Shown here: one piece after another, positions 1 through 64,000 of the stretch | Numbering within the stretch: position 1 is the first letter of the stretch | How the letters are laid out: the number at the start of each line of letters is the position of its first letter | DNA from: an uncultured archaeon | GTDB taxonomy: Archaea > Asgardarchaeota > Hermodarchaeia > Hermodarchaeales > Hermodarchaeaceae | Direction of reading: 5' to 3' | NCBI GenBank assembly: GCA_964347045.1 | Contig: CAYFXC010000002.1 | Span: forward strand, 96,001 to 160,000 | DNA length: 64,000 nt | Made by a program: the position numbers and the translations under genes | The notes under the pieces: model-generated | The model's database searches: none | Seen by the model: the letters and a program-made list of their open reading frames with translations, nothing else | What the model was told of the DNA's origin: nothing

Positions 1-2
1 AA

Positions 3-1661
3 CAAGATATTTCCCAAATAAAACGTGACTGGGAAAACAATACCCTGAAAAAAACGCTTGACAAGTCCCCAGAAAGACGGGAACGCTTTATCACCACATC
101 TAGTCGTCCAATTGCCCGATTATATACGCCAACAGATCTCAGCGAGTTTGATTATGATAATGCTTTAGGCTTTCCCGGTCAATATCCGTTCACGCGTGGT
201 GTCTACCCCACAATGTATCGGGGTCGTCTATGGACCATGCGCATGTTTTCAGGTTTTGGAACAGCAGAACAAACCAACGCCAGGTTTCGGTACCTATTGG
301 AACAGGGGCAGACTGGACTGAGTGTTGCTTTTCATTTACCCACAATTCAAGGGCTTGACTCTGATGATCCCATGTCTAATGGCGAAATTGGAGTTTGTGG
401 AGTCGCCATCGACTCTCTAGCAGACATGGAGATTCTCTTCTCCCAAATCCCTCTCGACAAAGTGACCACATCCATGACCATCAATGCCCCAGCAGCAGTC
501 CTCCTCTGCTTTTACATAGCAGCCGCAGAAAAACAAGGGGTTTCATCTACCCAAATTGGCGGCACCATCCAAAATGATATCCTGAAAGAATATCAAGCAC
601 AAAAAACCTGGATCTTCCCCCCTGATCCATCCATGCGAATTATCACCAATATTCTCGAGTTTTGCACAAAAAACGTACCACGCTGGAACACCATTAGCAT
701 CAGTGGATATCATATCCGTGAAGCAGGAGCCACCGCAGTTCAAGAACTCGCCTTTACTCTTGCAAACGGTCTAGCCTATGTCCAAGCGGGGGTAGATGCA
801 GGACTAGATGTTAACAAATTTGCCCCGCGACTATCTTTCTTTTTTGACAGTCACCTTGACTTATTCGAGGAAGTTGCGAAATTCCGTGCGGCCCGTCGTA
901 TCTGGGCACGGGAGATGCAAGAACGCTTCAATGTGAAAAATCCCCGGGCGTATCTCCTGCGGTTTCATACCCAAACAGCTGGCGTTAGCCTTACTGCACA
1001 ACAGCCAGAAAACAACATCATCCGCACTACCATTCAAGCACTAGCAGCAGTCCTTGGGGGTACTCAATCGCTCCACACCAATTCAATGGATGAAGCTTGG
1101 GCTCTACCAACTGAAAAAGCAGCGACTATTGCATTGAGAACCCAGCAAATACTCGCTCATGAAAGCGGTGTTGCCAACACCATCGACCCCCTTGGCGGCT
1201 CCTATTTTATTGAATCATTAACTAACGAAATGGAAGAGGAGACCTACAAATACTTTGATCGAATTGAGAAGCTAGGAGGAGTAGTGGAATCAATCAAGAA
1301 GGGCTTTTTCCAGCGAGAAATTTCAGATGCGGCCTTCCGCTACCAACGTGAAATTGAAGAAAATGACCGCATCATCGTAGGTGTAAACGATTACATCACC
1401 GATGATATGTTGGAAATCCCAGTACTCAAAATTGATCCAGAAGTAGAACGCACACAGCTAGCACGGTTAAGGAAGACACGAAAAACCCGGAACAACCAAA
1501 AAGTCGACCGATTGTTGAATCGCTTACAGCTAGCAGCTGAGGGAACAGAGAATTTATTACCACATATTCTTGCGGCTGTCCGCGAATATGCAACGGTTGG
1601 AGAGATATGTAACGCCTTGCGTGACGTATATGGAGAATATCAAGAACCCATAATATTCTAG
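3..1661 (+). CDS. B12-dependent acyl-CoA mutase, large (substrate-binding) subunit, 5'-truncated by window edge; isobutyryl-CoA mutase-like
   Basis: Frame is open from base 3 (QDISQIK...[31 protein letters not shown]); motifs [36 protein letters not shown]. Confidence 0.93.
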
Positions 1662-1683
1662 TACAAAAAGTAAGGAGTTAGAG

Positions 1684-2094
1684 TTGAAAATTATGACAGA
1701 AGCCGAACACAAAATTCGGGTACTGATTGCCAAGCCAGGCTTAGACGGACATGATCGTGGTGCTAAAGTTGTGGCTAGAGCTTTACGAGATGCTGGATTC
1801 GAGGTGGTTTACACGGGGTTACGCCAAACCCCAGAACAGATTGCTGAAACCGCACTTCAAGAGGATGTAGACGTTGTTGGTTTAAGCATACTATCTGGAG
1901 CACATATGCGCCTGTTTCCAGAAATTATGAAACTGATCAAAGAACGAGAAATGGATGAGGTTCTTGTTATTGCTGGTGGCATCATACCTGAAGAGGATAT
2001 CAAACCGTTAAAGAAACTTGGCATCAAAGCAATTTTTGGTCCTGGCACTCCCACTGGTGAAATCGTCGAGTATATTCGCAAACATATCAAGTAA
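1684..2094 (+). CDS. Acyl-CoA mutase cobalamin-binding small subunit
   Basis: [11 protein letters not shown] (DxHxxG), [19 protein letters not shown]. Confidence 0.95.
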
Positions 2095-2102
2095 CCAATA
2101 AA

Positions 2103-3077
2103 GTGGACGCTATGGCTCAGGATACGACTGATTTGGTCAAACAGCTGCTGAAAGGCAATCGACGTGCCGCAGCACGCTTAATGACCCTCGCGGAATCTCT
2201 ATCTCCGGAAGCCCATGCAGCCATCAAGCAGCTTTATCCCCATACGGGAAAAGCACACATAATCGGTATTACAGGTCCCCCAGGCTCAGGTAAGAGCACC
2301 CTAGTAGATAAATTGATTGAACTGTTTCGAACCCTGAAGCTAACTGTTGGAGTAGTAGCCGTTGACCCCAGCAGCCCATTCACTGGAGGCGCACTTCTTG
2401 GAGATCGTATCCGAATGAATCGCTTCGCTAGCGATCATGATGTCTTTATTCGAAGTATGGGTTCCCGAGGAAGTCTAGGAGGATTGGCTTGGGCCACTCA
2501 TGATGTTGTACATATATTGGATGCACTGGGTAAAGACATCATTTTAGTCGAAACGGTTGGGGCGGGACAAGCAGAGGTTGACATTATTCAACTAGCCGAA
2601 ACTGTTGTCCTTCTATCTGTCCCTGGATTAGGTGATGACATTCAAACAATCAAAGCAGGCATTATGGAAATTGGCAATGTCTTTGTTGTGAACAAGTCTG
2701 ATCTTGATGGCGCTGACCGTCGCTACATGGAACTCCAAACCGCCCTCAATTTAGGTCAGGATACTGATGGCTGGCAACCGCCAATCATTAAAGTCGTTGC
2801 TACAACAGGCGAGGGCGTCAAAGAGCTTGTGAAGGCGATCCAGAACCATCATGAATATCTGATTGAAAGTGGAGATATTGCCCAAAACCGTAAACAGCGG
2901 TGCTATGCCCAACTTGAAAGAATAGTAGAACACAGTTTTATTCGTAAATTGTTTATGGATACTGAAGAGCAAGTCTTTTTTCAAAAATTAGTAGAAGAGG
3001 TCAATGCACGAAAAACTGATCCCTACACTGCAGCCGAACGGCTTATTCTCCATCTGATAGAATCGCCAAAAAAGTAG
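2103..3077 (+). CDS. meaB: Mutase-associated GTPase chaperone MeaB
   Basis: GITGPPGSGKST, AVDPSSPFTGGALLGDRIRM, ETVGAGQ, VNKSD; same operon as the mutase subunits. Confidence 0.95.
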   Translation: MDAMAQDTTDLVKQLLKGNRRAAARLMTLAESLSPEAHAAIKQLYPHTGKAHIIGITGPPGSGKSTLVDKLIELFRTLKLTVGVVAVDPSSPFTGGALLGDRIRMNRFASDHDVFIRSMGSRGSLGGLAWATHDVVHILDALGKDIILVETVGAGQAEVDIIQLAETVVLLSVPGLGDDIQTIKAGIMEIGNVFVVNKSDLDGADRRYMELQTALNLGQDTDGWQPPIIKVVATTGEGVKELVKAIQNHHEYLIESGDIAQNRKQRCYAQLERIVEHSFIRKLFMDTEEQVFFQKLVEEVNARKTDPYTAAERLILHLIESPKK

Positions 3078-3080
3078 TGA

Positions 3081-3968
3081 TCAGCGTTTTCGACCACGAG
3101 TACCTTCTAAAGGTGTACCTAGTCCTATGGTGGGCGTCCCGCCACGTATATGGTAGGGAACTTTCAAGTAGGTTGTTACCTCATCAGGTGCTGTCGTTTT
3201 TAGAATCTGAACATACTTGGATGGCTGTTTTATTCCAGGAACGTCACCATACCCCCAGCGCAAAACCTGGTCAACCATCCTTTCACAAGCAGTATGAACT
3301 TCTGGCACGGTTCCACGCCATCCCATGAAAAGGATCAAAGTATGTCCAAATTTCCGTATAAGGTTAATGAGGCGACGCAAGTAATTCAATGCGGGACCAG
3401 GACCTACACCATCGATGAAATCATCAACGTATGCCATGACCATTCGAATCGTACCCTTTCCATGCACAGAAGAAGTGATGTTACTAATCGCAGCAGGTAA
3501 TCCATCGACTGATTGGATTTCATCGGGTTTGCGAGGAGACACCAACAATTCAGGATTACCTCCCATTTGCTTAATCCGATTTGGATAGGAGGTTTGAATG
3601 AGTTCGCGTTCATGATCACCGAATCCACGATAAGTAAATATATCAATCCAATGAAAATGATCAACCTTACTTGTCTCTAAGAAAACGTTGAATGCGTTTG
3701 GTAATTTTCGCTCACACCATAACGCAATTGCTACTGGATCCGCGTATGTAGTAACCAAAAGGAGCGTTTCAGGATCTTTAACATTATTTGTTAGCCATTC
3801 GATAGTGAGACTTATAGGATCAGAAAAAGTCTGATTTTGCACGTACATAATTGTACTTGTGCCAGTCATTATCCCAAAGTATTGATCGAAGCTCTTATTG
3901 CTCGTGTATAAACGTTGCCGCGCTTCAATACCCTCCAAGAGAATGCGTGAATCACGTCCTTCACTCAT
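3081..3968 (-). CDS. Degenerate RAD55/KaiC-like P-loop fold protein
   Basis: Weak RAD55-like pattern (FDQYFG, WIDIFTYR, MVDQVLRW, VQILKT); no Walker A. Confidence 0.45.
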   Translation of the reverse strand: MSEGRDSRILLEGIEARQRLYTSNKSFDQYFGIMTGTSTIMYVQNQTFSDPISLTIEWLTNNVKDPETLLLVTTYADPVAIALWCERKLPNAFNVFLETSKVDHFHWIDIFTYRGFGDHERELIQTSYPNRIKQMGGNPELLVSPRKPDEIQSVDGLPAAISNITSSVHGKGTIRMVMAYVDDFIDGVGPGPALNYLRRLINLIRKFGHTLILFMGWRGTVPEVHTACERMVDQVLRWGYGDVPGIKQPSKYVQILKTTAPDEVTTYLKVPYHIRGGTPTIGLGTPLEGTRGRKR

Positions 3969-4162
3969 TGAAAATTAACTCCCGCCTTTGATATTCAATA
4001 TCTACTAGGAGAAAAGCATTTAATGAGTTTCCCTCAGCTTTAGCGCTTTGAAATTTTCTTCGCGATTTCTGTAATTTTCACGGAGAAGACTTTTAAGCAA
4101 AGCAGTTTCGTGTTAGCGCCCAACCAATGCACCAATTATGATGAGTTCGGAGGTCAAATAAC

Positions 4163-4960
4163 ATGAAAATCATCGTCCCAATAAAACAGGTTCCAGAAAT
4201 TGCTGAAGTAAAAATCGACCCCGAAACCAAGACCCTGATTCGCGCTGGGGTCCCCTCAATTCTCAATCCATTCGACGAATTTGCTGTCGAAGAAGCGGTT
4301 CAAATTAAGGAAAAACTTGGCGAAGGAGAAGTAGTTATTATCACCATGGGTCCACCACAGGCAGAAGAAGCATTGAAAAAATGTCTGGCTATGGGTGGAG
4401 ACCGAGCTGTGCATCTTTCTGATCGTGCTTTTGCTGGTGCTGACACCTGGGCTACAGCTTACACAATTGCGCAAGCCATTAAGGCTGAGGAGCCCTATGA
4501 CCTCATAATTTGTGGGAAACAAGCTATTGACGGAGATACTGCTCAAGTTGGTCCTGAGATTGCAGAAATTTTGGGTATCCCTCAGGCTACGTATGTTGTT
4601 GATGTTGAAATCTCAGAAACTAAAAAACGCATCAAGGTAAAACGTGAAACTGATGAAGGCTTTGAAGTTATCGAATGCCGTTTACCTGCACTGATCACAG
4701 CAACAAAGGGTCTAAATGAACCACGCTTGCCAAGTCTAATGGCTATCATGGGTGCTAGCAAGAAAGAAATCAAACTCGTTACTGCAGAAGCACTTGGTGG
4801 TGATCCAGAACAATATGGCCTCCCAGGATCCCCTACCCAAGTGGTTGAAGTCTTTACTCCTGAGCAACGTACTGGGGGTATCAAAATAGAAGGTACCGAA
4901 GACCCCGAAGGCGCCGCCAAGCAACTCGTTGAATGGCTACTGAAAAAGGGATTAATCTAG
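4163..4960 (+). CDS. etfB: Electron transfer flavoprotein beta subunit
   Basis: KQVP, LNPFDEFAVEEA, DRAFAGADTWATA, GKQAIDGDTAQVGP, NEPR, GSPT. Confidence 0.96.
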   Translation: MKIIVPIKQVPEIAEVKIDPETKTLIRAGVPSILNPFDEFAVEEAVQIKEKLGEGEVVIITMGPPQAEEALKKCLAMGGDRAVHLSDRAFAGADTWATAYTIAQAIKAEEPYDLIICGKQAIDGDTAQVGPEIAEILGIPQATYVVDVEISETKKRIKVKRETDEGFEVIECRLPALITATKGLNEPRLPSLMAIMGASKKEIKLVTAEALGGDPEQYGLPGSPTQVVEVFTPEQRTGGIKIEGTEDPEGAAKQLVEWLLKKGLI

Positions 4961-4976
4961 CGGAAGGTGACATCCT

Positions 4977-6170
4977 ATGTTGAATATCGACAAAGAGAAA
5001 TGTACAGCATGCGGCATATGTGTGAAAGTTTGTCCATTTGATGCCATGCACCTAGTGAATGAGAAAGCTGAAGCAGACGAAAAATGCACCCTATGTGGCG
5101 CCTGTTTGAAGGTCTGTCCTGTTGATGCTCTTTCGATTGAGCGTAAACGCGTTGACCCCTCGAAATTCAAGGATTACAAGGGAGTCTGGGTGTGGGCAGA
5201 ACATATTGATGGGCAACTACGTAATGTTGCCTTAGAACTACTTGGTAAGGGTCGTGAACTTGCCGATAAACTCGGTGAACCCTTAGGAGCCGTTCTCCTC
5301 GGACACAATGTCGGCAAACTTCCTGAAGTCTTAATTCAACACGGTGCTGATATCGTATATGTTAGCGATCAAGAACTTCTCGCCCATTATACCACCGAAG
5401 CTTACACTGATGTAATCGCTGCCCTCATAGTAACGGAAAAACCCAATATCCTCCTATACGGTGCTACTGCCAATGGTCGTGATTTAGGTCCAAGGATTGC
5501 AGCCCGCCTTATTCTTGGACTCACAGCCGATTGCACAGGACTCGAGATTGATGACAAGCGTCAACTCGTTCAAACTCGCCCCGCCTTTGGGGGCAACATC
5601 ATGGCTTCAATCCTTAGCCCTTATACGCGACCTCAAATGGCAACTGTCCGTCCCAACGTTTTCAAAGCTCCCGACCCCGATACTTCCCGAACAGGGGAAA
5701 TTAAAAACGTCGATATTAAAGTCAATAAAGCAGCAGTTCGCACAAAAATCGTGGAAACCATCATCGAAATCGAAGAAGGCGCTCTCAAAGTCGATGAAGC
5801 CGAAATGGTTGTCACCTGTGGACGCGGCATTAAAGACCCGAAAAACATCGAAATCGTCGCTGAACTTGCAAATGAACTCAATGCCGCTCTCGGTGGCTCA
5901 CGTCCTATCGTTGACCAAGGTTGGATGAAACACCATCAACAAGTCGGTCAATCCGGACGCACCATTGCCCCCAAACTCTACATCGCCTGCGGCATCAGTG
6001 GCGCCATCCAACATCTCGTCGGTATGCGTACAAGCGACATCATCGTTGCAATTAACAACGACCCCGATGCCCCAATTCATACTGTATCTGATGTTTCTAT
6101 AATTGGGGATTTATTCAAAGTTGTCCCAGCGCTAGTCAAAGAGTTGAAGCGAGTAAAGGCACAAAAATGA
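4977..6170 (+). CDS. etfA: Electron transfer flavoprotein alpha subunit with N-terminal 2[4Fe-4S] domain
   Basis: Two CxxCxxCxxxCP motifs, GLTADCTGL, RPAFGGN, QVGQSG, GISGAIQH. Confidence 0.96.
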   Translation: MLNIDKEKCTACGICVKVCPFDAMHLVNEKAEADEKCTLCGACLKVCPVDALSIERKRVDPSKFKDYKGVWVWAEHIDGQLRNVALELLGKGRELADKLGEPLGAVLLGHNVGKLPEVLIQHGADIVYVSDQELLAHYTTEAYTDVIAALIVTEKPNILLYGATANGRDLGPRIAARLILGLTADCTGLEIDDKRQLVQTRPAFGGNIMASILSPYTRPQMATVRPNVFKAPDPDTSRTGEIKNVDIKVNKAAVRTKIVETIIEIEEGALKVDEAEMVVTCGRGIKDPKNIEIVAELANELNAALGGSRPIVDQGWMKHHQQVGQSGRTIAPKLYIACGISGAIQHLVGMRTSDIIVAINNDPDAPIHTVSDVSIIGDLFKVVPALVKELKRVKAQK

Positions 6171-6176
6171 TCTGAA

Positions 6177-6773
6177 TTATTTTTGTGCAAAGACCCAATA
6201 ATGGGTTTCGTCGTCTCGCGTAATAATTTCATCTGAGAGAATTTTGAAACCAGCATCTTTGGTGAATGTCAAGGATGTTTTGGCGTTGTAATGGCTCCAA
6301 AACATCGTTGTCCCTAGGTACTCTTCAGTTCCTTCCCAATCTGTTGAACCGGTGCTGAAGAAGAGAATGCCATTGGGTTTCAAGACCCGATAGAAGTTCT
6401 GATAAATTGTTGGATGTTTTTCTTTAGGTACATGAATAATAGCAAAGATGGACACTATGCCATCAAAGACTCCATCAAGAAAGGTTAATTGAGTCATGTC
6501 ACCTTCAAGAAAATTACCTTCAGGAACCTGTTCTCGGGCGAGTTCTAACATTCCTGGTGCAACATCGATACCTGTAACTTCAAAGCCTTTGTCGATTAAA
6601 AATCGTGCAACGGAAACTCCAGTACCACATCCTGCATCCAAAACCCGTGCTCTATCAGGAAGAAGAGAAGCAAAATACTCTAGTTCTTTTTCATGGTGGA
6701 ATCTTATTCTAAATTTGTTATATTTTGCAGCGATTTTGCTGTATCCAGTTCGCACAATTTCTTCGTTCTTCAT
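6177..6773 (-). CDS. Class I SAM-dependent methyltransferase
   Basis: VLDAGCGTG, GID, RVLKPNG. Confidence 0.9.
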   Translation of the reverse strand: MKNEEIVRTGYSKIAAKYNKFRIRFHHEKELEYFASLLPDRARVLDAGCGTGVSVARFLIDKGFEVTGIDVAPGMLELAREQVPEGNFLEGDMTQLTFLDGVFDGIVSIFAIIHVPKEKHPTIYQNFYRVLKPNGILFFSTGSTDWEGTEEYLGTTMFWSHYNAKTSLTFTKDAGFKILSDEIITRDDETHYWVFAQK

Positions 6774-6839
6774 TATTAATAGCTTCCACAAGCTGGTTCT
6801 ATTCGAATATTAGAGGAATACCATATTGATCATCATTGT

Positions 6840-7286
6840 TTAAGCTTCCAAGGGTTTTTGTGCGATAAGACCAGCGATGAGGACGAGAAGTCCTGGGAGC
6901 CAGCTGGTCATGATAAGAGTAAACCACAGAGGTGGCCAGGTTGTACCGAAGAGAGTGAAGGCTAGGGCCGCAGGGATGAGCCCACAAATGATGAAGGCAA
7001 GAATGCCTGTGAGGATGATCCATATCCTAGTTCTACCGGGATTGCTAGCAAAGACAAACCAGATAATCATGAAGATAAAGCCCAAGAACGCGCCTAAGAA
7101 AAATGCGGCCATCGTCGGTCCCGCAAGAGCACGTAGAGGGTCATCTGGTGCAAAGATAGATCCAAGAATAGCGAGAATGAAAACGATGAAGCCAAAGAAG
7201 CCATTCGTAACAAGATAAATGAGTTGTAATACGGCACCTAAAATCACAAGAATCCTAGCAACAGTGTTTCTATTCAAATTTATCAC
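6840..7286 (-). CDS. Small multi-pass membrane protein, unknown function
   Basis: About 4-5 hydrophobic segments; SD GGAGGTG at start. Confidence 0.7.
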   Translation of the reverse strand: MINLNRNTVARILVILGAVLQLIYLVTNGFFGFIVFILAILGSIFAPDDPLRALAGPTMAAFFLGAFLGFIFMIIWFVFASNPGRTRIWIILTGILAFIICGLIPAALAFTLFGTTWPPLWFTLIMTSWLPGLLVLIAGLIAQKPLEA

Positions 7287-7373
7287 CTCCCATACTTTGA
7301 ATTGTAGATGACTATCCTGCGTGAGCTGTATTAAAATTAAGAGGATAGGGGTTAGGAAGTATATCTTTTTACA

Positions 7374-8135
7374 TTATTTTCGAGCAAGAGAAACGAGGTT
7401 TCGGCTTTTTTTCGCTAAAAAAGGGTGTCTTTGATAATCGGCAAAGAACTTGGCATGAGTAAATCCTGTCGCAAATAACGTCTTTTCCATGAGTGGCTGC
7501 GAGAGTTGGATAATGTTTTGCGCATGGGTTTTAGTTTTCCATTGGTTTTGATTTTTTATAAATCCGGTGAAGATTAATGTCGCAGCTAGCGTATTTGTGA
7601 TGGGTTCGAAGAAGCGAACAAAAATTACCTCATCTCCCGTTGAAATAGTTCCAGATTTAAGAGGAAAGAAGCGGAAATTAGAGCTTCGAATTTCCTCAAA
7701 GTTAAGAGTTTGAGTGACAAGGTGCCCCCCCTTTTTTAGGAGTGCGTGAGCACCATAAATCGTTGTATTCACTGCATCAATGGAGGGAAGAAGAGCCAGC
7801 GAATTCCCTAAACAGAGGATTAGATCAAAGGGACCTTCAACCGTTTTTGTAACCTCAGTCATATCAGCGACATGAAATTGTACGTTGACACCCATTTGTT
7901 CTGCATGACGAGTAGCTGCAGCTATCATTTTGTGACTTAGATCTAATCCGATGACTTCATGACCTTCTAATGCTAAAGCTATTGCATGACGTCCAGTTCC
8001 ACAAGCTAGGTCGAGGATTCGTACAGGTTTCTTGTTTTTAATGAGGGCTGTGAGAAAGGGGAGTTCGCGTTTTAGTCGCTGGTTCCAATCAATAGATTGG
8101 TCATAGATGAGTGCGAGTTCTTCAAAGACGGCCAT
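7374..8135 (-). CDS. Class I SAM-dependent methyltransferase (glycine/sarcosine N-methyltransferase-like)
   Basis: ILDLACGTGRH, FDLILCLGNSLA, LKKGG. Confidence 0.88.
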   Translation of the reverse strand: MAVFEELALIYDQSIDWNQRLKRELPFLTALIKNKKPVRILDLACGTGRHAIALALEGHEVIGLDLSHKMIAAATRHAEQMGVNVQFHVADMTEVTKTVEGPFDLILCLGNSLALLPSIDAVNTTIYGAHALLKKGGHLVTQTLNFEEIRSSNFRFFPLKSGTISTGDEVIFVRFFEPITNTLAATLIFTGFIKNQNQWKTKTHAQNIIQLSQPLMEKTLFATGFTHAKFFADYQRHPFLAKKSRNLVSLARK

Positions 8136-8204
8136 CTGAATCAGCTTGTTTAAGGTTGTGTTCAGTCCTTACTGTAATAATGCACAGAAGTTTTTGAAGG
8201 TTAA

Positions 8205-9473
8205 CTACTGACTACAGGCGGCTTTGAGAATTTCTATGAACTGATAGACTTCTGTGAAACTGTTATAGAAGGGTGTTGGGGCGACCCGAATGACATCTGG
8301 TTCTCGCCAGTCACAATAAATGCCTGCCTGAGTGAGATGGTCAAAAAGAGCCTTCCCATTATGATGTGTTTGAATGGAAAGCTGACATCCACGTTGGTTG
8401 GGTTCTCTGGGAGTAAGAATAGAGATATCGCTAGTGCCCAATTGGTCCAACAAAAACTCGAGATAACCCGTCAGCTTGACCGATTTTTCTCGAAGCCGTT
8501 CCATGGTAACTTCATCAAACAGCTTCAGTGAAGCGTCGAGTGGTGCAAGAAGAAGTGGAGAATAGCTACTGATTTGCCAGCCACCAGCACCGAGGACGGG
8601 ATTAATATTAGGCTCCATGAGAAATCGGTTTTCAAGTTTATTTCCCCACCAGCCTTCAAACCGTGGTAGGTCTTGATTCATGAAATGATTTTCATGGATA
8701 AAGCAACCACCAGGACCTCCAGGACCACCATTCAGATACTTATAGGTGCACCAGACAGCAAAATCCACCTTCCACTCATGCAAATCTAACGGAATGTTAC
8801 CGACTGCATGGGCTAAATCATACCCAATTACAATCCCATGTTTATGCCCCAACCGAGAGATCTCTTCCAAATTAAACGCTTGTCCCGAATAGTAATTTAC
8901 ACCACCTAACAGAAGCAACGCAACCGAATCTCCGAACTCCTCAAAGATTGCCTTGAAATCGTCGGTGGCGATGGTTGCCCCAGGTTGGGCTTTCACTTCA
9001 AGTAATGCTTGAGCGGGCTTGAGGCCATGAAATCGCATTTGAGATTTAATAGCATATTGATCACTGGGGAATGCTTTCTCCTCGATAAGAACTTTGTAGC
9101 GTTGTGTAGTAGGTTGATAAAAGGACACGAGCATCAGATGAAGATTGACCGAGAGGGCATTCATCAAAACCACTTCCAATGGTTTTGCTCCCACAATTTT
9201 AGCCATGCTCGCGTGTAAGGAATCGCCATACGTAATCCATGGGTTTGTGGCTTTTGTGTAAGCTTCTACACCCCAGGTTTCCCAATCTTGAAGGATTGTT
9301 TCAAGGTGGGCGCGTGTAGTCTTAGGTTGTAGGCCCAAGGAATTTCCCAAGAAGTATATTGCTGGGTTTCCCTCAGAATCTTTGGGGCGATAAAACTTGT
9401 TCCGATACTTTGCAAGAGAATCCTTTGCATCCATCTCCATGGCAAACGTTTTACTCGCAGCGAAATGATTCAT
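8205..9473 (-). CDS. kynU: Kynureninase (PLP-dependent)
   Basis: YFLGNSLGLQP, AFPSDQY, DLAHAVGN, WCTYKYLNGGPG, DWREPDVIRVAP. Confidence 0.95.
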   Translation of the reverse strand: MNHFAASKTFAMEMDAKDSLAKYRNKFYRPKDSEGNPAIYFLGNSLGLQPKTTRAHLETILQDWETWGVEAYTKATNPWITYGDSLHASMAKIVGAKPLEVVLMNALSVNLHLMLVSFYQPTTQRYKVLIEEKAFPSDQYAIKSQMRFHGLKPAQALLEVKAQPGATIATDDFKAIFEEFGDSVALLLLGGVNYYSGQAFNLEEISRLGHKHGIVIGYDLAHAVGNIPLDLHEWKVDFAVWCTYKYLNGGPGGPGGCFIHENHFMNQDLPRFEGWWGNKLENRFLMEPNINPVLGAGGWQISSYSPLLLAPLDASLKLFDEVTMERLREKSVKLTGYLEFLLDQLGTSDISILTPREPNQRGCQLSIQTHHNGKALFDHLTQAGIYCDWREPDVIRVAPTPFYNSFTEVYQFIEILKAACSQ

Positions 9474-9494
9474 GATTAATCACTACTCCGAGAC

Positions 9495-10265
9495 CTAGTC
9501 TCTAAAGGTCATGGTGAGAGTACTATGTTTCTGAGTCAATTCAAGTATTTCCAAATCCATTGATCCAATTTTGACATCCTCTAATAATTCCATTGTAATA
9601 CTGAGTGGTTGACCATCTGCGATATTTTCGTCAAAATCAAGAATCAATTCGAATTTCCTTTTAGACGCGTTCGGAATGTGATAAGTCGCCTGCTTTGAAT
9701 CAATAGTTTGAGTTCCTGGAAGCCACTGAGAATGAGCTTTGACCATGTCAAATCGGTCTGCAGGGATTTTTCCATGTGCCGCTGTAAATTCTCGGACACT
9801 GAATGAATCTTGTGGTGGTGTCTTTTTGAATGTGAAAGGGCGATGCCGATCAAGGTTATGGTATTGCATAGCCCAGAAAATGACGTTTTCTCCGATAGCG
9901 TCCTCGGGGTTCATCTGCCCATAATATGAGTACCAAGGAACATGTTCATTGTCACAGATCTTTGCGGTGACCCATGGGAGATCAGCGAATAATGTTGGGA
10001 GTTGGTCCGCATCACCCTGTTTCGGTTCAAGAGAGCTAAAGGCTGATCCAACTATGTTAGGAGTAGATTCATCGTATTTCAGGAGCTCGAGGTAGTTTCC
10101 GTTTTGTGCAATGATATAGACACCTTCATAGGTTACATCTGGACGTTTTGTGATTTTGTGCTCACAATTTTGGAAGATGTCACAAAGAGCAGGAAGATGT
10201 GAAAATTTGGCTGGGTGAAATGAAAACAGAAAATGATCTAAAGTGAAAAGATCGAGGAGTTCCAT
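9495..10265 (-). CDS. Hypothetical protein, possibly VOC/glyoxalase-like (DUF5829-like)
   Basis: LDHF, TYEGVYI..NGNYLEL pattern; 21 nt upstream of kynU on same strand. Confidence 0.45.
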   Translation of the reverse strand: MELLDLFTLDHFLFSFHPAKFSHLPALCDIFQNCEHKITKRPDVTYEGVYIIAQNGNYLELLKYDESTPNIVGSAFSSLEPKQGDADQLPTLFADLPWVTAKICDNEHVPWYSYYGQMNPEDAIGENVIFWAMQYHNLDRHRPFTFKKTPPQDSFSVREFTAAHGKIPADRFDMVKAHSQWLPGTQTIDSKQATYHIPNASKRKFELILDFDENIADGQPLSITMELLEDVKIGSMDLEILELTQKHSTLTMTFRD

Positions 10266-10331
10266 AAACAGAACCTCTGTTTTTACTTTTTATCCAGTTT
10301 TATGTTAGGGCATCTTAATGTTCATAATCGT

Positions 10332-11456
10332 TTAGAAAAAGAAGGTGTCTTGTTCGTCGTCTTCAGGCTCTTCAGGCTCTTCAGGCTCTTCAGGCTCTTC
10401 AGGCTCTTCAGGCTCTTCAGGCGCTTCAAGCTCTTCGGCTGGTGTGTCCGATGCTTCTTCAGAGGTTTCGGGCTCATCAAAAATAATGGGTTCTGATGGC
10501 GTTCTAGCCTCGTCAGGTGATTCTTTAATTTCAGATGGAGGTTCTAGCTCAGACTCAACTGAAGGTTTGAGTTCGGGAGCTTCTTCTAGCTCAGGAACTG
10601 GTGGAACCGGCGGATGAGCTGTGTCAGGTGGGGTTGGTTCTTCCAACTCTTCCTTTTCAAATGGTTTCTCTATTTCGACTCTTTCGGCATTTACACCTTC
10701 GTCTTCATCTTCAAATTCAACATATGGTGTAAGCGAGATTTGACCATTCTTGACCTTGAATAAGTATAGGTGGGGTTCATAGTCGATACCCCGCATTTTT
10801 TCAATTTGACACCCAATGTGCCATCCTTCCTCATCATAAATCTTATAGAGTGCGATGACGCCATCGACGATGTGTTCAAGACGGCGTATTTCTTCTTCAG
10901 CATGCGCATCTGGAACGATTGTGTACATGAGAATATTACCATGATTTTTCTGCGCATTCATTTGATGACGCACATAATTAATGACTTCATCCGGATCTCG
11001 AGCGGAATGCAAAATTGAGGTTAATGAATCAATCACACCCCGAACATTATCCTTAGGTTTCATTGCAAGAACGGCTTTTCGAATAACGTCATGAACATGC
11101 CGAGGATTCCCCAAGTCATGTACCATAAATCTACTTTCCGGTTTAAACTCGCCCCAACCAAAGGCGTCAGTGAACGCGTCAATTCCCACAAGGCTTTTCA
11201 CTTTTAACGCTTTGTCAACGTCAATGCCTTTTTTCTTTAATTGTTCATAAGGAAGACGAAGTGGATATTCAGTACAGAGAATGTATGCAAGCTCACCTTT
11301 CAGAAGTCCGGTGGCCAAAAAGTTGGAAACAAAAGCATCTGAACGTGTTCCTATGTCTACTTCTAACAAGATTACATAACCACGGGGAATGCCCCCACCC
11401 AATACATCATCAAGGACAGAAATGCCAATTGGTGTTTTATCTGTCATAGTCTCCAC
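10332..11456 (-). CDS. RAD55/KaiC-like protein with degenerate Walker A and acidic Pro/Glu-rich tail
   Basis: GISVLDDVLGGGIPRG, VIDSLT, VDGVI, IEKMRG; tail (EEP)n then DTFFF. Confidence 0.85.
   Translation of the reverse strand: METMTDKTPIGISVLDDVLGGGIPRGYVILLEVDIGTRSDAFVSNFLATGLLKGELAYILCTEYPLRLPYEQLKKKGIDVDKALKVKSLVGIDAFTDAFGWGEFKPESRFMVHDLGNPRHVHDVIRKAVLAMKPKDNVRGVIDSLTSILHSARDPDEVINYVRHQMNAQKNHGNILMYTIVPDAHAEEEIRRLEHIVDGVIALYKIYDEEGWHIGCQIEKMRGIDYEPHLYLFKVKNGQISLTPYVEFEDEDEGVNAERVEIEKPFEKEELEEPTPPDTAHPPVPPVPELEEAPELKPSVESELEPPSEIKESPDEARTPSEPIIFDEPETSEEASDTPAEELEAPEEPEEPEEPEEPEEPEEPEDDEQDTFFF
10360..10422. repeat. 9-bp coding tandem repeat (TCTTCAGGC) x7 encoding (PEE)n
   Basis: Directly visible in sequence. 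Confidence 0.95.
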
Positions 11457-11761
11457 TAATTTGCTCGAAGACGATTCTATATGAAAAACGTTATGGTCTT
11501 TAATATTAGAGCCTTTTACAAGTAAATTTAATTAAGTCACTTACGCTAGTCAAATTGCAGCAAACATGTTTGCTGGAGGCTACAGATAATGTCTAAACAG
11601 CATTTAACTTGCCCATTGTGTTCAAACACACGGTTTAGGAAAGAAGAAGGCCGTATGGACAGTAGATGGGGAATCACATCCCATAAAATCACACTCATGA
11701 TCTGTGACAATTGTAAATTTGTCATGCAATTTTCGAAAGGTCGTTCCATCTTCGATTTCGA

Positions 11762-12202
11762 CTAAGAATAATCCCGCGTATAGTGCTCAGGATCTTCCAC
11801 GATATTGTAGCGATTCCCATCAGGGTCTTCAAAACCAGCCATGAAGCCCCCCCAAGGCATCTCTTCAGGAAGCATATGAAAGCGGACCCCGCGGGCCTTC
11901 ATTTTCTTGTAGAACCCATTGATATCCTGTGTTTCAAAGGTGATTCCGGTACTTCGCCCAATTTGATTTAGTTGCCATTCATACATAATAGGATCCGCAT
12001 CAGTATTAGGTTCTACGAAGGCAATTTTTGCCCGTTCATCATCGGGACCTAATTCTACCCAACCAAACCGGGGAGCGTAGAGGACAACGGGGATTTCTAA
12101 AATATCACGGAAAAACTCAATCGACGATTCTTGACTTGAAACAAATACGCGAACCGTCCAAATCCGATGAATCGCATCCTTTGATCCTTGATTTGCCGTC
12201 AT
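11762..12202 (-). CDS. VOC (glyoxalase/bleomycin resistance) family protein
   Basis: FFRDILE, ITFETQDI, MPWGG...FEDPDGN. Confidence 0.9.
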   Translation of the reverse strand: MTANQGSKDAIHRIWTVRVFVSSQESSIEFFRDILEIPVVLYAPRFGWVELGPDDERAKIAFVEPNTDADPIMYEWQLNQIGRSTGITFETQDINGFYKKMKARGVRFHMLPEEMPWGGFMAGFEDPDGNRYNIVEDPEHYTRDYS

Positions 12203-12341
12203 GATATTACACCATATATGGCTGATGGTTTAGAAATCATAACTGTTACTCTATTCCATAGTCAGGAAAAATAATTTTTTATCTTAACAACCTCCAAAAA
12301 AAGACAGGAGAGGTTATGCACGCGTAGGCTTTCTCTTCTCC

Positions 12342-12599
12342 TTGTATCCCTCATCATGGAATAATTCTGACAAGTATCTATATGATCTATACATTTCAAA
12401 TGTGACAGCTTATGCTCCAATTAAGTCCTACTCTCAATCTGGAGCCGCATCCATGTGGCGTCGATTCTGGCAGGAGGAATTCTCTAATGCGGGAAGTATT
12501 TTCACAATCTTTGTAATTATTGCAGTTGTTATTGGCATTTATCTTAAGGTGACTCCGTCTCCACTAGATGACTCAGGAAAAAACGCGCATTCTGAATGA
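12342..12599 (+). CDS. Short ORF with one C-terminal TM helix; possibly a gene remnant
   Basis: Hydrophobic IFTIFVIIAVVIGIYL; no convincing start. Confidence 0.3.
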   Translation: MYPSSWNNSDKYLYDLYISNVTAYAPIKSYSQSGAASMWRRFWQEEFSNAGSIFTIFVIIAVVIGIYLKVTPSPLDDSGKNAHSE

Positions 12600-12732
12600 T
12601 GTTACAGATGCTTCCGATCAATCCTTTTAAATGCGAATTCGATGGTCGAACGAAATTCGCGCTACCATAAAGGCTTTTATACACTGATAACTGGAGTGCC
12701 GCTATAACCCTCACCACGAGGGAGGTTTAAAA

Positions 12733-13965
12733 TTGAATTTTGAATTTTCAAAAGAAGAGGAGCTCTTCCGAGATACTGTCCGGGAATTCGCCCAAAAAGA
12801 AATCCGTCCCTACACTCGGGAAATGGATGAGAAGGGTGAATTGCCAACAGGTCTTGTCAAGAAAATGGCGGATCTTGGTCTACTTGGCATCACGGTTCCT
12901 GAAAAATACGGCGGACCGGGTGGGAATTTCAAGCTTACATGTATCGCGGCGGAGGAACTCGCTAAAGCGGACCTCAGCATCGCGATTCCCGTCTTTTACC
13001 TCGTCGAAGCCAGCTGGGCGTGGGTCTTTGCTCGTTACGGAACCGAGGAAGCAAAACAAGAGATTCTTCCAAAGGTCTGTAAAGGCGAGTATTTCTTTGG
13101 AATTGCAACAACCGAACCAGGTGGAGGCAGCGACATCGTTGGGGCAACCAAGACGACAATTGAAGAGAAAGATGACAAGTACGTTGTTAACGGTGAAAAA
13201 GTTTACATCAGCGGTGTTCGTGAATCGATGACAGCGATGCAAGGACGGTACTTCACCTTGGCTTACTTGGACAAGAAAGCTAAACCTAAACATCGTGGAC
13301 TTGCCGCATTCATACTTCCCGTCGAAAAGGATACCCCAGGTCTTACTCCCACGCTCTTTGAAGATTGGGGACGTATGGGTATAAGCACGGGTGGCTTTGC
13401 GATGGAAAACGTGGAAATACCCAAACACTGGCTCATCGGAGACCCGCAACGTGGCTTCGTATACTCCATGGAAGGTTTTTCCGCTGCACGTGTCATCATC
13501 GCCGCCACCTGTGTTGGCGCAGCTTTGGGAGGACTTGATATCGGCATGGACTACATCAAACAACGCAAAGCCTTCGGTAAAGAACTTGGAAAATATGAAG
13601 GCATCAGCTTCCCCCTCGCCGATTGGTACAGCCGCCTAATGGGAGACCGCCTTGTCATGTATCAAGCGGCATGGATGATGGACCAAATGTATGCAGGCAA
13701 CGAAAAATACAACCATTTCGACGTCGCCCTCTGGACCGCCATGGCCAAACTACGCGCTCCCATCGATGCATTCGCCATCCTCAACGAAGTCGCCGATTGG
13801 CACGGAGCATTTGGTTACACCAAAGAATGCGAATTAGATCTTGGCATCCGCGGTGTTCGAAGCTATTCAATTGGTGCGGAAGGCGGCATGAACATCATGC
13901 GGCTCATCATTGGTCGTGAACTCCTCGGAAAAGAGTTTGTACCTTACGATCGACCTAAAGAATAA
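12733..13965 (+). CDS. Acyl-CoA dehydrogenase
   Basis: TEPGGGSD, VNGEKVYIS, KQRKAFGK, HGAFGY; SD GGAGGT before TTG. Confidence 0.95.
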   Translation: MNFEFSKEEELFRDTVREFAQKEIRPYTREMDEKGELPTGLVKKMADLGLLGITVPEKYGGPGGNFKLTCIAAEELAKADLSIAIPVFYLVEASWAWVFARYGTEEAKQEILPKVCKGEYFFGIATTEPGGGSDIVGATKTTIEEKDDKYVVNGEKVYISGVRESMTAMQGRYFTLAYLDKKAKPKHRGLAAFILPVEKDTPGLTPTLFEDWGRMGISTGGFAMENVEIPKHWLIGDPQRGFVYSMEGFSAARVIIAATCVGAALGGLDIGMDYIKQRKAFGKELGKYEGISFPLADWYSRLMGDRLVMYQAAWMMDQMYAGNEKYNHFDVALWTAMAKLRAPIDAFAILNEVADWHGAFGYTKECELDLGIRGVRSYSIGAEGGMNIMRLIIGRELLGKEFVPYDRPKE

Positions 13966-13975
13966 CTGATATCGT

Positions 13976-14013
13976 GTGAGTGTAGAATTCTCTACACTCC
14001 TCACCTCTTTTTT
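13976..14013 (+). terminator. Hairpin plus T-tract between convergent genes
   Basis: GAGTGTAGA-ATTC-TCTACACTC (13978-13999) followed by CTCTTTTTT. Confidence 0.6.
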
Positions 14014-14044
14014 AAAAATGTATATAAAAGATAAGAGTAAAGGC

Positions 14045-14124
14045 GGACCATGGGTTGTCTAGGAGTGCACCAGAGGCCCGACCACACCGGTAGTCGAACC
14101 TCAGGTCCCGTCTTCCACCCATCC
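14045..14124 (-). ncRNA. Putative structured 3' RNA element of peptide locus A
   Basis: Minus-strand GAGGUUCGACUAC/GUGGUCGGGCCUC 13-bp stem with G-U pairs and a CGGU loop, plus outer AUGGGU/ACCCAU. Confidence 0.55.
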
Positions 14125-14268
14125 TCAACGAATGATTAGCCCAAGTGCCTGTTCAAGGCGTGGACCTGCGCGGGGATTAGTTCGACAACCAGCAAATAAT
14201 CGCTGTGCATTGGACATGCGAGCGACATTAGCGTAAAGACGAAGTTTCCGACCAATTTGTGTCTGCAT
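14125..14268 (-). CDS. 47-aa basic peptide A (MQTQIGRKLRLYANVARMSNAQRLFAGCRTNPRAGPRLEQALGLIIR), unknown family
   Basis: Hand translation; SD GGAGGT; homologous to peptides at 20483 and 20982. Confidence 0.8.
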   Translation of the reverse strand: MQTQIGRKLRLYANVARMSNAQRLFAGCRTNPRAGPRLEQALGLIIR

Positions 14269-14326
14269 ATTGTGTTTACCTCCAAGATTGTGCTTGGTGA
14301 AAACAGCGTACGCAGAATTAGATATG

Positions 14327-14352
14327 AATCGATGGGAGCTTCACAGTACAAG
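14327..14352 (-). promoter_or_regulatory. Conserved upstream element, copy A (CTTGTAC-N6-GCTCCCATCGATT)
   Basis: Shared with the other two peptide loci; 11-mer ends 60 nt before the ATG. Confidence 0.75.
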
Positions 14353-14949
14353 AACATGCAAAAAACGACGCATTTGCGTGTAATTTTGCACAAGATGGTA
14401 CAAACTTCCGTAAAGGCATCGATAACTAATATGTCTCTGCTTCGGGTAATCCTAACCACAGCTGCCTTCGAAATTCCGCACCCACCTGACGAAATTCGGG
14501 AAGATTGAGAAAAATCATTTTCTTTCGGTGATGAACACTCAGCAAGATTTACGTTAGGATATTATTTCTCCGAAAATAGAAAACCCTGCTAAAGAGTCGC
14601 AAATACTGATGCATCCGGTCAAGGGGGCTATAAAGGTTTACAGTGAAGCCACCGATGGTTTCGGCCCATTGGGCGTCATTGTCGATCTTTCCTTCCGTGA
14701 GATATGCCGGTGAAATGAGTAAAATATCCGCAGGCATAGTTATCGACTACTAGATTCAATAGAATTAGACTAAGTTTTGTAATTTATGGAATAACTGTTT
14801 GCTTGAATAAGCGAGAAAAGTGTTGTCTGCAACTATTAACCAAAAAAGAATTGGAGAGTTGATTTGAGGTTTTGCATCTGCAAAGGAATGCGAACACTTT
14901 TCTATATCCTTAGGTCGATAAGTGGGCGGAGGGATTTGCGATTATGATG

Positions 14950-15135
14950 CTACAATGGCCAACCTGGACTTTTACAGATTGGCCACTTGGTGACATTCCT
15001 ACTATTACACAAGCTATCGTAGTTATTCTCGTTATCGCCATCTTCATTATTGAGATTTACCGGCTCTGGAGATGCGATAATTGGTGTAGAAAGAAGAGAA
15101 GAGCTACTAGCGAATAGCAATTCATCTACAATCAC
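14950..15135 (-). CDS. 61-aa peptide with acidic/Asn-rich middle and C-terminal Cys pair
   Basis: GGGGGGAAGAGGG SD before GTG; divergent from S8 peptidase. Confidence 0.4.
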   Translation of the reverse strand: MIVDELLFASSSSLLSTPIIASPEPVNLNNEDGDNENNYDSLCNSRNVTKWPICKSPGWPL

Positions 15136-15323
15136 AATGCCCTCTTCCCCCCTTTTTTGGAACCCGCAAGCACTTTTGAAACGAAATTCGTTACCATGAA
15201 ACTTTAGTCAGTTATTTTAGAGGGTGAAAATCGTGAATGACACCACGCATAGGCATATATATTAATATTTAATGCCTTTAGGAATTGCTTGTTTAACTCA
15301 CATGGAGTTTGGAAGGGAGTTCA

Positions 15324-17075
15324 ATGCCAGTAAGAAAAAAAGATGAATTTGAAGAACAATTTATGAGTGCCATTGTGACAATCAAATCAAAGAATAAAGA
15401 TAAGTCTCTGTTGAAAAAAGAGACGAAGGATCAAAACTTCGAACAATTTGAACCCAAAGCAGGGAAAATTGACGCTGTAGCGAAATTGCTAGAAGCAAAA
15501 GGGTTTAAGGTCCTAGCAAAAGGCCATTTCAGCATAAGCATTGCAGCATCCATTAGTCATTTTAAGAAAACCCTTGGTGCTGAATTTGAACTGAGAAAGC
15601 AACCGGCATATGGTGCATTTGGGACTCAATTGATGGGAGTTGTTCGCCCAAAAAGTTTCTATATTGCAGCTAAAAGCCCAATCGATCCAAAGCCACTGGG
15701 AAAGGATATCCTTCATATTTCAATCGGAAGACCCTATCCTGTCTTTGGGCTAGTATCTGCTGTACCTCCAAGTCCAGATTATCCTCACCTAAAGATTCCA
15801 AATGATATTCGACGTCTTTTAGGGGTTGAAGGCGTCAGTTATACAGGCAAAGGCGTTCATGTGGTAATGATTGATACTGGATTTTGGCAACCGCGAGTTG
15901 ATGCGATATGCTCGAAACCATTTCATGAATACTATAATGCAAATTTATCTCAAACGGTGCAAAGTCAAATTCGAGTTGAAAAAGTGAAATGGTGGTATGA
16001 TGACCTGCTTGATTTGGGAGGACATGGAACTGCAATGGCATCAGGATTATTTGCGGTGGCACCTGGAATTCAGTTCACAATGGTGAAAGCGGGTGGTCTT
16101 GAATTCGATTGGCCGGGAATGTTTATACACGGAGGCATCTATCTTTATGAAGGCTTTTTAAAAGTGCGAGAACTTGAGCCCGACATCATAGTCTTGTGTA
16201 CAGGCGCGCCAGAAGAGTGGATTATCAATGACCCAGAGCAACAGGCTCTAAAGGAAATGATAGAAGCTGAAATAGTTAGAGAGTTAAATCGGGGAACAGT
16301 TATCGTTGCAGCTACCGGAAATATGGATCAGACAGATGCAAATTTACCAAACCATGCACCGCTATCTTGGCCTTCATCTCATCCTGATGTCATTGCAGTT
16401 GGTGGAGCCTATCCTGAAACACCAGCTTCACCACCGTGGGTGGCTTCTGACGTAGCATCTAGTGGTAATTCAGGAATACATAGTGGACGAACAATTCCTG
16501 ATGTGTGTGGAATTTGTGGACCCACAATAATTGAAGACCGTGGTCAGCAAGGGAGAATTAGATATCCTGCGCCATATATTACAATGCCAACTCAATGGGC
16601 TGCTATCCCAGCTGATTTACACAGCGCTTTAGGTCAAACAGCTTTTGATGCTTGGCTCATTGCCAACGGCACGTCTTGTGCGGCCCCCATGGTCGCTGGT
16701 GTAGTGGCTCTCATGCTAGAAAAGGTAGGAGATAGATCAATTTTCGATCCTACGAGGCTCTCAGCTAAACTAAAAGATTTATTTAGATTGCCTGGGAGCC
16801 AAAGCGGTTGGCATTCTGCTAGCGTTCTCCGACCACGCTTGATAAAGAAGGTGCTAAAGCAAACAGCCATTGACGTTGGGATGGGAATGAGTGCGAATAA
16901 TCATCAAGCAATACCTAATTCCCATGACTTAGCTACTGGAGCAGGTGTTGTGAATGCTACTGCTGCCCTTGCGGCTGTAAATCCTAATGAGGTTAAGACA
17001 ATCATAATGCGAAAAGGGATTTCCATGTCCGATTATGCTGGTCAGCAATTTAAACCAGATTCCTTTTTTCCCTAA
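15324..17075 (+). CDS. Subtilisin-like S8 serine peptidase with N-terminal prodomain
   Basis: Triad VMIDTG / GGHGTAMAS / NGTSCAAPMVAG; oxyanion AATGN; no obvious signal peptide. Confidence 0.9.
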   Translation: MPVRKKDEFEEQFMSAIVTIKSKNKDKSLLKKETKDQNFEQFEPKAGKIDAVAKLLEAKGFKVLAKGHFSISIAASISHFKKTLGAEFELRKQPAYGAFGTQLMGVVRPKSFYIAAKSPIDPKPLGKDILHISIGRPYPVFGLVSAVPPSPDYPHLKIPNDIRRLLGVEGVSYTGKGVHVVMIDTGFWQPRVDAICSKPFHEYYNANLSQTVQSQIRVEKVKWWYDDLLDLGGHGTAMASGLFAVAPGIQFTMVKAGGLEFDWPGMFIHGGIYLYEGFLKVRELEPDIIVLCTGAPEEWIINDPEQQALKEMIEAEIVRELNRGTVIVAATGNMDQTDANLPNHAPLSWPSSHPDVIAVGGAYPETPASPPWVASDVASSGNSGIHSGRTIPDVCGICGPTIIEDRGQQGRIRYPAPYITMPTQWAAIPADLHSALGQTAFDAWLIANGTSCAAPMVAGVVALMLEKVGDRSIFDPTRLSAKLKDLFRLPGSQSGWHSASVLRPRLIKKVLKQTAIDVGMGMSANNHQAIPNSHDLATGAGVVNATAALAAVNPNEVKTIIMRKGISMSDYAGQQFKPDSFFP

Positions 17076-17272
17076 TTCCACCAATTGTAAAAAAGTATCA
17101 TAGTAAAACTTGATTTTACAAAAAAGCGAGTCTATCACATGGAAGGTCTCAATCCTATCAATTAGTTTTGTCTAATCCTCCTTTATGTGGAGGGTTTCTA
17201 ATTTCTAAAAGTGGAAACTGTTGAGTAAACTTGATAATCAGATGAAGCCCATTGATAATTGAGAAGGCGATA

Positions 17273-18244
17273 ATGGATCTCATTGATAAACGTATCATAT
17301 TCGAACTACTGATTAATTACCGTACCTCGTATCAAGCCATCGCAAAAAAACTCGACCTATCTGTTAACGCTGTGAAGAAACGTTTCGAGAAGTTAAAAAG
17401 TGTGGGAATTATCCGTGGAGGTTCTCTGGTACCTTTACCTGTGATGAAAGGAACAGAAGATTGGATGGCAATATTGCGATTAAAAGAGTCTGGTGCCTCC
17501 GATGACCTTCTGGATAGCATTGGATCTCATTTATTAGTTCAATCCGGAAGTATCTTGACAGATGGAAGCATTCTCTGTTTCGGCCATTATAGTGGAGCAC
17601 AGGATCTTCAGGAGATAGGAACATTTCTGCGTCAAGTTAAGGGTGTGACATCAGTTGAATTTCATACAATTCTGAATGCCTTAGGAAAGAAGTGTGACTT
17701 AGATGATTCAGATTTGAAAGTGCTTCGTTGTCTTCGAGAAGAACCACGAATCTCAATAAGCAAAATTACTAGGAAAACAGGTATTACTCCTCGTCGAGTA
17801 AGTCAGATTCTGAAAAAATTGATAGGAGAGAATGGAGCAGAGCCTACTTTCTATGTAAATTGGGAACCACAGGGAGGAACACAACCTGATGAAGTCAGTT
17901 TCTTAATGAGAGTTCATTGGAATCTAAATGCTGGCGGTTATACTGCCTTTATTGTTCAAATTCGTCATAAAGAAGGCATAGAAGAAGGTAAAAGAATTAC
18001 TGATATTCTGACGGCTAATTATCCATTCGAGTTTTGGTATGCATATGCTTCAGCATTTGAGCCCGTGATTTTCTGTATATTCCTCGTTGAACACATTCAT
18101 GATTCGATTGATATCATTAACATGATTAAACAAGTTCCGGAGGCGATTGACGTATATCCAATCTTTGGATATCCAACAAGAGTCTTTCGTAGTCAGGTTG
18201 ATGATTACTTTGAAAGAATCTTCAAACAGCTAGATTTTCCTTGA
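17273..18244 (+). CDS. Tandem Lrp/AsnC-like regulator (2x wHTH-RAM)
   Basis: DLIDKRIIFELLINYRTSYQAIAKKLDLSVNAVKKR; second HTH LDDSDLKVLRCLREEPRISIS. Confidence 0.85.
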   Translation: MDLIDKRIIFELLINYRTSYQAIAKKLDLSVNAVKKRFEKLKSVGIIRGGSLVPLPVMKGTEDWMAILRLKESGASDDLLDSIGSHLLVQSGSILTDGSILCFGHYSGAQDLQEIGTFLRQVKGVTSVEFHTILNALGKKCDLDDSDLKVLRCLREEPRISISKITRKTGITPRRVSQILKKLIGENGAEPTFYVNWEPQGGTQPDEVSFLMRVHWNLNAGGYTAFIVQIRHKEGIEEGKRITDILTANYPFEFWYAYASAFEPVIFCIFLVEHIHDSIDIINMIKQVPEAIDVYPIFGYPTRVFRSQVDDYFERIFKQLDFP

Positions 18245-18452
18245 AGAGTTTTATGAATAATGCTAATTACAATTGAAAATTTCAGACAGGTTTAACACGC
18301 GTACAACATTTGCTTTGTGTTCATATTTTTATGTGACCTTTGTATAGTAGGTGTGGATTCGGACCTTTCATACGCTGCGTGGGTGGTGCGGTGATGGTTT
18401 CACGACTCCATCTACTATCGATGGCAACCTAGAGTATCTAGGCGTGGTAGAT

Positions 18453-19424
18453 ATGGACGAAATTGATAAGAATATTCTTTTTGAGCTTTCTGTTAACTAT
18501 AGGGCTTCTTATCAGACTATGGCTAAAAAGTTGAATCTTTCCGTTAATGCAATCAAGAAACGAGTTCAAAAACTTAAAGATGATGGAGTAATTCGTGGGG
18601 GGGTGTTGATTCCCTCGAATGCTATGTTGGGTATGGAAGATTGGGTCGCACTTTTACGTACCGAAGATCCGATTCCCTCTGACTCTTTCTTAGATAGTCT
18701 GGGAGAGCATGAGTACGTCAATTCTGCAAGCATTTTAACGGATGGAAGCGTTCTCTGCTTCGGGAATTATCCAGGGGCTCAAGGCCTTGAGGAAATTGGA
18801 ATGTATTTGCGAAGGACACCGGGCGTGTTATCCGTGGAGTTTCATACGATTCTAACTGAACAAGGAAAAAAATGTGAGTTATCTTTATCAGAGTTGAAGG
18901 TCCTCCAATGTTTGCGTCAAGAACCACGAATGTCTATTAGTGATTTAGCTGAGAAAACACGTCTTACCCCTCGGCGCATTCGAAAAATTATCCAAAAATT
19001 GCTAGGTGAAAATGGATCTGAACCAGGTTATTATATCGAATGGGAGCCAAGAGGCGGAAGCCGAGCTAGTGAAGTAAGTTTTAGGTTAAACGTACATTGG
19101 GATTTGAATGCCGGAGGGCATACTGCATTCGTTATTATTATCTGCCATGAGGAGGGCGTTGAATCACGGTCCAAGATTGTAAAGGTGCTCAGAGAACAGT
19201 ATCCTGTGAAATTCTGGTACGCGTATGCATCAGCCTTTGAGCCGGTCTTTTTCAGTGTCTTTGTGGTCGAGCACATGCGTGAAGCAAGCCAAATTATTGA
19301 AACGCTGCGACGGACTCCAGAAGTAATCTCAGCTAATGCAATCTATGGGTATCCTACTAAGGCATTTCTAAGCCCAATTGACAAGTATTTTATGCAGCTT
19401 TTCAAAAGGCTTGAAAGTGAATAA
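18453..19424 (+). CDS. Tandem Lrp/AsnC-like regulator, paralog of 17273
   Basis: MDEIDKNILFELSVNYRASYQ; shared ILTDGS, VEFHTIL, HWxLNAGG, FWYAYASAFEPV. Confidence 0.85.
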   Translation: MDEIDKNILFELSVNYRASYQTMAKKLNLSVNAIKKRVQKLKDDGVIRGGVLIPSNAMLGMEDWVALLRTEDPIPSDSFLDSLGEHEYVNSASILTDGSVLCFGNYPGAQGLEEIGMYLRRTPGVLSVEFHTILTEQGKKCELSLSELKVLQCLRQEPRMSISDLAEKTRLTPRRIRKIIQKLLGENGSEPGYYIEWEPRGGSRASEVSFRLNVHWDLNAGGHTAFVIIICHEEGVESRSKIVKVLREQYPVKFWYAYASAFEPVFFSVFVVEHMREASQIIETLRRTPEVISANAIYGYPTKAFLSPIDKYFMQLFKRLESE

Positions 19425-19450
19425 TTAACCTTTGACACCCACCAATCTGT

Positions 19451-20206
19451 TTAATGATGTTTTGATTTGCGGTAGCACCCATAACCAAATGCACTCCCGA
19501 GAACAAATGGAACCAGAAGCAAAATTGTTAATCCTATGGTTTGGAGGACTTGTTGGGATTGTTCTTCTACGGAGAAAATTCCAAGGCGTCCGAGATTGTT
19601 GGTCGTGAGTTCCCTTGTGAATTTGTAGGTATAGATAGCATGTTGAGATGCTAAGAGTTCACTGGTATGCTTGATAAGGATACCCTGGGAGTGGTGGAAG
19701 TGCCAGATTTCTCTGGAGAGTTGGTAATCGTCGTCAATTGAGAGCCAGGCAACTGAACTGGCCAGCCAACAGAGATAAGTGCCTGAAGATACGTGAGTGT
19801 ACTCAGATGAGAGGTGAAACTCACCAGAGTAGGTTGGCACTTGGATTGTATCTCCAAGATGCCATAATGAGGTGTCAACCCATAAAGGAGGTTGGAGTAC
19901 CTGATCTGTTGCAGAGCCATTGCTCAATAAAATATTCCATGTGGAGATATCGACAGAGAGTAACTGGTGTGTTGAATACTCTTCAGTGGATGAGAAATTT
20001 ACAATAAGAACGGATTCGCCAAGTTCAGGAGCCCATCGAATGATTTCGTAGCGTTCATTCCATGCATTAAAGGCATCATCAGTGATGTGATAGGTAAGTA
20101 TGAGGTCAACGGGAAAGGGCGTAGAAGCTGATTTTACGGGAAAGAAAAAACACGGGAGAATAGGAAGGCATAGAAACAAGATTATTGTTTTGCATTGACT
20201 TTTCAT
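19451..20206 (-). CDS. Secreted/membrane-anchored protein (signal peptide plus C-terminal TM)
   Basis: MKSQCKTIILFLCLP N-terminal hydrophobic stretch; C-terminal TM plus basic tail; start uncertain. Confidence 0.7.
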   Translation of the reverse strand: MKSQCKTIILFLCLPILPCFFFPVKSASTPFPVDLILTYHITDDAFNAWNERYEIIRWAPELGESVLIVNFSSTEEYSTHQLLSVDISTWNILLSNGSATDQVLQPPLWVDTSLWHLGDTIQVPTYSGEFHLSSEYTHVSSGTYLCWLASSVAWLSIDDDYQLSREIWHFHHSQGILIKHTSELLASQHAIYTYKFTRELTTNNLGRLGIFSVEEQSQQVLQTIGLTILLLVPFVLGSAFGYGCYRKSKHH

Positions 20207-20284
20207 CGTGAAGCCATTGGTTGTGTGGAATTGAAGCCCAAATAGCTTATCCTTTGAAGAAAAATGCCATTTCTTCAAAAAACC

Positions 20285-20482
20285 AAAAAAAATCCGCCGG
20301 GTCTTCATCGTTCCTTCCCCTCCATTTTGGCACTTCCCGGTCCAAGTTTGTATGGGTGGCATTGGACCTTTTTGGACAACGGATCCGGAGTTGTTGTCCG
20401 GTTACCGTGAAGACCCGGCGTCAGTCAGCGTCCAAGGTCCGCGTCCCTGGTGTTGCAATGTCAATACCTGTTGTAAGCGTGA
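20285..20482 (-). ncRNA. Putative multibranch 3' RNA element of peptide locus D, ending in U8
   Basis: Perfect 13-bp IR 20295-20307/20408-20420 enclosing two 7-bp hairpins (20339-45/20362-68; 20374-80/20393-99); A8 at 20285-20292. Confidence 0.65.
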
Positions 20483-20626
20483 TTAGCGTCGTGAAGTGAC
20501 GATGGCGAAGTTGATTCGATCGCGGGGGGTGCCTTTGGGGTTCTTTGCACCTGTCACAGCGCGTTCTGTGACCGGCATTTTGGGAATGATATTTTTCTTG
20601 TGTCCGGTTTCTTTCTTATTGGTCAT
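20483..20626 (-). CDS. 47-aa basic peptide D (MTNKKETGHKKNIIPKMPVTERAVTGAKNPKGTPRDRINFAIVTSRR)
   Basis: Hand translation; SD GGAAGGTGA; homologous to peptides A and B. Confidence 0.82.
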   Translation of the reverse strand: MTNKKETGHKKNIIPKMPVTERAVTGAKNPKGTPRDRINFAIVTSRR

Positions 20627-20684
20627 TTTCTATCACCTTCCTGACGATGCAGGTCAAGTGTGTATAACCCTTAGATTGCCTATT

Positions 20685-20710
20685 ATTCGATGGGAGCTTG
20701 TCGGTGCAAA
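20685..20710 (-). promoter_or_regulatory. Conserved upstream element, copy D (TTTGCAC-N6-GCTCCCATCGAAT)
   Basis: 11-mer at 20687-20697, 60 nt before the ATG, same spacing as locus A. Confidence 0.75.
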
Positions 20711-20801
20711 AATCCGACAAAATAATGAGAGTTGAACCATCTTTTGCACTAGTTAGTGCAAAATTTAGATTGGTAACGGTTTTAGTTCGAGAAGGGGGTA
20801 A

Positions 20802-20981
20802 ACCGGGTCCGCAGAAGCTCCAGGCCAAAGGAGTCAGAAGGGTAGTAGGTCCGTTGCCGGATCGCTGCTACGCCGATCACCCGACAACGGATGGAGGCGA
20901 TTGGTGCTTGTGCAGACCCGAGATATTAGGCTGAGAGGAGGACCGGATGGCTTTGTAGTCACCATGGGGATTCCTCACAGT
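20802..20981 (-). ncRNA. Putative structured 3' RNA element of peptide locus B
   Basis: Closing stem CGGGUCUGCA/UGCGGACCCG (20911-20/20804-13) and inner UCCGUUGUCGG/CCGGCAACGGA (20881-91/20850-60), G-U pairs on the minus strand. Confidence 0.6.
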
Positions 20982-21122
20982 CTAGCGTCGACTAAGGACC
21001 AGCATAACTGCGTACCGAGTGCGTGGTTTTGCAATCGGATGGGGGTTGCGGCAGCCAGCGATAGCTCGTTCAGAAGCCGACATTTCAGCGATTTTCTTGT
21101 GTTTATACTTGGATTTGGCCAT
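20982..21122 (-). CDS. 46-aa basic peptide B (MAKSKYKHKKIAEMSASERAIAGCRNPHPIAKPRTRYAVMLVLSRR)
   Basis: Internal ATG of track ORF 20982-21284 with SD GGAGGG; homologous to A and D. Confidence 0.82.
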   Translation of the reverse strand: MAKSKYKHKKIAEMSASERAIAGCRNPHPIAKPRTRYAVMLVLSRR

Positions 21123-21206
21123 TCTCAAATCCCTCCAATTGTGTTGTCTCCGGGATTCCCGGGGAGAAACCCCGTTGCATGTGAAAGAAGGCGGCCGTTT
21201 GATAAG

Positions 21207-21232
21207 AATCGATGGGAGCCAAGAAGTGCAAA
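21207..21232 (-). promoter_or_regulatory. Conserved upstream element, copy B (TTTGCAC-N6-GCTCCCATCGATT)
   Basis: 11-mer at 21209-21219, 86 nt before the ATG; extra length matches a leader hairpin. Confidence 0.75.
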
Positions 21233-21420
21233 TCTTCTCGAAAGAAACCTGTGAAAGATAGTTTTTTTGAACCACATTATGCAAAATTTAGCTTTAAATT
21301 AGGAAGTTTTCCGTTTGGGTTGATTTTCACTATCAGAGTTTGTGAATAAGTTTTCTTAAGATTTTTTTGGGGTGTTCTGCGAAGGCTTTTGTGAACTCGG
21401 TTATAGTGTAACCTGGTGAG

Positions 21421-21945
21421 TTGATGATCAAGCAAGAAATGGAGCCGATGGCGGGAATACAGGCGTTACCGGCATTTCCGGTGGTTCTCGTTACTGTGCA
21501 GGATAACGTGATGACAGCGGCAGCATTTCATTTCTTTTCTTTTAACCCGCCGAGTGTGATGGTGGGAATTCGTCCACAGGCGCATACATTTAAACTAATT
21601 TTAAAGAGTCGTGAATTTGGAATTAATTTACCTCAGAAGGAGCAAATTGATGTGGTTCGAGTTTGTGGTTCAGTGTCAGCGAGAGATGAAGATAAGTTCC
21701 AAAAAACAGGGTTGACACCAATGAAAGGAACAGTTATTAATAGCGTGTTGGTGGCAGACTGTCCGGTAAATTTGGAGTGTCGAGTGGTTCATGAGGTTCA
21801 GTTTGAGGGAAGCCATCGGTGGTTTGTGGGAGAAGTTGTTGCAGCCCATATTGCGGAGGATTATTCTAAAGATACAATGCTAATGTATTGGGCTCGTGAA
21901 TATCGTCGTGTTGGGGATGTGTTATTGAGTGTGAAACGCCGTTAA
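21421..21945 (+). CDS. Flavin reductase family protein
   Basis: FPVVLVT, NVMTA, CGSVSARDEDKF, CPVNLECRV, HRWFVGEV. Confidence 0.9.
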   Translation: MMIKQEMEPMAGIQALPAFPVVLVTVQDNVMTAAAFHFFSFNPPSVMVGIRPQAHTFKLILKSREFGINLPQKEQIDVVRVCGSVSARDEDKFQKTGLTPMKGTVINSVLVADCPVNLECRVVHEVQFEGSHRWFVGEVVAAHIAEDYSKDTMLMYWAREYRRVGDVLLSVKRR

Positions 21946-22020
21946 TGTGAATTAGTGAATGGAGAGAACTTTTCTTTGAAAGAAGTGTGGTGAAGGTGGA
22001 AATTAGGATTTGATTATACT

Positions 22021-22458
22021 ATGAATCCACTACAGGTGTTTCCTTTCAAGAACATGCCTAAAATGGTCGATTTAATCGCTGAAGGCGAAGTAGGTGTAGG
22101 CGCTGTTCGGTCTGCGACAGGTATGTGTGGGTTTGATTCCACTGAGGTTTCTGATATGTTAGCGTATTTGACTAGTTTTGGCCGAGTGGAAACGAAGGAA
22201 AATGGGTGGATAATCCTAAGGGCGGAAGAGGAAGCAGTATATGGGCGGTTTCGGAAGGCGTATCTGAAAGCGCCGATAGCTATTCTGTCTAATTTGTCTG
22301 AAGAAGTGAAATCGGTTGAACAGCTATCACAGGAAACGGGTCTATCAGTGGAGACTGTTGATCTGTATTTGCCGTTCTTAGTTGAGATTACGCGGCTAGG
22401 TGTAATTAGTCGATGTGCAACTGAGTATCCGGTGATTTGGTGCCAAAAATCAAAGTAA
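22021..22458 (+). CDS. Hypothetical protein, likely tandem winged-helix
   Basis: KSVEQLSQETGLSVETVDLYLPFL and a similar N-terminal helix pattern. Confidence 0.5.
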   Translation: MNPLQVFPFKNMPKMVDLIAEGEVGVGAVRSATGMCGFDSTEVSDMLAYLTSFGRVETKENGWIILRAEEEAVYGRFRKAYLKAPIAILSNLSEEVKSVEQLSQETGLSVETVDLYLPFLVEITRLGVISRCATEYPVIWCQKSK

Positions 22459-22753
22459 CTGATCGAGTTGTGATAGGATTTCTCTCGCTTTACCAGAAAG
22501 GTGAATATCTGTCCCGATTGTGAGCAGTGTTGTTTCGACGTTTACTTCGAGGATTTGCTCCTCGTGTTGCCTGATAATAAGAGGAAATATGACGACAGGT
22601 TTGACAGTTGCAGAGGATTACACAGGGAGAGTATCTGCTGGTTGGAGTTTAGCAAACACTTGATCCATGATTTCAAAAGGAAGGCTTTAACCGAACCTGA
22701 AAACTTTGAAAAAATGAATGTTTTTTATCTTTTAAAGCACCTAAGATTTTGCC

Positions 22754-23122
22754 ATGACGCGCGTAGTTCATTTTGAAATCGCTGTCGATAGCCCGGATCG
22801 AGCAATCAAATTCTATCAGTCAGTTTTTGGTTGGAAAATTGAGAAATGGGAAGGTCCAGTGGATTACTGGATGGCCGTCACTGGTGAAGAAGGTGTACCT
22901 GGAATTGATGGTGCCTTTCAACTTCGATCGGATGCTCCACAACCCATTATCAACATTATTAGTACTTCCAATGTCGATCAAACGGTTAATCAAATCGTGA
23001 AAGCAAATGGTTCAATTCTTCGCCCAAAAATGGCTGTCCCTGGAGTTGGCTGGGCGGCATATGCCAAGGATACAGAAGGGAACGTTTTCGGGTTGATGCA
23101 AAGCGATCCAGAAGCAAAATAG
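22754..23122 (+). CDS. VOC family protein
   Basis: VVHFEI, FYQSVFGW, PGVGWAAYAKDTEGNVFGL. Confidence 0.92.
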   Translation: MTRVVHFEIAVDSPDRAIKFYQSVFGWKIEKWEGPVDYWMAVTGEEGVPGIDGAFQLRSDAPQPIINIISTSNVDQTVNQIVKANGSILRPKMAVPGVGWAAYAKDTEGNVFGLMQSDPEAK

Positions 23123-23193
23123 AATAGTTTAGGAATTCCAAGAGAAAGCGTTAAAGCTCCTGACTAGTTGCTCAACCTTCCAATAATTGGAAT

Positions 23194-24798
23194 TCATTGC
23201 ACCCGCCATCGTCGAATGAATATCCAGAGTATTAAAGCCATTATTATTAGAATACCAAGAGTTAGGATGAGTGGAGCTAGCCAGGGGTTGAATAGAGTTG
23301 GTGGCACTAATGTTATTGTGACAGTGATTATGTTGCTCCAAGGGCTAAAGAGATTGTTATTGTCTCGTGCTCGGACTCGAAAATTGTAAGTTCCAGGGGG
23401 ATGATTAGAAAGAAGTAAGCTTGTGGTGTTGACGTTCCATGTTCTATCGGGAATGTGGAAAAATGGAGTGGTATCCATTTGTATTTCATAGATATCGATT
23501 GTACCGTCAGCATCTAATGCATTCGTCCATGATAGGATGAGAGACCCATAAGGATTGAGGATAGTTGGTTCTAGTAATTCCACGGGTCCGGGACTCGTTT
23601 CGCCATTGTTGCCAATTTTCACAAGAAAGCCATTTGTTGATTCGGTAAGCCAACCAGAGGTAATTCCTGAAAAATAGTGACCATTATTTCCGCTGGCGAA
23701 TCCGAAAGGTTGGCAACTTCCTGTTCCCCCCCAAGATCTTTCCCAGTTGAGTGCCCCTGTGACATTATAGTTGAGAAGATTTACTCGGTATCCAGCGTCA
23801 GGATCCTCATATTCACTTCCCACATAGATGTTATCTTCAGTGGCGAAAAGGTCGATTCCTTCATGATTTAATCCGGTGTTTTTGATTTCTTCCCAAAGCA
23901 AGATGCTGGTGCTATTGTATTTCCGCAAGAAGAGCTCACCGGTACTGCTGGAACTGAAAGATTGAGTGGAGCCGGTAACATACACACTATCATTGTAGAC
24001 ATTTACAGCACGGGCAAGATCTTTCAGAGCTCCACCCCATGTTACATTCCAAATTAGGATACCAGTTGGGGAGAATTTGGCAAGAAATGCATTGTTGTCT
24101 GAACCGTCCCATAAATTTCCATAATCACCAACTAGATATACACCATCCGAACCAACAGCAATACCATACCCGCGGTCAACAGGGGCCAAGTCCCAGAGTT
24201 CAGACCAAACTTCATTTCCATCAAAATCAAATTTCGCGATCAGTGCATCAGCATCATCGAGTTGAGATCTCTGTATAATTCCACCAACATAAACACCATC
24301 GATTCCTATCCCAATGCTTGTAAACCATTCACTCGGAGAATTCCCGAATGAGACATTCCAGAGTTGATTACCATTGAAGTCTAATTTTACGAGCAAGCCA
24401 TTTGTTCCAAAAAGACCACTAGTGGTCTTCCCAGCAAGATAGACCGCATCCATGGAGGTTGTTAAAGCAGAGGCAGCTTCATCATATGGAGCTTTCCAAG
24501 TCTGATTCCACAGGAGTTCCCCTTCGACAGAATATTTAAGCAAGAGTATGTTTTGCTTCATATCTTCTAGGTCCTGTGTGGTCCCCGCTACATAGATGCC
24601 ACCAGTGCCAGAAGCGACAGAAGAGAAGTTATCGTTTTGTGTTCGCATCCAAAGTAGGCTCCATGGGTCGTTTGGGTCTAAAGGTGATGCGAGAATGCTA
24701 ATCGGTGGTTGTTCGGCAAAATATGATGAAGTCGTTAACACTAGCACTAGGAGGAAAATGATTAGAAAGGCTACACCCCGTGGTTTCAAGGATACCAA
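23194..24798 (-). CDS. Cell-surface protein: SBBP-like beta-propeller repeats, FN3 domain, C-terminal TM
   Basis: Repeated VYVxG...LxKY/F...GxxxW units; YEIQ...YNFRVRARD...SPWS; signal peptide and TM anchor. Confidence 0.85.
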   Translation of the reverse strand: MVSLKPRGVAFLIIFLLVLVLTTSSYFAEQPPISILASPLDPNDPWSLLWMRTQNDNFSSVASGTGGIYVAGTTQDLEDMKQNILLLKYSVEGELLWNQTWKAPYDEAASALTTSMDAVYLAGKTTSGLFGTNGLLVKLDFNGNQLWNVSFGNSPSEWFTSIGIGIDGVYVGGIIQRSQLDDADALIAKFDFDGNEVWSELWDLAPVDRGYGIAVGSDGVYLVGDYGNLWDGSDNNAFLAKFSPTGILIWNVTWGGALKDLARAVNVYNDSVYVTGSTQSFSSSSTGELFLRKYNSTSILLWEEIKNTGLNHEGIDLFATEDNIYVGSEYEDPDAGYRVNLLNYNVTGALNWERSWGGTGSCQPFGFASGNNGHYFSGITSGWLTESTNGFLVKIGNNGETSPGPVELLEPTILNPYGSLILSWTNALDADGTIDIYEIQMDTTPFFHIPDRTWNVNTTSLLLSNHPPGTYNFRVRARDNNNLFSPWSNIITVTITLVPPTLFNPWLAPLILTLGILIIMALILWIFIRRWRVQ

Positions 24799-24870
24799 GA
24801 CCTTTTTCGAATAGTCGATAATCCAGTGATTCGTGTATATGAGGCTTCGTTTCAGGGCAGAATTTATGGT

Positions 24871-25314
24871 TTAGAGATTTTTGAGGGCATTATGTATTTT
24901 TTTGGCCTGGGCTTGCATTTCTTCGGTTGGTGGTGTTGTTCCATAATCAGGCCCTGCTTGGATACGCAATCCGTCACCTTCGAATCGTGGAATAACATGG
25001 ATGTGTATATGGGGGATTTCTTGAAATGCCGCCTTCCCATCAGCAAGCCAGACGTTAATCCCTTCACAGCGTATTCCGGATTTGCGGAGTGCCGCAGCGA
25101 TGCGTCCTGCTATTTGGAAAAGGCGGCCACTCAGCTTTGGATCCAGCGCCCCTAAGCTAGCGACGTGGCCCTTAGGAATAACGAGAGTATGACCAGGATT
25201 AATTGGTCGAATGTCAAGAAATGCAATGATTTCGTCGTTTTCATAGACTATGCTAGCAGGCAATTTTTTTGCAATGATGTTACAGAAGATACAATCAGTT
25301 GAGGATTTACTCAT
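24871..25314 (-). CDS. HIT family protein
   Basis: CIFC, GHTLVIPK, HIHIHVIPR. Confidence 0.95.
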   Translation of the reverse strand: MSKSSTDCIFCNIIAKKLPASIVYENDEIIAFLDIRPINPGHTLVIPKGHVASLGALDPKLSGRLFQIAGRIAAALRKSGIRCEGINVWLADGKAAFQEIPHIHIHVIPRFEGDGLRIQAGPDYGTTPPTEEMQAQAKKIHNALKNL

Positions 25315-25470
25315 AACTGTGTCTTGGTGCTAACCTTTGATAAATGCCTTTGTGCCAGACGTGTTGGTTAAACTATTTATTATCTCTGGCTTGGTTCAAG
25401 AGAGAGTAGATTTGTTCATCGTTGAAAATTATCTCGTCTTTAACTTTGCATTCCTTGATACAAAGGAGAA

Positions 25471-25704
25471 TTACTTGAGTGTGATCTCTCCTACGCTGCC
25501 TTGGTTTTCGATTAATTCTTCATATGTAGCCACTGAACTATCAGGAAAAACGAAGCTTATAAGAGTGATTTCATCTGTCCTCGGAAATTCGGCAAGTCGA
25601 AGCAATTAATTTACCCATCTCTCTCGGACATCGCTGGGAGTAACAACGGCGTCTGGAGCCCCAGTTTCGCCCATAATAATTTTGCCTTATTCAGAAAGTC
25701 GCTG
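25471..25704 (-). pseudogene. Possible glycoside hydrolase (clan A) C-terminal remnant
   Basis: Single frame QRLSE*GKIIMGETGAPDAVVTPSDVRERWVN*LLRLAEFPR... with in-frame stops at 25687 and 25606. Confidence 0.35.
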
Positions 25705-25833
25705 ATTTCAATATGATTGAATGCTATTATCTTATTGTTTTTCTGATGATTTCTTAGTTGCGTGTGAATCTGCGAAAACTATTTGTGGAATCTGCTCTGA
25801 CAGGGTGTCAGATTTGTGTTTGGTGTATTATCG

Positions 25834-27666
25834 ATGAAAGGCTGGACTGGAAAGCTATTACGTGTCAACCTAGCGACTAAGGAAGTAACCCCGGAAGTGT
25901 ACTCCAAGGATTTTGCCTGGCAATTTGTGGGTGGTCGAGGATTTGCTGTGAAAATCCTATGGGATGAGGTACCTCGGGGGACCGACCCGTTATCACCAGG
26001 GAACAAATTCATTGCAGCCGTTGGCCCACTTTCGGGACTCTCAATGCCCAATGTTGGAAAAACGGTTGTGGCATCAAAAAGCCCACTGACAGGCATCTAT
26101 GGTGACGGAAATATCGGTTCACACTTTGGTTCACAACTCCGTCGATCTGGTTATGATCTTGTTGTAGTTGAAGGAAAAGCAGAGAACCCTGTTTATGTTT
26201 TAATTGAAGATTCCGATGTTAATATTCTCGATGCAGGTCAATTATGGGGTAAAGGAGCATTCGAAGCGGAACAGAAACTAGAAGATATCCATGGTAAGAA
26301 CATCGGCACTCTCATAATTGGTCAGGGTGGCGAAAATCTTGTTAAGTATGCCATTGTCCGCTCCATGATGGGACGTGCAGGTGGTCGCCCAGGAATAGGA
26401 GCAGTGATGGGTTCAAAGAAGCTGAAAGCTTTGGTAGCAAGGGGAAGTACCAGCCCTAAGATTGAAGACATTCAAACGTTTCGTCAACTTGGTCGAGATG
26501 GTTTCAAAGATATTCGTGAAAAACCAAGTTACGACGAATGGATGACCCAAGGTACCATGTTAATTCATGCGTGGTGTCAGGAGTTTAGTATTCTCCCCAG
26601 CTATAATTTCAAGGAAGGGCAATTTGAGCATGCTGAAGCCCTGAGCGGAGACACGATGGAAACCATGAAAGAAAAAACTCGAGGATGCCCTCATTGCACG
26701 ATGCAGTGTGGTCATTCTATCAAAGATTCAGAAGGCAAACCTGCGGAGCTGGATTATGAGAATGTAGCATTGCTTGGCTCTAATATTGGATTGCGAGACC
26801 TACGTGAAGTGGCTACACTGAATCGGTTAGCAGACGAATTTGGGCTTGACACTATTTCACTTGGAAATACCATTGGTTTTGCAATGGAAGCATCAGAAAA
26901 GGGGATAATTGATGAAAAGTTAGATTGGGGAGACTTTCAAGCCACAAAGCAGTTGATTTCAGATATCGCTTTTCGTAGAGGTTCCCTCGGACCCTTGCTT
27001 GCTGAGGGAACTCGGAATTACGCTTCGAAACTAGGCAAAGAAGCAATGGACTTTGCAATGCAAATTAAAGGATTAGAAATTTCAGGATACGACTGTCACG
27101 CAGCCCCAGGTATGGCTCTGTCATTCGGTGTCAGTTCTATTGGAGCACATCACAAGGAAAGTTGGATTATCACCTATGAAGTTGATGTAGGTCGTGAATC
27201 CTACGATGAAAGTAAAGTAGACAAAATCATTGAATTACAACGGATTCGTGGCGGAATGTTTGAACAACTTGTTGGTTGTCGATTTCCCTGGATAGAATTG
27301 GGATTTAATCTTGAATGGTATCCAAAATATTTTGCAGCTGCCACTGGATTAAAATGGACCCTCGATGATTTTTGGGTTGTTGCAGATCGTATCTATTCTC
27401 TAGTTCGAGCATATGGAGTACGTGAATTTAATGGTGAGTGGGATCGCTCAATGGATTATCCACCTACTCGTTGGTTTAAGGAGCCCTTATCGTGTGGCCC
27501 GCTAGCCGGAATGAAACTTGACAAAGACGGTTATGAGAAAATGCTTTCTTGGTATTATCAAAAGCGAGGTTGGGATGAACGAGGAATCCCCACGAAGAAA
27601 CGACTATCTGACCAAGGATTAGCTTGGATTATCCCTGAGCTTGAAGAAGTCACTACACTATCGTGA
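25834..27666 (+). CDS. aor: Tungsten aldehyde:ferredoxin oxidoreductase family
   Basis: KSPLTG, RAGGRPGIGAVMGSKKLKA, CxxCxxxC, DEFGLDTIS, YYQKRGWDERGIP. Confidence 0.93.
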   Translation: MKGWTGKLLRVNLATKEVTPEVYSKDFAWQFVGGRGFAVKILWDEVPRGTDPLSPGNKFIAAVGPLSGLSMPNVGKTVVASKSPLTGIYGDGNIGSHFGSQLRRSGYDLVVVEGKAENPVYVLIEDSDVNILDAGQLWGKGAFEAEQKLEDIHGKNIGTLIIGQGGENLVKYAIVRSMMGRAGGRPGIGAVMGSKKLKALVARGSTSPKIEDIQTFRQLGRDGFKDIREKPSYDEWMTQGTMLIHAWCQEFSILPSYNFKEGQFEHAEALSGDTMETMKEKTRGCPHCTMQCGHSIKDSEGKPAELDYENVALLGSNIGLRDLREVATLNRLADEFGLDTISLGNTIGFAMEASEKGIIDEKLDWGDFQATKQLISDIAFRRGSLGPLLAEGTRNYASKLGKEAMDFAMQIKGLEISGYDCHAAPGMALSFGVSSIGAHHKESWIITYEVDVGRESYDESKVDKIIELQRIRGGMFEQLVGCRFPWIELGFNLEWYPKYFAAATGLKWTLDDFWVVADRIYSLVRAYGVREFNGEWDRSMDYPPTRWFKEPLSCGPLAGMKLDKDGYEKMLSWYYQKRGWDERGIPTKKRLSDQGLAWIIPELEEVTTLS

Positions 27667-27690
27667 TTTCATAATAATTGAAACCAAATG

Positions 27691-28248
27691 CTAGTCGGTT
27701 TTGTCAGTAAAACTGATGCGAAAAACACAGTTTGCATTCCCTTGCAATCTCCCTTCGGTTTGAGTGACTCGAGCAATATATGGAACCTTCAGATACTCAA
27801 TCCAATGTTGAAGTAGTCCTTCAAGCATTCCAGAAACCAATTCACAATAGCGTAAATCCAATTCGGCTTCGAAGGTATCCTGCGAGCAGATGGGACAAGA
27901 ATTTGTTCGAATAAATAGCGTGCGATCGTCGGTGAATTCCATAGAATCAGGCGGATTTCCTGTGGCTAGTTCCCAATTACGTGCGAGATATTCGTCAACC
28001 CGATTTAGGAAAAGATCTGGAGAATTAGGAAAGAAATCTTTTTTTGGTTCTCCATAGCGACTTACAAGCCCTAATAACAAAGGGGTAGTCATGGTTTTTC
28101 CGAGTGCGTGAAGCGCGCGTTCAATAGCTGTAGGATTACCAGCATGTTCGACGGATAGCACTTCCACTAATCGGAGATAGAAAATCGATAATAGTGGTCC
28201 TGAGAAGAGAGGCGGTTTGTCTGGCGGCTCGGCTTCGTCGGAGGTCAT
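27691..28248 (-). CDS. V4R-domain (TRAPP Bet3-related fold) protein
   Basis: LHALGK, CPIC, CELVSGMLEG, NCVFRI. Confidence 0.7.
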   Translation of the reverse strand: MTSDEAEPPDKPPLFSGPLLSIFYLRLVEVLSVEHAGNPTAIERALHALGKTMTTPLLLGLVSRYGEPKKDFFPNSPDLFLNRVDEYLARNWELATGNPPDSMEFTDDRTLFIRTNSCPICSQDTFEAELDLRYCELVSGMLEGLLQHWIEYLKVPYIARVTQTEGRLQGNANCVFRISFTDKTD

Positions 28249-28291
28249 ATCAATTTCATCCTATTATTTTCTTGACCTAGATTTTTAGAAT

Positions 28292-29536
28292 TTAATTGTC
28301 TTCTTCTGATTGCTTTTCTTCTGAAGCAGATTTAGTTGGTTTTCCTTTACCGGCTGCTTTCACACGTTCTCGCCGAGATTCCTTTGCAGGAGCACGTTCA
28401 CGTAGTTGGCGTTCTGCTTCCGCTAAAGGACCTGGGGGAATTGTTGCAGGCAATGTCGGTGCTTGCCCAGTCAATTCAGCAATTTCAACTGATTTTTCAG
28501 CCCAGAGAACTTGTGCAGGATGTACGCCTGCGACTCGCCAGTAGAAGAAGCGGTCCCAGAGCTTTTCCTCAATTGAAAGGACTCCAGCTGATAGAGAGAC
28601 GAGGTTCAGTCCAAGTCGATTAAATGCTTTTGCAACAACTTTGCGGACCTGATCACGGATTTCGGCTTCATCTCGTAATGCGCTCATAAATTCGTGTTCG
28701 GAGAACTGATCTCGCATCACGTTATCGATTAGGGTTTTTAAATATTCAACGAGTTCCTGTGAGTTCATTGGGATGCGTTGCTCATGGAGTGTTGTGATAA
28801 GTTCACGGGGATCATCTACAACAAAGGCGAAGAGAAGCCCATAGGGCTCTTGGAGTCGGATTGACCGTTGATAGATGGTTTTCTCCTCTTTACCCAATCC
28901 AGTTTTAACTGGAATATCAAATTCTTCTCGACGCCAAGATTTTCCTGTCCATGTAAGTCGAGCAAGATCCGATGTTTGAGTAACACCCGTATTAGCGTAA
29001 ACGTGAACTCGACCGGTGTAAATATAGACGATATTGGCTTTGAAACCTTGACCACGCCATCCCGTTTTAATCAACGGAGAAGGAAAGGTTTCAATTGAAT
29101 ATGGGGTTTCGCTAGGCTCCCAGACTTCATACACTTTGAATTCCCGATTGCCATTGTTAAATTCTTCACCATATGCACAACAGATCCAATCGGGAGGCAC
29201 GTATATCTTCGCGTCTTTTTCTAAAATTTCGATTTGTTCCATATCCCGCTCAAGGTCAGGAGGATGATAGATAAATTGAGGTAGTCTAGCATCAGATTCC
29301 TGTATTTCAATCCCAGTGGGGAGTGTTCGTGTCATGGTTTTCCCGGTGGAAAACCCACCGAAAGCCGCAATCCGTGTTAGCCGACGAAATGCGCGGATTG
29401 CTTGGGCACCCCGATCCTTGTGGGGGGCTTGTATCATTTGAGTCCAATAGGTTTGTCCGCCGACATCACCAATAGGTATGCTAAATTGAGGTCCAATTTG
29501 TGGATCTGGTGCCATTAAACAAATTGCTTTTGCCAC
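28292..29536 (-). CDS. SPFH/band-7-like (YdjI-type) protein
   Basis: AKIYVP..YSIET.P..FKANIVYI, YGLLFAFVVDDPRELI, AFNRLGLNLVSLS. Confidence 0.55.
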   Translation of the reverse strand: MAKAICLMAPDPQIGPQFSIPIGDVGGQTYWTQMIQAPHKDRGAQAIRAFRRLTRIAAFGGFSTGKTMTRTLPTGIEIQESDARLPQFIYHPPDLERDMEQIEILEKDAKIYVPPDWICCAYGEEFNNGNREFKVYEVWEPSETPYSIETFPSPLIKTGWRGQGFKANIVYIYTGRVHVYANTGVTQTSDLARLTWTGKSWRREEFDIPVKTGLGKEEKTIYQRSIRLQEPYGLLFAFVVDDPRELITTLHEQRIPMNSQELVEYLKTLIDNVMRDQFSEHEFMSALRDEAEIRDQVRKVVAKAFNRLGLNLVSLSAGVLSIEEKLWDRFFYWRVAGVHPAQVLWAEKSVEIAELTGQAPTLPATIPPGPLAEAERQLRERAPAKESRRERVKAAGKGKPTKSASEEKQSEEDN

Positions 29537-29598
29537 GATGAAAGCCTCCTTCTCATATTTGCGAATACTTCTAACTTCAAATAACTATTGGTGAGTGG

Positions 29599-30456
29599 TT
29601 AAAATCCAGAGATTTCGTACCGGTCACCAAGTCGTTCTCTTTTTTTATCTTCTTTGCTACGCCATTCCTCTATGAATTGTTGTATTTTTTGTTGTAGTGT
29701 ACTATTTGGTGATTGGGCTATCCAGTCAAGAGAGATATGGACATGATCACCTCGAAGGACAATGGTTCGGGCTACGGCATCATAGTAGCCTCCTTGCCCT
29801 TTCTTGCTAAGGTATGCTATGAAATTAGTAAATTCTGTTTGAGCTTTTTTGCTATAACTTTGAAGCATGCTTTCAGGAACAACCAACATTTGGGTGTTAA
29901 TCCGTTTCCCAACAAGCTGGTAGATGGCGGTTTCCGTCGTTGCTTCATGTTTAACCCCACTTTCAAGTAATGTGAAGAAGTCGATTGGCCCAGAGAAACA
30001 GTTTTTAAAAAAGTCATGGCTAGTGCGTTGAAAATCTAATAGTTCCCCAGTGGCTTTGATGTAGACGACTTCGTTTACGCCATCAGAACGTTCAATAGCT
30101 AGATTCATGTGTTTTTTCCATTTAGTATAGCTTTCAGGATGTTCTTGAAGTTCTGGAAGAAAGACTAGGGGGATATTGAAGAACACCTTGCTATGTTTGA
30201 GTGCTTTTTCTAATTCTCCACTATATGGTTCTGGGGGTGGTAGACCTTCGATTTCAGCGACAAAAGAAGCCCGGAAGCTTGTGAGTATGAAATGTCCATC
30301 TTGTCCTTTCACCATTATTGGTTGGGTACCAGCGCGCACACCTTTCGCTATCTTTGCTTTGGCTACTAAGAGTAGCGTTTCTCCAGCTTTTGGAAGAATA
30401 CTTTTTACAAGGGTTAATTTTTCAGATGGTTCTAGTTCCCAGGTCAACACGATCAA
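29599..30456 (-). CDS. Hypothetical protein with PH-like (GRAM/GLUE-type) N-terminus and possible winged-helix C-terminus
   Basis: GETLLL...GHFILTSFRASF...FNIPL. Confidence 0.45.
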   Translation of the reverse strand: MIVLTWELEPSEKLTLVKSILPKAGETLLLVAKAKIAKGVRAGTQPIMVKGQDGHFILTSFRASFVAEIEGLPPPEPYSGELEKALKHSKVFFNIPLVFLPELQEHPESYTKWKKHMNLAIERSDGVNEVVYIKATGELLDFQRTSHDFFKNCFSGPIDFFTLLESGVKHEATTETAIYQLVGKRINTQMLVVPESMLQSYSKKAQTEFTNFIAYLSKKGQGGYYDAVARTIVLRGDHVHISLDWIAQSPNSTLQQKIQQFIEEWRSKEDKKRERLGDRYEISGF

Positions 30457-30497
30457 CCTTCATTTCTTTTATTGTAGAGGTCTTGATTATTTGATTA

Positions 30498-32645
30498 TTA
30501 CCCAAGGAATTGGGTAGCGAATAGTGTGAACTTTTCCATGATTTCTTGTGTTATGCTTGGCTGGGTGGAAGTAATGGCTTCTTGGAAGTGTGACATATTA
30601 ACAAGTGAGGCTTCGAGGTTTTTACGCAAAACTGCCAAGACTGCTTTACGGCAAACGTTTTGAATATCTGCGCCTGAGAACCCTTCGGTTACCAAAGCTA
30701 ATTGATCTATTTCTACATCATCGGCTAAAGGCATATTCCGAGTGTGCACGGAGAAAATGGCTTGACGAGTTGCCAAATTGGGAGGGGGGGTAAAAATGAA
30801 TATATCAAATCGTCCAGGTCGTAATAGAGCTGTATCAATCATGTCAGGGCGATTTGTCGCGGCTAAAACTACGACGCCTTCAAGTTCTTCCATTCCGTCC
30901 ATTTCAACCAGCAATTGATTAACGATACGTTCACTAACTCGACTATCATATCCAGATCCACGGCGTGGAGCGATGTTATCAAGTTCATCAATAAATAGGA
31001 TAGATGGTGCCGCCTGACGTGCGCGTCTAAAAATTTCAGCGATGATTTTTTCTGATTCACCCACCCATTTACTCATTACCTCTGCACCGCGGATACTGAT
31101 GAAATTTGCCTGACTTTCAGTAGCTACTGCTTTTGCAAGAAGGGTTTTTCCAGTTCCAGGAGGACCAAAGAGAAGAACGCCTTTTGGAGGATTGATATTG
31201 AAACGGGAAAAAACATCGGGTCGACTAATTGGTAATTCGACAGCTTCACGTAACGCCTGTTTTGCCTCTTCCATGCCTCCAACATCATCCCATCGAACCA
31301 TAGGAACATCAATAGCAATTTCCCGAAGGGCCGATGGTTCGATAACTTGACGTGCAGATTTGAAATCGTTGGATGAAACAACAATCTGGTTTATCACATC
31401 TGGAGGGACCTGCATTTGCTGTTCCTCGATTTTTGGTAGCATTCGCCGAAGCGCACCCAATGCAGCTTCCTTAACTAAAAAGGCTAAATCTGAACCCACA
31501 AACCCATAGGTGCCTTGAGCGATTTGCTCTAAATCCACGGATTCGTCAAGAGGCACTCCGCGTGTATGGACTCGAAGAATATCGTACCGCCCACGAGTAT
31601 CAGGAACTGTAATGTGGATCTCACGGTCAAACCGGCCTGGTCGTCGAAGTGCGGGATCAACAGCTTCTAACCGATTAGTGGCCGCGAGTACAAAAACTTG
31701 ATCTCGATCTTGAAGCCCATCCATAAGAGTCAAAAGTTGTGCAACAATACGACTTTCCATACCTCCCGATTCTCGTCTAGCAGCAATAGCATCAATTTCA
31801 TCGATAAAAATAATTGCAGGCTTGTTCTTTTCGGCTTCCTGAAAGGCGTCTCTTAGAAATTTTTCGGATTCCCCGTAGTATTGACTAACGATTTCTGGAC
31901 CGTTTATAGCACGAAAGAAAGCTTCACTTTCTGTTGCAACAGTTTTTGCCAAAAGAGTTTTACCACAACCTGGAGGTCCATGGAGAAGAATACCACGGGG
32001 AGGTTGAATTTTTAATCGCGCAAATAACTCAGGGTGACGAATCGGAAGTTCGACAATCTCTCGTATTCGTGATATTGCGTCATCCAGTCCTCCTATATCA
32101 TCGTAAGTTGTCGTAGCTATAATCTGCATTTCCTCAGGAGCCTCCTTTCGGAGCTGAATGTCGGTATTTAAATTTACGAGTACATTACCAAGAGGGACCG
32201 TCTTCGCCACATAGAACTTGGCTTCACTTAGAGCAAACGCCGCTCTGCCAATTGCAATAATAGTATCCTTTTTGATAGGTTTGTCAAGAAGATTCGATTT
32301 TAACAAGGAAGTGGCTAACTCTTGCCGATATTCAATTTCTTCACCCTTGAGTGGGGTTAAAATTACACTCTGGGCAGGTTGTGCTTCGATGCCATGTAGC
32401 GTCACTACATCACCGATATGAACCCCTGCGTTTAGACGGGTTAGACCATCCATTTTAATGACATTCTGATCTTGAATACTAGGGTCACGAACCGCGAGGG
32501 CACATACGCTTTTCTTGCCTACAATCTCAACTAGCGAACCATCCGTGAGTTGTAACTGCGCTAACACGGCGGGGTCAATTCGTACTGTGAATCGACCCAC
32601 GTCTACGGCACTCGCTTCTACCACACGTACCGATACTACACTCAT
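30498..32645 (-). CDS. cdc48: CDC48/VCP-family AAA+ ATPase
   Basis: N-domain plus two AAA modules: GPPGCGKT/FIDEID/RRPGRFD and GPPGTGKT/FIDELD/LRPGRFD. Confidence 0.95.
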   Translation of the reverse strand: MSVVSVRVVEASAVDVGRFTVRIDPAVLAQLQLTDGSLVEIVGKKSVCALAVRDPSIQDQNVIKMDGLTRLNAGVHIGDVVTLHGIEAQPAQSVILTPLKGEEIEYRQELATSLLKSNLLDKPIKKDTIIAIGRAAFALSEAKFYVAKTVPLGNVLVNLNTDIQLRKEAPEEMQIIATTTYDDIGGLDDAISRIREIVELPIRHPELFARLKIQPPRGILLHGPPGCGKTLLAKTVATESEAFFRAINGPEIVSQYYGESEKFLRDAFQEAEKNKPAIIFIDEIDAIAARRESGGMESRIVAQLLTLMDGLQDRDQVFVLAATNRLEAVDPALRRPGRFDREIHITVPDTRGRYDILRVHTRGVPLDESVDLEQIAQGTYGFVGSDLAFLVKEAALGALRRMLPKIEEQQMQVPPDVINQIVVSSNDFKSARQVIEPSALREIAIDVPMVRWDDVGGMEEAKQALREAVELPISRPDVFSRFNINPPKGVLLFGPPGTGKTLLAKAVATESQANFISIRGAEVMSKWVGESEKIIAEIFRRARQAAPSILFIDELDNIAPRRGSGYDSRVSERIVNQLLVEMDGMEELEGVVVLAATNRPDMIDTALLRPGRFDIFIFTPPPNLATRQAIFSVHTRNMPLADDVEIDQLALVTEGFSGADIQNVCRKAVLAVLRKNLEASLVNMSHFQEAITSTQPSITQEIMEKFTLFATQFLG

Positions 32646-32737
32646 TTTAACCACACCTCACTTGTGTTTGGGATGCATGAGTTATTGGTATTACCCACGC
32701 GAGTAGCATATTTAACTCCGGCGCCTGATAGAAGAAT

Positions 32738-33628
32738 ATGGGTCGTAAAATTATGTCCACCCCAAAGCCATCTGCAATTCTTTTTCATACTGGTCACAAT
32801 GAAGAACTTGCCCTCGACGAACCTGAACTCACTCATTTAGTGAAATTACTTGAAGCAAATGGAATGGCACCGCATTCTTCGAATATCCCGATATCAGGTG
32901 AGGAACTTTCAAAATTTCGAGTAGTAGTGCTAGGTAATCCCTTGGATATGAAATTCGATTCTCACGAAATAACCTCATTAGTTTCCTTCGTTGAAGCGGG
33001 CGGTGGCCTACTATTACTAAGTGGTGCTACAATATTTGGAAAAGGAGGGGATGCGGCGCGAAAAACGAACCTTAATGAAATCGCAAAACATTTCCAATTT
33101 AAATTTTCTACAAAGGCAATTGAACGTCCTAAAGATTCCCCAGATGAAATGATTACAGCAGTTCCGGCTAAAGACCATCCATCCAATGAAGGAATTCATA
33201 ATCTGCAATTTACATCAGGAGTTAGTCTACTCGCAGAGGATGCAGGAATCCATCTTTTCCGAGTTTCTAATATTGCAGGTAATCCCACAATAGCTATAGC
33301 TACTGATGTAAAGAAGGGACGGGTTATCGCTTTTGGGGGAGGAACTTTCTTTTTCAATGACTATATTGGCATAGGTGACCATGAACAACTCATTGTTCAA
33401 CTATTCCGATGGCTTTCAGATGAACCTTTGAACCTCCCTTTTACGAAAATCTCAATCCCACCCCTAATCCATGATGAAGCATCCGCCAATGAAGCAATTG
33501 TCGAACTTCGACAACAGCTTGATAGGATAGAGGAAGAACTTGCCAGCCTTAAAGAAATTATTAGCTCAAGTGTCAAAGAAATGGAAAAACTAATGCGAAA
33601 AATCCAAAATGACGCTAAGGAGACCTAG
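32738..33628 (+). CDS. GIFT/IFT52-like (DUF4350) domain protein with C-terminal coiled coil
   Basis: ILFHTGHNE, EITSLVSFVEAGGGLLL, NLNEIAKHF, KGRVIAFG; heptad-pattern tail. Confidence 0.7.
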   Translation: MGRKIMSTPKPSAILFHTGHNEELALDEPELTHLVKLLEANGMAPHSSNIPISGEELSKFRVVVLGNPLDMKFDSHEITSLVSFVEAGGGLLLLSGATIFGKGGDAARKTNLNEIAKHFQFKFSTKAIERPKDSPDEMITAVPAKDHPSNEGIHNLQFTSGVSLLAEDAGIHLFRVSNIAGNPTIAIATDVKKGRVIAFGGGTFFFNDYIGIGDHEQLIVQLFRWLSDEPLNLPFTKISIPPLIHDEASANEAIVELRQQLDRIEEELASLKEIISSSVKEMEKLMRKIQNDAKET

Positions 33629-34287
33629 TTTGTATAGGTCACCAATTGTTCGATAGTGATTCGACGTTCTAATTGTGCGGCTCCATAGTTTTGGAGAGAA
33701 AAGTAATCTAGCATCACCTGAAAAACTGGTTGTTGGAGTATTTGAGCGAGTTCTTTTATAGACTTTTTTCCATCAATAGCCTCTAGGAGAGAATGTAATT
33801 TCACTGGAACCTGGCTTTTAGGAACTGTATGTACGCGGATTGGGGTGTAGTCTTCAGAAACAGCAAATGGACGAAAGAGCAATTCGATTTGTGGAGCAAT
33901 TTCTCGAAAGGGACTTAAATCACCAAGCCAGTTTTCTAACATTTCGCCATGTTCTCGTTCCATGATGTTAATGAGGGCACGCATGCGTTCACGAATGGCC
34001 ACTAAGTCATCTGTAGAGAATACGGCGACGTAGATATTCTGCCCGTATTCTAAGAGAATTTTGACGTCCTCACGGTCAATGATGCGTAATCGACCATCCT
34101 CTCGTTCAAGGGCTCGTAATTTTTGACCAACCTCTGAGATTCGACCAACAAGATCAGAAAGAAACATGCTCACAGCAGAAAGGAAGCCAGTAACAAGATC
34201 AGGTTCCATGTTCTCGATTTGGAAATCTTTTTGGAGGAGGGTTCGACCATCACGATATACGACGTAAAGACTATACAATTGAGCCAT
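33625..34287 (-). CDS. Longin/roadblock-like domain protein with C-terminal wHTH
   Basis: LYVVYRDGRTL, DLVTGFLSAVSMF, KILLEYG, WLGDLSPF; IDGKKSIKELA. Confidence 0.75.
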   Translation of the reverse strand: MAQLYSLYVVYRDGRTLLQKDFQIENMEPDLVTGFLSAVSMFLSDLVGRISEVGQKLRALEREDGRLRIIDREDVKILLEYGQNIYVAVFSTDDLVAIRERMRALINIMEREHGEMLENWLGDLSPFREIAPQIELLFRPFAVSEDYTPIRVHTVPKSQVPVKLHSLLEAIDGKKSIKELAQILQQPVFQVMLDYFSLQNYGAAQLERRITIEQLVTYTN

Positions 34288-34349
34288 TCGAACTCAACCT
34301 TTGGTAATACTTCACTCATGACACCAATAGAGAAAAGCTTTGCGAGACA

Positions 34350-36938
34350 TCATCTAACTCGTTGTGCAATTCGATGGATTTCGCTAATGATTTCTGTAGG
34401 AGAGGTTAATTCATCGCCGAGATACGTTCGACCCCGAGTGATGTACGCCATATAGAATGCCAAAAAAGGTATGAGTTTGTCATCTTTAATTCCGACTTCG
34501 ATGTAATTGGGAATGTTCAATTCATGAGCTCGCTTTCGAGTCCATTCTAAGATGACGTCATGATGTTGTTTTTGTTTAATTGGAAAGAATTCGTGGTGTA
34601 GGTTAATTGTCACTAAGGGTATGCGATCATTGCTGAGAAGGTGACATTGATGCAAAACATCGGCGATGGCTTCTGGTAATCCGAGATCAGGCGTATTTGA
34701 TTTACTCAACTGGATATTAGGGAGAAAATCGCTAAATACCACGATGATCGGAAGGGTGCCGGGATTTCGTCGACGTTCGCGTTTGATAGTTTCGTGGGCA
34801 CGTTTCAATCCAGCCGCGAGGGGTGTATAGCCAGAGAGTCGGAGGGTCATGAGCTTTGAAACCAAACGGGTCCAATTTGTAGTTGGAGCTTGTACTTCCA
34901 TGGCGCCCCAGTCTTTAAGTGCGATGAGCCCTACGCGATCTCTTGTGCCTTCCAGACAGCTTTTAAACGCAATTAATGAGAGTTGAAGTTTGTCGAAACT
35001 TTTGAGCATTGAAACACTCAAATCGACTACAAAGATAACCGTGAGGGGTGTCCGACTTTGAAAGCGTTTCTCTCGAACGTCGGGTGGCTGAATACGTACG
35101 CGAGGAATTTGTGGTCTTTCTGGATTGGTGTGGAGTGCAGCGGCTTTGATGGTGGCGGGAATATGAATGTTTCGTGGAGATCCTTGTGGAAGCCCTGATC
35201 CGAGAAGCACTCCACCCTCGGTTTCTCGAGAATGGATTGATCCTGCTCGTCGTCCGACTTGGCGGATTGACCATTTAGGAGCTCTTTGACGTCCAAAATA
35301 TCGGGGTTCGAGAAAGTCCTTAAAATCAAATAGTGGTTTTCCTTCATCCATTCGAATCAATGAAGAAGACGATACTGGTTTGCTAGAAACAGAGGGAGGT
35401 GAGGAGCTTTGAGATTTTTGAGGTGGTGCAGTACTTGTAATGGGTGGTGCTGTGGATTCCCCCTGATGTTTGGCACGGCGATATTTTCCCTTATAGTCGG
35501 GTGGTCGATCTCCTTGTGACAGCGCTGGCATGACTGAGCCGGGTCGCCTTTGAAGGCGAAATAATCGTTCGAGGAAAACGACTAGACCTGCTGAAATTAA
35601 TCCGCCAACAACGAAATTGATAGGAGGAGGGAGCGGTAAAAGAAGGCCGATTGCTCCAGCGACTACCATGAAGAAACATACAAAACCTGTGTAGGAACAG
35701 CGTCCACCCGTGCTTCTCCTAGGCGGTGTTCCAAAAAACTGTTCACCATCTTGATTGCTATCCAACGGATGATACTGTTTGAATTTGTTAGTGAGTTTCT
35801 GATGCTCATCTTTTGTGTACGGATCTTTGTCCTTGGACTGAGGTGTCTGTGTTTTAGCTTTTTTTCTTGCCTCTTTCATAACGTCATGAATTTCGTTACC
35901 CGTAGGAGGTTCTAAAATTCCACGTTGTCGAGTTCGATGGCTAAGAGCAAGCGGGGCGACAGTTTCAATATCATCCGCAGTGACTGTTGTTCGTCCATCA
36001 AAAGCAGCAAATGCCATTGCCGTTTTTGCTATCACAATATCAGGGCGAGCGCCATCTACTTGGAGTTCAGTAGTCAAATGGGCGATGACTTGCATAATGT
36101 CTTCAGATATCATTACGGTTTTCATTCGTTCACGGGCAGCTGTAATTTCATCTCGGAGTTTGTCTTCTTTAGGAGCCCATTTCTTTTGGAGAGCTCTAGG
36201 ATCTCGTTCAAAGTCTATGTTTATCTGGATAATTTCGACTCGCTCTTCTTGTGAGAAAGGACGCTGGATTGCGACATGAAGCGGAAACCGATCAAGTAGT
36301 TGGGGGCGGAGTTCCCCTTCTTCAGGATTCATTGATCCGACGAAAATAAATCGAGCGGGATGGCTCACAGATATTCCTTCTCTTTCCACGACATTAATTC
36401 CTGTTGCGGCTGCATCAAGAAGCGAATCAACAATATGATCAGGAAGAAGATTGACTTCATCAACGTAAAGGATGTTTTGATTGGCATCGGCAAGAATCCC
36501 AGGCTTTAAGGCAGCTTCTCCTTCACGAATGGCTCGTTCAACATCTAAACTGCCAACGACACGATCTTCGGTAGCACTCAGGGGGAGGTTGACTACGCGC
36601 ATCTTTTGCATTTTGGTGTTTAATTTCTTAGTCTTTTCAAATTTTGCTGTACAAGCCGTGCAGAGTTCAGTGGCATTATCGGGATCACAACGAAACTTAC
36701 AGCCTTTTACTACAGGGATTTCTGGTAAGAGCGCTGCGAGCGAACGAACAACCGTTGTTTTCCCTGTACCTTTCGGACCCGTGATTAAGAGTCCTCCAAT
36801 GCTGGGATTAATGGCATTGAGAAGTAGGGCAAGTTTCAACTCGTCATGATTAACTAAAGCTGTGAAAGGAAGAACATTGCGAGTGCCGATGTTCACTTCC
36901 GGTGCCAATCCACGAACCTCTACAATTCCTGCGCCCAT
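34350..36938 (-). CDS. ChlI/ChlD-like AAA+ chelatase-vWA fusion with internal TM hairpin
   Basis: [43 protein letters not shown]; v[16 protein letters not shown]. Confidence 0.88.
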
Positions 36939-37059
36939 TCCTCTTATGAAATTTTCCGAAGATGCACCATATATGATCCAAATTAGTTGCTCTTGAGATT
37001 AAATGGCTAGGTAAAAGCTTTAGCCTGTGAGACTTTACCTTGTAGCTATGATAGGTCAG

Positions 37060-37569
37060 ATGCCAACGGATTTTCGAAGTGGGCTAATAGAAGCCTATGA
37101 AGCCGCACGCAATCATCTTCGCTACATCGTTTCGGATTTAACACCAAAACAGGCTGCTAGAGAGCCTACTCCTGAATCACGTACAATTCTTTATTATTTG
37201 ACTCACATTGCGAATTCTGAGCTCTATTGGTTATCTGCATCAGGGCGAAAGGTCGTTGTATACGCAAAGACGGTCCCCCTTGATATTGCATTAGACTTGT
37301 TAGAAGATGTCCGGAAACGAATGATACGTGAACTTAAAGACTGCCCACCAGAAGAACTTGTATTTCAACCACCAACGAAGAAATCAAAACCAAGTCTGGG
37401 TTGGGTTATATCTCGAATCACCCTACACACACTTTATCATAGCGGCGAAATCATTTACGCTCGCTACGCTGTTGGAGGATCTGATTTACCAAATGATCAA
37501 CTTGAAGAATATTGGGGGCGTATGATGGATGCCATCGCCCACCTAATTTTTTTGCAGAGCAATACATGA
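37060..37569 (+). CDS. DinB/YfiT family protein
   Basis: LTHIANSELYW, LHTLYHSGEI. Confidence 0.75.
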   Translation: MPTDFRSGLIEAYEAARNHLRYIVSDLTPKQAAREPTPESRTILYYLTHIANSELYWLSASGRKVVVYAKTVPLDIALDLLEDVRKRMIRELKDCPPEELVFQPPTKKSKPSLGWVISRITLHTLYHSGEIIYARYAVGGSDLPNDQLEEYWGRMMDAIAHLIFLQSNT

Positions 37570-37608
37570 GTTTACTTTCTTTATCAAAAATCCATTGAGT
37601 TCTTATTT

Positions 37609-38142
37609 TCAAGCTGAAATCATTTCGATGAAAGCTTGTTCAAAAATCGAGTAGGAAGCAGGATCAAAGAGACAAAAGATTATTCTGCGAAGTGATGTTC
37701 GTGAATCACGAATGAAGTCTAGTGTGGTGGAAAGAATGATTTTTGCTGCTCGTTCTTTGGGAAATCCAAAGATGCCTGTACTGATGGCTGGCAATGCTAT
37801 GCTGCGTAAATGTTTACTATCAGCGAGTTTTAACGTATTTTGAACTACACTAGCGAGTTTCTCATCTTCTTCACCTTCACCCCATTGAGGTCCCACTGCA
37901 TGAATGACATAACGTGCTTTGAGATTTCCCCCAGATGTAAGAACAGCCGTTCCAACCGGTGTTCCCCCAATATCATTACACTCTCGTTGGATTGAAGGCC
38001 CTCCGCGGCGGCGAATTGCTCCAGCAACCCCACCTCCCATTTGGAGTGATTCGTTGGCAGCATTAACGATTGCATCTGTAGCTAGGTCTGTAATATCGCC
38101 TTGGACGAGTTCGATAGTGACGTTATTAATAACCCGCCGCAT
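37609..38142 (-). CDS. Macro-domain (ADP-ribose hydrolase) protein
   Basis: GDIT, DAIVNAAN, GGGVAGAI, VIHAVGP, PAISTGIFGFP. Confidence 0.95.
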   Translation of the reverse strand: MRRVINNVTIELVQGDITDLATDAIVNAANESLQMGGGVAGAIRRRGGPSIQRECNDIGGTPVGTAVLTSGGNLKARYVIHAVGPQWGEGEEDEKLASVVQNTLKLADSKHLRSIALPAISTGIFGFPKERAAKIILSTTLDFIRDSRTSLRRIIFCLFDPASYSIFEQAFIEMISA

Positions 38143-38299
38143 GCTCCATCACCCATTCGATCATCCACTATCAGCAAAGGGTCTAACATCTCAGCTTAAA
38201 GGTTTCCCCTCCTAACCTTTCCCAACAGAAACCTTGAAAGTTCTTGTTTGTTATATTTGTTTTTCCTTCTCCATAGCAGAATAGCCTAGAGAATCACAG

Positions 38300-38980
38300 C
38301 TAGGGGAGAAGTGGACCCATCAGCAAGCCAGTTAACCCTGCAACGATTATTAATCCCCAAGAGATGAGAATGAGAATTAGGCAGCTGTATAACAGACCAC
38401 GATGACCAGACACATTGACAAGATTCAGGTGCTCATCAAGATATGTGGCTTTGAAAGTCGCACGCGCATAAAAAACCGCAGCTAGTCCCAGCGGTACCCA
38501 AATTAGGTCAATAATAGTCCAAATTGATCCAACCAAAACCGCGGCAATCCCCCCAAAAATCCCACCAATCATTGCAAACAAGTAAAAGTCTGCTAAAACG
38601 AAACCGGTGGTTTCCCACAAAACTCCAGTTACCATTGCACTTGGTTCACCATATCGACTAGAAGCAAATCTTCTCCCGAAATAACCTACTACGTAGGCTT
38701 CAATGCCACGTACCGCGACAACACCGGGAATGTACACAGCAGGTAAGCCAGCATAGGTGATAAGGAGACCCTTTCCCACAAGCTGACCGATTACAGTAAT
38801 AATTAAACCAATCTCAGGACCATACAAGATTGCAGCAGCAAAGATTAACACAGAAGAAGCATCAATACTTCCCAAAGGAGTTGGAACAACAATGCTTGCA
38901 TAGGCTAATACAGCCATAAGCGCACTGAGGATTCCAATCGTAGCAAAATACATTGATCGTGGCGAGGGGGGTTCAGACAT
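38300..38980 (-). CDS. ECF transporter S-component
   Basis: IGILSAL..VVPTPLGSIDAS..AAILYGP, VRGIEAYVVG; about 6 TMs. Confidence 0.8.
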   Translation of the reverse strand: MSEPPSPRSMYFATIGILSALMAVLAYASIVVPTPLGSIDASSVLIFAAAILYGPEIGLIITVIGQLVGKGLLITYAGLPAVYIPGVVAVRGIEAYVVGYFGRRFASSRYGEPSAMVTGVLWETTGFVLADFYLFAMIGGIFGGIAAVLVGSIWTIIDLIWVPLGLAAVFYARATFKATYLDEHLNLVNVSGHRGLLYSCLILILISWGLIIVAGLTGLLMGPLLP

Positions 38981-39104
38981 TACAGTTCCCTCTTTTGAAG
39001 CAATTGCGATGATAAACGGGATGTATATAAGATTTGTGTAAAATGCCGTAGACTCAAAAGGAAGAATTATCAAGAATTTGGAAGGTTCAGCTCAGTGAGG
39101 GTTT

Positions 39105-39653
39105 GTGATGGGCGACGATCCTGCGAAATTGATTCAGCAGTTACATACTAACATTATTGCCCTTACTCGGACCCCCAATTTTGCGCGATTAGTCCCAGAA
39201 GTTGGCAGTAATTTCGTAGTATGTTTAACCGGTGCCACCAAACTTTCGCAGGTTGCCGGATTAACCGGTCGCATTATTCTTGTTCGAGGAAAACCGGAGC
39301 CAGTTGGCGAAGTAGATTTTGGGGGGGCACCATTCATGGGTCCTGTGATACTCAAGGCGCATCAATTAAATGAAACAATCCATGCAGCTTTATCATTACG
39401 ATATTCAAATGACATTGTTGAGGCAGCTCGTCGAGCGAAATTACAAGTTGTGGGATTTCGCCTTGGAAAACTCAAGCCAATCCCAGATTGTATGACATTG
39501 GAGGGATTATCAAAATTTGGCTTTGTCCCAGAAGTTCTCTTTGATTGGGGAGCACATGGAGTAGAACCGCTTGTAGTTGTGTTTGGTTCAACACCGAAAG
39601 GTGTTACCCAACGAGCACGAGCAATTTTAACGGAATTACTAACTGATGTGTGA
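39105..39653 (+). CDS. ThiN-like thiamine-phosphate synthase domain protein
   Basis: LVPEVGSN, VAGLTGRI, AALSLRYS, DWGAHGVEP. Confidence 0.8.
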   Translation: MMGDDPAKLIQQLHTNIIALTRTPNFARLVPEVGSNFVVCLTGATKLSQVAGLTGRIILVRGKPEPVGEVDFGGAPFMGPVILKAHQLNETIHAALSLRYSNDIVEAARRAKLQVVGFRLGKLKPIPDCMTLEGLSKFGFVPEVLFDWGAHGVEPLVVVFGSTPKGVTQRARAILTELLTDV

Positions 39654-39660
39654 CTAAAGC

Positions 39661-40413
39661 GTGACAACCATCTTAGAAAAAAATGGGAAGAACAAGCAAG
39701 CTGTTAGTCTAGCTTTTGGATCAATTGCAGCTCTTTATGATTCATGGTATGAGACGCCCATGGGAAGCTATGTGTGGTCAGTGGAAACAGACGCAGTTAA
39801 AGCATTAATTCCTAAGCGAGTTCATGGAGTGTCGCTTGAAGTTGGCGTTGGAACAGGAATGGCGCTGCCTCTTCTTCAAAACATTTCGCTACAGCTTATT
39901 GGAATAGATATTGCTTGGCAAATGCTCGCTATAGCCCATAAAAAAGTCCTGAAGAACACCAATGCACATCTAATTCTTTCAGACGGTACAAGCCTTCCAA
40001 TTCGGAAAGAATGCCTTGATCTAGTTTTGGGCATGACAGTATTAGAGTTCATTCCAGATCGCGACGAATTTTTACAAGAAATTCATCGATGCCTTCAACC
40101 AATTGGTCATATCATTTTGGGAGTACTAACATCGACAAACCTCTGGGCTGTTGAGAGACGTGTACGGAGTCTTTTTCAGCACAATATCTTCAAATTAGCA
40201 AGATTCCCGAGCCCCTGGCAGGTAATGCGTATTTTATATCGGAATGGATTTTCAAAATCAACTTATCGAGGATCGGTGTATGCACTTCCCTTTTCTCCGA
40301 ATAGGTGTCTTCGAGTTTTCTCCCATCTTGATGCTTATCTGGGCACTCGATGGTTATGCCGTGCTCTTGGAGCATTTCTTGTTTTCCATGCGAGGCGGAA
40401 TGGTTCTACTTGA
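39661..40413 (+). CDS. Class I SAM-dependent methyltransferase
   Basis: YDSWYETPMG, LEVGVGTG, TVLEFI. Confidence 0.88.
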   Translation: MTTILEKNGKNKQAVSLAFGSIAALYDSWYETPMGSYVWSVETDAVKALIPKRVHGVSLEVGVGTGMALPLLQNISLQLIGIDIAWQMLAIAHKKVLKNTNAHLILSDGTSLPIRKECLDLVLGMTVLEFIPDRDEFLQEIHRCLQPIGHIILGVLTSTNLWAVERRVRSLFQHNIFKLARFPSPWQVMRILYRNGFSKSTYRGSVYALPFSPNRCLRVFSHLDAYLGTRWLCRALGAFLVFHARRNGST

Positions 40414-41392
40414 CGCGGGTCGTAAAGCGCTTGTAAGGATCTTCTCCAGGTTTAAGGCGTTTGGATTTTTCGTCAGATTCAATGAGAATATGTTTCCTTT
40501 TTGTAAATGTACCAATAATCGATGATTGTCTGTTGAAGCTGCTAATAGTTTGGATTATTTCATTTGCAGCTTCACTTTCTGTGATTATCAGAAAGCTTCC
40601 AAAAGAAGAACAATGAATGGGGTTCCATCTCAAGTAGCGAAAGAGTTTGATACCAACGTCATCCCAAGGAATTTCGTTAAATTGAACAGTGATTCCTAGC
40701 CCTGTTGTTTTTTGGAGTTCAAATAATGCTGTTGCTAATCCTCCCTCAGCTAGATCGTGTAGTAAAGTAATTCTTTCTTGTGGTAGAGCTTTCACTAATG
40801 AAACTACTTCGAATGGGCTCAAGTCGTTTGCTAGTTCTTCACGCTGCGATCGTGGGAGAATTGCATCGACGCTGGAGGGTTCCACGTTAGCTAGAAACCA
40901 TAAGGTTTCACGAGCAATAGGTCCCACGGCGATTATGATATCTCCAGGTTTCACCTGAGGAATAGAAACTAAATCATCTGGTAAAATTCCAAAACAAGTT
41001 GTGGTAATGAGAGGGACTTCTAGTCCGTCATATCCTCCAGTGTGTCCCCCAATGACTTTGAGGTTGAGTTTCTGGGCTTCTTCTCCTAGTTGTTTTATGG
41101 TTGCAGTAAGCCAATCCACTTCGGTATTTGGTGGATAGTATATTCCCAAGGAGAGATATTGGGGTGTAGCCCATGCCATTGCAACATCAGTGGCCGAATA
41201 ATGAACTGCAAAAAACCCATAGAACTGTAGTGGTATCCCAAGAACGGGATCCGAAGCAACCACAACACGACCATCGAAACTGGTTGATCCATAGTCAAGG
41301 AGTACTGAGCGCGTGTCATCGACACGGGGTAAATGAGGGAAAACAAATCGTTCTAAATCGGTTAATGAAAGTTTGCCTTTGGGGAGGGTCAT
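40406..41392 (-). CDS. AIR synthase-related (PurM/ThiL/HypE superfamily) protein
   Basis: GKL, VVASDP, IGGHT, KPGDII, LHDLAEGGL. Confidence 0.85.
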   Translation of the reverse strand: MTLPKGKLSLTDLERFVFPHLPRVDDTRSVLLDYGSTSFDGRVVVASDPVLGIPLQFYGFFAVHYSATDVAMAWATPQYLSLGIYYPPNTEVDWLTATIKQLGEEAQKLNLKVIGGHTGGYDGLEVPLITTTCFGILPDDLVSIPQVKPGDIIIAVGPIARETLWFLANVEPSSVDAILPRSQREELANDLSPFEVVSLVKALPQERITLLHDLAEGGLATALFELQKTTGLGITVQFNEIPWDDVGIKLFRYLRWNPIHCSSFGSFLIITESEAANEIIQTISSFNRQSSIIGTFTKRKHILIESDEKSKRLKPGEDPYKRFTTRVK

Positions 41393-41482
41393 GACATTGT
41401 CACCTCTGTTGAATTTGCATCGTTGCAGGTTATAATGCATACGGTTCAAATACCCAGAGGCACCAGTTCAATCCCTAACATA

Positions 41483-42442
41483 TTATCGTTTTTGGTGGCG
41501 CGGTTCTAATGCAATTAGGATGGTTGCAAGAAAGATTAGTGCCGCCCCAAATCCTTGCCAAATAGCTACAGGCTGCCCAAGGAAAATGAAGCCAAAAAGT
41601 ACCGCACTAATCGGATCCAGTAACAGAATTATGGATGCTGCGGACGCGTCAACCTTCTGAACTCCAACATTGGTTAACAAATAAGGGATAGTGGTAGAAA
41701 TTAATGAAAACCCAAGTAAGAGCAGCCAAGCGGGGAGTGGTAAAAAGAGTATGATTCCAACAATTCTGGGATCATTTACAAAGAGGCTGATTATGAAAAT
41801 TATTGGGACCATCCAGATCATGGCAAAGAAAAAGCCCCAAAAAGTTGTCACAGAAGGACGATACCCTTCATAACCACCCCATTTTCGACCCAAAACCATG
41901 TAAACCGCAGCAAAAATTGCATTTGATAATGCCAGGACTATTCCTGCAAGAGGAACAACGATAACATGGGGAATTATTGGCAACGACACGATCACAGCAC
42001 CCGCAATCGAAAGCGGTACGGCAATAAACCGAAGTCGTGTTAAGGGCTCTGCGAGGAATATGCGGCCTAAGAGAAGGGTTATTGCAGGATAAAGATAGGT
42101 GAGGGAAACGGCTACCACGACAGGTGTCCCAATGGCAATAGCTGTAATGTATACAATGAGCCCCAATGCGATTCCAATTAGCCCATAAACCACAAATTGG
42201 GTCAGATGTTTTCGCTGGATGGTAATATTTCGAAAGGAATAGACAACACCGAGACCAATGAAAATATATAGAACAGAAAATGTTGTGCGAAAGAGCGCTT
42301 GTTGGAGTGAGGAAACACCGAGAAGAGTTAGATAAAAAGAAAAAACAGGAATAGTGCCAAAACAAATAGCAGCAATAATTAAGCTCACATAACTGTATTT
42401 AAATGAATTAGACATCCAAACTCGCTCGATGATTCGTTCCAA
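41483..42442 (-). CDS. DMT/EamA family transporter
   Basis: Two EamA repeats, about 10 TMs; LTYLYP, ASIILLLDP. Confidence 0.9.
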   Translation of the reverse strand: MERIIERVWMSNSFKYSYVSLIIAAICFGTIPVFSFYLTLLGVSSLQQALFRTTFSVLYIFIGLGVVYSFRNITIQRKHLTQFVVYGLIGIALGLIVYITAIAIGTPVVVAVSLTYLYPAITLLLGRIFLAEPLTRLRFIAVPLSIAGAVIVSLPIIPHVIVVPLAGIVLALSNAIFAAVYMVLGRKWGGYEGYRPSVTTFWGFFFAMIWMVPIIFIISLFVNDPRIVGIILFLPLPAWLLLLGFSLISTTIPYLLTNVGVQKVDASAASIILLLDPISAVLFGFIFLGQPVAIWQGFGAALIFLATILIALEPRHQKR

Positions 42443-42468
42443 GATTCATATGAATGTTACATAAGTGT

Positions 42469-43053
42469 TTATGGCTTATGTTCTAAGACCGCTTTGGCTC
42501 CACCATGAAGTGCACTGATATTATCCTTCTCGTAGCGATGAAGTTTGCTATCGGTCTTAATTGCCACTTCGAGCATTTTCAAATCGACACGATTATCAAT
42601 AACCGCTAGAGCTCCAAGAGAAGCAATCCCCATATACCTTACATGTCCTAGCTTGTCCGCTAGTTTCCGAATTTCAACCTGATAGATGGTAGTGCCATTT
42701 TGTTGTACTAAATCTGCGAGTCCCATTTTTACCGTGGGATCATTAATAATCCCAGCTTCAATTAGAAGAAGATCACTGCTCAAGTCAGGACTTATTGAAC
42801 AGCATTTCTTGAATGCCGGTGCAGAGAGGACGATAAGGATATTTGGTTTTTCAAATTTTAACTCGTAAATGGGGTCAGAGGAAATAATGAGGTCTGTTGT
42901 GCAAGCATCACCCCGGGCGGCTGCACCGTGAGTTTCAGTTTGTAACACATGAAATCCTTTTTGCGCAAAGGTGGAACCGAGAATTCGACTAGCAGTGACA
43001 ACACCATAACCACCGTATCCTGCAAATCGAACCGTAAAGTACATCTTAAGCAA
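42469..43053 (-). CDS. 2-oxoacid:ferredoxin oxidoreductase gamma subunit
   Basis: RFAGYGGYGVVTA, THGAAARG. Confidence 0.9.
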   Translation of the reverse strand: MLKMYFTVRFAGYGGYGVVTASRILGSTFAQKGFHVLQTETHGAAARGDACTTDLIISSDPIYELKFEKPNILIVLSAPAFKKCCSISPDLSSDLLLIEAGIINDPTVKMGLADLVQQNGTTIYQVEIRKLADKLGHVRYMGIASLGALAVIDNRVDLKMLEVAIKTDSKLHRYEKDNISALHGGAKAVLEHKP

Positions 43054-43063
43054 CCTTCTTTTG

Positions 43064-43951
43064 CTATTCCCACAGTTTTTGTAAATATTCGATTAATGTA
43101 GGTCGCTGTTCTCGCTTGAAGACACCTAAATCAATGAGCTTATCTTTCAAAGTTAATTGATAGCGTGGATGATTGAAGCGTTCACCCGTCTTTTTCCCTT
43201 TCAATGCTTTAAGCATCCATGCGCCAGGAAGCCGTTTGAATTGGTCTAGTTCGATAGCTGATAGAGTGGATTGAAATTCCGTCAGAAATCGAGCAGCATA
43301 GGTGGGACACTGTGAAATGATTTCAATGAAAGCGAATCCCGGATGAAGCATAGCTTCTTTAATCGAGGCTATGATTTCATTAACATAGAATGTTGTCCAT
43401 CGTGCAACATAGCTAGCCCCAGCCCCAGAAACGAGGTGGACAAGATCAAAAGGTGCTTCTGGATTCTGAGAGTAGGTCGAAGTGTGGACATTGAGAGGAG
43501 TTGTTGGAGCTGATTGCCCCCCCGTCATACCATAATTTAGATTGTTGACAAGAATTACCGTCATAGGTATGTTTCGCCGCGCGGCATGAATAAGATGATT
43601 TCCACCAATGGCAACTCCATCACCATCTCCAGTGAAAACTACAACGCGTAATTTTGGATTCATGACCTTTGCGCCAGTGGCAAAAGCAATAGCACGTCCA
43701 TGGGTCGTGTGCAGCGTATCACCTTGAAAGTATGGACTTGGAATCCATGCAGAACAACCAATACCAGAAACTCCCAAGATTTCTTGATGTTGAAGCTTTT
43801 TAGAATTTATTAACTCATCAATGGCACGTACAAATGCATTGAGTATTGTGCCGTTCCCACAGCCTGCACAAAAAGCATTGGGGAGATTACGGAGGTATTT
43901 ATCGCGATAATATTTTTGGGGTTTCCCAAGCTTTGTGTCGCGTTTGGTTAT
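43064..43951 (-). CDS. 2-oxoacid:ferredoxin oxidoreductase beta subunit (probable ATA start)
   Basis: FCAGCG upstream of the track start, SGIGC, HTTHGRA, GDGD..IGGNH, YGMTGGQ, QCPT. Confidence 0.92.
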   Translation of the reverse strand: MTKRDTKLGKPQKYYRDKYLRNLPNAFCAGCGNGTILNAFVRAIDELINSKKLQHQEILGVSGIGCSAWIPSPYFQGDTLHTTHGRAIAFATGAKVMNPKLRVVVFTGDGDGVAIGGNHLIHAARRNIPMTVILVNNLNYGMTGGQSAPTTPLNVHTSTYSQNPEAPFDLVHLVSGAGASYVARWTTFYVNEIIASIKEAMLHPGFAFIEIISQCPTYAARFLTEFQSTLSAIELDQFKRLPGAWMLKALKGKKTGERFNHPRYQLTLKDKLIDLGVFKREQRPTLIEYLQKLWE

Positions 43952-45084
43952 TTCGACTCACCCTCCATAATGTAGTTAAGAATTTCATTCGAATGATGAA
44001 CTTCTCCAGCCACCTTGGGTACACTTACAATAGTTGCTTGGCTCGCTAACCGCGCGATTTCATTTACCATCATTCCCATATTCATTTCCACTACATAAAT
44101 TCTGGAAATATCTTTGAGTAACTCAATAAGATGAGTTTCTGGGAGCGGCCAAAGTGTTTTCAATCGTATGAATCCGACATCATATCCATGCTTTCGTGCG
44201 ATTTGCACGGCTTGGTATGCGGGTCGGGCTGATGCACCAAAACTTAACACAACTGTTGGTGATGATTCAAGATGTCTTTTTTCTAAATCAAGCCCTTCTT
44301 TTCGGAGAGTATGTCCAGCTTGCCGATTCTTTTCGAAAATCCATTCGATTGTTGCTCGGTGGAACCGAGGCGTATAATCACGAACACCAGTTGGTCGGTG
44401 CGCTGACCCTGTTACAAGAAGGTTTAACCCATCCCCGAACCGCGGCATCTCATACCGTAAGAAACTTTCTTCGGGGTTTGGGTGTTTTTTTGTGAGCCGT
44501 TCACGATTGATAATAGGCAACCCACCTCGTTTTGGAATAGTTAGAGGTTCACGCATATAGCTGATTTCTCCATCTGTCATGAGGAGTGTGGGAGTCCGGA
44601 AACGTTCAGCATAATTGAATGCATGAATTGTGAAGTCAAACATTTCCTGTACTGACCAGGGACTAAAAGCAAGAGGTGCAATATCACCATGAGTACCAAA
44701 TCGGGCTTGCATGATGTCTTGTTGTCCAGGCATAGTAGCTTGACCTGTACTGGGACCTGATCGTTGGGCATCGACAATTACAGCAGGAGTTTCAGTGATG
44801 TATGCATACCCAAGATTTTCTTGCATAAGGCTGAAGCCAGGTCCAGAGGTAGCCGTCATTGCCTTTCCGCCTGCCCATGACGCACCAATGATTGCGGCTA
44901 TTGAAGCGATTTCGTCTTCCATTTGCAAATAATAACCGTTGACTTCAGGTAGACGTTTAGCCATCCATTCAACAATACTTGTTGCGGGAGTGATGGGATA
45001 TCCTGCGAAAAACCGGCAACCAGCATAAATCGCACCCTCAGCACAAGCTGTGCCACCATCAACGAAATGCAATCCAGCTTTCAT
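43948..45084 (-). CDS. 2-oxoacid:ferredoxin oxidoreductase alpha subunit
   Basis: AGYPITPAT, EDEIAS, TATSGPGFSLMQE, QRSGPSTG, VVEMNMG. Confidence 0.95.
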   Translation of the reverse strand: MKAGLHFVDGGTACAEGAIYAGCRFFAGYPITPATSIVEWMAKRLPEVNGYYLQMEDEIASIAAIIGASWAGGKAMTATSGPGFSLMQENLGYAYITETPAVIVDAQRSGPSTGQATMPGQQDIMQARFGTHGDIAPLAFSPWSVQEMFDFTIHAFNYAERFRTPTLLMTDGEISYMREPLTIPKRGGLPIINRERLTKKHPNPEESFLRYEMPRFGDGLNLLVTGSAHRPTGVRDYTPRFHRATIEWIFEKNRQAGHTLRKEGLDLEKRHLESSPTVVLSFGASARPAYQAVQIARKHGYDVGFIRLKTLWPLPETHLIELLKDISRIYVVEMNMGMMVNEIARLASQATIVSVPKVAGEVHHSNEILNYIMEGESK

Positions 45085-45329
45085 TTTTCTTGCACCTCAA
45101 TCATTATTGCCGCATCGGGACACCGTTTTTCACACAGCCGGCACGTAACACTTTTTTTTCCTCGGACAAGTATACATTTGGTTTCACCATCCATAATGAG
45201 GCGTGGATTATTTCCCCCCCATGCCGTTGGTTTATCTTCTTCCAAGATTTTCGTGGGACAAAAGAGGATACAGATACCACACCCTTTGCAAAGGTTTTCA
45301 TTCACGGTAAGTTTGATATGCCGCGGGAT
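45081..45329 (-). CDS. 2-oxoacid:ferredoxin oxidoreductase delta (ferredoxin) subunit (possible ATC start)
   Basis: CKGCGICILFCP and CRLCEKRCPDAAI. Confidence 0.88.
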   Translation of the reverse strand: MPRHIKLTVNENLCKGCGICILFCPTKILEEDKPTAWGGNNPRLIMDGETKCILVRGKKSVTCRLCEKRCPDAAIMIEVQEK

Positions 45330-45427
45330 TCTACATTCCTCCTAAGGTGCGGTGGGTGTTTTCCATCGTCCGTGAATTTGCTTGAGGACCTAAAGCTTTA
45401 TGGAAAGACGATACAAACGATGAAGCT

Positions 45428-46783
45428 ATGTCGAGCTCCATAAACCGAAGATTTCCACGCTGGTTAACCGCCATCTTCATGTTTGTCATTTCCTTGGTAC
45501 TCGTCATTATAACATATTTCAGTGATATAGTGGGAGCTCTCTACTATTTTATTACCATACTCATAGCTTTCGCTCTCTGGACCTATGTCGATAAGCAACC
45601 TATTGAGAAGTTAGGCTTTCGCTTTGTTTCCCGATGGTGGCTACAACTGCTTCTGGGTATTCTCCTCGCTAGCATAGTTCTTGGACTCACTATCTGGCTT
45701 GAAGCTCTTTTAGGGTGGGTTATTCTTGCACCTGTTTTTCTGAGTGTACCCTGGTGGGTTATTGCTGGCACACTTGCCTATTACGCAATTTGGCAAGCTC
45801 TTGTTGCGGGCGCAGAAGAGTTTGTAAGTCGAGGATATATTCAACAAAACCTAACTACACGATTGACGATGCCTCTAGCAATCCTTAGTTCAGCGATCTT
45901 GTTTGCAACATTTCACGTTCCAAGTATAATATATTACATGCTTCCTCCTGTGCAGGCAATTAGCATGTTTGTTAACCTATTTTTAGGGGGAATTATGTTA
46001 GGCCTAGCCTTTGCCCGAACACGTGCTCTCTGGTTGCCAATCGGACTTCATTTTGGTTGGAACTATATGCTTTATCATATTGCGGGGTTTGGTGGGAATG
46101 GATTATTCGAAGCTCAAGACACAGGTCCGACAATCCTAACTGGGGGTACAATGGGTCCGGAGGCAGGATTGTTAGGTACAATTGTCTTCTTGTTTCTGAT
46201 CTTCATCGTTTGGATTGGAACGAAAGAAGCGGATGGGCAGCTTATGCGCACCTTTGATCGAAAAGCTCTTCTGATGTTCGCTTTTGGCTTTCTGGTAGTA
46301 GGAGTCCCTGTGGTTTTGGGTCTTTTAGTCATGGGTCTGTGGGTGTTTCTCATAATCTGGATTATCTATGCGATATTCTTTCTTCAGATTTGGGAAAATC
46401 GAATATTGTGTAGCCATTGTCCGCATTATGGCTCTGAAGGACGAATCCTTCGATGCCATGCAAATTACGGGCTTTACAAACTTTGGAAATATAACCCAAC
46501 ACCAATGAGTCGATCTGAACAAATCCAGATGATCATCGGAGTGTCATTTATGATAGGATTACCCTTCCCCTTTTTAGTTTTGAGTCAATCATGGTTTTTC
46601 CTAATATTCGCATTATTTGGAGCTATTGTATTCGCCGTCATTCTTTTTGGCTGGTTATGTCTTCGCTGTGTGAATTTTTCTTGTCCTTTTAATCGGGTGC
46701 CCAAGAAAGAGGTGGACACATTCTTAAGGCAGCATCCTGAGATGCAGAAAGCATGGGAAGGGAAAGGCTACAAACTTGACTGA
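45428..46783 (+). CDS. CPBP (Abi/CAAX) intramembrane protease fused to a Cys-rich membrane domain
   Basis: EEFVSRG, FATFH, LHFGWN, GPEAG; C-terminal CSHCPHY and CLRCVNFSCPFN. Confidence 0.85.
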   Translation: MSSSINRRFPRWLTAIFMFVISLVLVIITYFSDIVGALYYFITILIAFALWTYVDKQPIEKLGFRFVSRWWLQLLLGILLASIVLGLTIWLEALLGWVILAPVFLSVPWWVIAGTLAYYAIWQALVAGAEEFVSRGYIQQNLTTRLTMPLAILSSAILFATFHVPSIIYYMLPPVQAISMFVNLFLGGIMLGLAFARTRALWLPIGLHFGWNYMLYHIAGFGGNGLFEAQDTGPTILTGGTMGPEAGLLGTIVFLFLIFIVWIGTKEADGQLMRTFDRKALLMFAFGFLVVGVPVVLGLLVMGLWVFLIIWIIYAIFFLQIWENRILCSHCPHYGSEGRILRCHANYGLYKLWKYNPTPMSRSEQIQMIIGVSFMIGLPFPFLVLSQSWFFLIFALFGAIVFAVILFGWLCLRCVNFSCPFNRVPKKEVDTFLRQHPEMQKAWEGKGYKLD

Positions 46784-46797
46784 ACCGAAAAAATTGC

Positions 46798-47421
46798 CTA
46801 ACCCTTGTGGAACTTGATTGCAAGAGCGGCAACTCGTTGTCCGACTAATTGACTATTCCGAATACCAATTTCATCTTTAGATGTCCACCGCCAAGTGAAG
46901 CCTTCACTCTGCAAACCTGTTATTCCTGCCCATCCTTCTTTAACGGGATCACCAACTCCACCGACAACAATCATGCCTTGTCCGAGAGCATAATTGATTA
47001 TGGTTGTCGCGGTTGATTCTTGACCACCTTGCCTTAGACCAGCGGCGACAAGGATTCCGACTATTTTGTCACGTAAGCGATGATCATGCATTTTTCGTGT
47101 TCGTGAGCGGTCAATGAGATTTTTAAGCAGACCGGGAACGGAAGAGAAGTATGATGGACTAGCAAAGATTATACCATGGGCAGTTTCCATTTTATCTAAG
47201 ACCTTTGGAACATCATCTTTACTATCTTCCGGGCAGGGTTTTTGACGTACACAGTTATCACATCCTGTACAGGGAAGAATGCTGTAATCTGCTAGGCGTA
47301 GCAATTCCGTTTCTATTTCACCAGAAGATTTGGCGGAAGCAAGGGCTTGCGCTAGTAGAAATTCTGAGCTGGATTTTTCTTTTTTAGGAGAACCACATAT
47401 ACCTAAGACTATAGTTGACAT
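46798..47421 (-). CDS. Iron-sulfur flavoprotein / flavodoxin family
   Basis: GICGSP, CTGCDNC...C, ASPSYF, GGQE. Confidence 0.9.
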   Translation of the reverse strand: MSTIVLGICGSPKKEKSSSEFLLAQALASAKSSGEIETELLRLADYSILPCTGCDNCVRQKPCPEDSKDDVPKVLDKMETAHGIIFASPSYFSSVPGLLKNLIDRSRTRKMHDHRLRDKIVGILVAAGLRQGGQESTATTIINYALGQGMIVVGGVGDPVKEGWAGITGLQSEGFTWRWTSKDEIGIRNSQLVGQRVAALAIKFHKG

Positions 47422-47503
47422 TGTAACACGCTTCTGAAATCTTAGTTCTTCACTATGAAAGAACCCCTTTTCAGCCTTATTGTATCCATAAATATGTGTA
47501 AAA

Positions 47504-48133
47504 TCATCGTCGAATATTCCTTCGAAGGCTCTGCTCAATGCGATAAAGATCTGCAGGAGTGTTAACATTGGAAAATGTGAGAAGTTTCTTATCAAATCGT
47601 TTGAGAGCATTTGTCGATAAATAAATTACATGGCCAATATTGTCAATCAGGCATTGCATTCTTGGTTTCTGTTCTTCCAAACACTGAGACGCCACTTCTT
47701 GTGCAATTTCTGTTGCAAAGACTGAGTGTAAAGGCTCAACCCAACCATTAGGCCATCGTGGAACAGCCGCATGATGACTTTCTACCATACTCCACATTAT
47801 ATCGAAAAACATGTTATGGATTAAAGGTGAATCACAGGGCAGAAGCTGAGTATATGGATTCTGAGCGTGTTGAAAAGCTGTCAACGCACCAACTAGTGGG
47901 CACCGTAGTTCTGTGGGGATATCCGTAATTATTTGCTCTTCTGGGAAGTGTTCAGCATATAATTCGCGATCATTCCTAGCATGAACAACAATGAAAACCT
48001 CTTGAGCGTAGGCTTCACAGGCGTCAACAACATGGAGGAAAAGAGGTTTGCCAGCAACCTGCACGAGCGCCTTGGTTGGTTTAAACCGATCACTTTGACC
48101 CCCAGCTAGTATCGCTACGCTAACAGGTTGCAC
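47504..48133 (-). CDS. mobA: Molybdenum cofactor guanylyltransferase
   Basis: ILAGGQSDRF..KAL, PCDSP, EPLHSVF, NVNTPADL. Confidence 0.92.
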   Translation of the reverse strand: MQPVSVAILAGGQSDRFKPTKALVQVAGKPLFLHVVDACEAYAQEVFIVVHARNDRELYAEHFPEEQIITDIPTELRCPLVGALTAFQHAQNPYTQLLPCDSPLIHNMFFDIMWSMVESHHAAVPRWPNGWVEPLHSVFATEIAQEVASQCLEEQKPRMQCLIDNIGHVIYLSTNALKRFDKKLLTFSNVNTPADLYRIEQSLRRNIRR

Positions 48134-48563
48134 TTCTATTCCTCTCAATAGGGTATTGTAGGTTCTTATGCGGCATGAGCGAACATCAGAACTAAAAATT
48201 TACTGTAAAACCAAAACTTGGCTTAAATCAAGAAACGCACTATCGTTTGCAAAAAAAGGGGTTTGGTCTCCCCTCCAGATTCAAACTAACATTCCTCTAA
48301 GAACCTATAAAGTAGAAAAAGAAGGATTAAGAACGGTTTAAATTTCCTTAAATTACGATTTTTGTAATATTTTGAGAATAAAAGCTAAAATAACAAAGAA
48401 AATAGAAAAACATAGGTTTTAAACAGTTTAAACGAAATTCTAGTACAAACCCTTTAGAAAATATAACAATAAAATAGAACAAAGTAACATAAAAGTCGCA
48501 TTCATAGCCTTGAATGACATTCCACTGGATTCGTTGTTAGATTAAAATCATTGAGGTTTATTT

Positions 48564-49961
48564 ATGGCAATTGCTTCTGAGGAGTTCCTAGATAGGGTGG
48601 AAAACCGTATTCTGAACCGTTTGGTTCCCCAGGAAAGGAGTCCTGTTAGGAGCCTGTTACAGAATGTGATAATTCTAATTAAACGTGTTAGGGGCCAACA
48701 ACTAAGTGAGGATGAAAGAGTATATCCACTACATCCTCTTTTAGCTGTTATCGGTCAAAAAGCAGGAGAGATGACGCTACAAACCCTTCTTTATCGATTA
48801 CATCTAGTTGACAGATATGAATTTAATAAATCAAAGGATATTATTAGTGTTCTAACTCGAAAAATTCCCATTGGAATTAACGAATCATTATCAGCTCGCA
48901 AAGCCCAAATTCTTTGGCATTTATTCCAAAATCCTTCACTCCCCAAATATCAATTAGCCAAGGAACTAGGCACAACACCACGCACCATATCAAAAGAATT
49001 AACTGAATTGCATCAGGATTTGGCGTTTAACATTTGGACAACGCTTGATGCTCATAAATTCCATTTTGTTGTGAAAACCATTATATTCAGAACACGATCA
49101 ATAGAACACACAAAACGGCTGGAGAATTTCATTTCTAAAGGACAAGGATTTCTCCGCACATTTCATCTTGATCAAGATATACGAAGCGGTGAAATTGTTT
49201 ATCGATATCCTGATCAACCAGAAGCCCATAAGATGTTTAAAGAGCGATATCGTTGGCTTCAAGATGAGTTCTTTATCGAATCTCATTTAGTTCAAATTCT
49301 TGGGTTATTCCAATCGATTTCGCTTGAGACATATAATCCAGCAACGAATTCCTTTTCAATTGAACCGGAAATAGTCTCAGAAGCACCGTTCGGCTACTTT
49401 AAAGGGCATCTTGATACACTCCCCCAACCTCAGGGAATAGACTACACACAACCATTTAGGTTCGACAAAGCAGATTTTCTTTTAGCTGATACCCTATATT
49501 CATCTGGACCTTTTAGGAAATCCGATTACAAACGAAATCTTTTGAACCGACATGGTATCAACTACTCAATGAAAACAGTCTGGAAGAAAGAACAACGACT
49601 TCGAAGAGAGAATGCCGCAATTCCAATGATTGATCTACAAATTCCAGGTTTTGACGAAGATTTACTCTTTGTTGTGTTTTGTACACCAGACGCAACTAAG
49701 TCGATTCATGCGATCTCAGCATTTCTTCCATTTGTTATGACTTTTAACACAGATTCAGGCTGTTTTTTGAGAATCCAACGTCCAATTCATACATCTACTC
49801 TTACGGGACAGCTGATTCGTAAAATCAATCATCAAAAAGGAGTTTTTGATGTAAAATTGCTTCGTTTTCAATGGAGAATCCAGATGCCGATATTACCGAA
49901 AATTGTTGATTGCTGGAATATCGAGGAACAGAAATGGTTGATACAGGAAGACGCCATTTGA
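48564..49961 (+). CDS. Large tandem Lrp-like wHTH regulator with uncharacterised N-terminal domain (paralog 1)
   Basis: LSARKAQILWHLFQNPSLPKYQLAKELG; aligns along its length with 49965 and 55101. Confidence 0.7.
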   Translation: MAIASEEFLDRVENRILNRLVPQERSPVRSLLQNVIILIKRVRGQQLSEDERVYPLHPLLAVIGQKAGEMTLQTLLYRLHLVDRYEFNKSKDIISVLTRKIPIGINESLSARKAQILWHLFQNPSLPKYQLAKELGTTPRTISKELTELHQDLAFNIWTTLDAHKFHFVVKTIIFRTRSIEHTKRLENFISKGQGFLRTFHLDQDIRSGEIVYRYPDQPEAHKMFKERYRWLQDEFFIESHLVQILGLFQSISLETYNPATNSFSIEPEIVSEAPFGYFKGHLDTLPQPQGIDYTQPFRFDKADFLLADTLYSSGPFRKSDYKRNLLNRHGINYSMKTVWKKEQRLRRENAAIPMIDLQIPGFDEDLLFVVFCTPDATKSIHAISAFLPFVMTFNTDSGCFLRIQRPIHTSTLTGQLIRKINHQKGVFDVKLLRFQWRIQMPILPKIVDCWNIEEQKWLIQEDAI

Positions 49962-49964
49962 GCT

Positions 49965-51404
49965 ATGGAGGAAGGTCAAATAATGACACGCGGGAAAAGA
50001 CAGCTCAAACAAAAAGAGGATATCACTCAAGAGTTTATTGAACGTATCATTACCCGTTCTAGACCAGAAGACGATCACGAGGAACTGCGGATTTTTCTTA
50101 CTAATGTGCGTCTATTCATTAAGCGTGTTGAAGGTTTCGATTTAACTGAGGATGAAAAAGAATATCCGCCTCATTCACAATTCACACATCATACCTTGAG
50201 GAAGGGACGAAGTACAGCGGACGGTTTGAAGTATCGATTGAGAACAATTGACCGATACAAGATAACCAACGTCCAACAAATAATCAACATAATAGCATCA
50301 ACCGCGGTTTCAAGTCCAAAAGGAAAATTAACTCTCCGACAGATACAGATAATCCAAGAACTACACAAAAACCCCCTATTACCTCAATACGAACTCGTAC
50401 AGCGACTCTCTACAACTTCCTCAATCATTCGGAACGAACTAAAATTTCTTCGGCGACGTTTTTCGATGGGCATAATTAACAATTTAGATTACAATAAATT
50501 CAAGTTAGGACTATTTGAGATTGATTTTCGCACCATGTCCTTAGATGCCTCTGAAAAACTTGAAATGCATTATCGACGAACTCCACCTCCATTTCTACGA
50601 CGGATTAGTTTTGACCATAACTACCGCGATGGTTTCATTCACTATTTAATTCCAGATCAACCTTCGAGCCATCAAAAGCTTGCTGAACGGATTGCTTGGT
50701 TAAACTCAAACTTCTTACAGGAATCGGCTTGTTTTCGAACACATGGTTTTCGAGTTGACTTGTCATTTGAAAATTACAATATTCCCACCGGAACTTGGAT
50801 GCTTGATGCAAATACATTTTCAGTCGACATGTTAGAATTCCTATCTCGTCAAAAACGTGATCAACCCCAACCGCGGGAACGTACATACACGAATCCGATT
50901 CACTTTGATAGGGTTGACTATATTCTTGCGTCTACCCCCTATCTTTTTGGAGAAAAGCAGCGTATTGAAGTTCGACAAAAGGTGTTAAAACGCCACGGGT
51001 ACACAATATCCAAGAAAACGATTTGGAACCGTGAAAAGAAATTACAGCAGGCAGATGTTTTTTATCCGTCAGTTTGGTATGATTCCCCTGAGTTGGAGGA
51101 GCTTGTGAAATTCACTATAAACTGTACAAATAATGCACTCGAAAAGATTTACCGTCTTATTTCCATCCTACCATACACTTATTCGGTGCCAACGGACGTC
51201 GGTGTGACCTTCACGTTCCAACGACCGAGTCGATGTTCTTCGATAACTGGATTATTAACGAAAGCGTTTGACAAAATTGATGGAGTCTCAAATATTTGGG
51301 TGATCCGATATGAGCCTACATTCAGTCCACAGTTGTTTACCCAAGTTGTAGATCGATGGGATGAAAGTCATCAACGTTGGTTACTACAAAAAGGCGACAT
51401 TTAA
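49965..51404 (+). CDS. Large tandem Lrp-like wHTH regulator (paralog 2)
   Basis: LTLRQIQIIQELHKNPLLPQYELVQRL; PDQ, FDRVDY, C-terminal W-x6-W. Confidence 0.7.
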   Translation: MEEGQIMTRGKRQLKQKEDITQEFIERIITRSRPEDDHEELRIFLTNVRLFIKRVEGFDLTEDEKEYPPHSQFTHHTLRKGRSTADGLKYRLRTIDRYKITNVQQIINIIASTAVSSPKGKLTLRQIQIIQELHKNPLLPQYELVQRLSTTSSIIRNELKFLRRRFSMGIINNLDYNKFKLGLFEIDFRTMSLDASEKLEMHYRRTPPPFLRRISFDHNYRDGFIHYLIPDQPSSHQKLAERIAWLNSNFLQESACFRTHGFRVDLSFENYNIPTGTWMLDANTFSVDMLEFLSRQKRDQPQPRERTYTNPIHFDRVDYILASTPYLFGEKQRIEVRQKVLKRHGYTISKKTIWNREKKLQQADVFYPSVWYDSPELEELVKFTINCTNNALEKIYRLISILPYTYSVPTDVGVTFTFQRPSRCSSITGLLTKAFDKIDGVSNIWVIRYEPTFSPQLFTQVVDRWDESHQRWLLQKGDI

Positions 51405-51414
51405 TCCGTATAGC

Positions 51415-52317
51415 TCATTTGTGTGAAGCGTGGATTATTGTGTAGAAATGGTCAACGAGTTGTTCGGCAATATTGATTTCAGTAACTTGCTGTAAACCTT
51501 GCCAGCCGCTACTACTATTAACTTCAGTGACAACAGGTCCGTTCTTTGTTTCTAATATGTCAACGCCAGTATAAGCTAACCCAATCGTTTCCGCACATTT
51601 TTCTGCGATATCGGCAAGCCCGGGTGAAAGGTGAAGGGGTTTGGGCTCGGCTCCTTGTCGGAGAGTTGTTTTCCAGTTATCCCCAACACGAGTCATTGCA
51701 GCAATGGCTTTATTTCCTATGACAAAAACACGGATATCCCGATTCCCGTGCTCAAGATATTCTTGGACATACATGACATATCGACTTGCCTCAAGCGCTC
51801 GAAACACTCTTCGGGCAATTTCATGATCAGTTATTCGAGTCATTCCTACACCACCGGACCCGAAAAGTGGTTTTACCACGATATCTTTGTATCGTCGAAA
51901 GGCGTGGAGTGCATCACGCGCATATTGAGTAATTGTTGTTGAAGGAACAGGGATTCCAGCTAATTCAAGTAAACGTAGAGTATAGTACTTGTCCACAGCT
52001 TTTTCGATGGCATGAGGGCGATTCATAAAAGGAATACCAAGGCGTTCGAGGCAGTGAAGAGTATCCATTCGCAAAATTACTTGCTCTAGGGATCCGCCGG
52101 GAACAGCCCGAGTGAACACGCCTTCAAGGGTGGTTAAATCTTCTCTTTTGAACTGAACACGAGGACGTTTTCCTCCAACTCTGACGATGGTTTCGGTTAC
52201 ATCGAATACGACGCATTTTGTGTCTCGTCTCTGAATCTCACTAACAAGACGACTTGTCTCCCAGCCTTCAGGTTCCGTTGAAGCAACACCCACCCGACGA
52301 ACTCTCCTTCGCAACAT
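51415..52317 (-). CDS. RimK-family ATP-grasp glutamate ligase (MptN/CofF-like)
   Basis: GGSLEQVILRMDTLH, DKYYT, VVKPLFGS, DIRVFVIG, EVNS; adjacent to cofE. Confidence 0.9.
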   Translation of the reverse strand: MLRRRVRRVGVASTEPEGWETSRLVSEIQRRDTKCVVFDVTETIVRVGGKRPRVQFKREDLTTLEGVFTRAVPGGSLEQVILRMDTLHCLERLGIPFMNRPHAIEKAVDKYYTLRLLELAGIPVPSTTITQYARDALHAFRRYKDIVVKPLFGSGGVGMTRITDHEIARRVFRALEASRYVMYVQEYLEHGNRDIRVFVIGNKAIAAMTRVGDNWKTTLRQGAEPKPLHLSPGLADIAEKCAETIGLAYTGVDILETKNGPVVTEVNSSSGWQGLQQVTEINIAEQLVDHFYTIIHASHK

Positions 52318-52320
52318 GTT

Positions 52321-53103
52321 TCACCTTCGAAAAATATCTCGTTCTTCTTCCCGAATAAGGATCTTTGCTGATCCTTTGCCCTTCTCATAGCGGTATCCGC
52401 GAATCACAATAACCGCATTTCCTTCATCAGCCTCACCCATTAGTAATTCTGCGGCAGAGGCTAGTTCATCAGCAATAGCAACTTTTGTGCTTCGTAATTC
52501 ATATCCAAAGAGATCGGTTAGACCGACATAACTTTTCATGGGGATGAGGCCGGCGATTCCAATTGCGACATTAATGGCACCATCTCGGAATGGTCGCCCA
52601 TGGGTATCGGAAATTATAACACCAACATCTATTCCCAAACACGCTTTGATTGTACTCCGAATTTTTTCCGCAGAAGCGTCAGGGTTTTGTGGAAGCAGCG
52701 TCACACAATCGGGGTTCGGAACATTCGATGAATCGATGCCCGCATTTGCACAAACATAGCCATGGTGAGTTTCTACTATGAGATGCCCTTGCTCAGCTCG
52801 TACCACTTTGCGTGATGCTTGTAAAATTACCTCAACAAGTTCAGGACGTTTGTCCAACTTCTTAGCAAGTTCTTTAGCCTCCGAGGAGGGCGTAACAGTT
52901 GAAAGGTTGATAGTTCGCCCTTCAGCACGAGATATTATTGTTTGTGCGATAACTAAGATGTCGCCGTTTACAATTGCGAATCCACTTTTCTTACTTGCTT
53001 CAATAATTTTAGCGCCAACATCATCGCCTACTTTGATAATTTCTAAACGGGGTAAGGAATGGACGGAATATGATAATGAATCACTTGGTTTAGATGAAGG
53101 CAT
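52321..53103 (-). CDS. cofE: Coenzyme F420-0:L-glutamate ligase
   Basis: ISRAEGR, HGYVCANAGIDSSN, SDTHGRPFR, ADELASAA.L.MGE. Confidence 0.95.
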   Translation of the reverse strand: MPSSKPSDSLSYSVHSLPRLEIIKVGDDVGAKIIEASKKSGFAIVNGDILVIAQTIISRAEGRTINLSTVTPSSEAKELAKKLDKRPELVEVILQASRKVVRAEQGHLIVETHHGYVCANAGIDSSNVPNPDCVTLLPQNPDASAEKIRSTIKACLGIDVGVIISDTHGRPFRDGAINVAIGIAGLIPMKSYVGLTDLFGYELRSTKVAIADELASAAELLMGEADEGNAVIVIRGYRYEKGKGSAKILIREEERDIFRR

Positions 53104-53253
53104 GTTCGAGTCGTTCGGGATTCCGTTTTTCCAGCTTAAGAGTTTGCCGACTCGAAAGATGACGCCCGAAGGAAAGCTATAAAGACGAGAACCACTGCAG
53201 CAATCTTATCATCTAACCAATGCCATTGATCTAATGCTTCGAGTGTGCAAAGT

Positions 53254-53862
53254 ATGCATGATAAATTCATTAAATACCATGTTCAAAAGGGTCAACTGGT
53301 TCGGGTTCCCCGAGACTACGAGAACGAGTTTGGGACAGGAGATGTGTATCTGGTAGATACCGGACCCATCATCTATTCTTGGATTGGAAAAAAGTCGTCT
53401 CCTGATGATCGGTTCATTGGAGCCATTACCTCTGTTTGGAAAGACCATGATCGAAAGGGAGCTGCGAAACTTGTGACTGTGAATGAGGGCGAGGAATCTA
53501 AAGAATTCTTGGAGCTCTTCCAGGGAAACATCATAATTACAGAACAAGATACTGAGGGAATTTTGAAACGGATAGCTCTCAAGCAACGCGACTTTAAGCT
53601 CTTCCGGGTCCACATTGAGGGCGAACTGAACATGTATTATGAAGTGGACCGATCTAAAGAATCCCTTACAACGGATGATGTCTTCCTTTTGGATACCTAT
53701 AATAAAATCTACATTTGGCGAGGGCGAGAAGCTACAGCCTTCGAACGATGGGAAGCAATGCACATCGCAGAATTGTATGATTCTCAACGCACGGGGCATC
53801 AAGAAATCATCATCGTGGAAGAAGATAGTGAGCCTAAAGAATTCTTCAAGCATCTCAAATGA
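53254..53862 (+). CDS. Two-domain gelsolin-like protein (Asgard 2DGel type)
   Basis: Two repeats: GDVYLVDTG..IYSWIGKKS..EGEESKEF and DDVFLLDTY..IYIWRGREA..EEDSEPKEF. Confidence 0.9.
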   Translation: MHDKFIKYHVQKGQLVRVPRDYENEFGTGDVYLVDTGPIIYSWIGKKSSPDDRFIGAITSVWKDHDRKGAAKLVTVNEGEESKEFLELFQGNIIITEQDTEGILKRIALKQRDFKLFRVHIEGELNMYYEVDRSKESLTTDDVFLLDTYNKIYIWRGREATAFERWEAMHIAELYDSQRTGHQEIIIVEEDSEPKEFFKHLK

Positions 53863-53886
53863 GACACATAAAAATTGGTGGAGTTA

Positions 53887-54058
53887 ACCAAGAAGGGGGA
53901 AGAAATCCCAGTTTTATAATAATACAGTAGGCCCCAAAGCCCTTCTTGGTCAGTTCCCCGCTGGTCTTTTTCTACCAATTCCTGATGGTGCCGGTTTAAC
54001 CCAGCTGAACTCTGCCCCGATGCAGGCGAGAGACAACGGGGCAGAGCCATATGACTGG
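53887..54058 (-). ncRNA. Putative structured 3' RNA of locus C
   Basis: Perfect IRs CTCTGCCCCG/CGGGGCAGAG (54010-19/54037-46) and ACCAAGAAGGG/CCCTTCTTGGT (53887-97/53940-50). Confidence 0.5.
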
Positions 54059-54406
54059 TTAAGTGGCTTCATCGAGGACTAGGCTAACAAATTGCCCCAA
54101 TCGACCGGTGTGCTGGATGGCTTTGATGAGTCGAGCCTCGTGCGACGCTTTTTTGACGAGAAGATGATTCTCGCGGACGACAGCGAGTTCCGTAAGAAGG
54201 TCATAGAGCCGACGTAGTTCCATACGGTCGACTTGCTGAGAAAGGCGTTCCAGGAGGCGGAACACGTCGTTCAGTGCAACCTTCTCGAGCTGGACAAGGT
54301 TGTCCGTGACATTTCGCGACCGCAAATAGGATCGGGCCAAGCGTAAAACTGGGTCGCTTTTGTCTTCTGTCCCTGTGGTCACGGCAATTCCCCTCAGTGT
54401 CGCCAT
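54059..54406 (-). CDS. 115-aa helical hypothetical protein C2 (MATLRG...SLVLDEAT)
   Basis: ATG 1 nt after the C1 stop with GGGGGTG SD; C-terminus resembles the peptide family. Confidence 0.7.
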   Translation of the reverse strand: MATLRGIAVTTGTEDKSDPVLRLARSYLRSRNVTDNLVQLEKVALNDVFRLLERLSQQVDRMELRRLYDLLTELAVVRENHLLVKKASHEARLIKAIQHTGRLGQFVSLVLDEAT

Positions 54407-54407
54407 A

Positions 54408-54671
54408 CTAAGCACCCCCAACGCTGGCGACGCTTGAGACTTCGCTACCATTCGGTTCAACGCGGACGCGAACTCCGCTAGGAGTTGCCTCAACGATGAG
54501 CCGACCAGTTAGACCGCAGGTATCCTTGACTAATTCTATTAGCAAGGTACCTATCGCTCCAATTTCTCGGAGGTTTTCACACCCCGTCTTCGGGGTAATA
54601 TCGATATCGAATGGATAGGCATCCTTGACGCCAATCATTCGCTGGGTTTCTTCCATCAGTTCTGTAGCCAC
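54408..54671 (-). CDS. 87-aa hypothetical protein C1 (MATELMEE...)
   Basis: GTG after AAAGGTGGAG SD; coupled to C2. Confidence 0.65.
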   Translation of the reverse strand: MATELMEETQRMIGVKDAYPFDIDITPKTGCENLREIGAIGTLLIELVKDTCGLTGRLIVEATPSGVRVRVEPNGSEVSSVASVGGA

Positions 54672-55100
54672 TTTTATCTCCACCTTTCTAAACACAACTG
54701 GGAAAAACGAGAGAACGTGAAACCGATACTAATGCATTCAAGGGACAACTGAGAAAGCCAAACTCAGATTAGTCGTATGCTAGTACGGGAACGGATTCGT
54801 CTTGTAGGGGGGATCCATTGTTCGGTTTTCACTTCCGGGCTGTTTTTCCCTTGGCGAGTGTGTTTGCTGGAATCTATTACAATCAATGGGCACAAGCCTT
54901 TAAGTAGCCCTTTATGAAGCGTGTAACGGAGCTGACAAAAAAGCCATTTTAGCCAAAAAAAGCAGCCAAAGCGTAGGATGGACTTTAAACTCATAAACGA
55001 GAATGCATTTTCGCAAACAAGAATTAAGTCATCCTGTTCAAAACAGTAATTTCGTCAAAAGGAAACTTTTTATGCCAGTTTCTTTCTTTCTGACGATGGT

Positions 55101-56537
55101 GTGGCGCGCGTGGCATCTGCTATCGAAGCATCCGATTTGCTCTCCACCTTGAAACATAACATGCATGAATCCATGCGCCCAAGTGAAGAACTTTTCCAAA
55201 TTGAGTGTCTGATAGATAACCTAAGAGTGTTTGCAAAAAGGTCAAGGGGGATTCCTCTTAGTGAAGACGATCACAGGATTCAACCTCACCCTGAATTTGA
55301 TGGAATGACTGTAGTACCTCGCGAAAGAACATACAACTCCCTACTCCGTCGTCTGAAAGTATTACTCCGGTTCAACATAACTTCTTACGAAAAAGTTTCT
55401 CGGGATTTGTTACAGGGACTGGTTTCGGATGAAACTGACCGGCTGACCGGTAGAGAAATTCGACTAATGTCTTTACTTTATCAACGCCCAAATACTCCTC
55501 AAGCACAAATGGCAAAGGAATTAAAAATAAGCTTGCCCACGATGCGAAAAGACATTCGAACACTTGAAGAAAAAATCGGCCTTCGTTTTGCTAATCTAGT
55601 TGACTGGGGACGTTTCAAGCTACGCCATTATGGTATTTTCTTTATTTCCATGGGAGTTGATGCATCTCGACGCCTTGAAAAAATCTTCAATGAAGAGATG
55701 TCAACATATCTTACATCGGCTGTGTTTGACACAACATTACTGCGAGGTTTTGTGGGATTTAGACTTCCAGATCAGGGTCGACCACTTCAGCTTTTTTATG
55801 AGCAGGTTGAAATTTTGAAAGAGAATTTCTTTGAAGTTTGCCAGGTGCATGAGATAAAGCAATATTACCAAGCAATTTGCTTTGATCATTTTGACTACGA
55901 AACCGGCTCATGGCTCATTGAAGGAGATGTTTCTACCTTAGGTCTTCTGAATTTTGTTCGAGAGAATTGGACTGTTCTTCCGAAGCCACGAGGATTATCG
56001 AACACTTTAGCACGATCATTCGATCAGCTTGACTATTATTTGGCTTCATTTCTGGTAGGCGATGGTCGGGCACAAATGAAAAAAATTCAAAATAGGTTGC
56101 GTTCCGTGAATATTGATGCTCCTCGAACAACTGTCTCGACCCGGAAGAGCCGACTTTTAAAGGAGAGAACTCTTGAACCCTATTTTGTATTTGGTACACC
56201 ACAACTACCGTTTTTCATTACATTTGCAGTCGAATGTGAGCCATATATTGCTGAACAGCTGGCTGTGGGAGTAGCCCAAATGCCGATGTCATTCGCTACG
56301 ATATCTAATATTGGTTGCGTTGTAAATGTGAGTGTTCCATCTCGGAATCTTGGTCAAATTCTTAATCTTCTCTCCCTCACTCGCGAAGAAGAGGCCGTGA
56401 ATGAGATCTGGCAAATGCAACAATACCGCAATATTGGCTCAGTCGACCCAGCCCAACTTGCTTCTAAGTGGAATGGATCATATTGGAATTGGTCTGAAGA
56501 AGAATTTGCCATTCCGTCGTTGGGTTTGGAGCATTAG
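55101..56537 (+). CDS. Large tandem Lrp-like wHTH regulator (paralog 3), divergent from locus C
   Basis: LTGREIRLMSLLYQRPNTPQAQMAKELKISLPTMRKDI; PDQ, FDQLDY. Confidence 0.7.
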   Translation: MARVASAIEASDLLSTLKHNMHESMRPSEELFQIECLIDNLRVFAKRSRGIPLSEDDHRIQPHPEFDGMTVVPRERTYNSLLRRLKVLLRFNITSYEKVSRDLLQGLVSDETDRLTGREIRLMSLLYQRPNTPQAQMAKELKISLPTMRKDIRTLEEKIGLRFANLVDWGRFKLRHYGIFFISMGVDASRRLEKIFNEEMSTYLTSAVFDTTLLRGFVGFRLPDQGRPLQLFYEQVEILKENFFEVCQVHEIKQYYQAICFDHFDYETGSWLIEGDVSTLGLLNFVRENWTVLPKPRGLSNTLARSFDQLDYYLASFLVGDGRAQMKKIQNRLRSVNIDAPRTTVSTRKSRLLKERTLEPYFVFGTPQLPFFITFAVECEPYIAEQLAVGVAQMPMSFATISNIGCVVNVSVPSRNLGQILNLLSLTREEEAVNEIWQMQQYRNIGSVDPAQLASKWNGSYWNWSEEEFAIPSLGLEH

Positions 56538-56610
56538 ACTGAGATTGCGAAAGGATTTTGTCTGCCCGTATTTATTCTATGACTCCTTTCTGTGATAGGT
56601 GGTGTAAATC

Positions 56611-57639
56611 ATTAGCAGTAGCATTGTTTTCCGGGAAGGCGATTTTGTTGAAACTACCGAGGGGTTGATTTTTGATGTGAAGGGAGTAGTTCATCCACCG
56701 GATAGAGTGATTGCATTCTTACGATATTATCCTTCACCAAATGGGAAACGGGAAAGAGATGGACAACGGTATGACAAAGTATATCATTTGGCAGAGCGTT
56801 TTGATTATCTTAAGCAATATTATTCTCAGTATCTTTATGAGGATGCGATATTTGGACGAGAGCTTCAAGGAATTCCTCACTCTTTTGTAAAAAAAATTTA
56901 CCGGCCTAAGGAAAGTCTTGTAAAGTTGAGGGAATTAGAGAAACGGGATTCGTTGCAGCAAGATGTTGTGACCTTTACAGAAATGATAGAAGAGGCAGCC
57001 CGAATACCATCTAAATCACTAGGCGTTTCAGGAAGTATTCAGGTGGATCTACATGGACCAGCTTCAGATATTGATTTAATTGTATATGGTCGTAGAAATG
57101 CAAGATCGTTACAACTAGCATTACGTCGGGCGCATATGGTTCCCGAAGAAGGAATTTCTGCTTATCGGCTAGACACCTATCAACCTGTGTATAATCTTCG
57201 GTGGAGTGGAACAGGGATCCCGATTGATACTATGCTTTTGGTGGATGGCTTGAAGTCAATGCATGGGATTTTTGGCGGGCATCATTATTTCATCAGAGCG
57301 GTGTTGAGTTGGGATGAGGTGCATGAAAAATATGGTGACCTAATTTATCGGCAATTGGGTCATGCCCGAGCACGATGTATGGTTACAGATGACCGTGATG
57401 GTTTATTTACGCCATGTCGTTATGAAATTGATGACGTGACCTTTCTGAAAGGAACGAAAGCAAAAAACGTTCGTGAAATTGTAAGTTTTCGAGGGCGATT
57501 TGCTGAGCATGTGCGGCAAGATGAGGAAGTCATTGTGCAAGGTGCATTGGAAAGTGTCGAACATGGCAATGAGAAATGGACGCGGTTTTTACTAGGAGAT
57601 ACTCCAACAGATATCTTATTACCCAATAGTTTGCTTTGA
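56611..57639 (+). CDS. Predicted archaeal nucleotidyltransferase (COG1665-like); probable ATT/ATC start
   Basis: REGDFVET.EGLIFDVKG..HPPDR; GVSGS...SDIDLIVYG. Confidence 0.85.
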   Translation: MSSSIVFREGDFVETTEGLIFDVKGVVHPPDRVIAFLRYYPSPNGKRERDGQRYDKVYHLAERFDYLKQYYSQYLYEDAIFGRELQGIPHSFVKKIYRPKESLVKLRELEKRDSLQQDVVTFTEMIEEAARIPSKSLGVSGSIQVDLHGPASDIDLIVYGRRNARSLQLALRRAHMVPEEGISAYRLDTYQPVYNLRWSGTGIPIDTMLLVDGLKSMHGIFGGHHYFIRAVLSWDEVHEKYGDLIYRQLGHARARCMVTDDRDGLFTPCRYEIDDVTFLKGTKAKNVREIVSFRGRFAEHVRQDEEVIVQGALESVEHGNEKWTRFLLGDTPTDILLPNSLL

Positions 57640-57661
57640 GTAATATGTTGGTGGTATTGGG

Positions 57662-58708
57662 GTGGCGCGTCTTCCAAAGGATAAAGATTTTGTGGAAACT
57701 AAAGAGGGATTATTCTTCACAATTGTGGGCTATTTACATCCACCCGATTCATATACAGCCTATCTGAAGTACCGTCCAAATCAGAAAGGGAAATGGGAAC
57801 GAGAAGGAGTTCACTACCAGCGTATGATGCAAGTATATAGCGCGGCAGAGGTACAAACTAGCAGTAATTGGCTGTTGGAAAATCACCCAGAGTACATCAA
57901 GCTTGATCCAGTGCGAGCAATTAAACTTCCTTTAATTCCCAGAGAGAATATTGTAGCACATTATTTACCTGAAATTCGAATGACCGAAATTATCCATAGC
58001 CCTCAAGATTCATTGGAATCCAAAACCAAAGCCCTAGTGACATTGCTATCAGAGGCTAGTGGTGTAGAGAAGACCCGGTTCGGAATTTCAGGATCTATTC
58101 TTTTAGAAATTCATAATCCCATGTTTTCGGATATTGATCTACTCGTCTATGGTCAGGATAATGCGCAACATGTTCGAGCTGTGATGGACGAGTTATTTGG
58201 CGAAAACAAAGTTAAGCCGTATTCAGGCGAGGAGATTCAAGCGTGGCAGTTAAGGCAAGTTCGAACCCTAGGAATACCTGCACGCTATGCCGAACAAATC
58301 GCCTGGTCACATTGGCAGCGTGGTCGTTTTAGTAAAACCGCCTTTTCAATTACCCCGGTTCGGATGGATGGGGAAATTATGAATCAATATGGCGATGAAA
58401 CGTTTTCTCCTGTAGAGAGTGTTGAATTTACAGCCACTATCATAGAAGATGAGTCAAACCTGTTCGTTCCTGCTAGATACCTTGTCAGTGATATCAACAT
58501 AGAGGAAGGATATACAGAATTGCCAGCTTTAACTGAGGTAGTTTGTTTTGAGGGAATATTTTCAGCAGTTTTTCATAAGAACGATAGGGTAAGAATTAGA
58601 GGAATGGTTGAAGCTGTTCGTGACAAGAATGGCAATGTTCTTCGAAATCATGTAATTGTTGGAACCTTGTCAGCGCAAGGTTGGATTATTCGTTTGCCAT
58701 CATCATGA
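57662..58708 (+). CDS. Predicted archaeal nucleotidyltransferase, tandem paralog
   Basis: KDFVETKEGLFF..GYLHPPD; GISGSIL...SDIDLLVYG. Confidence 0.85.
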   Translation: MARLPKDKDFVETKEGLFFTIVGYLHPPDSYTAYLKYRPNQKGKWEREGVHYQRMMQVYSAAEVQTSSNWLLENHPEYIKLDPVRAIKLPLIPRENIVAHYLPEIRMTEIIHSPQDSLESKTKALVTLLSEASGVEKTRFGISGSILLEIHNPMFSDIDLLVYGQDNAQHVRAVMDELFGENKVKPYSGEEIQAWQLRQVRTLGIPARYAEQIAWSHWQRGRFSKTAFSITPVRMDGEIMNQYGDETFSPVESVEFTATIIEDESNLFVPARYLVSDINIEEGYTELPALTEVVCFEGIFSAVFHKNDRVRIRGMVEAVRDKNGNVLRNHVIVGTLSAQGWIIRLPSS

Positions 58709-58806
58709 ATTGTCGATAGGAGTTTTTAATGCCTTGGGCTTCAGCAAGAGATTTATTAAAGGTCATTTGTTATCGATTGCAACCAGAAGTGGAGTGATGT
58801 AGATCA

Positions 58807-59205
58807 ATGCCTAGCTTGGAAGTCGTGTTATTAACCGGTCGGACTCGTCGTCAGGGTGTGGGCCTTGAAGCGGGAAAACTTAGTGAAATTTACCATGAAG
58901 CTACGACTCAAATTCGCCTTGATCCCACTGATTTAGAGAAATTACAAATTGAACCTGGCGATACCGTTGAGGTTACTACTGAAAATGGAAGTGTTGTGTT
59001 GCGAGCAGAACTTGCGCCACGGGCTAGTGAGGGGATTGGGTTCATCCCCTATGGTCCTTGGGCTAACTGTATAATTAGTGGAGACACAGATAGCACAGGG
59101 ATGCCCACAATGAAAGGGTTGAAGGCAAAAATTACACCCGCCCCTGAAAAGCAGGTTTTAACACTTCAAGAACTGTTTGCTACTATGCATCGTTCCACAA
59201 CTTAA
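58807..59205 (+). CDS. fwdD: Formylmethanofuran dehydrogenase subunit D
   Basis: LLTGRTRRQG, FIPYGPWAN, TDSTGMPTMKG. Confidence 0.9.
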   Translation: MPSLEVVLLTGRTRRQGVGLEAGKLSEIYHEATTQIRLDPTDLEKLQIEPGDTVEVTTENGSVVLRAELAPRASEGIGFIPYGPWANCIISGDTDSTGMPTMKGLKAKITPAPEKQVLTLQELFATMHRSTT

Positions 59206-59238
59206 TTTGGTTGGATTTCAACGAATTTGGGAGATTCT

Positions 59239-61422
59239 ATGATTACGATCATCATCCTAAGTGTTGCAATTTTCATTGGATTATTAGCAATTCTCGTCGC
59301 TTTGGTATTTTATCAACTAGTAATGCGAGAAGATGAAGGCAACGAGCGAATGCAAGAGGTGAGCAAACTCATCGAGGATGGAGCCCAATCGTTTCTTCGC
59401 GTTCAATATCGGATTATCGCAGTCTTCACCATTGCTATGGCCGTGCTCATTGGAGTTTCTGAGTTTTTATTCGGTGCTACTGGAATTACCACTGTTGCTC
59501 TTGCGCTGGCTGTTTCATTCATCATTGGCTGTTTTTCGAGCATGCTAGCAGGTTATATCGGAATGTTGGTCGCAACACGGGCAAACCGACGTACTGCAGC
59601 AGGCGCAGAAGCAGGTGGGATGAATCCTGCTTTTCGTGTGGCGTTTAGGGCAGGATCGGTAATGGGCCTAATCATCAGTGGACTCGCCCTTTTGGGAATT
59701 GCGTCTTTGTATTTACTCTGGAATTTCGTGTTTCCCGTTCTTGGATTAAATGGCGGTATTGCGCTATGGGAGATAATCATTGGATTTTCCTTTGGGGCAA
59801 GCAGTGTAGCACTTTTTGCACGGGCAGGAGGAGGAATTTTCACAAAAACTGCAGATATCGCGGCAGATATTGTTGGAAAGGTAGAGTATGATATTCCAGA
59901 GGATGATCCACGAAATCCGGCAGCAATTGCAGATGCAGTCGGTGATAATGTCGGAGACGTGGCAGGAACGGGTGCTGATATTTTCGATAGTAATATCGCT
60001 GCGATTTTAGCAGCCGCGATTTTGGGAGCAACAATTGATTTGGTTCTAATTACTAGTGGGATTTACGTGCTCATTCCCTACGGATTGATTCCGCTGATAA
60101 TTACAACTCTAGGCGGGATAGCGGCCATAGTGGGTGTCTTTACGGTTCGGACTAGTGATACTTGTGAACCTGATTGTTCGCTCAACAATGGCACCTATTA
60201 TTCTACAATCCTATTTGGTGTACTTATTGTGGTTGTATTGTTCCTTCTCCAAGTACCCATTGTCATTGCAATTGCTGGCATACTTGGACTTCTTGCAGGA
60301 GTTCTCATAGGATTCGTATCGAATATATTCACCAATGATTATGGCTTTGGACGTTTCCAACCCGTTCAAAGTATGGTCCGATCGGCGGAAACCAGTACAG
60401 GCACATTGGCCTTATCTGGCTTTTCATATGGTCTTCTAAGTGTTGTTCCTTCGGTGGTGGGCATTGTTGTAGCATTAGTTGCAGCATTTATTCTTGGAAC
60501 CCTAATTCCTATACCTGGACCAGTTGGTTTCTGGCAAGCGGGAGTTTTTGCAGTATCAATTTCCGCAGTGGGGCTATTAGCCACGAACGGTCTAGTTGTG
60601 AGCGCAGATGCGTATGGTCCTATTGTAGATAATGCCCGAGGAATCATTGAGCAATCCGGGGCATCAAAGGAAGCAATTGAGGAATGCGACAAACTTGACG
60701 CAATTGGAAATACAACAAAGGCAATCACCAAAGGTTTTGCCATTGGTGCTACGGCATTAACCGTTTTTGCCCTTTTTGCAGCGTATATTGAACTTGCCAC
60801 TCAAATAACTGGAACAATCATATTCATCGACCTTCTTAACCCAGTTGTCCTTGCAGGAGCTCTAATTGGTGGAATATTACCAGCAGCGTTCTCTGCAATT
60901 TTAATACTCGGCGTTCAAAAAAATGCTGACAAACTTATTATCGAAATTCGTCGACAGTTTCGAGAGAACCCCGGGATACTTGAAGGTAAGTCAATGCCCA
61001 ATTATGACCGAGGGATCAAAATTGCCACACAAGGGGCCTTACGGGAGCTTTTACCTGCCACGATTATTGCAATCATTACTACAGTAATTACCGGTATAAT
61101 ATTGGGTCTAGAAGCTCTTGCAGCCTATCTAGCTGGAGCAGTAATTGTTGGCCTTATCCTTGCACTATTCATGGATAATTCAGGTGGCGCCTGGGATAAT
61201 ACCAAGAAATTCATTGAATCGCCAGCTTATGATCATGATAAACCAAACTATCATAGAATTCATTCTGCATCCGTAGTCGGTGATACTATCGGTGATCCCT
61301 TTAAAGACACGGCAGGACCTTCAATTAATACCCTTCTCACTGTAACTAGTCTTACAGCTACGATTTTTCTCCCTTTGATTTGGACAGGACATCTTTGGCT
61401 CATAATCCTACTTTTACCGTGA
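59239..61422 (+). CDS. hppA: Membrane H+-translocating pyrophosphatase, K+-independent type
   Basis: GGGIFTKTADIAAD, IPEDDPRNP, GDNVGD, DAYGP, GNTTKA, GGAWDN, GDPFKDTAGPS. Confidence 0.95.
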   Translation: MITIIILSVAIFIGLLAILVALVFYQLVMREDEGNERMQEVSKLIEDGAQSFLRVQYRIIAVFTIAMAVLIGVSEFLFGATGITTVALALAVSFIIGCFSSMLAGYIGMLVATRANRRTAAGAEAGGMNPAFRVAFRAGSVMGLIISGLALLGIASLYLLWNFVFPVLGLNGGIALWEIIIGFSFGASSVALFARAGGGIFTKTADIAADIVGKVEYDIPEDDPRNPAAIADAVGDNVGDVAGTGADIFDSNIAAILAAAILGATIDLVLITSGIYVLIPYGLIPLIITTLGGIAAIVGVFTVRTSDTCEPDCSLNNGTYYSTILFGVLIVVVLFLLQVPIVIAIAGILGLLAGVLIGFVSNIFTNDYGFGRFQPVQSMVRSAETSTGTLALSGFSYGLLSVVPSVVGIVVALVAAFILGTLIPIPGPVGFWQAGVFAVSISAVGLLATNGLVVSADAYGPIVDNARGIIEQSGASKEAIEECDKLDAIGNTTKAITKGFAIGATALTVFALFAAYIELATQITGTIIFIDLLNPVVLAGALIGGILPAAFSAILILGVQKNADKLIIEIRRQFRENPGILEGKSMPNYDRGIKIATQGALRELLPATIIAIITTVITGIILGLEALAAYLAGAVIVGLILALFMDNSGGAWDNTKKFIESPAYDHDKPNYHRIHSASVVGDTIGDPFKDTAGPSINTLLTVTSLTATIFLPLIWTGHLWLIILLLP

Positions 61423-61720
61423 TTTGAAACCAAGTCCATAATCCAGAAAAAAATGTTCTATGAAAGACATTGGCTAGATTTTTCATCCGATTAAAATGTC
61501 AAAATCTATTGAAGTCAACATAATGTTACATGCAATCAGACTTCCACTGCGTAAGCGTGCCATCCATAGATATTAAGGTGATAAATCAGAAATTCCGAAC
61601 TAACTAGTTCGGAATCACTCTTTTTTCTCTAATCTTCTGCGAAAATATTAACTAACCGGGTTCCATGAATTCAAAAGTGTTTAGCCACTTTCACATTCAA
61701 CCTCTGACCAAGGTTAGGGT

Positions 61721-62590
61721 ATGATTACTATGTCTGAATCCGATATGGTTCGTAAACCCTTGATACCTCCAATTCTATTGTCAATTTTGTTTTTTATAAT
61801 TGCCATGATTTTCCGTATCATCGACATATTTGTACTACAGCTCCATTTAACAAATTGGAGCATAATTACATCCAAAGTAATTCCTCTAGTTTTGCTTCTC
61901 ATCTATGTCGGTGTTGTATACCGCACCTTCTCCGTACTTGGCATTCACATAAAATATTTGATCACTAACATCGTGCTAGGTATTCTGACTTATCTTGTCT
62001 ACTTTGTTCTTCCATACATTTTAGAATATTACATCGAAGTTGTCCTAGGACTAGGACCCAGACTATCGTTGACTACAGCCCCCGTATTCTTAATCGCCTA
62101 CTTTCTAGTTTTCTATATCATCAATTCATTCATGGAAGAAGGTGTTTTCCGTGGGCTCATGATGCGCTGTTTCATGACCAAGACCAACGTCAACATTGCC
62201 AACGTCATTCAGTCCGTCTTCTTTGGCTTCTGGCACATTGTTTGGCCCATCAATGCTCTATTCAGTGGGATGAACCCAATTAGCGCAGGATGGTACGCAG
62301 CCTACTACGTGGCTTCAACTTTTGTTTTTGGTATTGTCACTGGTTACATGTTTCAAAAAACCAGTAGCCTATGGGGCCCAATCATTTTACACACTCTCTG
62401 GAATTTTACACTCTTCATGATAACACTGACCTATCTATTTCCTCCGAATGAAACAATGACACTAATCATTTATGGCACAACCATCGCAACAGAAATTGTT
62501 GGTGCCATCATTACCATTGTTCTCATCAAATTCATTAGTCAACGACAGAAACTCCCCGAACTAACACCTTGGAATACTCCGCTTCCCTAA
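61721..62590 (+). CDS. CPBP (Abi/CAAX) intramembrane metalloprotease
   Basis: EEGVFRG, FFGFWH, LHTLWN. Confidence 0.9.
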   Translation: MITMSESDMVRKPLIPPILLSILFFIIAMIFRIIDIFVLQLHLTNWSIITSKVIPLVLLLIYVGVVYRTFSVLGIHIKYLITNIVLGILTYLVYFVLPYILEYYIEVVLGLGPRLSLTTAPVFLIAYFLVFYIINSFMEEGVFRGLMMRCFMTKTNVNIANVIQSVFFGFWHIVWPINALFSGMNPISAGWYAAYYVASTFVFGIVTGYMFQKTSSLWGPIILHTLWNFTLFMITLTYLFPPNETMTLIIYGTTIATEIVGAIITIVLIKFISQRQKLPELTPWNTPLP

Positions 62591-62707
62591 ATACACATTC
62601 AGAAACCATCTTAGAATGAAAAGACAGTAGTGTGGGCGAACCGCTTAAATGACAGAACCGCCTTGTACAACAACACCTTATGTTAGGTGCTAAATGAGGT
62701 TCAGTTC

Positions 62708-64000
62708 ATGGCTACCAAAGACACCGACGCTATTCTCTCCACTCCAAGATCGCGTATCACGAAACATGTCATCTGCCCATTTTGTGGTTGCCTATGTGAC
62801 GACATAGAAGTTGCTGTGACACTAACTGGTCCTCTGCCTCGTGTTCCTGAAGGAACAATTGTGGAGGCTTTGAATGCCTGTCGAATTGGACATACTAAAT
62901 TTCTGAAGGTACGGGACGAGTTTCGAATTTACAAACCGGAGTTGCGGTCGGGTCCAAATAAGTCAGAGGTTCGGCAAGTTTCCTTGGAAGAAGCGGTAAA
63001 AGTTGCAGCAAAAATCCTAGTAGATGCAAAACGGCCTGTGATTTATGGATTAGCCAGTACTTCCAATGAAGCGAATGCTAAAGCATTAGAACTAGCGGAG
63101 GTGTCTGGTGCAATAGTCGATAACACTTCATCTGTATGTCATGGTCCCGGTATTGAAGCAGTACAACGTGTTGGGATTGGTACATGTACACTAGGTAAAA
63201 TCAAAAATTATTCAGATTTGATTATATACTGGGGCTGTAATCCGGTTGCCGCTCACCCACGACATACTAGACGCTATTCTCAATTTATTGAAGGATTATT
63301 CCAGCAAGTGGAAGATCGAAAAATCTACCATATCGACGTCCGACCTACAAGATTCACAGATCAGGTTACAAATTCGATTATTGTTAAACCAAATAAGGAC
63401 TATGAACTTATCCAAGCTATACGAGCACTTTTACATGGATACGAGTTGCAGGCTTCAGAGGTAGCTGGTGTCCCAATGCGCCAAATTCGCGAATTTGCCA
63501 ATGATTTGAAGAGTGCTAAATTCACGACAATTTTCTTCGGATTAGGACTGACACAAACCCATGGTAAGGATCACAATGTATCAGCAGCTATCGATCTTAC
63601 TGCAGATTTGAACCATCACACAAAAGCAGTTATTATGCCCTTGCGAGGACATTTCAATGTCACTGGTTCAAACCATGTGTCCACATGGACCTATGGATAT
63701 CCGTTTTCTGTGAGTTTAGAGCAGGGCGCGCCGTACTATATGCCCGGTGAAACTAGCGCAGTTGATGTGCTAGCTCGAGGAGAAGCTGATGCGTTCTTTG
63801 CAGTTGCTGCGGATCCCGCAGCGTCATTTCCCATGGCGGCTGTTAAAGAAATGATGAAAATGCCAGTTATTGTGTTAGATCCCAAGCGATGTGCAACAAC
63901 CGAAATCGCAGATGTAGTTCTTCCTTCAGCTTATGTTGGCATTGAAGCAGAGGGAGTACAAACGGCGTACCGAATGGACGGAATTCCACTTCAACTTGAC
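62708..64000 (+). CDS. fwdB: Formylmethanofuran dehydrogenase subunit B, 3'-truncated by window edge (absent from ORF track)
   Basis: Hand translation: CPFCGCLCDDI, DNTSSVCHGP, YWGCNP..AHPRH, LRGHFNVTG, AYRMDGIP. Confidence 0.93.
   Translation, partial: MATKDTDAILSTPRSRITKHVICPFCGCLCDDIEVAVTLTGPLPRVPEGTIVEALNACRIGHTKFLKVRDEFRIYKPELRSGPNKSEVRQVSLEEAVKVAAKILVDAKRPVIYGLASTSNEANAKALELAEVSGAIVDNTSSVCHGPGIEAVQRVGIGTCTLGKIKNYSDLIIYWGCNPVAAHPRHTRRYSQFIEGLFQQVEDRKIYHIDVRPTRFTDQVTNSIIVKPNKDYELIQAIRALLHGYELQASEVAGVPMRQIREFANDLKSAKFTTIFFGLGLTQTHGKDHNVSAAIDLTADLNHHTKAVIMPLRGHFNVTGSNHVSTWTYGYPFSVSLEQGAPYYMPGETSAVDVLARGEADAFFAVAADPAASFPMAAVKEMMKMPVIVLDPKRCATTEIADVVLPSAYVGIEAEGVQTAYRMDGIPLQLD

Follow-up and report, generated by a model that had tools for sequence, protein, structure and literature searches.

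A Hermodarchaeia-specific family of basic microproteins and a structured RNA family with a predicted protease mRNA target

Do three very short open reading frames in the genome of an uncultured Hermodarchaeia archaeon encode real proteins, and does each belong, as an earlier note on this DNA proposed, to a unit of promoter, peptide and structured RNA? We examined them within a window of 64,000 nucleotides, the whole stretch of DNA analyzed here. All three ORFs, called A, B and D, are present, their translations match those quoted in the earlier note exactly, and the claimed Shine-Dalgarno (SD) sites were located upstream of each; the strand, which that note left unstated, is minus in every case (Table 1). 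B is indeed hidden in a longer reading frame, a TTG-started ORF of 100 aa (20982-21284), and B and D form tandem units of ~500 bp. Outside the window, the source genome encodes four more intact family members and one pseudogene.

Table 1. Positions of the microprotein genes, their control elements, RNAs and neighbors in the window
Feature	Position	Strand	Remark
A 3' hairpin and pyrimidine tract	14026..14124	-	z -2.0; not B/D RNA family
Microprotein A, 47 aa, net charge +8	14125..14268	-	orthologues in 2 other genomes
Shine-Dalgarno of A	14277..14285	-	
Shared 32-nt promoter element of A	14322..14353	-	PWM score 41 vs best shuffled 15.6
Neighboring S8 protease gene	15309..17075	+	Pfam PF00082
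Tandem AsnC-type HTH regulator	17252..18244	+	
Second tandem AsnC-type HTH regulator	18351..19424	+	57% identical to first
D-type structured 3' RNA	20285..20422	-	closing stem, conserved interior, U tract
11-nt seed of D RNA	20374..20384	-	perfect complement of C9 S8 protease SD region
Microprotein D, 47 aa, net charge +9	20483..20626	-	10 copies, dN/dS 0.16
Shine-Dalgarno of D	20633..20643	-	
Shared promoter element of D	20680..20711	-	PWM score 43
22-bp palindrome upstream of D	20742..20763	.	probable operator
B-type structured 3' RNA	20802..20922	-	covarying closing stem and inner helix
13-nt seed of B RNA	20883..20895	-	complementary to same C9 protease SD region
Microprotein B, 46 aa, net charge +10	20982..21122	-	10 copies, dN/dS 0.13
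Shine-Dalgarno of B	21130..21138	-	
Shared promoter element of B	21202..21233	-	PWM score 39

A, B and D are members of an undescribed family of basic microproteins of 38-57 aa. The family occurs in 17 of 18 other Hermodarchaeia genomes, with 2-8 matches apiece, and no member was found in 381 other (non-Hermodarchaeia) Asgard genomes; it is a Hermodarchaeia-specific family of stand-alone small genes. Weak matches in other Asgard families (E>0.005) lay in long ORFs or were stop-broken or partial and were discarded, matches labeled 'Thorarchaeota' or 'Hodarchaeota' at NCBI apparently come from MAGs that GTDB places in the source genus, as judged by sequence match, and three long library matches proved to be repeat-protein artefacts. 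The earlier note recognized no family, and the peptides match nothing in Pfam, NCBIfam or the PDB sequences; PHROGs returned a single weak, unnamed match (E 0.0085) covering 2 of 33 members, the ESM Atlas gave no usable match, and viral contigs held no relative. Because orthologues of each of A, B and D exist elsewhere and are under purifying selection, these ORFs go beyond chance. The selection on the peptide that had been surmised is evident, with dN/dS of 0.13-0.16 for B, D and the subfamilies E, F and H, and 0.40 for A, whose orthologues have pN<pS in every pair. With a conserved frame, an SD and purifying selection all present, comparison of the coding sequences shows A, B and D to be protein-coding and under purifying selection. 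Of the motif drawn from the three peptides, R, G, N and P are invariant family-wide, whereas 'PR' is not general; E and the penultimate R are kept in at least 90% of members. The peptides have a basic N-terminus, a helix, a GxRNP turn and a C-terminal helix with an Arg-Arg end, and their predicted structure comprises three helices (pLDDT 68; best fold match Z <=3.1).

The family genes sit at fixed chromosomal loci with conserved synteny, and these loci are stable and inherited vertically; a mobile element was rejected on account of this fixed synteny, and a role as attenuator or leader peptide is not general, since the downstream genes differ in identity and orientation. HTH regulators flank the A/B/D cluster, as do proteases of the S8 and C25 (gingipain-type) kinds, and the neighboring S8 protease, which is distinct from the predicted antisense target on contig C9 discussed below, adjoins the peptide cluster in several genomes. 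The upstream element said to be common to A, B and D is a real and specific 32-nt promoter element, composed of a TTGCAC half-site, N6, GCTCCCATCGA and a weak TATA. Across 12 genomes it has 35 sites against 1 in the control, each before a small gene, and it also precedes two other small genes; usually it lies near tandem-HTH regulators, and HTH genes are close by at several separate loci. These searches show the A/B/D promoter to be rare and non-canonical. Co-regulation does not extend to the whole family, as the promoters of subfamilies F/G and H are of the canonical TATA kind. The palindrome TTTTGCAC-N6-GTGCAAAA has a single perfect copy in the genome and recurs upstream of D in relatives, and linkage makes the first HTH regulator of the window a candidate activator of the shared promoter.

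The folded 3' region attributed to all three genes is strong at B (z -4.1) and D (z -3.1) and weak at A (z -2.0), where it is unrelated to the B/D RNA, lacks the common closing stem and the seed, and is probably a terminator. B and D are each followed by a covarying RNA of ~120 nt. In the B RNA, 10 pairs show two-sided change, 93% of cells are paired and 0 of 500 shuffles equal this; the D RNA has a closing stem of 12-13 bp, in which 20408-20417 pairs with 20298-20307. A model of the F RNA cross-detects the D, B and K RNAs, and G-U pairs and U tracts point to sense-strand RNA. An Rfam covariance-model search gave one match only (E 0.15), outside the RNA elements, and gave no backing to a suspected likeness to the B12 box, twister, pistol or Y RNA; a metagenome and virus scan with the RNA pattern yielded chance matches only, with no family peptide alongside. 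A fold-back between the 5' and 3' parts of B in the source genome is not conserved in relatives. An SD-led ATG within the D RNA is likewise found in the source genome only. One peptide-RNA cassette does not serve for all: A, subfamilies E and H, and the majority of copies in the sister genus are followed by different 3' structures. Since the RNA family also trails non-peptide genes, namely a beta-lactamase-family gene (the K RNA) or a regulator, it is not a private partner of the peptide.

What might these RNAs act on? The predicted loop seed, UCCGUUGUCC, has its complement in the SD region of an mRNA that encodes a secreted S8 protease of 1668 aa. Across five genomes, the 11-mer seed has 24 matches, against 0 for a reversed control; in the source genome, the seed complement is confined to three RNA loci and the protease SD, and the bipartite complement to K and the protease. 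When 2256 translation-start regions were ranked, the protease came first for K, second for F and for B (self excluded) and fourth for D. In pairing energy, only K (-35.6) does better than shuffled sequences (-24 to -30 over six shuffles); B, D and F do not. The target site is conserved in 9/9 same-genus protease orthologues, its 24 nt having only two variable positions in proteins as low as 35-42% identical, and K presents a G opposite the common C/T variant. The site is missing from the sister-genus orthologues and from a paralogue of the protease, and the sister genus also lacks the seed; the seed is degenerate or absent in three genomes with no detected protease, and is kept in three others (72-86% complete) in which the protease was not found. 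We saw no compensatory seed/target change, because the seed-facing target bases never vary, only wobble-compatible changes and one presence/absence contrast; the target site could instead be conserved for cis reasons (hairpin, SD or operator). In D, F and K the seed lies open (2-6 kcal/mol), and it is accessible, conserved and complementary to the target's translation-initiation region. The case is weaker for B, whose seed usually forms a covarying pairing in cis and, in several genomes, contains mismatches. The option of a dual-function RNA, raised in the earlier note, thereby gains a specific candidate target in trans for the seed-bearing RNAs, and it does not extend to A, which has no seed. 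The seed also complements a 16S segment, for which chance expectation is ~20% by arithmetic, and pairing with 16S was rejected.

We propose that B and D are conditionally expressed dual-function transcripts, each specifying a nucleic-acid-binding peptide and an antisense RNA, a reading of the sequences to which we give a probability of about 0.35. In this model, the neighboring tandem-HTH regulator would bind the TTTTGCAC site and turn on a small-protein regulon in a particular state, under stress or in slowed growth, and the B and D transcripts would then play two roles. The peptide would be a cytoplasmic protein that acts on nucleic acid, with RNA or ribosomes as its most likely partner, a binding activity that we infer from its charge and by analogy. 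The loop seed of the 3' RNA would pair in trans with the SD of the S8 protease mRNA and block its translation, and the closing stem and U tract would also terminate and protect the transcript. In the related RNAs F (after peptide genes) and K, a second pairing segment may open the target's 5' hairpin. Our wider suggestion, which is tentative, is a lineage programme in which a tandem-HTH activator drives nucleic-acid-binding microproteins whose mRNA tails, together with homologous tails, silence one secreted protease.

SgrS/SgrT and RNAIII are dual-function sRNAs, as are Bacillus subtilis SR1/SR1P (PMC8501984) and SR7/SR7P (PMC7834092). Like the two Bacillus RNAs, B and D would join, on a short transcript, a protein of ~40 aa and a separate region predicted to pair with the translation initiation region of another mRNA. 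Unlike them, they occur in an archaeal host, show no detected sequence similarity, belong to a multi-copy family with several RNAs predicted against one target, and place the seed in the loop of a long closing stem. The spRNAs of Methanosarcina mazei, with the small proteins sP23 and sP24, are likewise archaeal small-protein genes on small RNAs and are expressed under specific conditions (10.1101/2025.10.28.685009). Those spRNAs have cis antisense RNAs as pairing partners, and one of the proteins, sP24, is a membrane protein (10.1101/2025.10.28.685009), whereas our peptides lack a transmembrane segment and the target predicted here lies in trans.

Against the dual-function reading of B and D stands a rival that we rate almost as probable, under which the peptides would be abundant dormancy proteins, SASP-like or binding ribosomes or chromatin, the 3' RNA would do no more than terminate and stabilize the transcript, and the motif would be recognized by a host RNA- or DNA-binding protein. 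The alpha/beta small acid-soluble spore proteins of Bacillus and Clostridium are small, helical, multi-copy proteins from scattered monocistronic genes with a special promoter and proteases nearby, all of which holds for the present family as well. There is, however, no HMM or structure match to them, our peptides are much more basic, and this archaeal group is not known to sporulate. The simple hairpins that are all that H and most sister-genus members carry on their 3' side would suit such proteins, and a double-stranded DNA site would explain why the motif occurs at the RNAs, the protease leader and transposon ends in either orientation, yet it would leave unexplained both the second segment of K and F that matches the target hairpin and the wobble-compatible C-to-U variation of the seed, and the G-U pairs and U tracts indicate RNA of the sense strand. 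We think it unlikely that the peptide instead binds its own 3' RNA, in the manner of arginine-rich-motif pairs such as lambda N-boxB and Tat-TAR, to form a small RNP or autoregulatory loop. Arg and Lys make up 24.5% of residues, and in B, D, F and G the closing stem begins at a similar distance, 52-68 nt, past the final stop codon, but the K RNA and a second D-type RNA have no peptide of their own, and the core motif persists in the peptides of A, E, H and the sister genus, whose 3' structures differ.

The proteases and HTH regulators around A, B and D could also suggest protease-processed signals, RiPP-like precursors or protease inhibitors, with the hydrophobic-Arg-Arg C-terminus as recognition signal; the F locus also encodes a peptide of 26-27 aa that has nothing in common with the family but this C-terminus (C-terminal dN/dS 0.35). 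This is improbable: the peptides have no signal peptide, no conserved modifying enzyme or exporter is adjacent (the neighbors being regulators, proteases and housekeeping genes), the E, F and H loci lack S8/C25 proteases, and conservation covers the whole core, not a leader alone. Local transposons offer a further source for the RNAs, either as derivatives or as antisense inhibitors of a TnpB guide-RNA scaffold, since four TnpB elements adjoin peptide genes and the commonest local TnpB right end, TTTGGACAACGG, is exactly reverse-complementary to the D seed region over 12 nt. With 9-12 nt of complementarity to the right end of the element, the RNAs also recall the omega-RNA of IS607/IS605-type TnpB. 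Yet profile-level homology is missing in nhmmer and covariance-model searches in both directions, the strand is opposite, no nuclease is linked, no intact TnpB of matching type was found in the source genome, and the sister genus has many such elements and no seed RNAs, so that we hold this origin to be very unlikely. Least compatible with the data are the toxin/antitoxin-like units that the earlier note entertained, in which a toxic peptide on a translationally locked mRNA would be held by an antisense antitoxin. The type I toxins Helicobacter AapA, Ldr and PepA1 are, like our peptides, short, cationic and encoded in several chromosomal copies on structured mRNAs, with a hydrophobic and Arg/Lys end, and the tandem arrangement of B and D would fit. 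But the best Kyte-Doolittle 19-mer is <=0.38 over 63 peptides, leaving no membrane helix and a membrane-toxin reading unsupported; SD opening medians of 4-8 kcal/mol lie within the range of control genes (6.8-7.4), some D copies exceeding the 95th percentile; 5'-3' pairing is not conserved; and the loci are stably inherited. We consider such a system highly improbable.

Asgard archaea are the closest prokaryotic relatives of eukaryotes, and very little is charted of their small proteins or of the RNAs that regulate by base-pairing. Three things here are firm: an undescribed, conserved microprotein family; a specific, non-canonical class of archaeal promoter, for which there is a candidate regulator; and a family of structured RNAs absent from Rfam. 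The predicted seed-target pair is precise enough to be tested in vitro with short synthetic RNAs, with no need for culture. If the dual-function reading is true, a single transcript would encode a peptide and also silence a second gene, a small-protein regulon would be tied to the control of extracellular proteolysis in a sediment heterotroph, and Asgard archaea would possess a base-pairing sRNA network and a dual-function RNA family that are, as far as our searches reach, undescribed.

The A, B and D genes belong to a microprotein family that is real, undescribed and restricted to its lineage; it comes with a promoter class of its own and with a family of RNAs that is unlisted. All three translate exactly as quoted in the earlier note, which proposed them as peptide-plus-RNA cassettes, and each has the good Shine-Dalgarno (SD) sequence claimed for it; the 100-aa ORF enclosing B is, as supposed, judged spurious. 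The same genome carries an extra D-like member on contig C13, an E-type member on C22, F-type and divergent H-type members on C5 (E to H being further subfamilies), and a pseudogene. The second small gene at the F locus resembles the family in its hydrophobic-Arg-Arg end only, and selection on it is weaker, with a dN/dS of 0.56 overall and 0.35 in the C-terminal half. In a profile search of the kind suggested in the earlier note, 33 peptide sequences recover members in 17 of the 18 other genomes of the host's family; the 381 other Asgard genomes yield a single weak, stop-containing match. When the profile is broadened to take in H, the count per genome is 2-8, and again no match outside that family is credible. 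A search of 1.84 billion representative proteins yields 20 real matches, every one a small protein, three further matches being repeat artefacts; named matches are annotated 'hypothetical protein'. The earlier note recognised no family, and likewise the peptides have no match in Pfam, NCBIfam, PDB or Atlas, nor did we find them described in the literature.

Locations of the features discussed (C, contigs of the window's genome; L, loci)
Feature	Location	Details
Gene A	window 14125-14268 (-)	
Gene after D	window 19451-20362 (-)	
Gene D	window 20483-20626 (-)	
Gene B	window 20982-21122 (-)	
Family pseudogene	C6:44748-44882 (L090)	three in-frame stops; SD and decayed 3' element still present
Second small gene, F locus	C5:123334-123414 (L091:4235-4312)	26-27-aa peptide
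H, divergent member at F locus	C5:123993-124139 (L091:4894-5037)	48 aa; own TATA, TTAAC-x-GTGTTAAC palindrome, simple terminator
Two other promoter-regulon genes	C13:31542 (-), 32705 (+) (L285)	flank tandem-HTH gene
Two hydrophobic ORFs	L277:1767-2129	
K-type RNA	C23:11787-11918 (L213; L204-L214)	
S8 protease 5' UTR site	C9:83381-83411	
Seed-bearing stem-loop	C30:12900-12990 (L287)	
TnpB elements, right end = reverse complement of D seed	L060, L073, L087, L088; L247-L276	

The peptides are 38-57 aa long with a net charge of +5 to +12, and share a core, ERAxxGCRNP, whose R, G, N and P are invariant across members; most end in hydrophobic residues and S-R-R. They are genes under coding selection, as the earlier note had argued: pooled dN/dS is 0.13 for B and E, 0.16 for D, F and H, and 0.40 for A (three sequences), and pN is below pS for every pair within A, B, D, E and F. 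Because every subfamily stays at a chromosomal site of its own, we rule out mobile units. An AlphaFold model predicts three short helices (pLDDT 68) and gave no informative match in a fold search. The peptides do not qualify as type I toxins (no membrane segment was found), as SASPs by sequence or as RiPP precursors. The SecM-type arrest motif RAGP occurs in peptide A and its orthologues, at 11 residues from the C-terminus, and is missing from the other subfamilies.

The upstream element proposed as common to A, B and D is confirmed as a 32-mer of constant spacing, in which a TTGCAC half-site is followed by six free bases, then GCTCCCATCGA and a weak TATA. With a matrix built without the window's genome, five sites in that genome score 26-43, shuffled sequence reaching 15.6 at most, and the host's family holds 35 sites versus 1 control, all within the host's genus. 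The element is common to A, B, D, their relatives and two other small-protein genes, whose products (80 aa with a signal-like N-terminus, and 86-88 aa) have no Pfam match. Since F/G and H genes use canonical TATA promoters, the co-regulation claimed earlier stands for A, B and D and not for the whole family. Tandem AsnC-type HTH genes adjoin the promoter repeatedly, at several loci, a linkage that makes their products candidate activators. On one metagenome contig retaining the 32-mer, a family member and an HTH gene have two unannotated 56-aa hydrophobic ORFs between them.

About 60 nt beyond the stops of B and D lies a ~120-nt element with a 12-13-bp closing stem, then a pyrimidine or U tract. 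The folded 3' regions proposed for all three genes hold for B and D (z-scores -4.1 and -3.1), A having just a weaker hairpin. In the B RNA, two-sided changes at 10 of 34 pairs, a count that related sequences may inflate, are more than in any of 500 shuffles or any slid control; the G-U pairs of the closing stems point to the sense strand. The elements have no Rfam match. An F-type RNA model also detects the D RNA, weakly the B RNA, and a highly conserved K-type RNA in 11 genomes, which follows either a gene for a secreted protein of the beta-lactamase family or an HTH gene. Because K lacks a peptide and a D-type RNA can be present where no D gene is, the RNA family is independent of any single peptide. 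The K interior suggests several pseudoknots. In F-type RNAs (L039-L092), part of the spacer that precedes the closing stem is able to pair with bases inside the loop; compensatory changes apparent by eye make a pseudoknot possible, which an automated helix scan did not confirm. The gene after D, in which translation probably begins well downstream of the ATG listed, encodes a product with a signal-like N-terminus, a C-terminal helix and no Pfam match; homologues recur close to the B/D cluster.

The B, D, F and K RNAs share a loop seed, UCCGUUGUC(C/U), enriched as an 11-mer (24 versus 0 control, five genomes). One additional seed site, found repeatedly, corresponds in reverse complement to the 5' UTR of a secreted S8 protease of 1668 aa; in that UTR a short hairpin precedes ACAAC and an SD-like GGAUGG. 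Predicted pairing over this SD spans 11 nt for D and 13 nt for the window genome's B, and an extra CAGUAGG segment in K and F pairs with the 5' arm of the hairpin. The window's genome has the 11-nt complement at three RNA loci, at the protease UTR and nowhere else; the calculated probability that a perfect 11-mer falls within ~20 nt of one or other of 2256 starts is ~0.01, before correction for SD bias. The protease ranks 1 for K, 2 for F and B, and 4 for D among these starts, and against shuffled queries the energy is better for K alone, not for F, B or D. The 24-nt site has only two variable positions in 9/9 same-genus orthologues, the spacer before it varying freely; two sister-genus orthologues and one paralogue lack it, and no seed RNAs were found in the sister genus. 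Three genomes without a detected protease have a degenerate or missing seed; three others, where the protease was not found, retain it. We found no seed-target compensatory change, and in the B RNA the seed mostly pairs in cis. Antisense action on the protease mRNA is predicted at a little short of even odds.

The shared motif may instead be a protein-binding site, since its complement recurs elsewhere: local TnpB elements most often have a right end that is the reverse complement, over 12 nt, of the seed region in D, four such elements lie near peptide genes, and a 16S segment also pairs with the seed, at chance level. An omega-RNA identity was rejected, profile tests of the RNAs against TnpB giving no wider homology. 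One TnpB element is inserted in the 3' region of an E-type gene; the TnpB scaffold holds CCC(A/G)TCGAT, which is also the core of the peptide promoter, probably a coincidence. The 16S and 23S genes of a relative (G008; L095, L096) contain several inserts, hundreds of bases long and in some cases ORF-bearing, that look like rRNA introns. K's second-best predicted target, in the window's genome only, is the 5' region of its own-locus HTH gene (-33.1 kcal/mol). The C30 stem-loop, short and followed by a U tract, has the same seed in its loop and sits 3' of a secreted protein gene, between tandem-HTH genes.

Returning to antisense action, the proposed way of working resembles that of the peptide-plus-RNA transcripts SR1/SR1P of Bacillus (PMC8501984), to which a sequence relation is undetectable. 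The charge and size of the peptides and their lack of a membrane segment point tentatively, at somewhat longer odds than the antisense prediction, to nucleic-acid binding. The analysis shows selection on the coding frames, one specific class of promoter, covariation in the RNA, and conservation of a site at the protease SD that is complementary to the seed. Beyond this we propose a joint reading, with a probability of roughly 0.35, in which the HTH proteins would activate the promoter of the A, B and D genes, the peptides would bind nucleic acid, and the 3' RNA would repress the S8 protease in trans.

Follow-up and report, generated by a model that had tools for sequence, protein, structure and literature searches.

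Three small genes for basic peptides share an exact 11-mer upstream of their start codons in the stretch of DNA analyzed here (the window, 64,000 nucleotides), which raises the question of what this sequence belongs to and which protein would read it. The host is a Hermodarchaeia (Asgard) MAG.

Organization of the cassette

A preliminary description had placed the 11-mer on the minus strand at 14329-14339, 20687-20697 and 21209-21219, preceded at N6 by CTTGTAC, TTTGCAC and TTTGCAC and followed by three TATA-like 8-mers. All these coordinates and sequences were correct, and the composite pattern matched three times in the window versus 0.03 expected from shuffles. Inspection of the three loci, A, D and B, showed that the 11-mer is the promoter-proximal end of a cassette of ~85 bp: a palindrome TTTGCAC-N6-GTGCAAA comes first, a TTGCAC half-site follows at 52 bp, and after N6 come the 11-mer and a weak TATA-like box. 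The parts are as follows, together with a fourth exact 11-mer that is not a member.

14384..14405: palindromic distal operator of gene A, its core TTGTAC-N6-GTGCAA at 14386-14403; it precedes the proximal half-site by 52 bp
14346..14351, minus: proximal half-site TTGTAC of A
14329..14339, minus: 11-mer of A, in the BRE slot or degenerate right half of the proximal site
14321..14328, minus: weak TATA-like box of A, TTCATATC; inferred start 14298 (CA step)
14125..14268, minus: basic micropeptide A, 47 aa
20742..20763: distal operator of D, TTTTGCAC-N6-GTGCAAAA, arms perfectly complementary, offset 52
20704..20709, minus: proximal half-site TTGCAC of D
20687..20697, minus: 11-mer of D
20679..20686, minus: weak TATA-like box of D, ATAATAGG; inferred start about 20655
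20483..20626, minus: basic micropeptide D, 47 aa
20296..20419, minus: conserved structured 3' element after peptide D, with a closing stem, then a U-tract
21265..21286: distal operator of B, TTTTGCAT-N6-GTTCAAAA, offset 53
21226..21231, minus: proximal half-site TTGCAC of B
21209..21219, minus: 11-mer of B
21201..21208, minus: weak TATA-like box of B, TTCTTATC; inferred start 21178, then a 5' hairpin
20982..21122, minus: basic micropeptide B, 46 aa
20803..20921, minus: structured 3' element following peptide B and akin to the D element
13756..13766, plus: fourth exact 11-mer, inside an acyl-CoA dehydrogenase CDS, with neither operator nor TATA

The site had been read as not palindromic, but the whole element contains a palindrome; the extra TTTGCA/TGCAAA copies reported further upstream are present and all belong to this single palindrome, which keeps a fixed distance from the proximal half-site, 52 bp in A and D and 53 bp in B. 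The 11-mer-to-ATG distances of 60, 60 and 86 nt were right as figures, although the constant distance runs to the inferred start and not to the ATG; gene B has a longer leader with a hairpin inside. The inferred start would lie 53 bp downstream of the proximal half-site, and the TATA-like box, whose position rests on that start, 23 bp after the proximal half-site and 75 bp after the distal palindrome. In the 44 sites of this class (class 1) the distal offset was 52 in 37 and 53 in seven, a spacing of five helix turns that would place the array on one helical face. A pyrimidine-purine step was found 30 nt from the start of the TATA-like box in 31/44 sites, and a 5' hairpin often begins at this step. 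The operator box spans 18-20 bp with a variable N6 center. The TATA-like boxes (WTNATAT) were weak in every class-1 member, whereas several tRNA promoters of the same genome present a purine-rich slot and TTTAAA or TTTATA; judged by sequence, the putative TATA and BRE of the cassette deviate from consensus. A rough BRE profile of the whole genome proved too noisy to help.

These positions bear on the sense of regulation. A dedicated activator compensating for poor TATA boxes had been proposed, and the sites do lie in what would be an activator-type position. The opposite reading, repressor operators, could appeal to the proximal half-site abutting the BRE slot and to Lrp factors that cover the BRE via an accessory site (PMC3597687) or act dually (PMC7830388). 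It seems very unlikely to us, with the strongest site some 100 bp ahead of the inferred start, TATA boxes weak throughout, and no conserved site seen in the interval between TATA and inferred start. We infer activation rather than repression.

Class-1 and class-2 sites

A matrix trained without the host genome detected exactly five sites in it, at 60-78 bits; the next match scored 6.8 and the maximum in the reversed genome was -3.4. The sites are conserved in relatives and precede non-homologous genes (the three paralogous micropeptide genes A, B and D and two unrelated small genes), in agreement with the candidate regulon of the preliminary description. The operator-only pattern was present in 13 of 19 genomes of the family (Hermodarchaeia) and in none of 282 other Asgard genomes. 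The region around 54881-54893 was not among the top class-1 matches and had no matching palindrome at -52. Note that a generic architecture scan accepting any half-site gave 15 real matches and 17 in controls; being no better than controls, it was set aside and only class-specific matrices were used.

Because A, B and D are paralogs, the motif might be non-regulatory: either left over from gene duplication or a tyrosine-recombinase site (dif-like, arm-N6-arm) in a rearrangement hot spot. Gene content between the three loci varies strongly among relatives, and the N6 spacer of the operator is dif-like. However, the cassette precedes four non-homologous gene families and keeps a fixed spacing to the TATA and start step, while spacer identity is random: between gene classes, identity was 0.59-0.86 in motif columns versus 0.23-0.36 in spacers (the columns were taken from the sites themselves, a circularity that does not affect the held-out scan or the fixed spacing). 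Randomized spacers at fixed spacing argue against a duplication residue, which the preliminary description had kept open and which we rejected on this comparison and the five sites of the held-out scan. A dif/pdif site appears very unlikely, as recombining partners require matching 6-bp spacers and those of the five genomic sites all differ. A non-regulatory origin therefore seems scarcely credible. Also discarded was a likeness to sigma-70, sigma-32 and CIRCE elements (TTGCAC...AATAAT, CCCAT and TTAGCAC, respectively), since the host is archaeal, the spacings do not fit and the targets include no chaperone genes.

The 11-mer itself is not invariant among relatives. GCTAAGGCGWA stands in its place in the sister genus, and elsewhere it degenerates while the operator stays; taken by itself, the 11-mer is not the recognition element.

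There is also a second putative regulon, which is new, with class-1 geometry and GAAC-N6-GTTC half-sites. Its offset was 53 in 33/36 sites, the distance to the inferred start was as in class 1 in 24 of the 36, and both classes have G-Y-T-N-C-C-R-Y in the BRE slot. A class-2 matrix trained on the promoters of peptide paralogs only found sites beside tandem Lrp genes of the C23 clade in 11/11 congeners. The window contains one such promoter.

61592..61677, plus: class-2 promoter, CCGAAC-N6-GTTCGG, proximal ATTAAC at +52, GGTTCCATGA, TATA-like box
61721-62590: gene of an Rce1-like membrane protease, downstream of the class-2 promoter

The micropeptides had no match in Pfam, PDB, Atlas or fold searches; their structure model was of low confidence (pLDDT 61) and the family had only 21 representatives in 1.8 billion proteins. 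Members of this orphan family come under differing controls: class 1, class 2 or an ordinary TATA promoter. An Rfam search of 12000-23000 gave nothing credible.

Candidate readers of the operators

Two tandem (double) Lrp/AsnC regulators encoded in the window are candidate readers.

17252..18244, plus: tandem Lrp/AsnC regulator 1
18351..19424, plus: tandem Lrp/AsnC regulator 2, probably starting at 18453, with two HTH plus alpha/beta modules

Each operator class sits beside clades of such genes. They are the commonest class-1 neighbors (17/22 loci), adjoin the operator in both sister-genus loci, and remain linked to it across two genera while other neighbors change. Two different clades neighbor class-1 sites, a C13-clade gene being divergent from one operator, and a class-2 site precedes the gene directly upstream of a C23-clade Lrp. 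Tandem Lrp proteins of the C13 and C23 clades are encoded at C13:31624-32581 and C23:9348-10365, respectively; contig C13 also encodes an 80-aa membrane peptide. Close homologs of the window Lrp proteins were present in motif-bearing genomes and absent from five motif-lacking ones; peptides, operator and Lrp are missing together from the fully assembled syntenic interval of one genome (G006), and likewise from the assembled part of it in another (G009). Both recognition helices are conserved and basic, alike inside clades and different between clades. In the host genome, three of ~7 site clusters lie within 3 kb of a tandem Lrp gene, compared with 3% genome coverage, a linkage that holds by sequence although the linked loci represent few independent events.

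We therefore favor, with a probability of roughly 60%, an activator-dependent archaeal promoter of which tandem Lrp/AsnC proteins of the target-adjacent clades would be the likeliest readers. A less probable account, still worth considering, keeps the activator-type promoter and assigns it to an unlinked factor (TrmB, ArsR/MarR, or the ~470-aa double-wHTH proteins at 48564-56537), with the tandem Lrp genes as mere neighbors. The binding site of TrmBL1 is a 6-5-6 palindrome, which counts in favor of this account. The 6-6-6 palindrome seen here mismatches the known Lrp box length (PMC1802622), and the 18-20-bp box with its variable N6 is not the 15-bp AT-centered Lrp semi-palindrome. The tandem Lrp genes, moreover, are many (about 14 paralogs per genome) and mobile, inserted in many places including one beside a TFB gene, so that linkage may reflect shared variable islands; and the promoters of the window clade presented neither a class-1 operator nor an autoregulatory box. 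Against it stand the adjacency of both operator classes to tandem Lrp clades and the linkage held over two genera despite changing neighbors.

The preliminary description also considered an alternative TFB, and the 11-mer might serve a TFB paralog of its own as a non-canonical BRE, that paralog acting alone or with an operator-bound factor. The genome has six TFBs and two TBPs; five of the TFBs share the helix VTEVT-VRNRYKE and one (contig C8) has a divergent helix, ITEVT-LRSRQRE, kept across the family. This paralog nevertheless retains Q, V, T and R at the BRE-contact positions of the Pyrococcus TFB structure. The BRE slot common to both classes would suit a dedicated reader. There are precedents in TFBb at hsp5 of Halobacterium (PMC2396416) and Sulfolobus TFB2 (bioRxiv 10.64898/2026.09.06.749720), which share with our case several host TFBs and an atypical BRE slot. 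However, the TFB groups of five motif-bearing genomes recur in five that lack the motif, the class-1 matrix picks out no TFB promoter, and the Lrp gene beside the divergent TFB is absent from the sister genus, where the 11-mer is replaced. At hsp5 the core elements suffice, whereas in the cassette the upstream palindrome is the most conserved part, which argues against core elements alone conferring regulation. Since the 11-mer varies and no TFB paralog tracks the motif, a dedicated activator is favored and a dedicated TFB appears unlikely.

In the tandem-Lrp reading, the two regulator sites would begin about 105 and 53 bp before the inferred start, and the bound factor would recruit TBP/TFB to the non-consensus BRE slot (the 11-mer) and weak TATA, so that five small genes would be switched on together; the GAAC-N6-GTTC variant, at another set of genes, would be the target of a paralogous Lrp clade. 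Given effector-binding domains of Lrp type, the signal may be a small metabolite or a peptide. More tentatively, one may imagine a modular promoter code in Hermodarchaeia, with a fixed five-and-ten-turn scaffold, a non-canonical BRE slot and GCAC/GAAC letters selecting paralogous double-Lrp activators, possibly with the family-wide divergent TFB, one branch leading to a dormancy- or signaling-type program of basic micropeptides and small membrane peptides.

Comparison with known archaeal systems

Activators bound ahead of the BRE are known from archaeal promoters whose TATA/BRE is weak (PMC5512572; LysM, PMC3597687; CopR, PMC7830388), and by analogy the cassette would work like these. It shares with LysM at lysW (PMC3597687), Ptr2 and CopR (PMC7830388) a semi-palindromic site upstream of BRE/TATA, a strong and a degenerate accessory site on one helical face, and non-consensus core elements. 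The boxes of those factors are 15 bp long and directly adjoin the BRE or are 21 bp apart. The cassette differs in its 18-20-bp box with a variable N6 center, in the 52-53 bp between its sites, and in having a fused double Lrp as candidate reader. The Ss-LrpB operator (TTGCAAAATTTGCAA, three regularly spaced boxes; PMC1802622) likewise has a TTGCA half-site and a site array; in contrast, the cassette pentamers are 8 bp apart, not 5, the center carries no AT restriction, the sites usually number two (one a half-site), and no autoregulatory box was detected for the window clade. As in EarA sites and the ARA box (PMC5512572), a conserved element just before a weak BRE/TATA would confer activator dependence, but those elements are short, non-palindromic and devoid of a five-turn distal partner.

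The mechanism class, in which an activator bound upstream makes up for a weak core promoter, has archaeal precedents, so the surprise is limited. No published account of Hermodarchaeia promoters or regulons turned up in our literature searches, and the analysis yields two regulons with sharp limits, the exact sequences of their operators and named proteins as candidate regulators, testable in vitro without culture. If the assignment is true, an expanded, uncharacterized tandem Lrp family would gain DNA targets.

The tandem Lrp proteins and the double-AsnC NirDL/AhbAB both have two HTH plus alpha/beta modules in one chain, but they are only 14% identical and the HxYxR-type motif, which binds heme in NirDL/AhbAB, was not visible in the alignment. 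Among structures, the tandem Lrp model came closest to NirDL/AhbAB (PDB 4ch7; E 4.9e-13, TM 0.55).

The cassette and its regulon

An upstream element shared by three genes had been reported in the preliminary description, and the window sequence bears it out: three 11-mers, each with TTGYAC at six bases, three weak TATA-like 8-mers, and distances of 60, 60 and 86 nt to the ATG of genes A, D and B.

14125-14268 (-), gene A
20483-20626 (-), gene D
20982-21122 (-), gene B

The composite pattern matched three times in the window versus 0.03 expected; a fourth exact 11-mer, at 13756 (+) within an acyl-CoA dehydrogenase gene, lacked the other elements. The only other source of 11-mers with at least four copies in the window was an acidic, tandemly repeated PEE stretch (10332-10500, -), C-terminal in a KaiC/RecA-like ATPase. 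In the consensus of 33 aligned sites, a palindrome, TTTGCAC-N6-GTGCAAA, is followed by 34 variable bases with T-tracts and then by TTGCAC-N6-GCTCCCRTCGA-WTNATAT. The 11-mer was the less stable part: the sister genus and one congener have GCTAAGGCGWA in its place, and other variants occur elsewhere. The offset between left half-sites was 52 in 37 of 44 such (class-1) sites and 53 in seven. A pyrimidine-purine step lay 53 bp past the proximal half-site in 31/44 (54 in D-type sites), and a 5' hairpin often began there. Judging from sequence, transcription would start at this step. Measured from there, the two sites would stand five and ten helical turns upstream, and the 8-mer would fall where archaeal TATA boxes usually lie; the longer leader of B would then account for its 86-nt distance. 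Some relatives had a symmetric three-site array, absent from the window's genome (G000), with a third half-site on the opposite strand 52 bp beyond the distal palindrome (B-type promoters L002, L008 and L018).

In the matrix scan proposed earlier, a class-1 matrix trained without G000 found five sites there at 60-78 bits (next best 6.8; reversed-genome maximum -3.4). Contig C13 holds the two further sites, one ahead of the gene for an 80-aa membrane peptide and the other ahead of that for an 88-aa acidic protein; a fourth target family, in relatives, comprised small membrane proteins. Across gene classes, identity was 59-86% in motif columns versus 23-36% in spacers. The possibility that the motif is a residue of duplication was rejected given the held-out matrix sites, non-paralogous targets and diverged spacers. 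The operator alone occurred in 13/19 family genomes and 0/282 other Asgard genomes. The extended pattern matched 19 stretches among 185,579 genomes: 16 were Asgard MAGs, several labelled Hermodarchaeota, and we take the other three, bacterial and of other lengths, as chance matches. One class-1 promoter of the sister genus (L094, G017 C337:1263, -) had no clear ORF behind it, possibly serving a non-coding RNA.

In LysM, Ptr2, CopR and EarA promoters an upstream factor likewise rescues a weak TATA/BRE (PMC3597687, PMC7830388, PMC5512572), and by analogy the cassette would work as an activator promoter of this type. It does not belong to the classical 15-bp Lrp-box family, and no paper describing it was found in the literature. 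The cassette is real; its presumed mechanism is of a kind already known, and the variant is new.

A second promoter class

A peptide paralog on contig C22 had the class-1 layout with GAAC-N6-GTTC half-sites. A class-2 matrix built from six orthologous promoters found five more sites in G000 (24-30 bits; control maximum 19.7), one in the window:

61592-61677, class-2 site

The genes behind them were mostly membrane or secreted hydrolase-like. The offset was 53 in 33 of 36 sites, and 24/36 had the start step at +53, as in class 1. The strict pattern occurred in 12/15 genomes of the genus and in none elsewhere among 41.

Both classes carry G-Y-T-N-C-C-R-Y ahead of the TATA, the sole pointer to one divergent TFB paralog as a possible partner for this element; but among the six TFBs of G000 (which has two TBPs) five have identical recognition helices, and TFB groups are alike in genomes with and without class-1 sites, so that an alternative TFB as reader of the 11-mer is less likely than a dedicated activator. 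The divergent TFB gene (L132:5408-7346, contig C8) immediately follows a tandem Lrp gene in G000 and 4/5 congeners checked; it is one gene away in the fifth and not adjacent in the sister genus.

Tandem Lrp proteins as candidate readers

Tandem Lrp/AsnC genes (about 14 in G000) were the commonest neighbours of class-1 sites, adjoining them in both sister-genus loci; a separate clade was flanked by class-2 sites, on one side or both, in 11/11 congeners. The window pair (17252-18244 and 18351-19424, both +) had close homologues in motif-bearing genomes and none in the five without the motif. Peptides, operators and Lrp were all missing together from the assembled interval of G006, and likewise from the assembled part in G009. 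The structure model, of high confidence (pLDDT 93.5), matched NirDL and Lrp proteins, and recognition helices were clade-specific. We consider it somewhat probable (roughly 0.6) that tandem Lrp proteins read the operator. The adjoining protein may nevertheless not be the reader: these genes are mobile, independent linkage events are few, class-1 sites neighbour two Lrp clades, no operator was seen in the window clade's own promoter, and the box exceeds classical Lrp boxes in length (PMC1802622).

Three ~470-aa HTH proteins (window 48564-51404 and 55101-56537), missed by the tandem-Lrp profile, are possible alternative regulators. Two ~140-aa orphans without Pfam match look related by eye: L033:4093-4518, adjoining the class-1 C13 locus, and L226:3316-3738, which precedes the C23 tandem Lrp and has a class-2 promoter.

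Micropeptides and their 3' RNA element

A, D and B encode paralogous basic peptides of 46-47 aa, a family without match in Pfam or PDB, present in 17/18 other genomes of the host family and 0/22 other Asgard genomes. G000 has four more paralogs:

C13:57006 (-), peptide paralog
C22:28290 (-), peptide paralog
C5:123161 (+), peptide paralog
C6:44882 (-), peptide paralog

One each has a variant promoter adjoining a tandem Lrp, a class-2 promoter, an ordinary TATA promoter, and three stops (a pseudogene). Sister-genus paralog promoters L049, L050 and L089 carry GCCCGCC-TTATATA or similar, near SSRCGCC, the BREu consensus of eukaryotes. Above it lies a GTCAC-N5-GTGAC palindrome, which is also found upstream of some class-2 peptide promoters.

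Related structured elements follow D and B:

20296-20419 (-), 3' element after D
20803-20921 (-), 3' element after B

This conserved multibranch element, found after peptide genes in both genera and without Rfam match, has a closing stem CCGGGTCTTC/GAAGACCCGG, a conserved CCGTTG and a U-tract (window; L001, L002, L029, L093). Between the C5 paralog and its element copy lies a 27-aa micro-ORF ending LVLVRR (L031, about 123330-123420), and in L004 the peptide gene closest to a copy is ~270 nt away.
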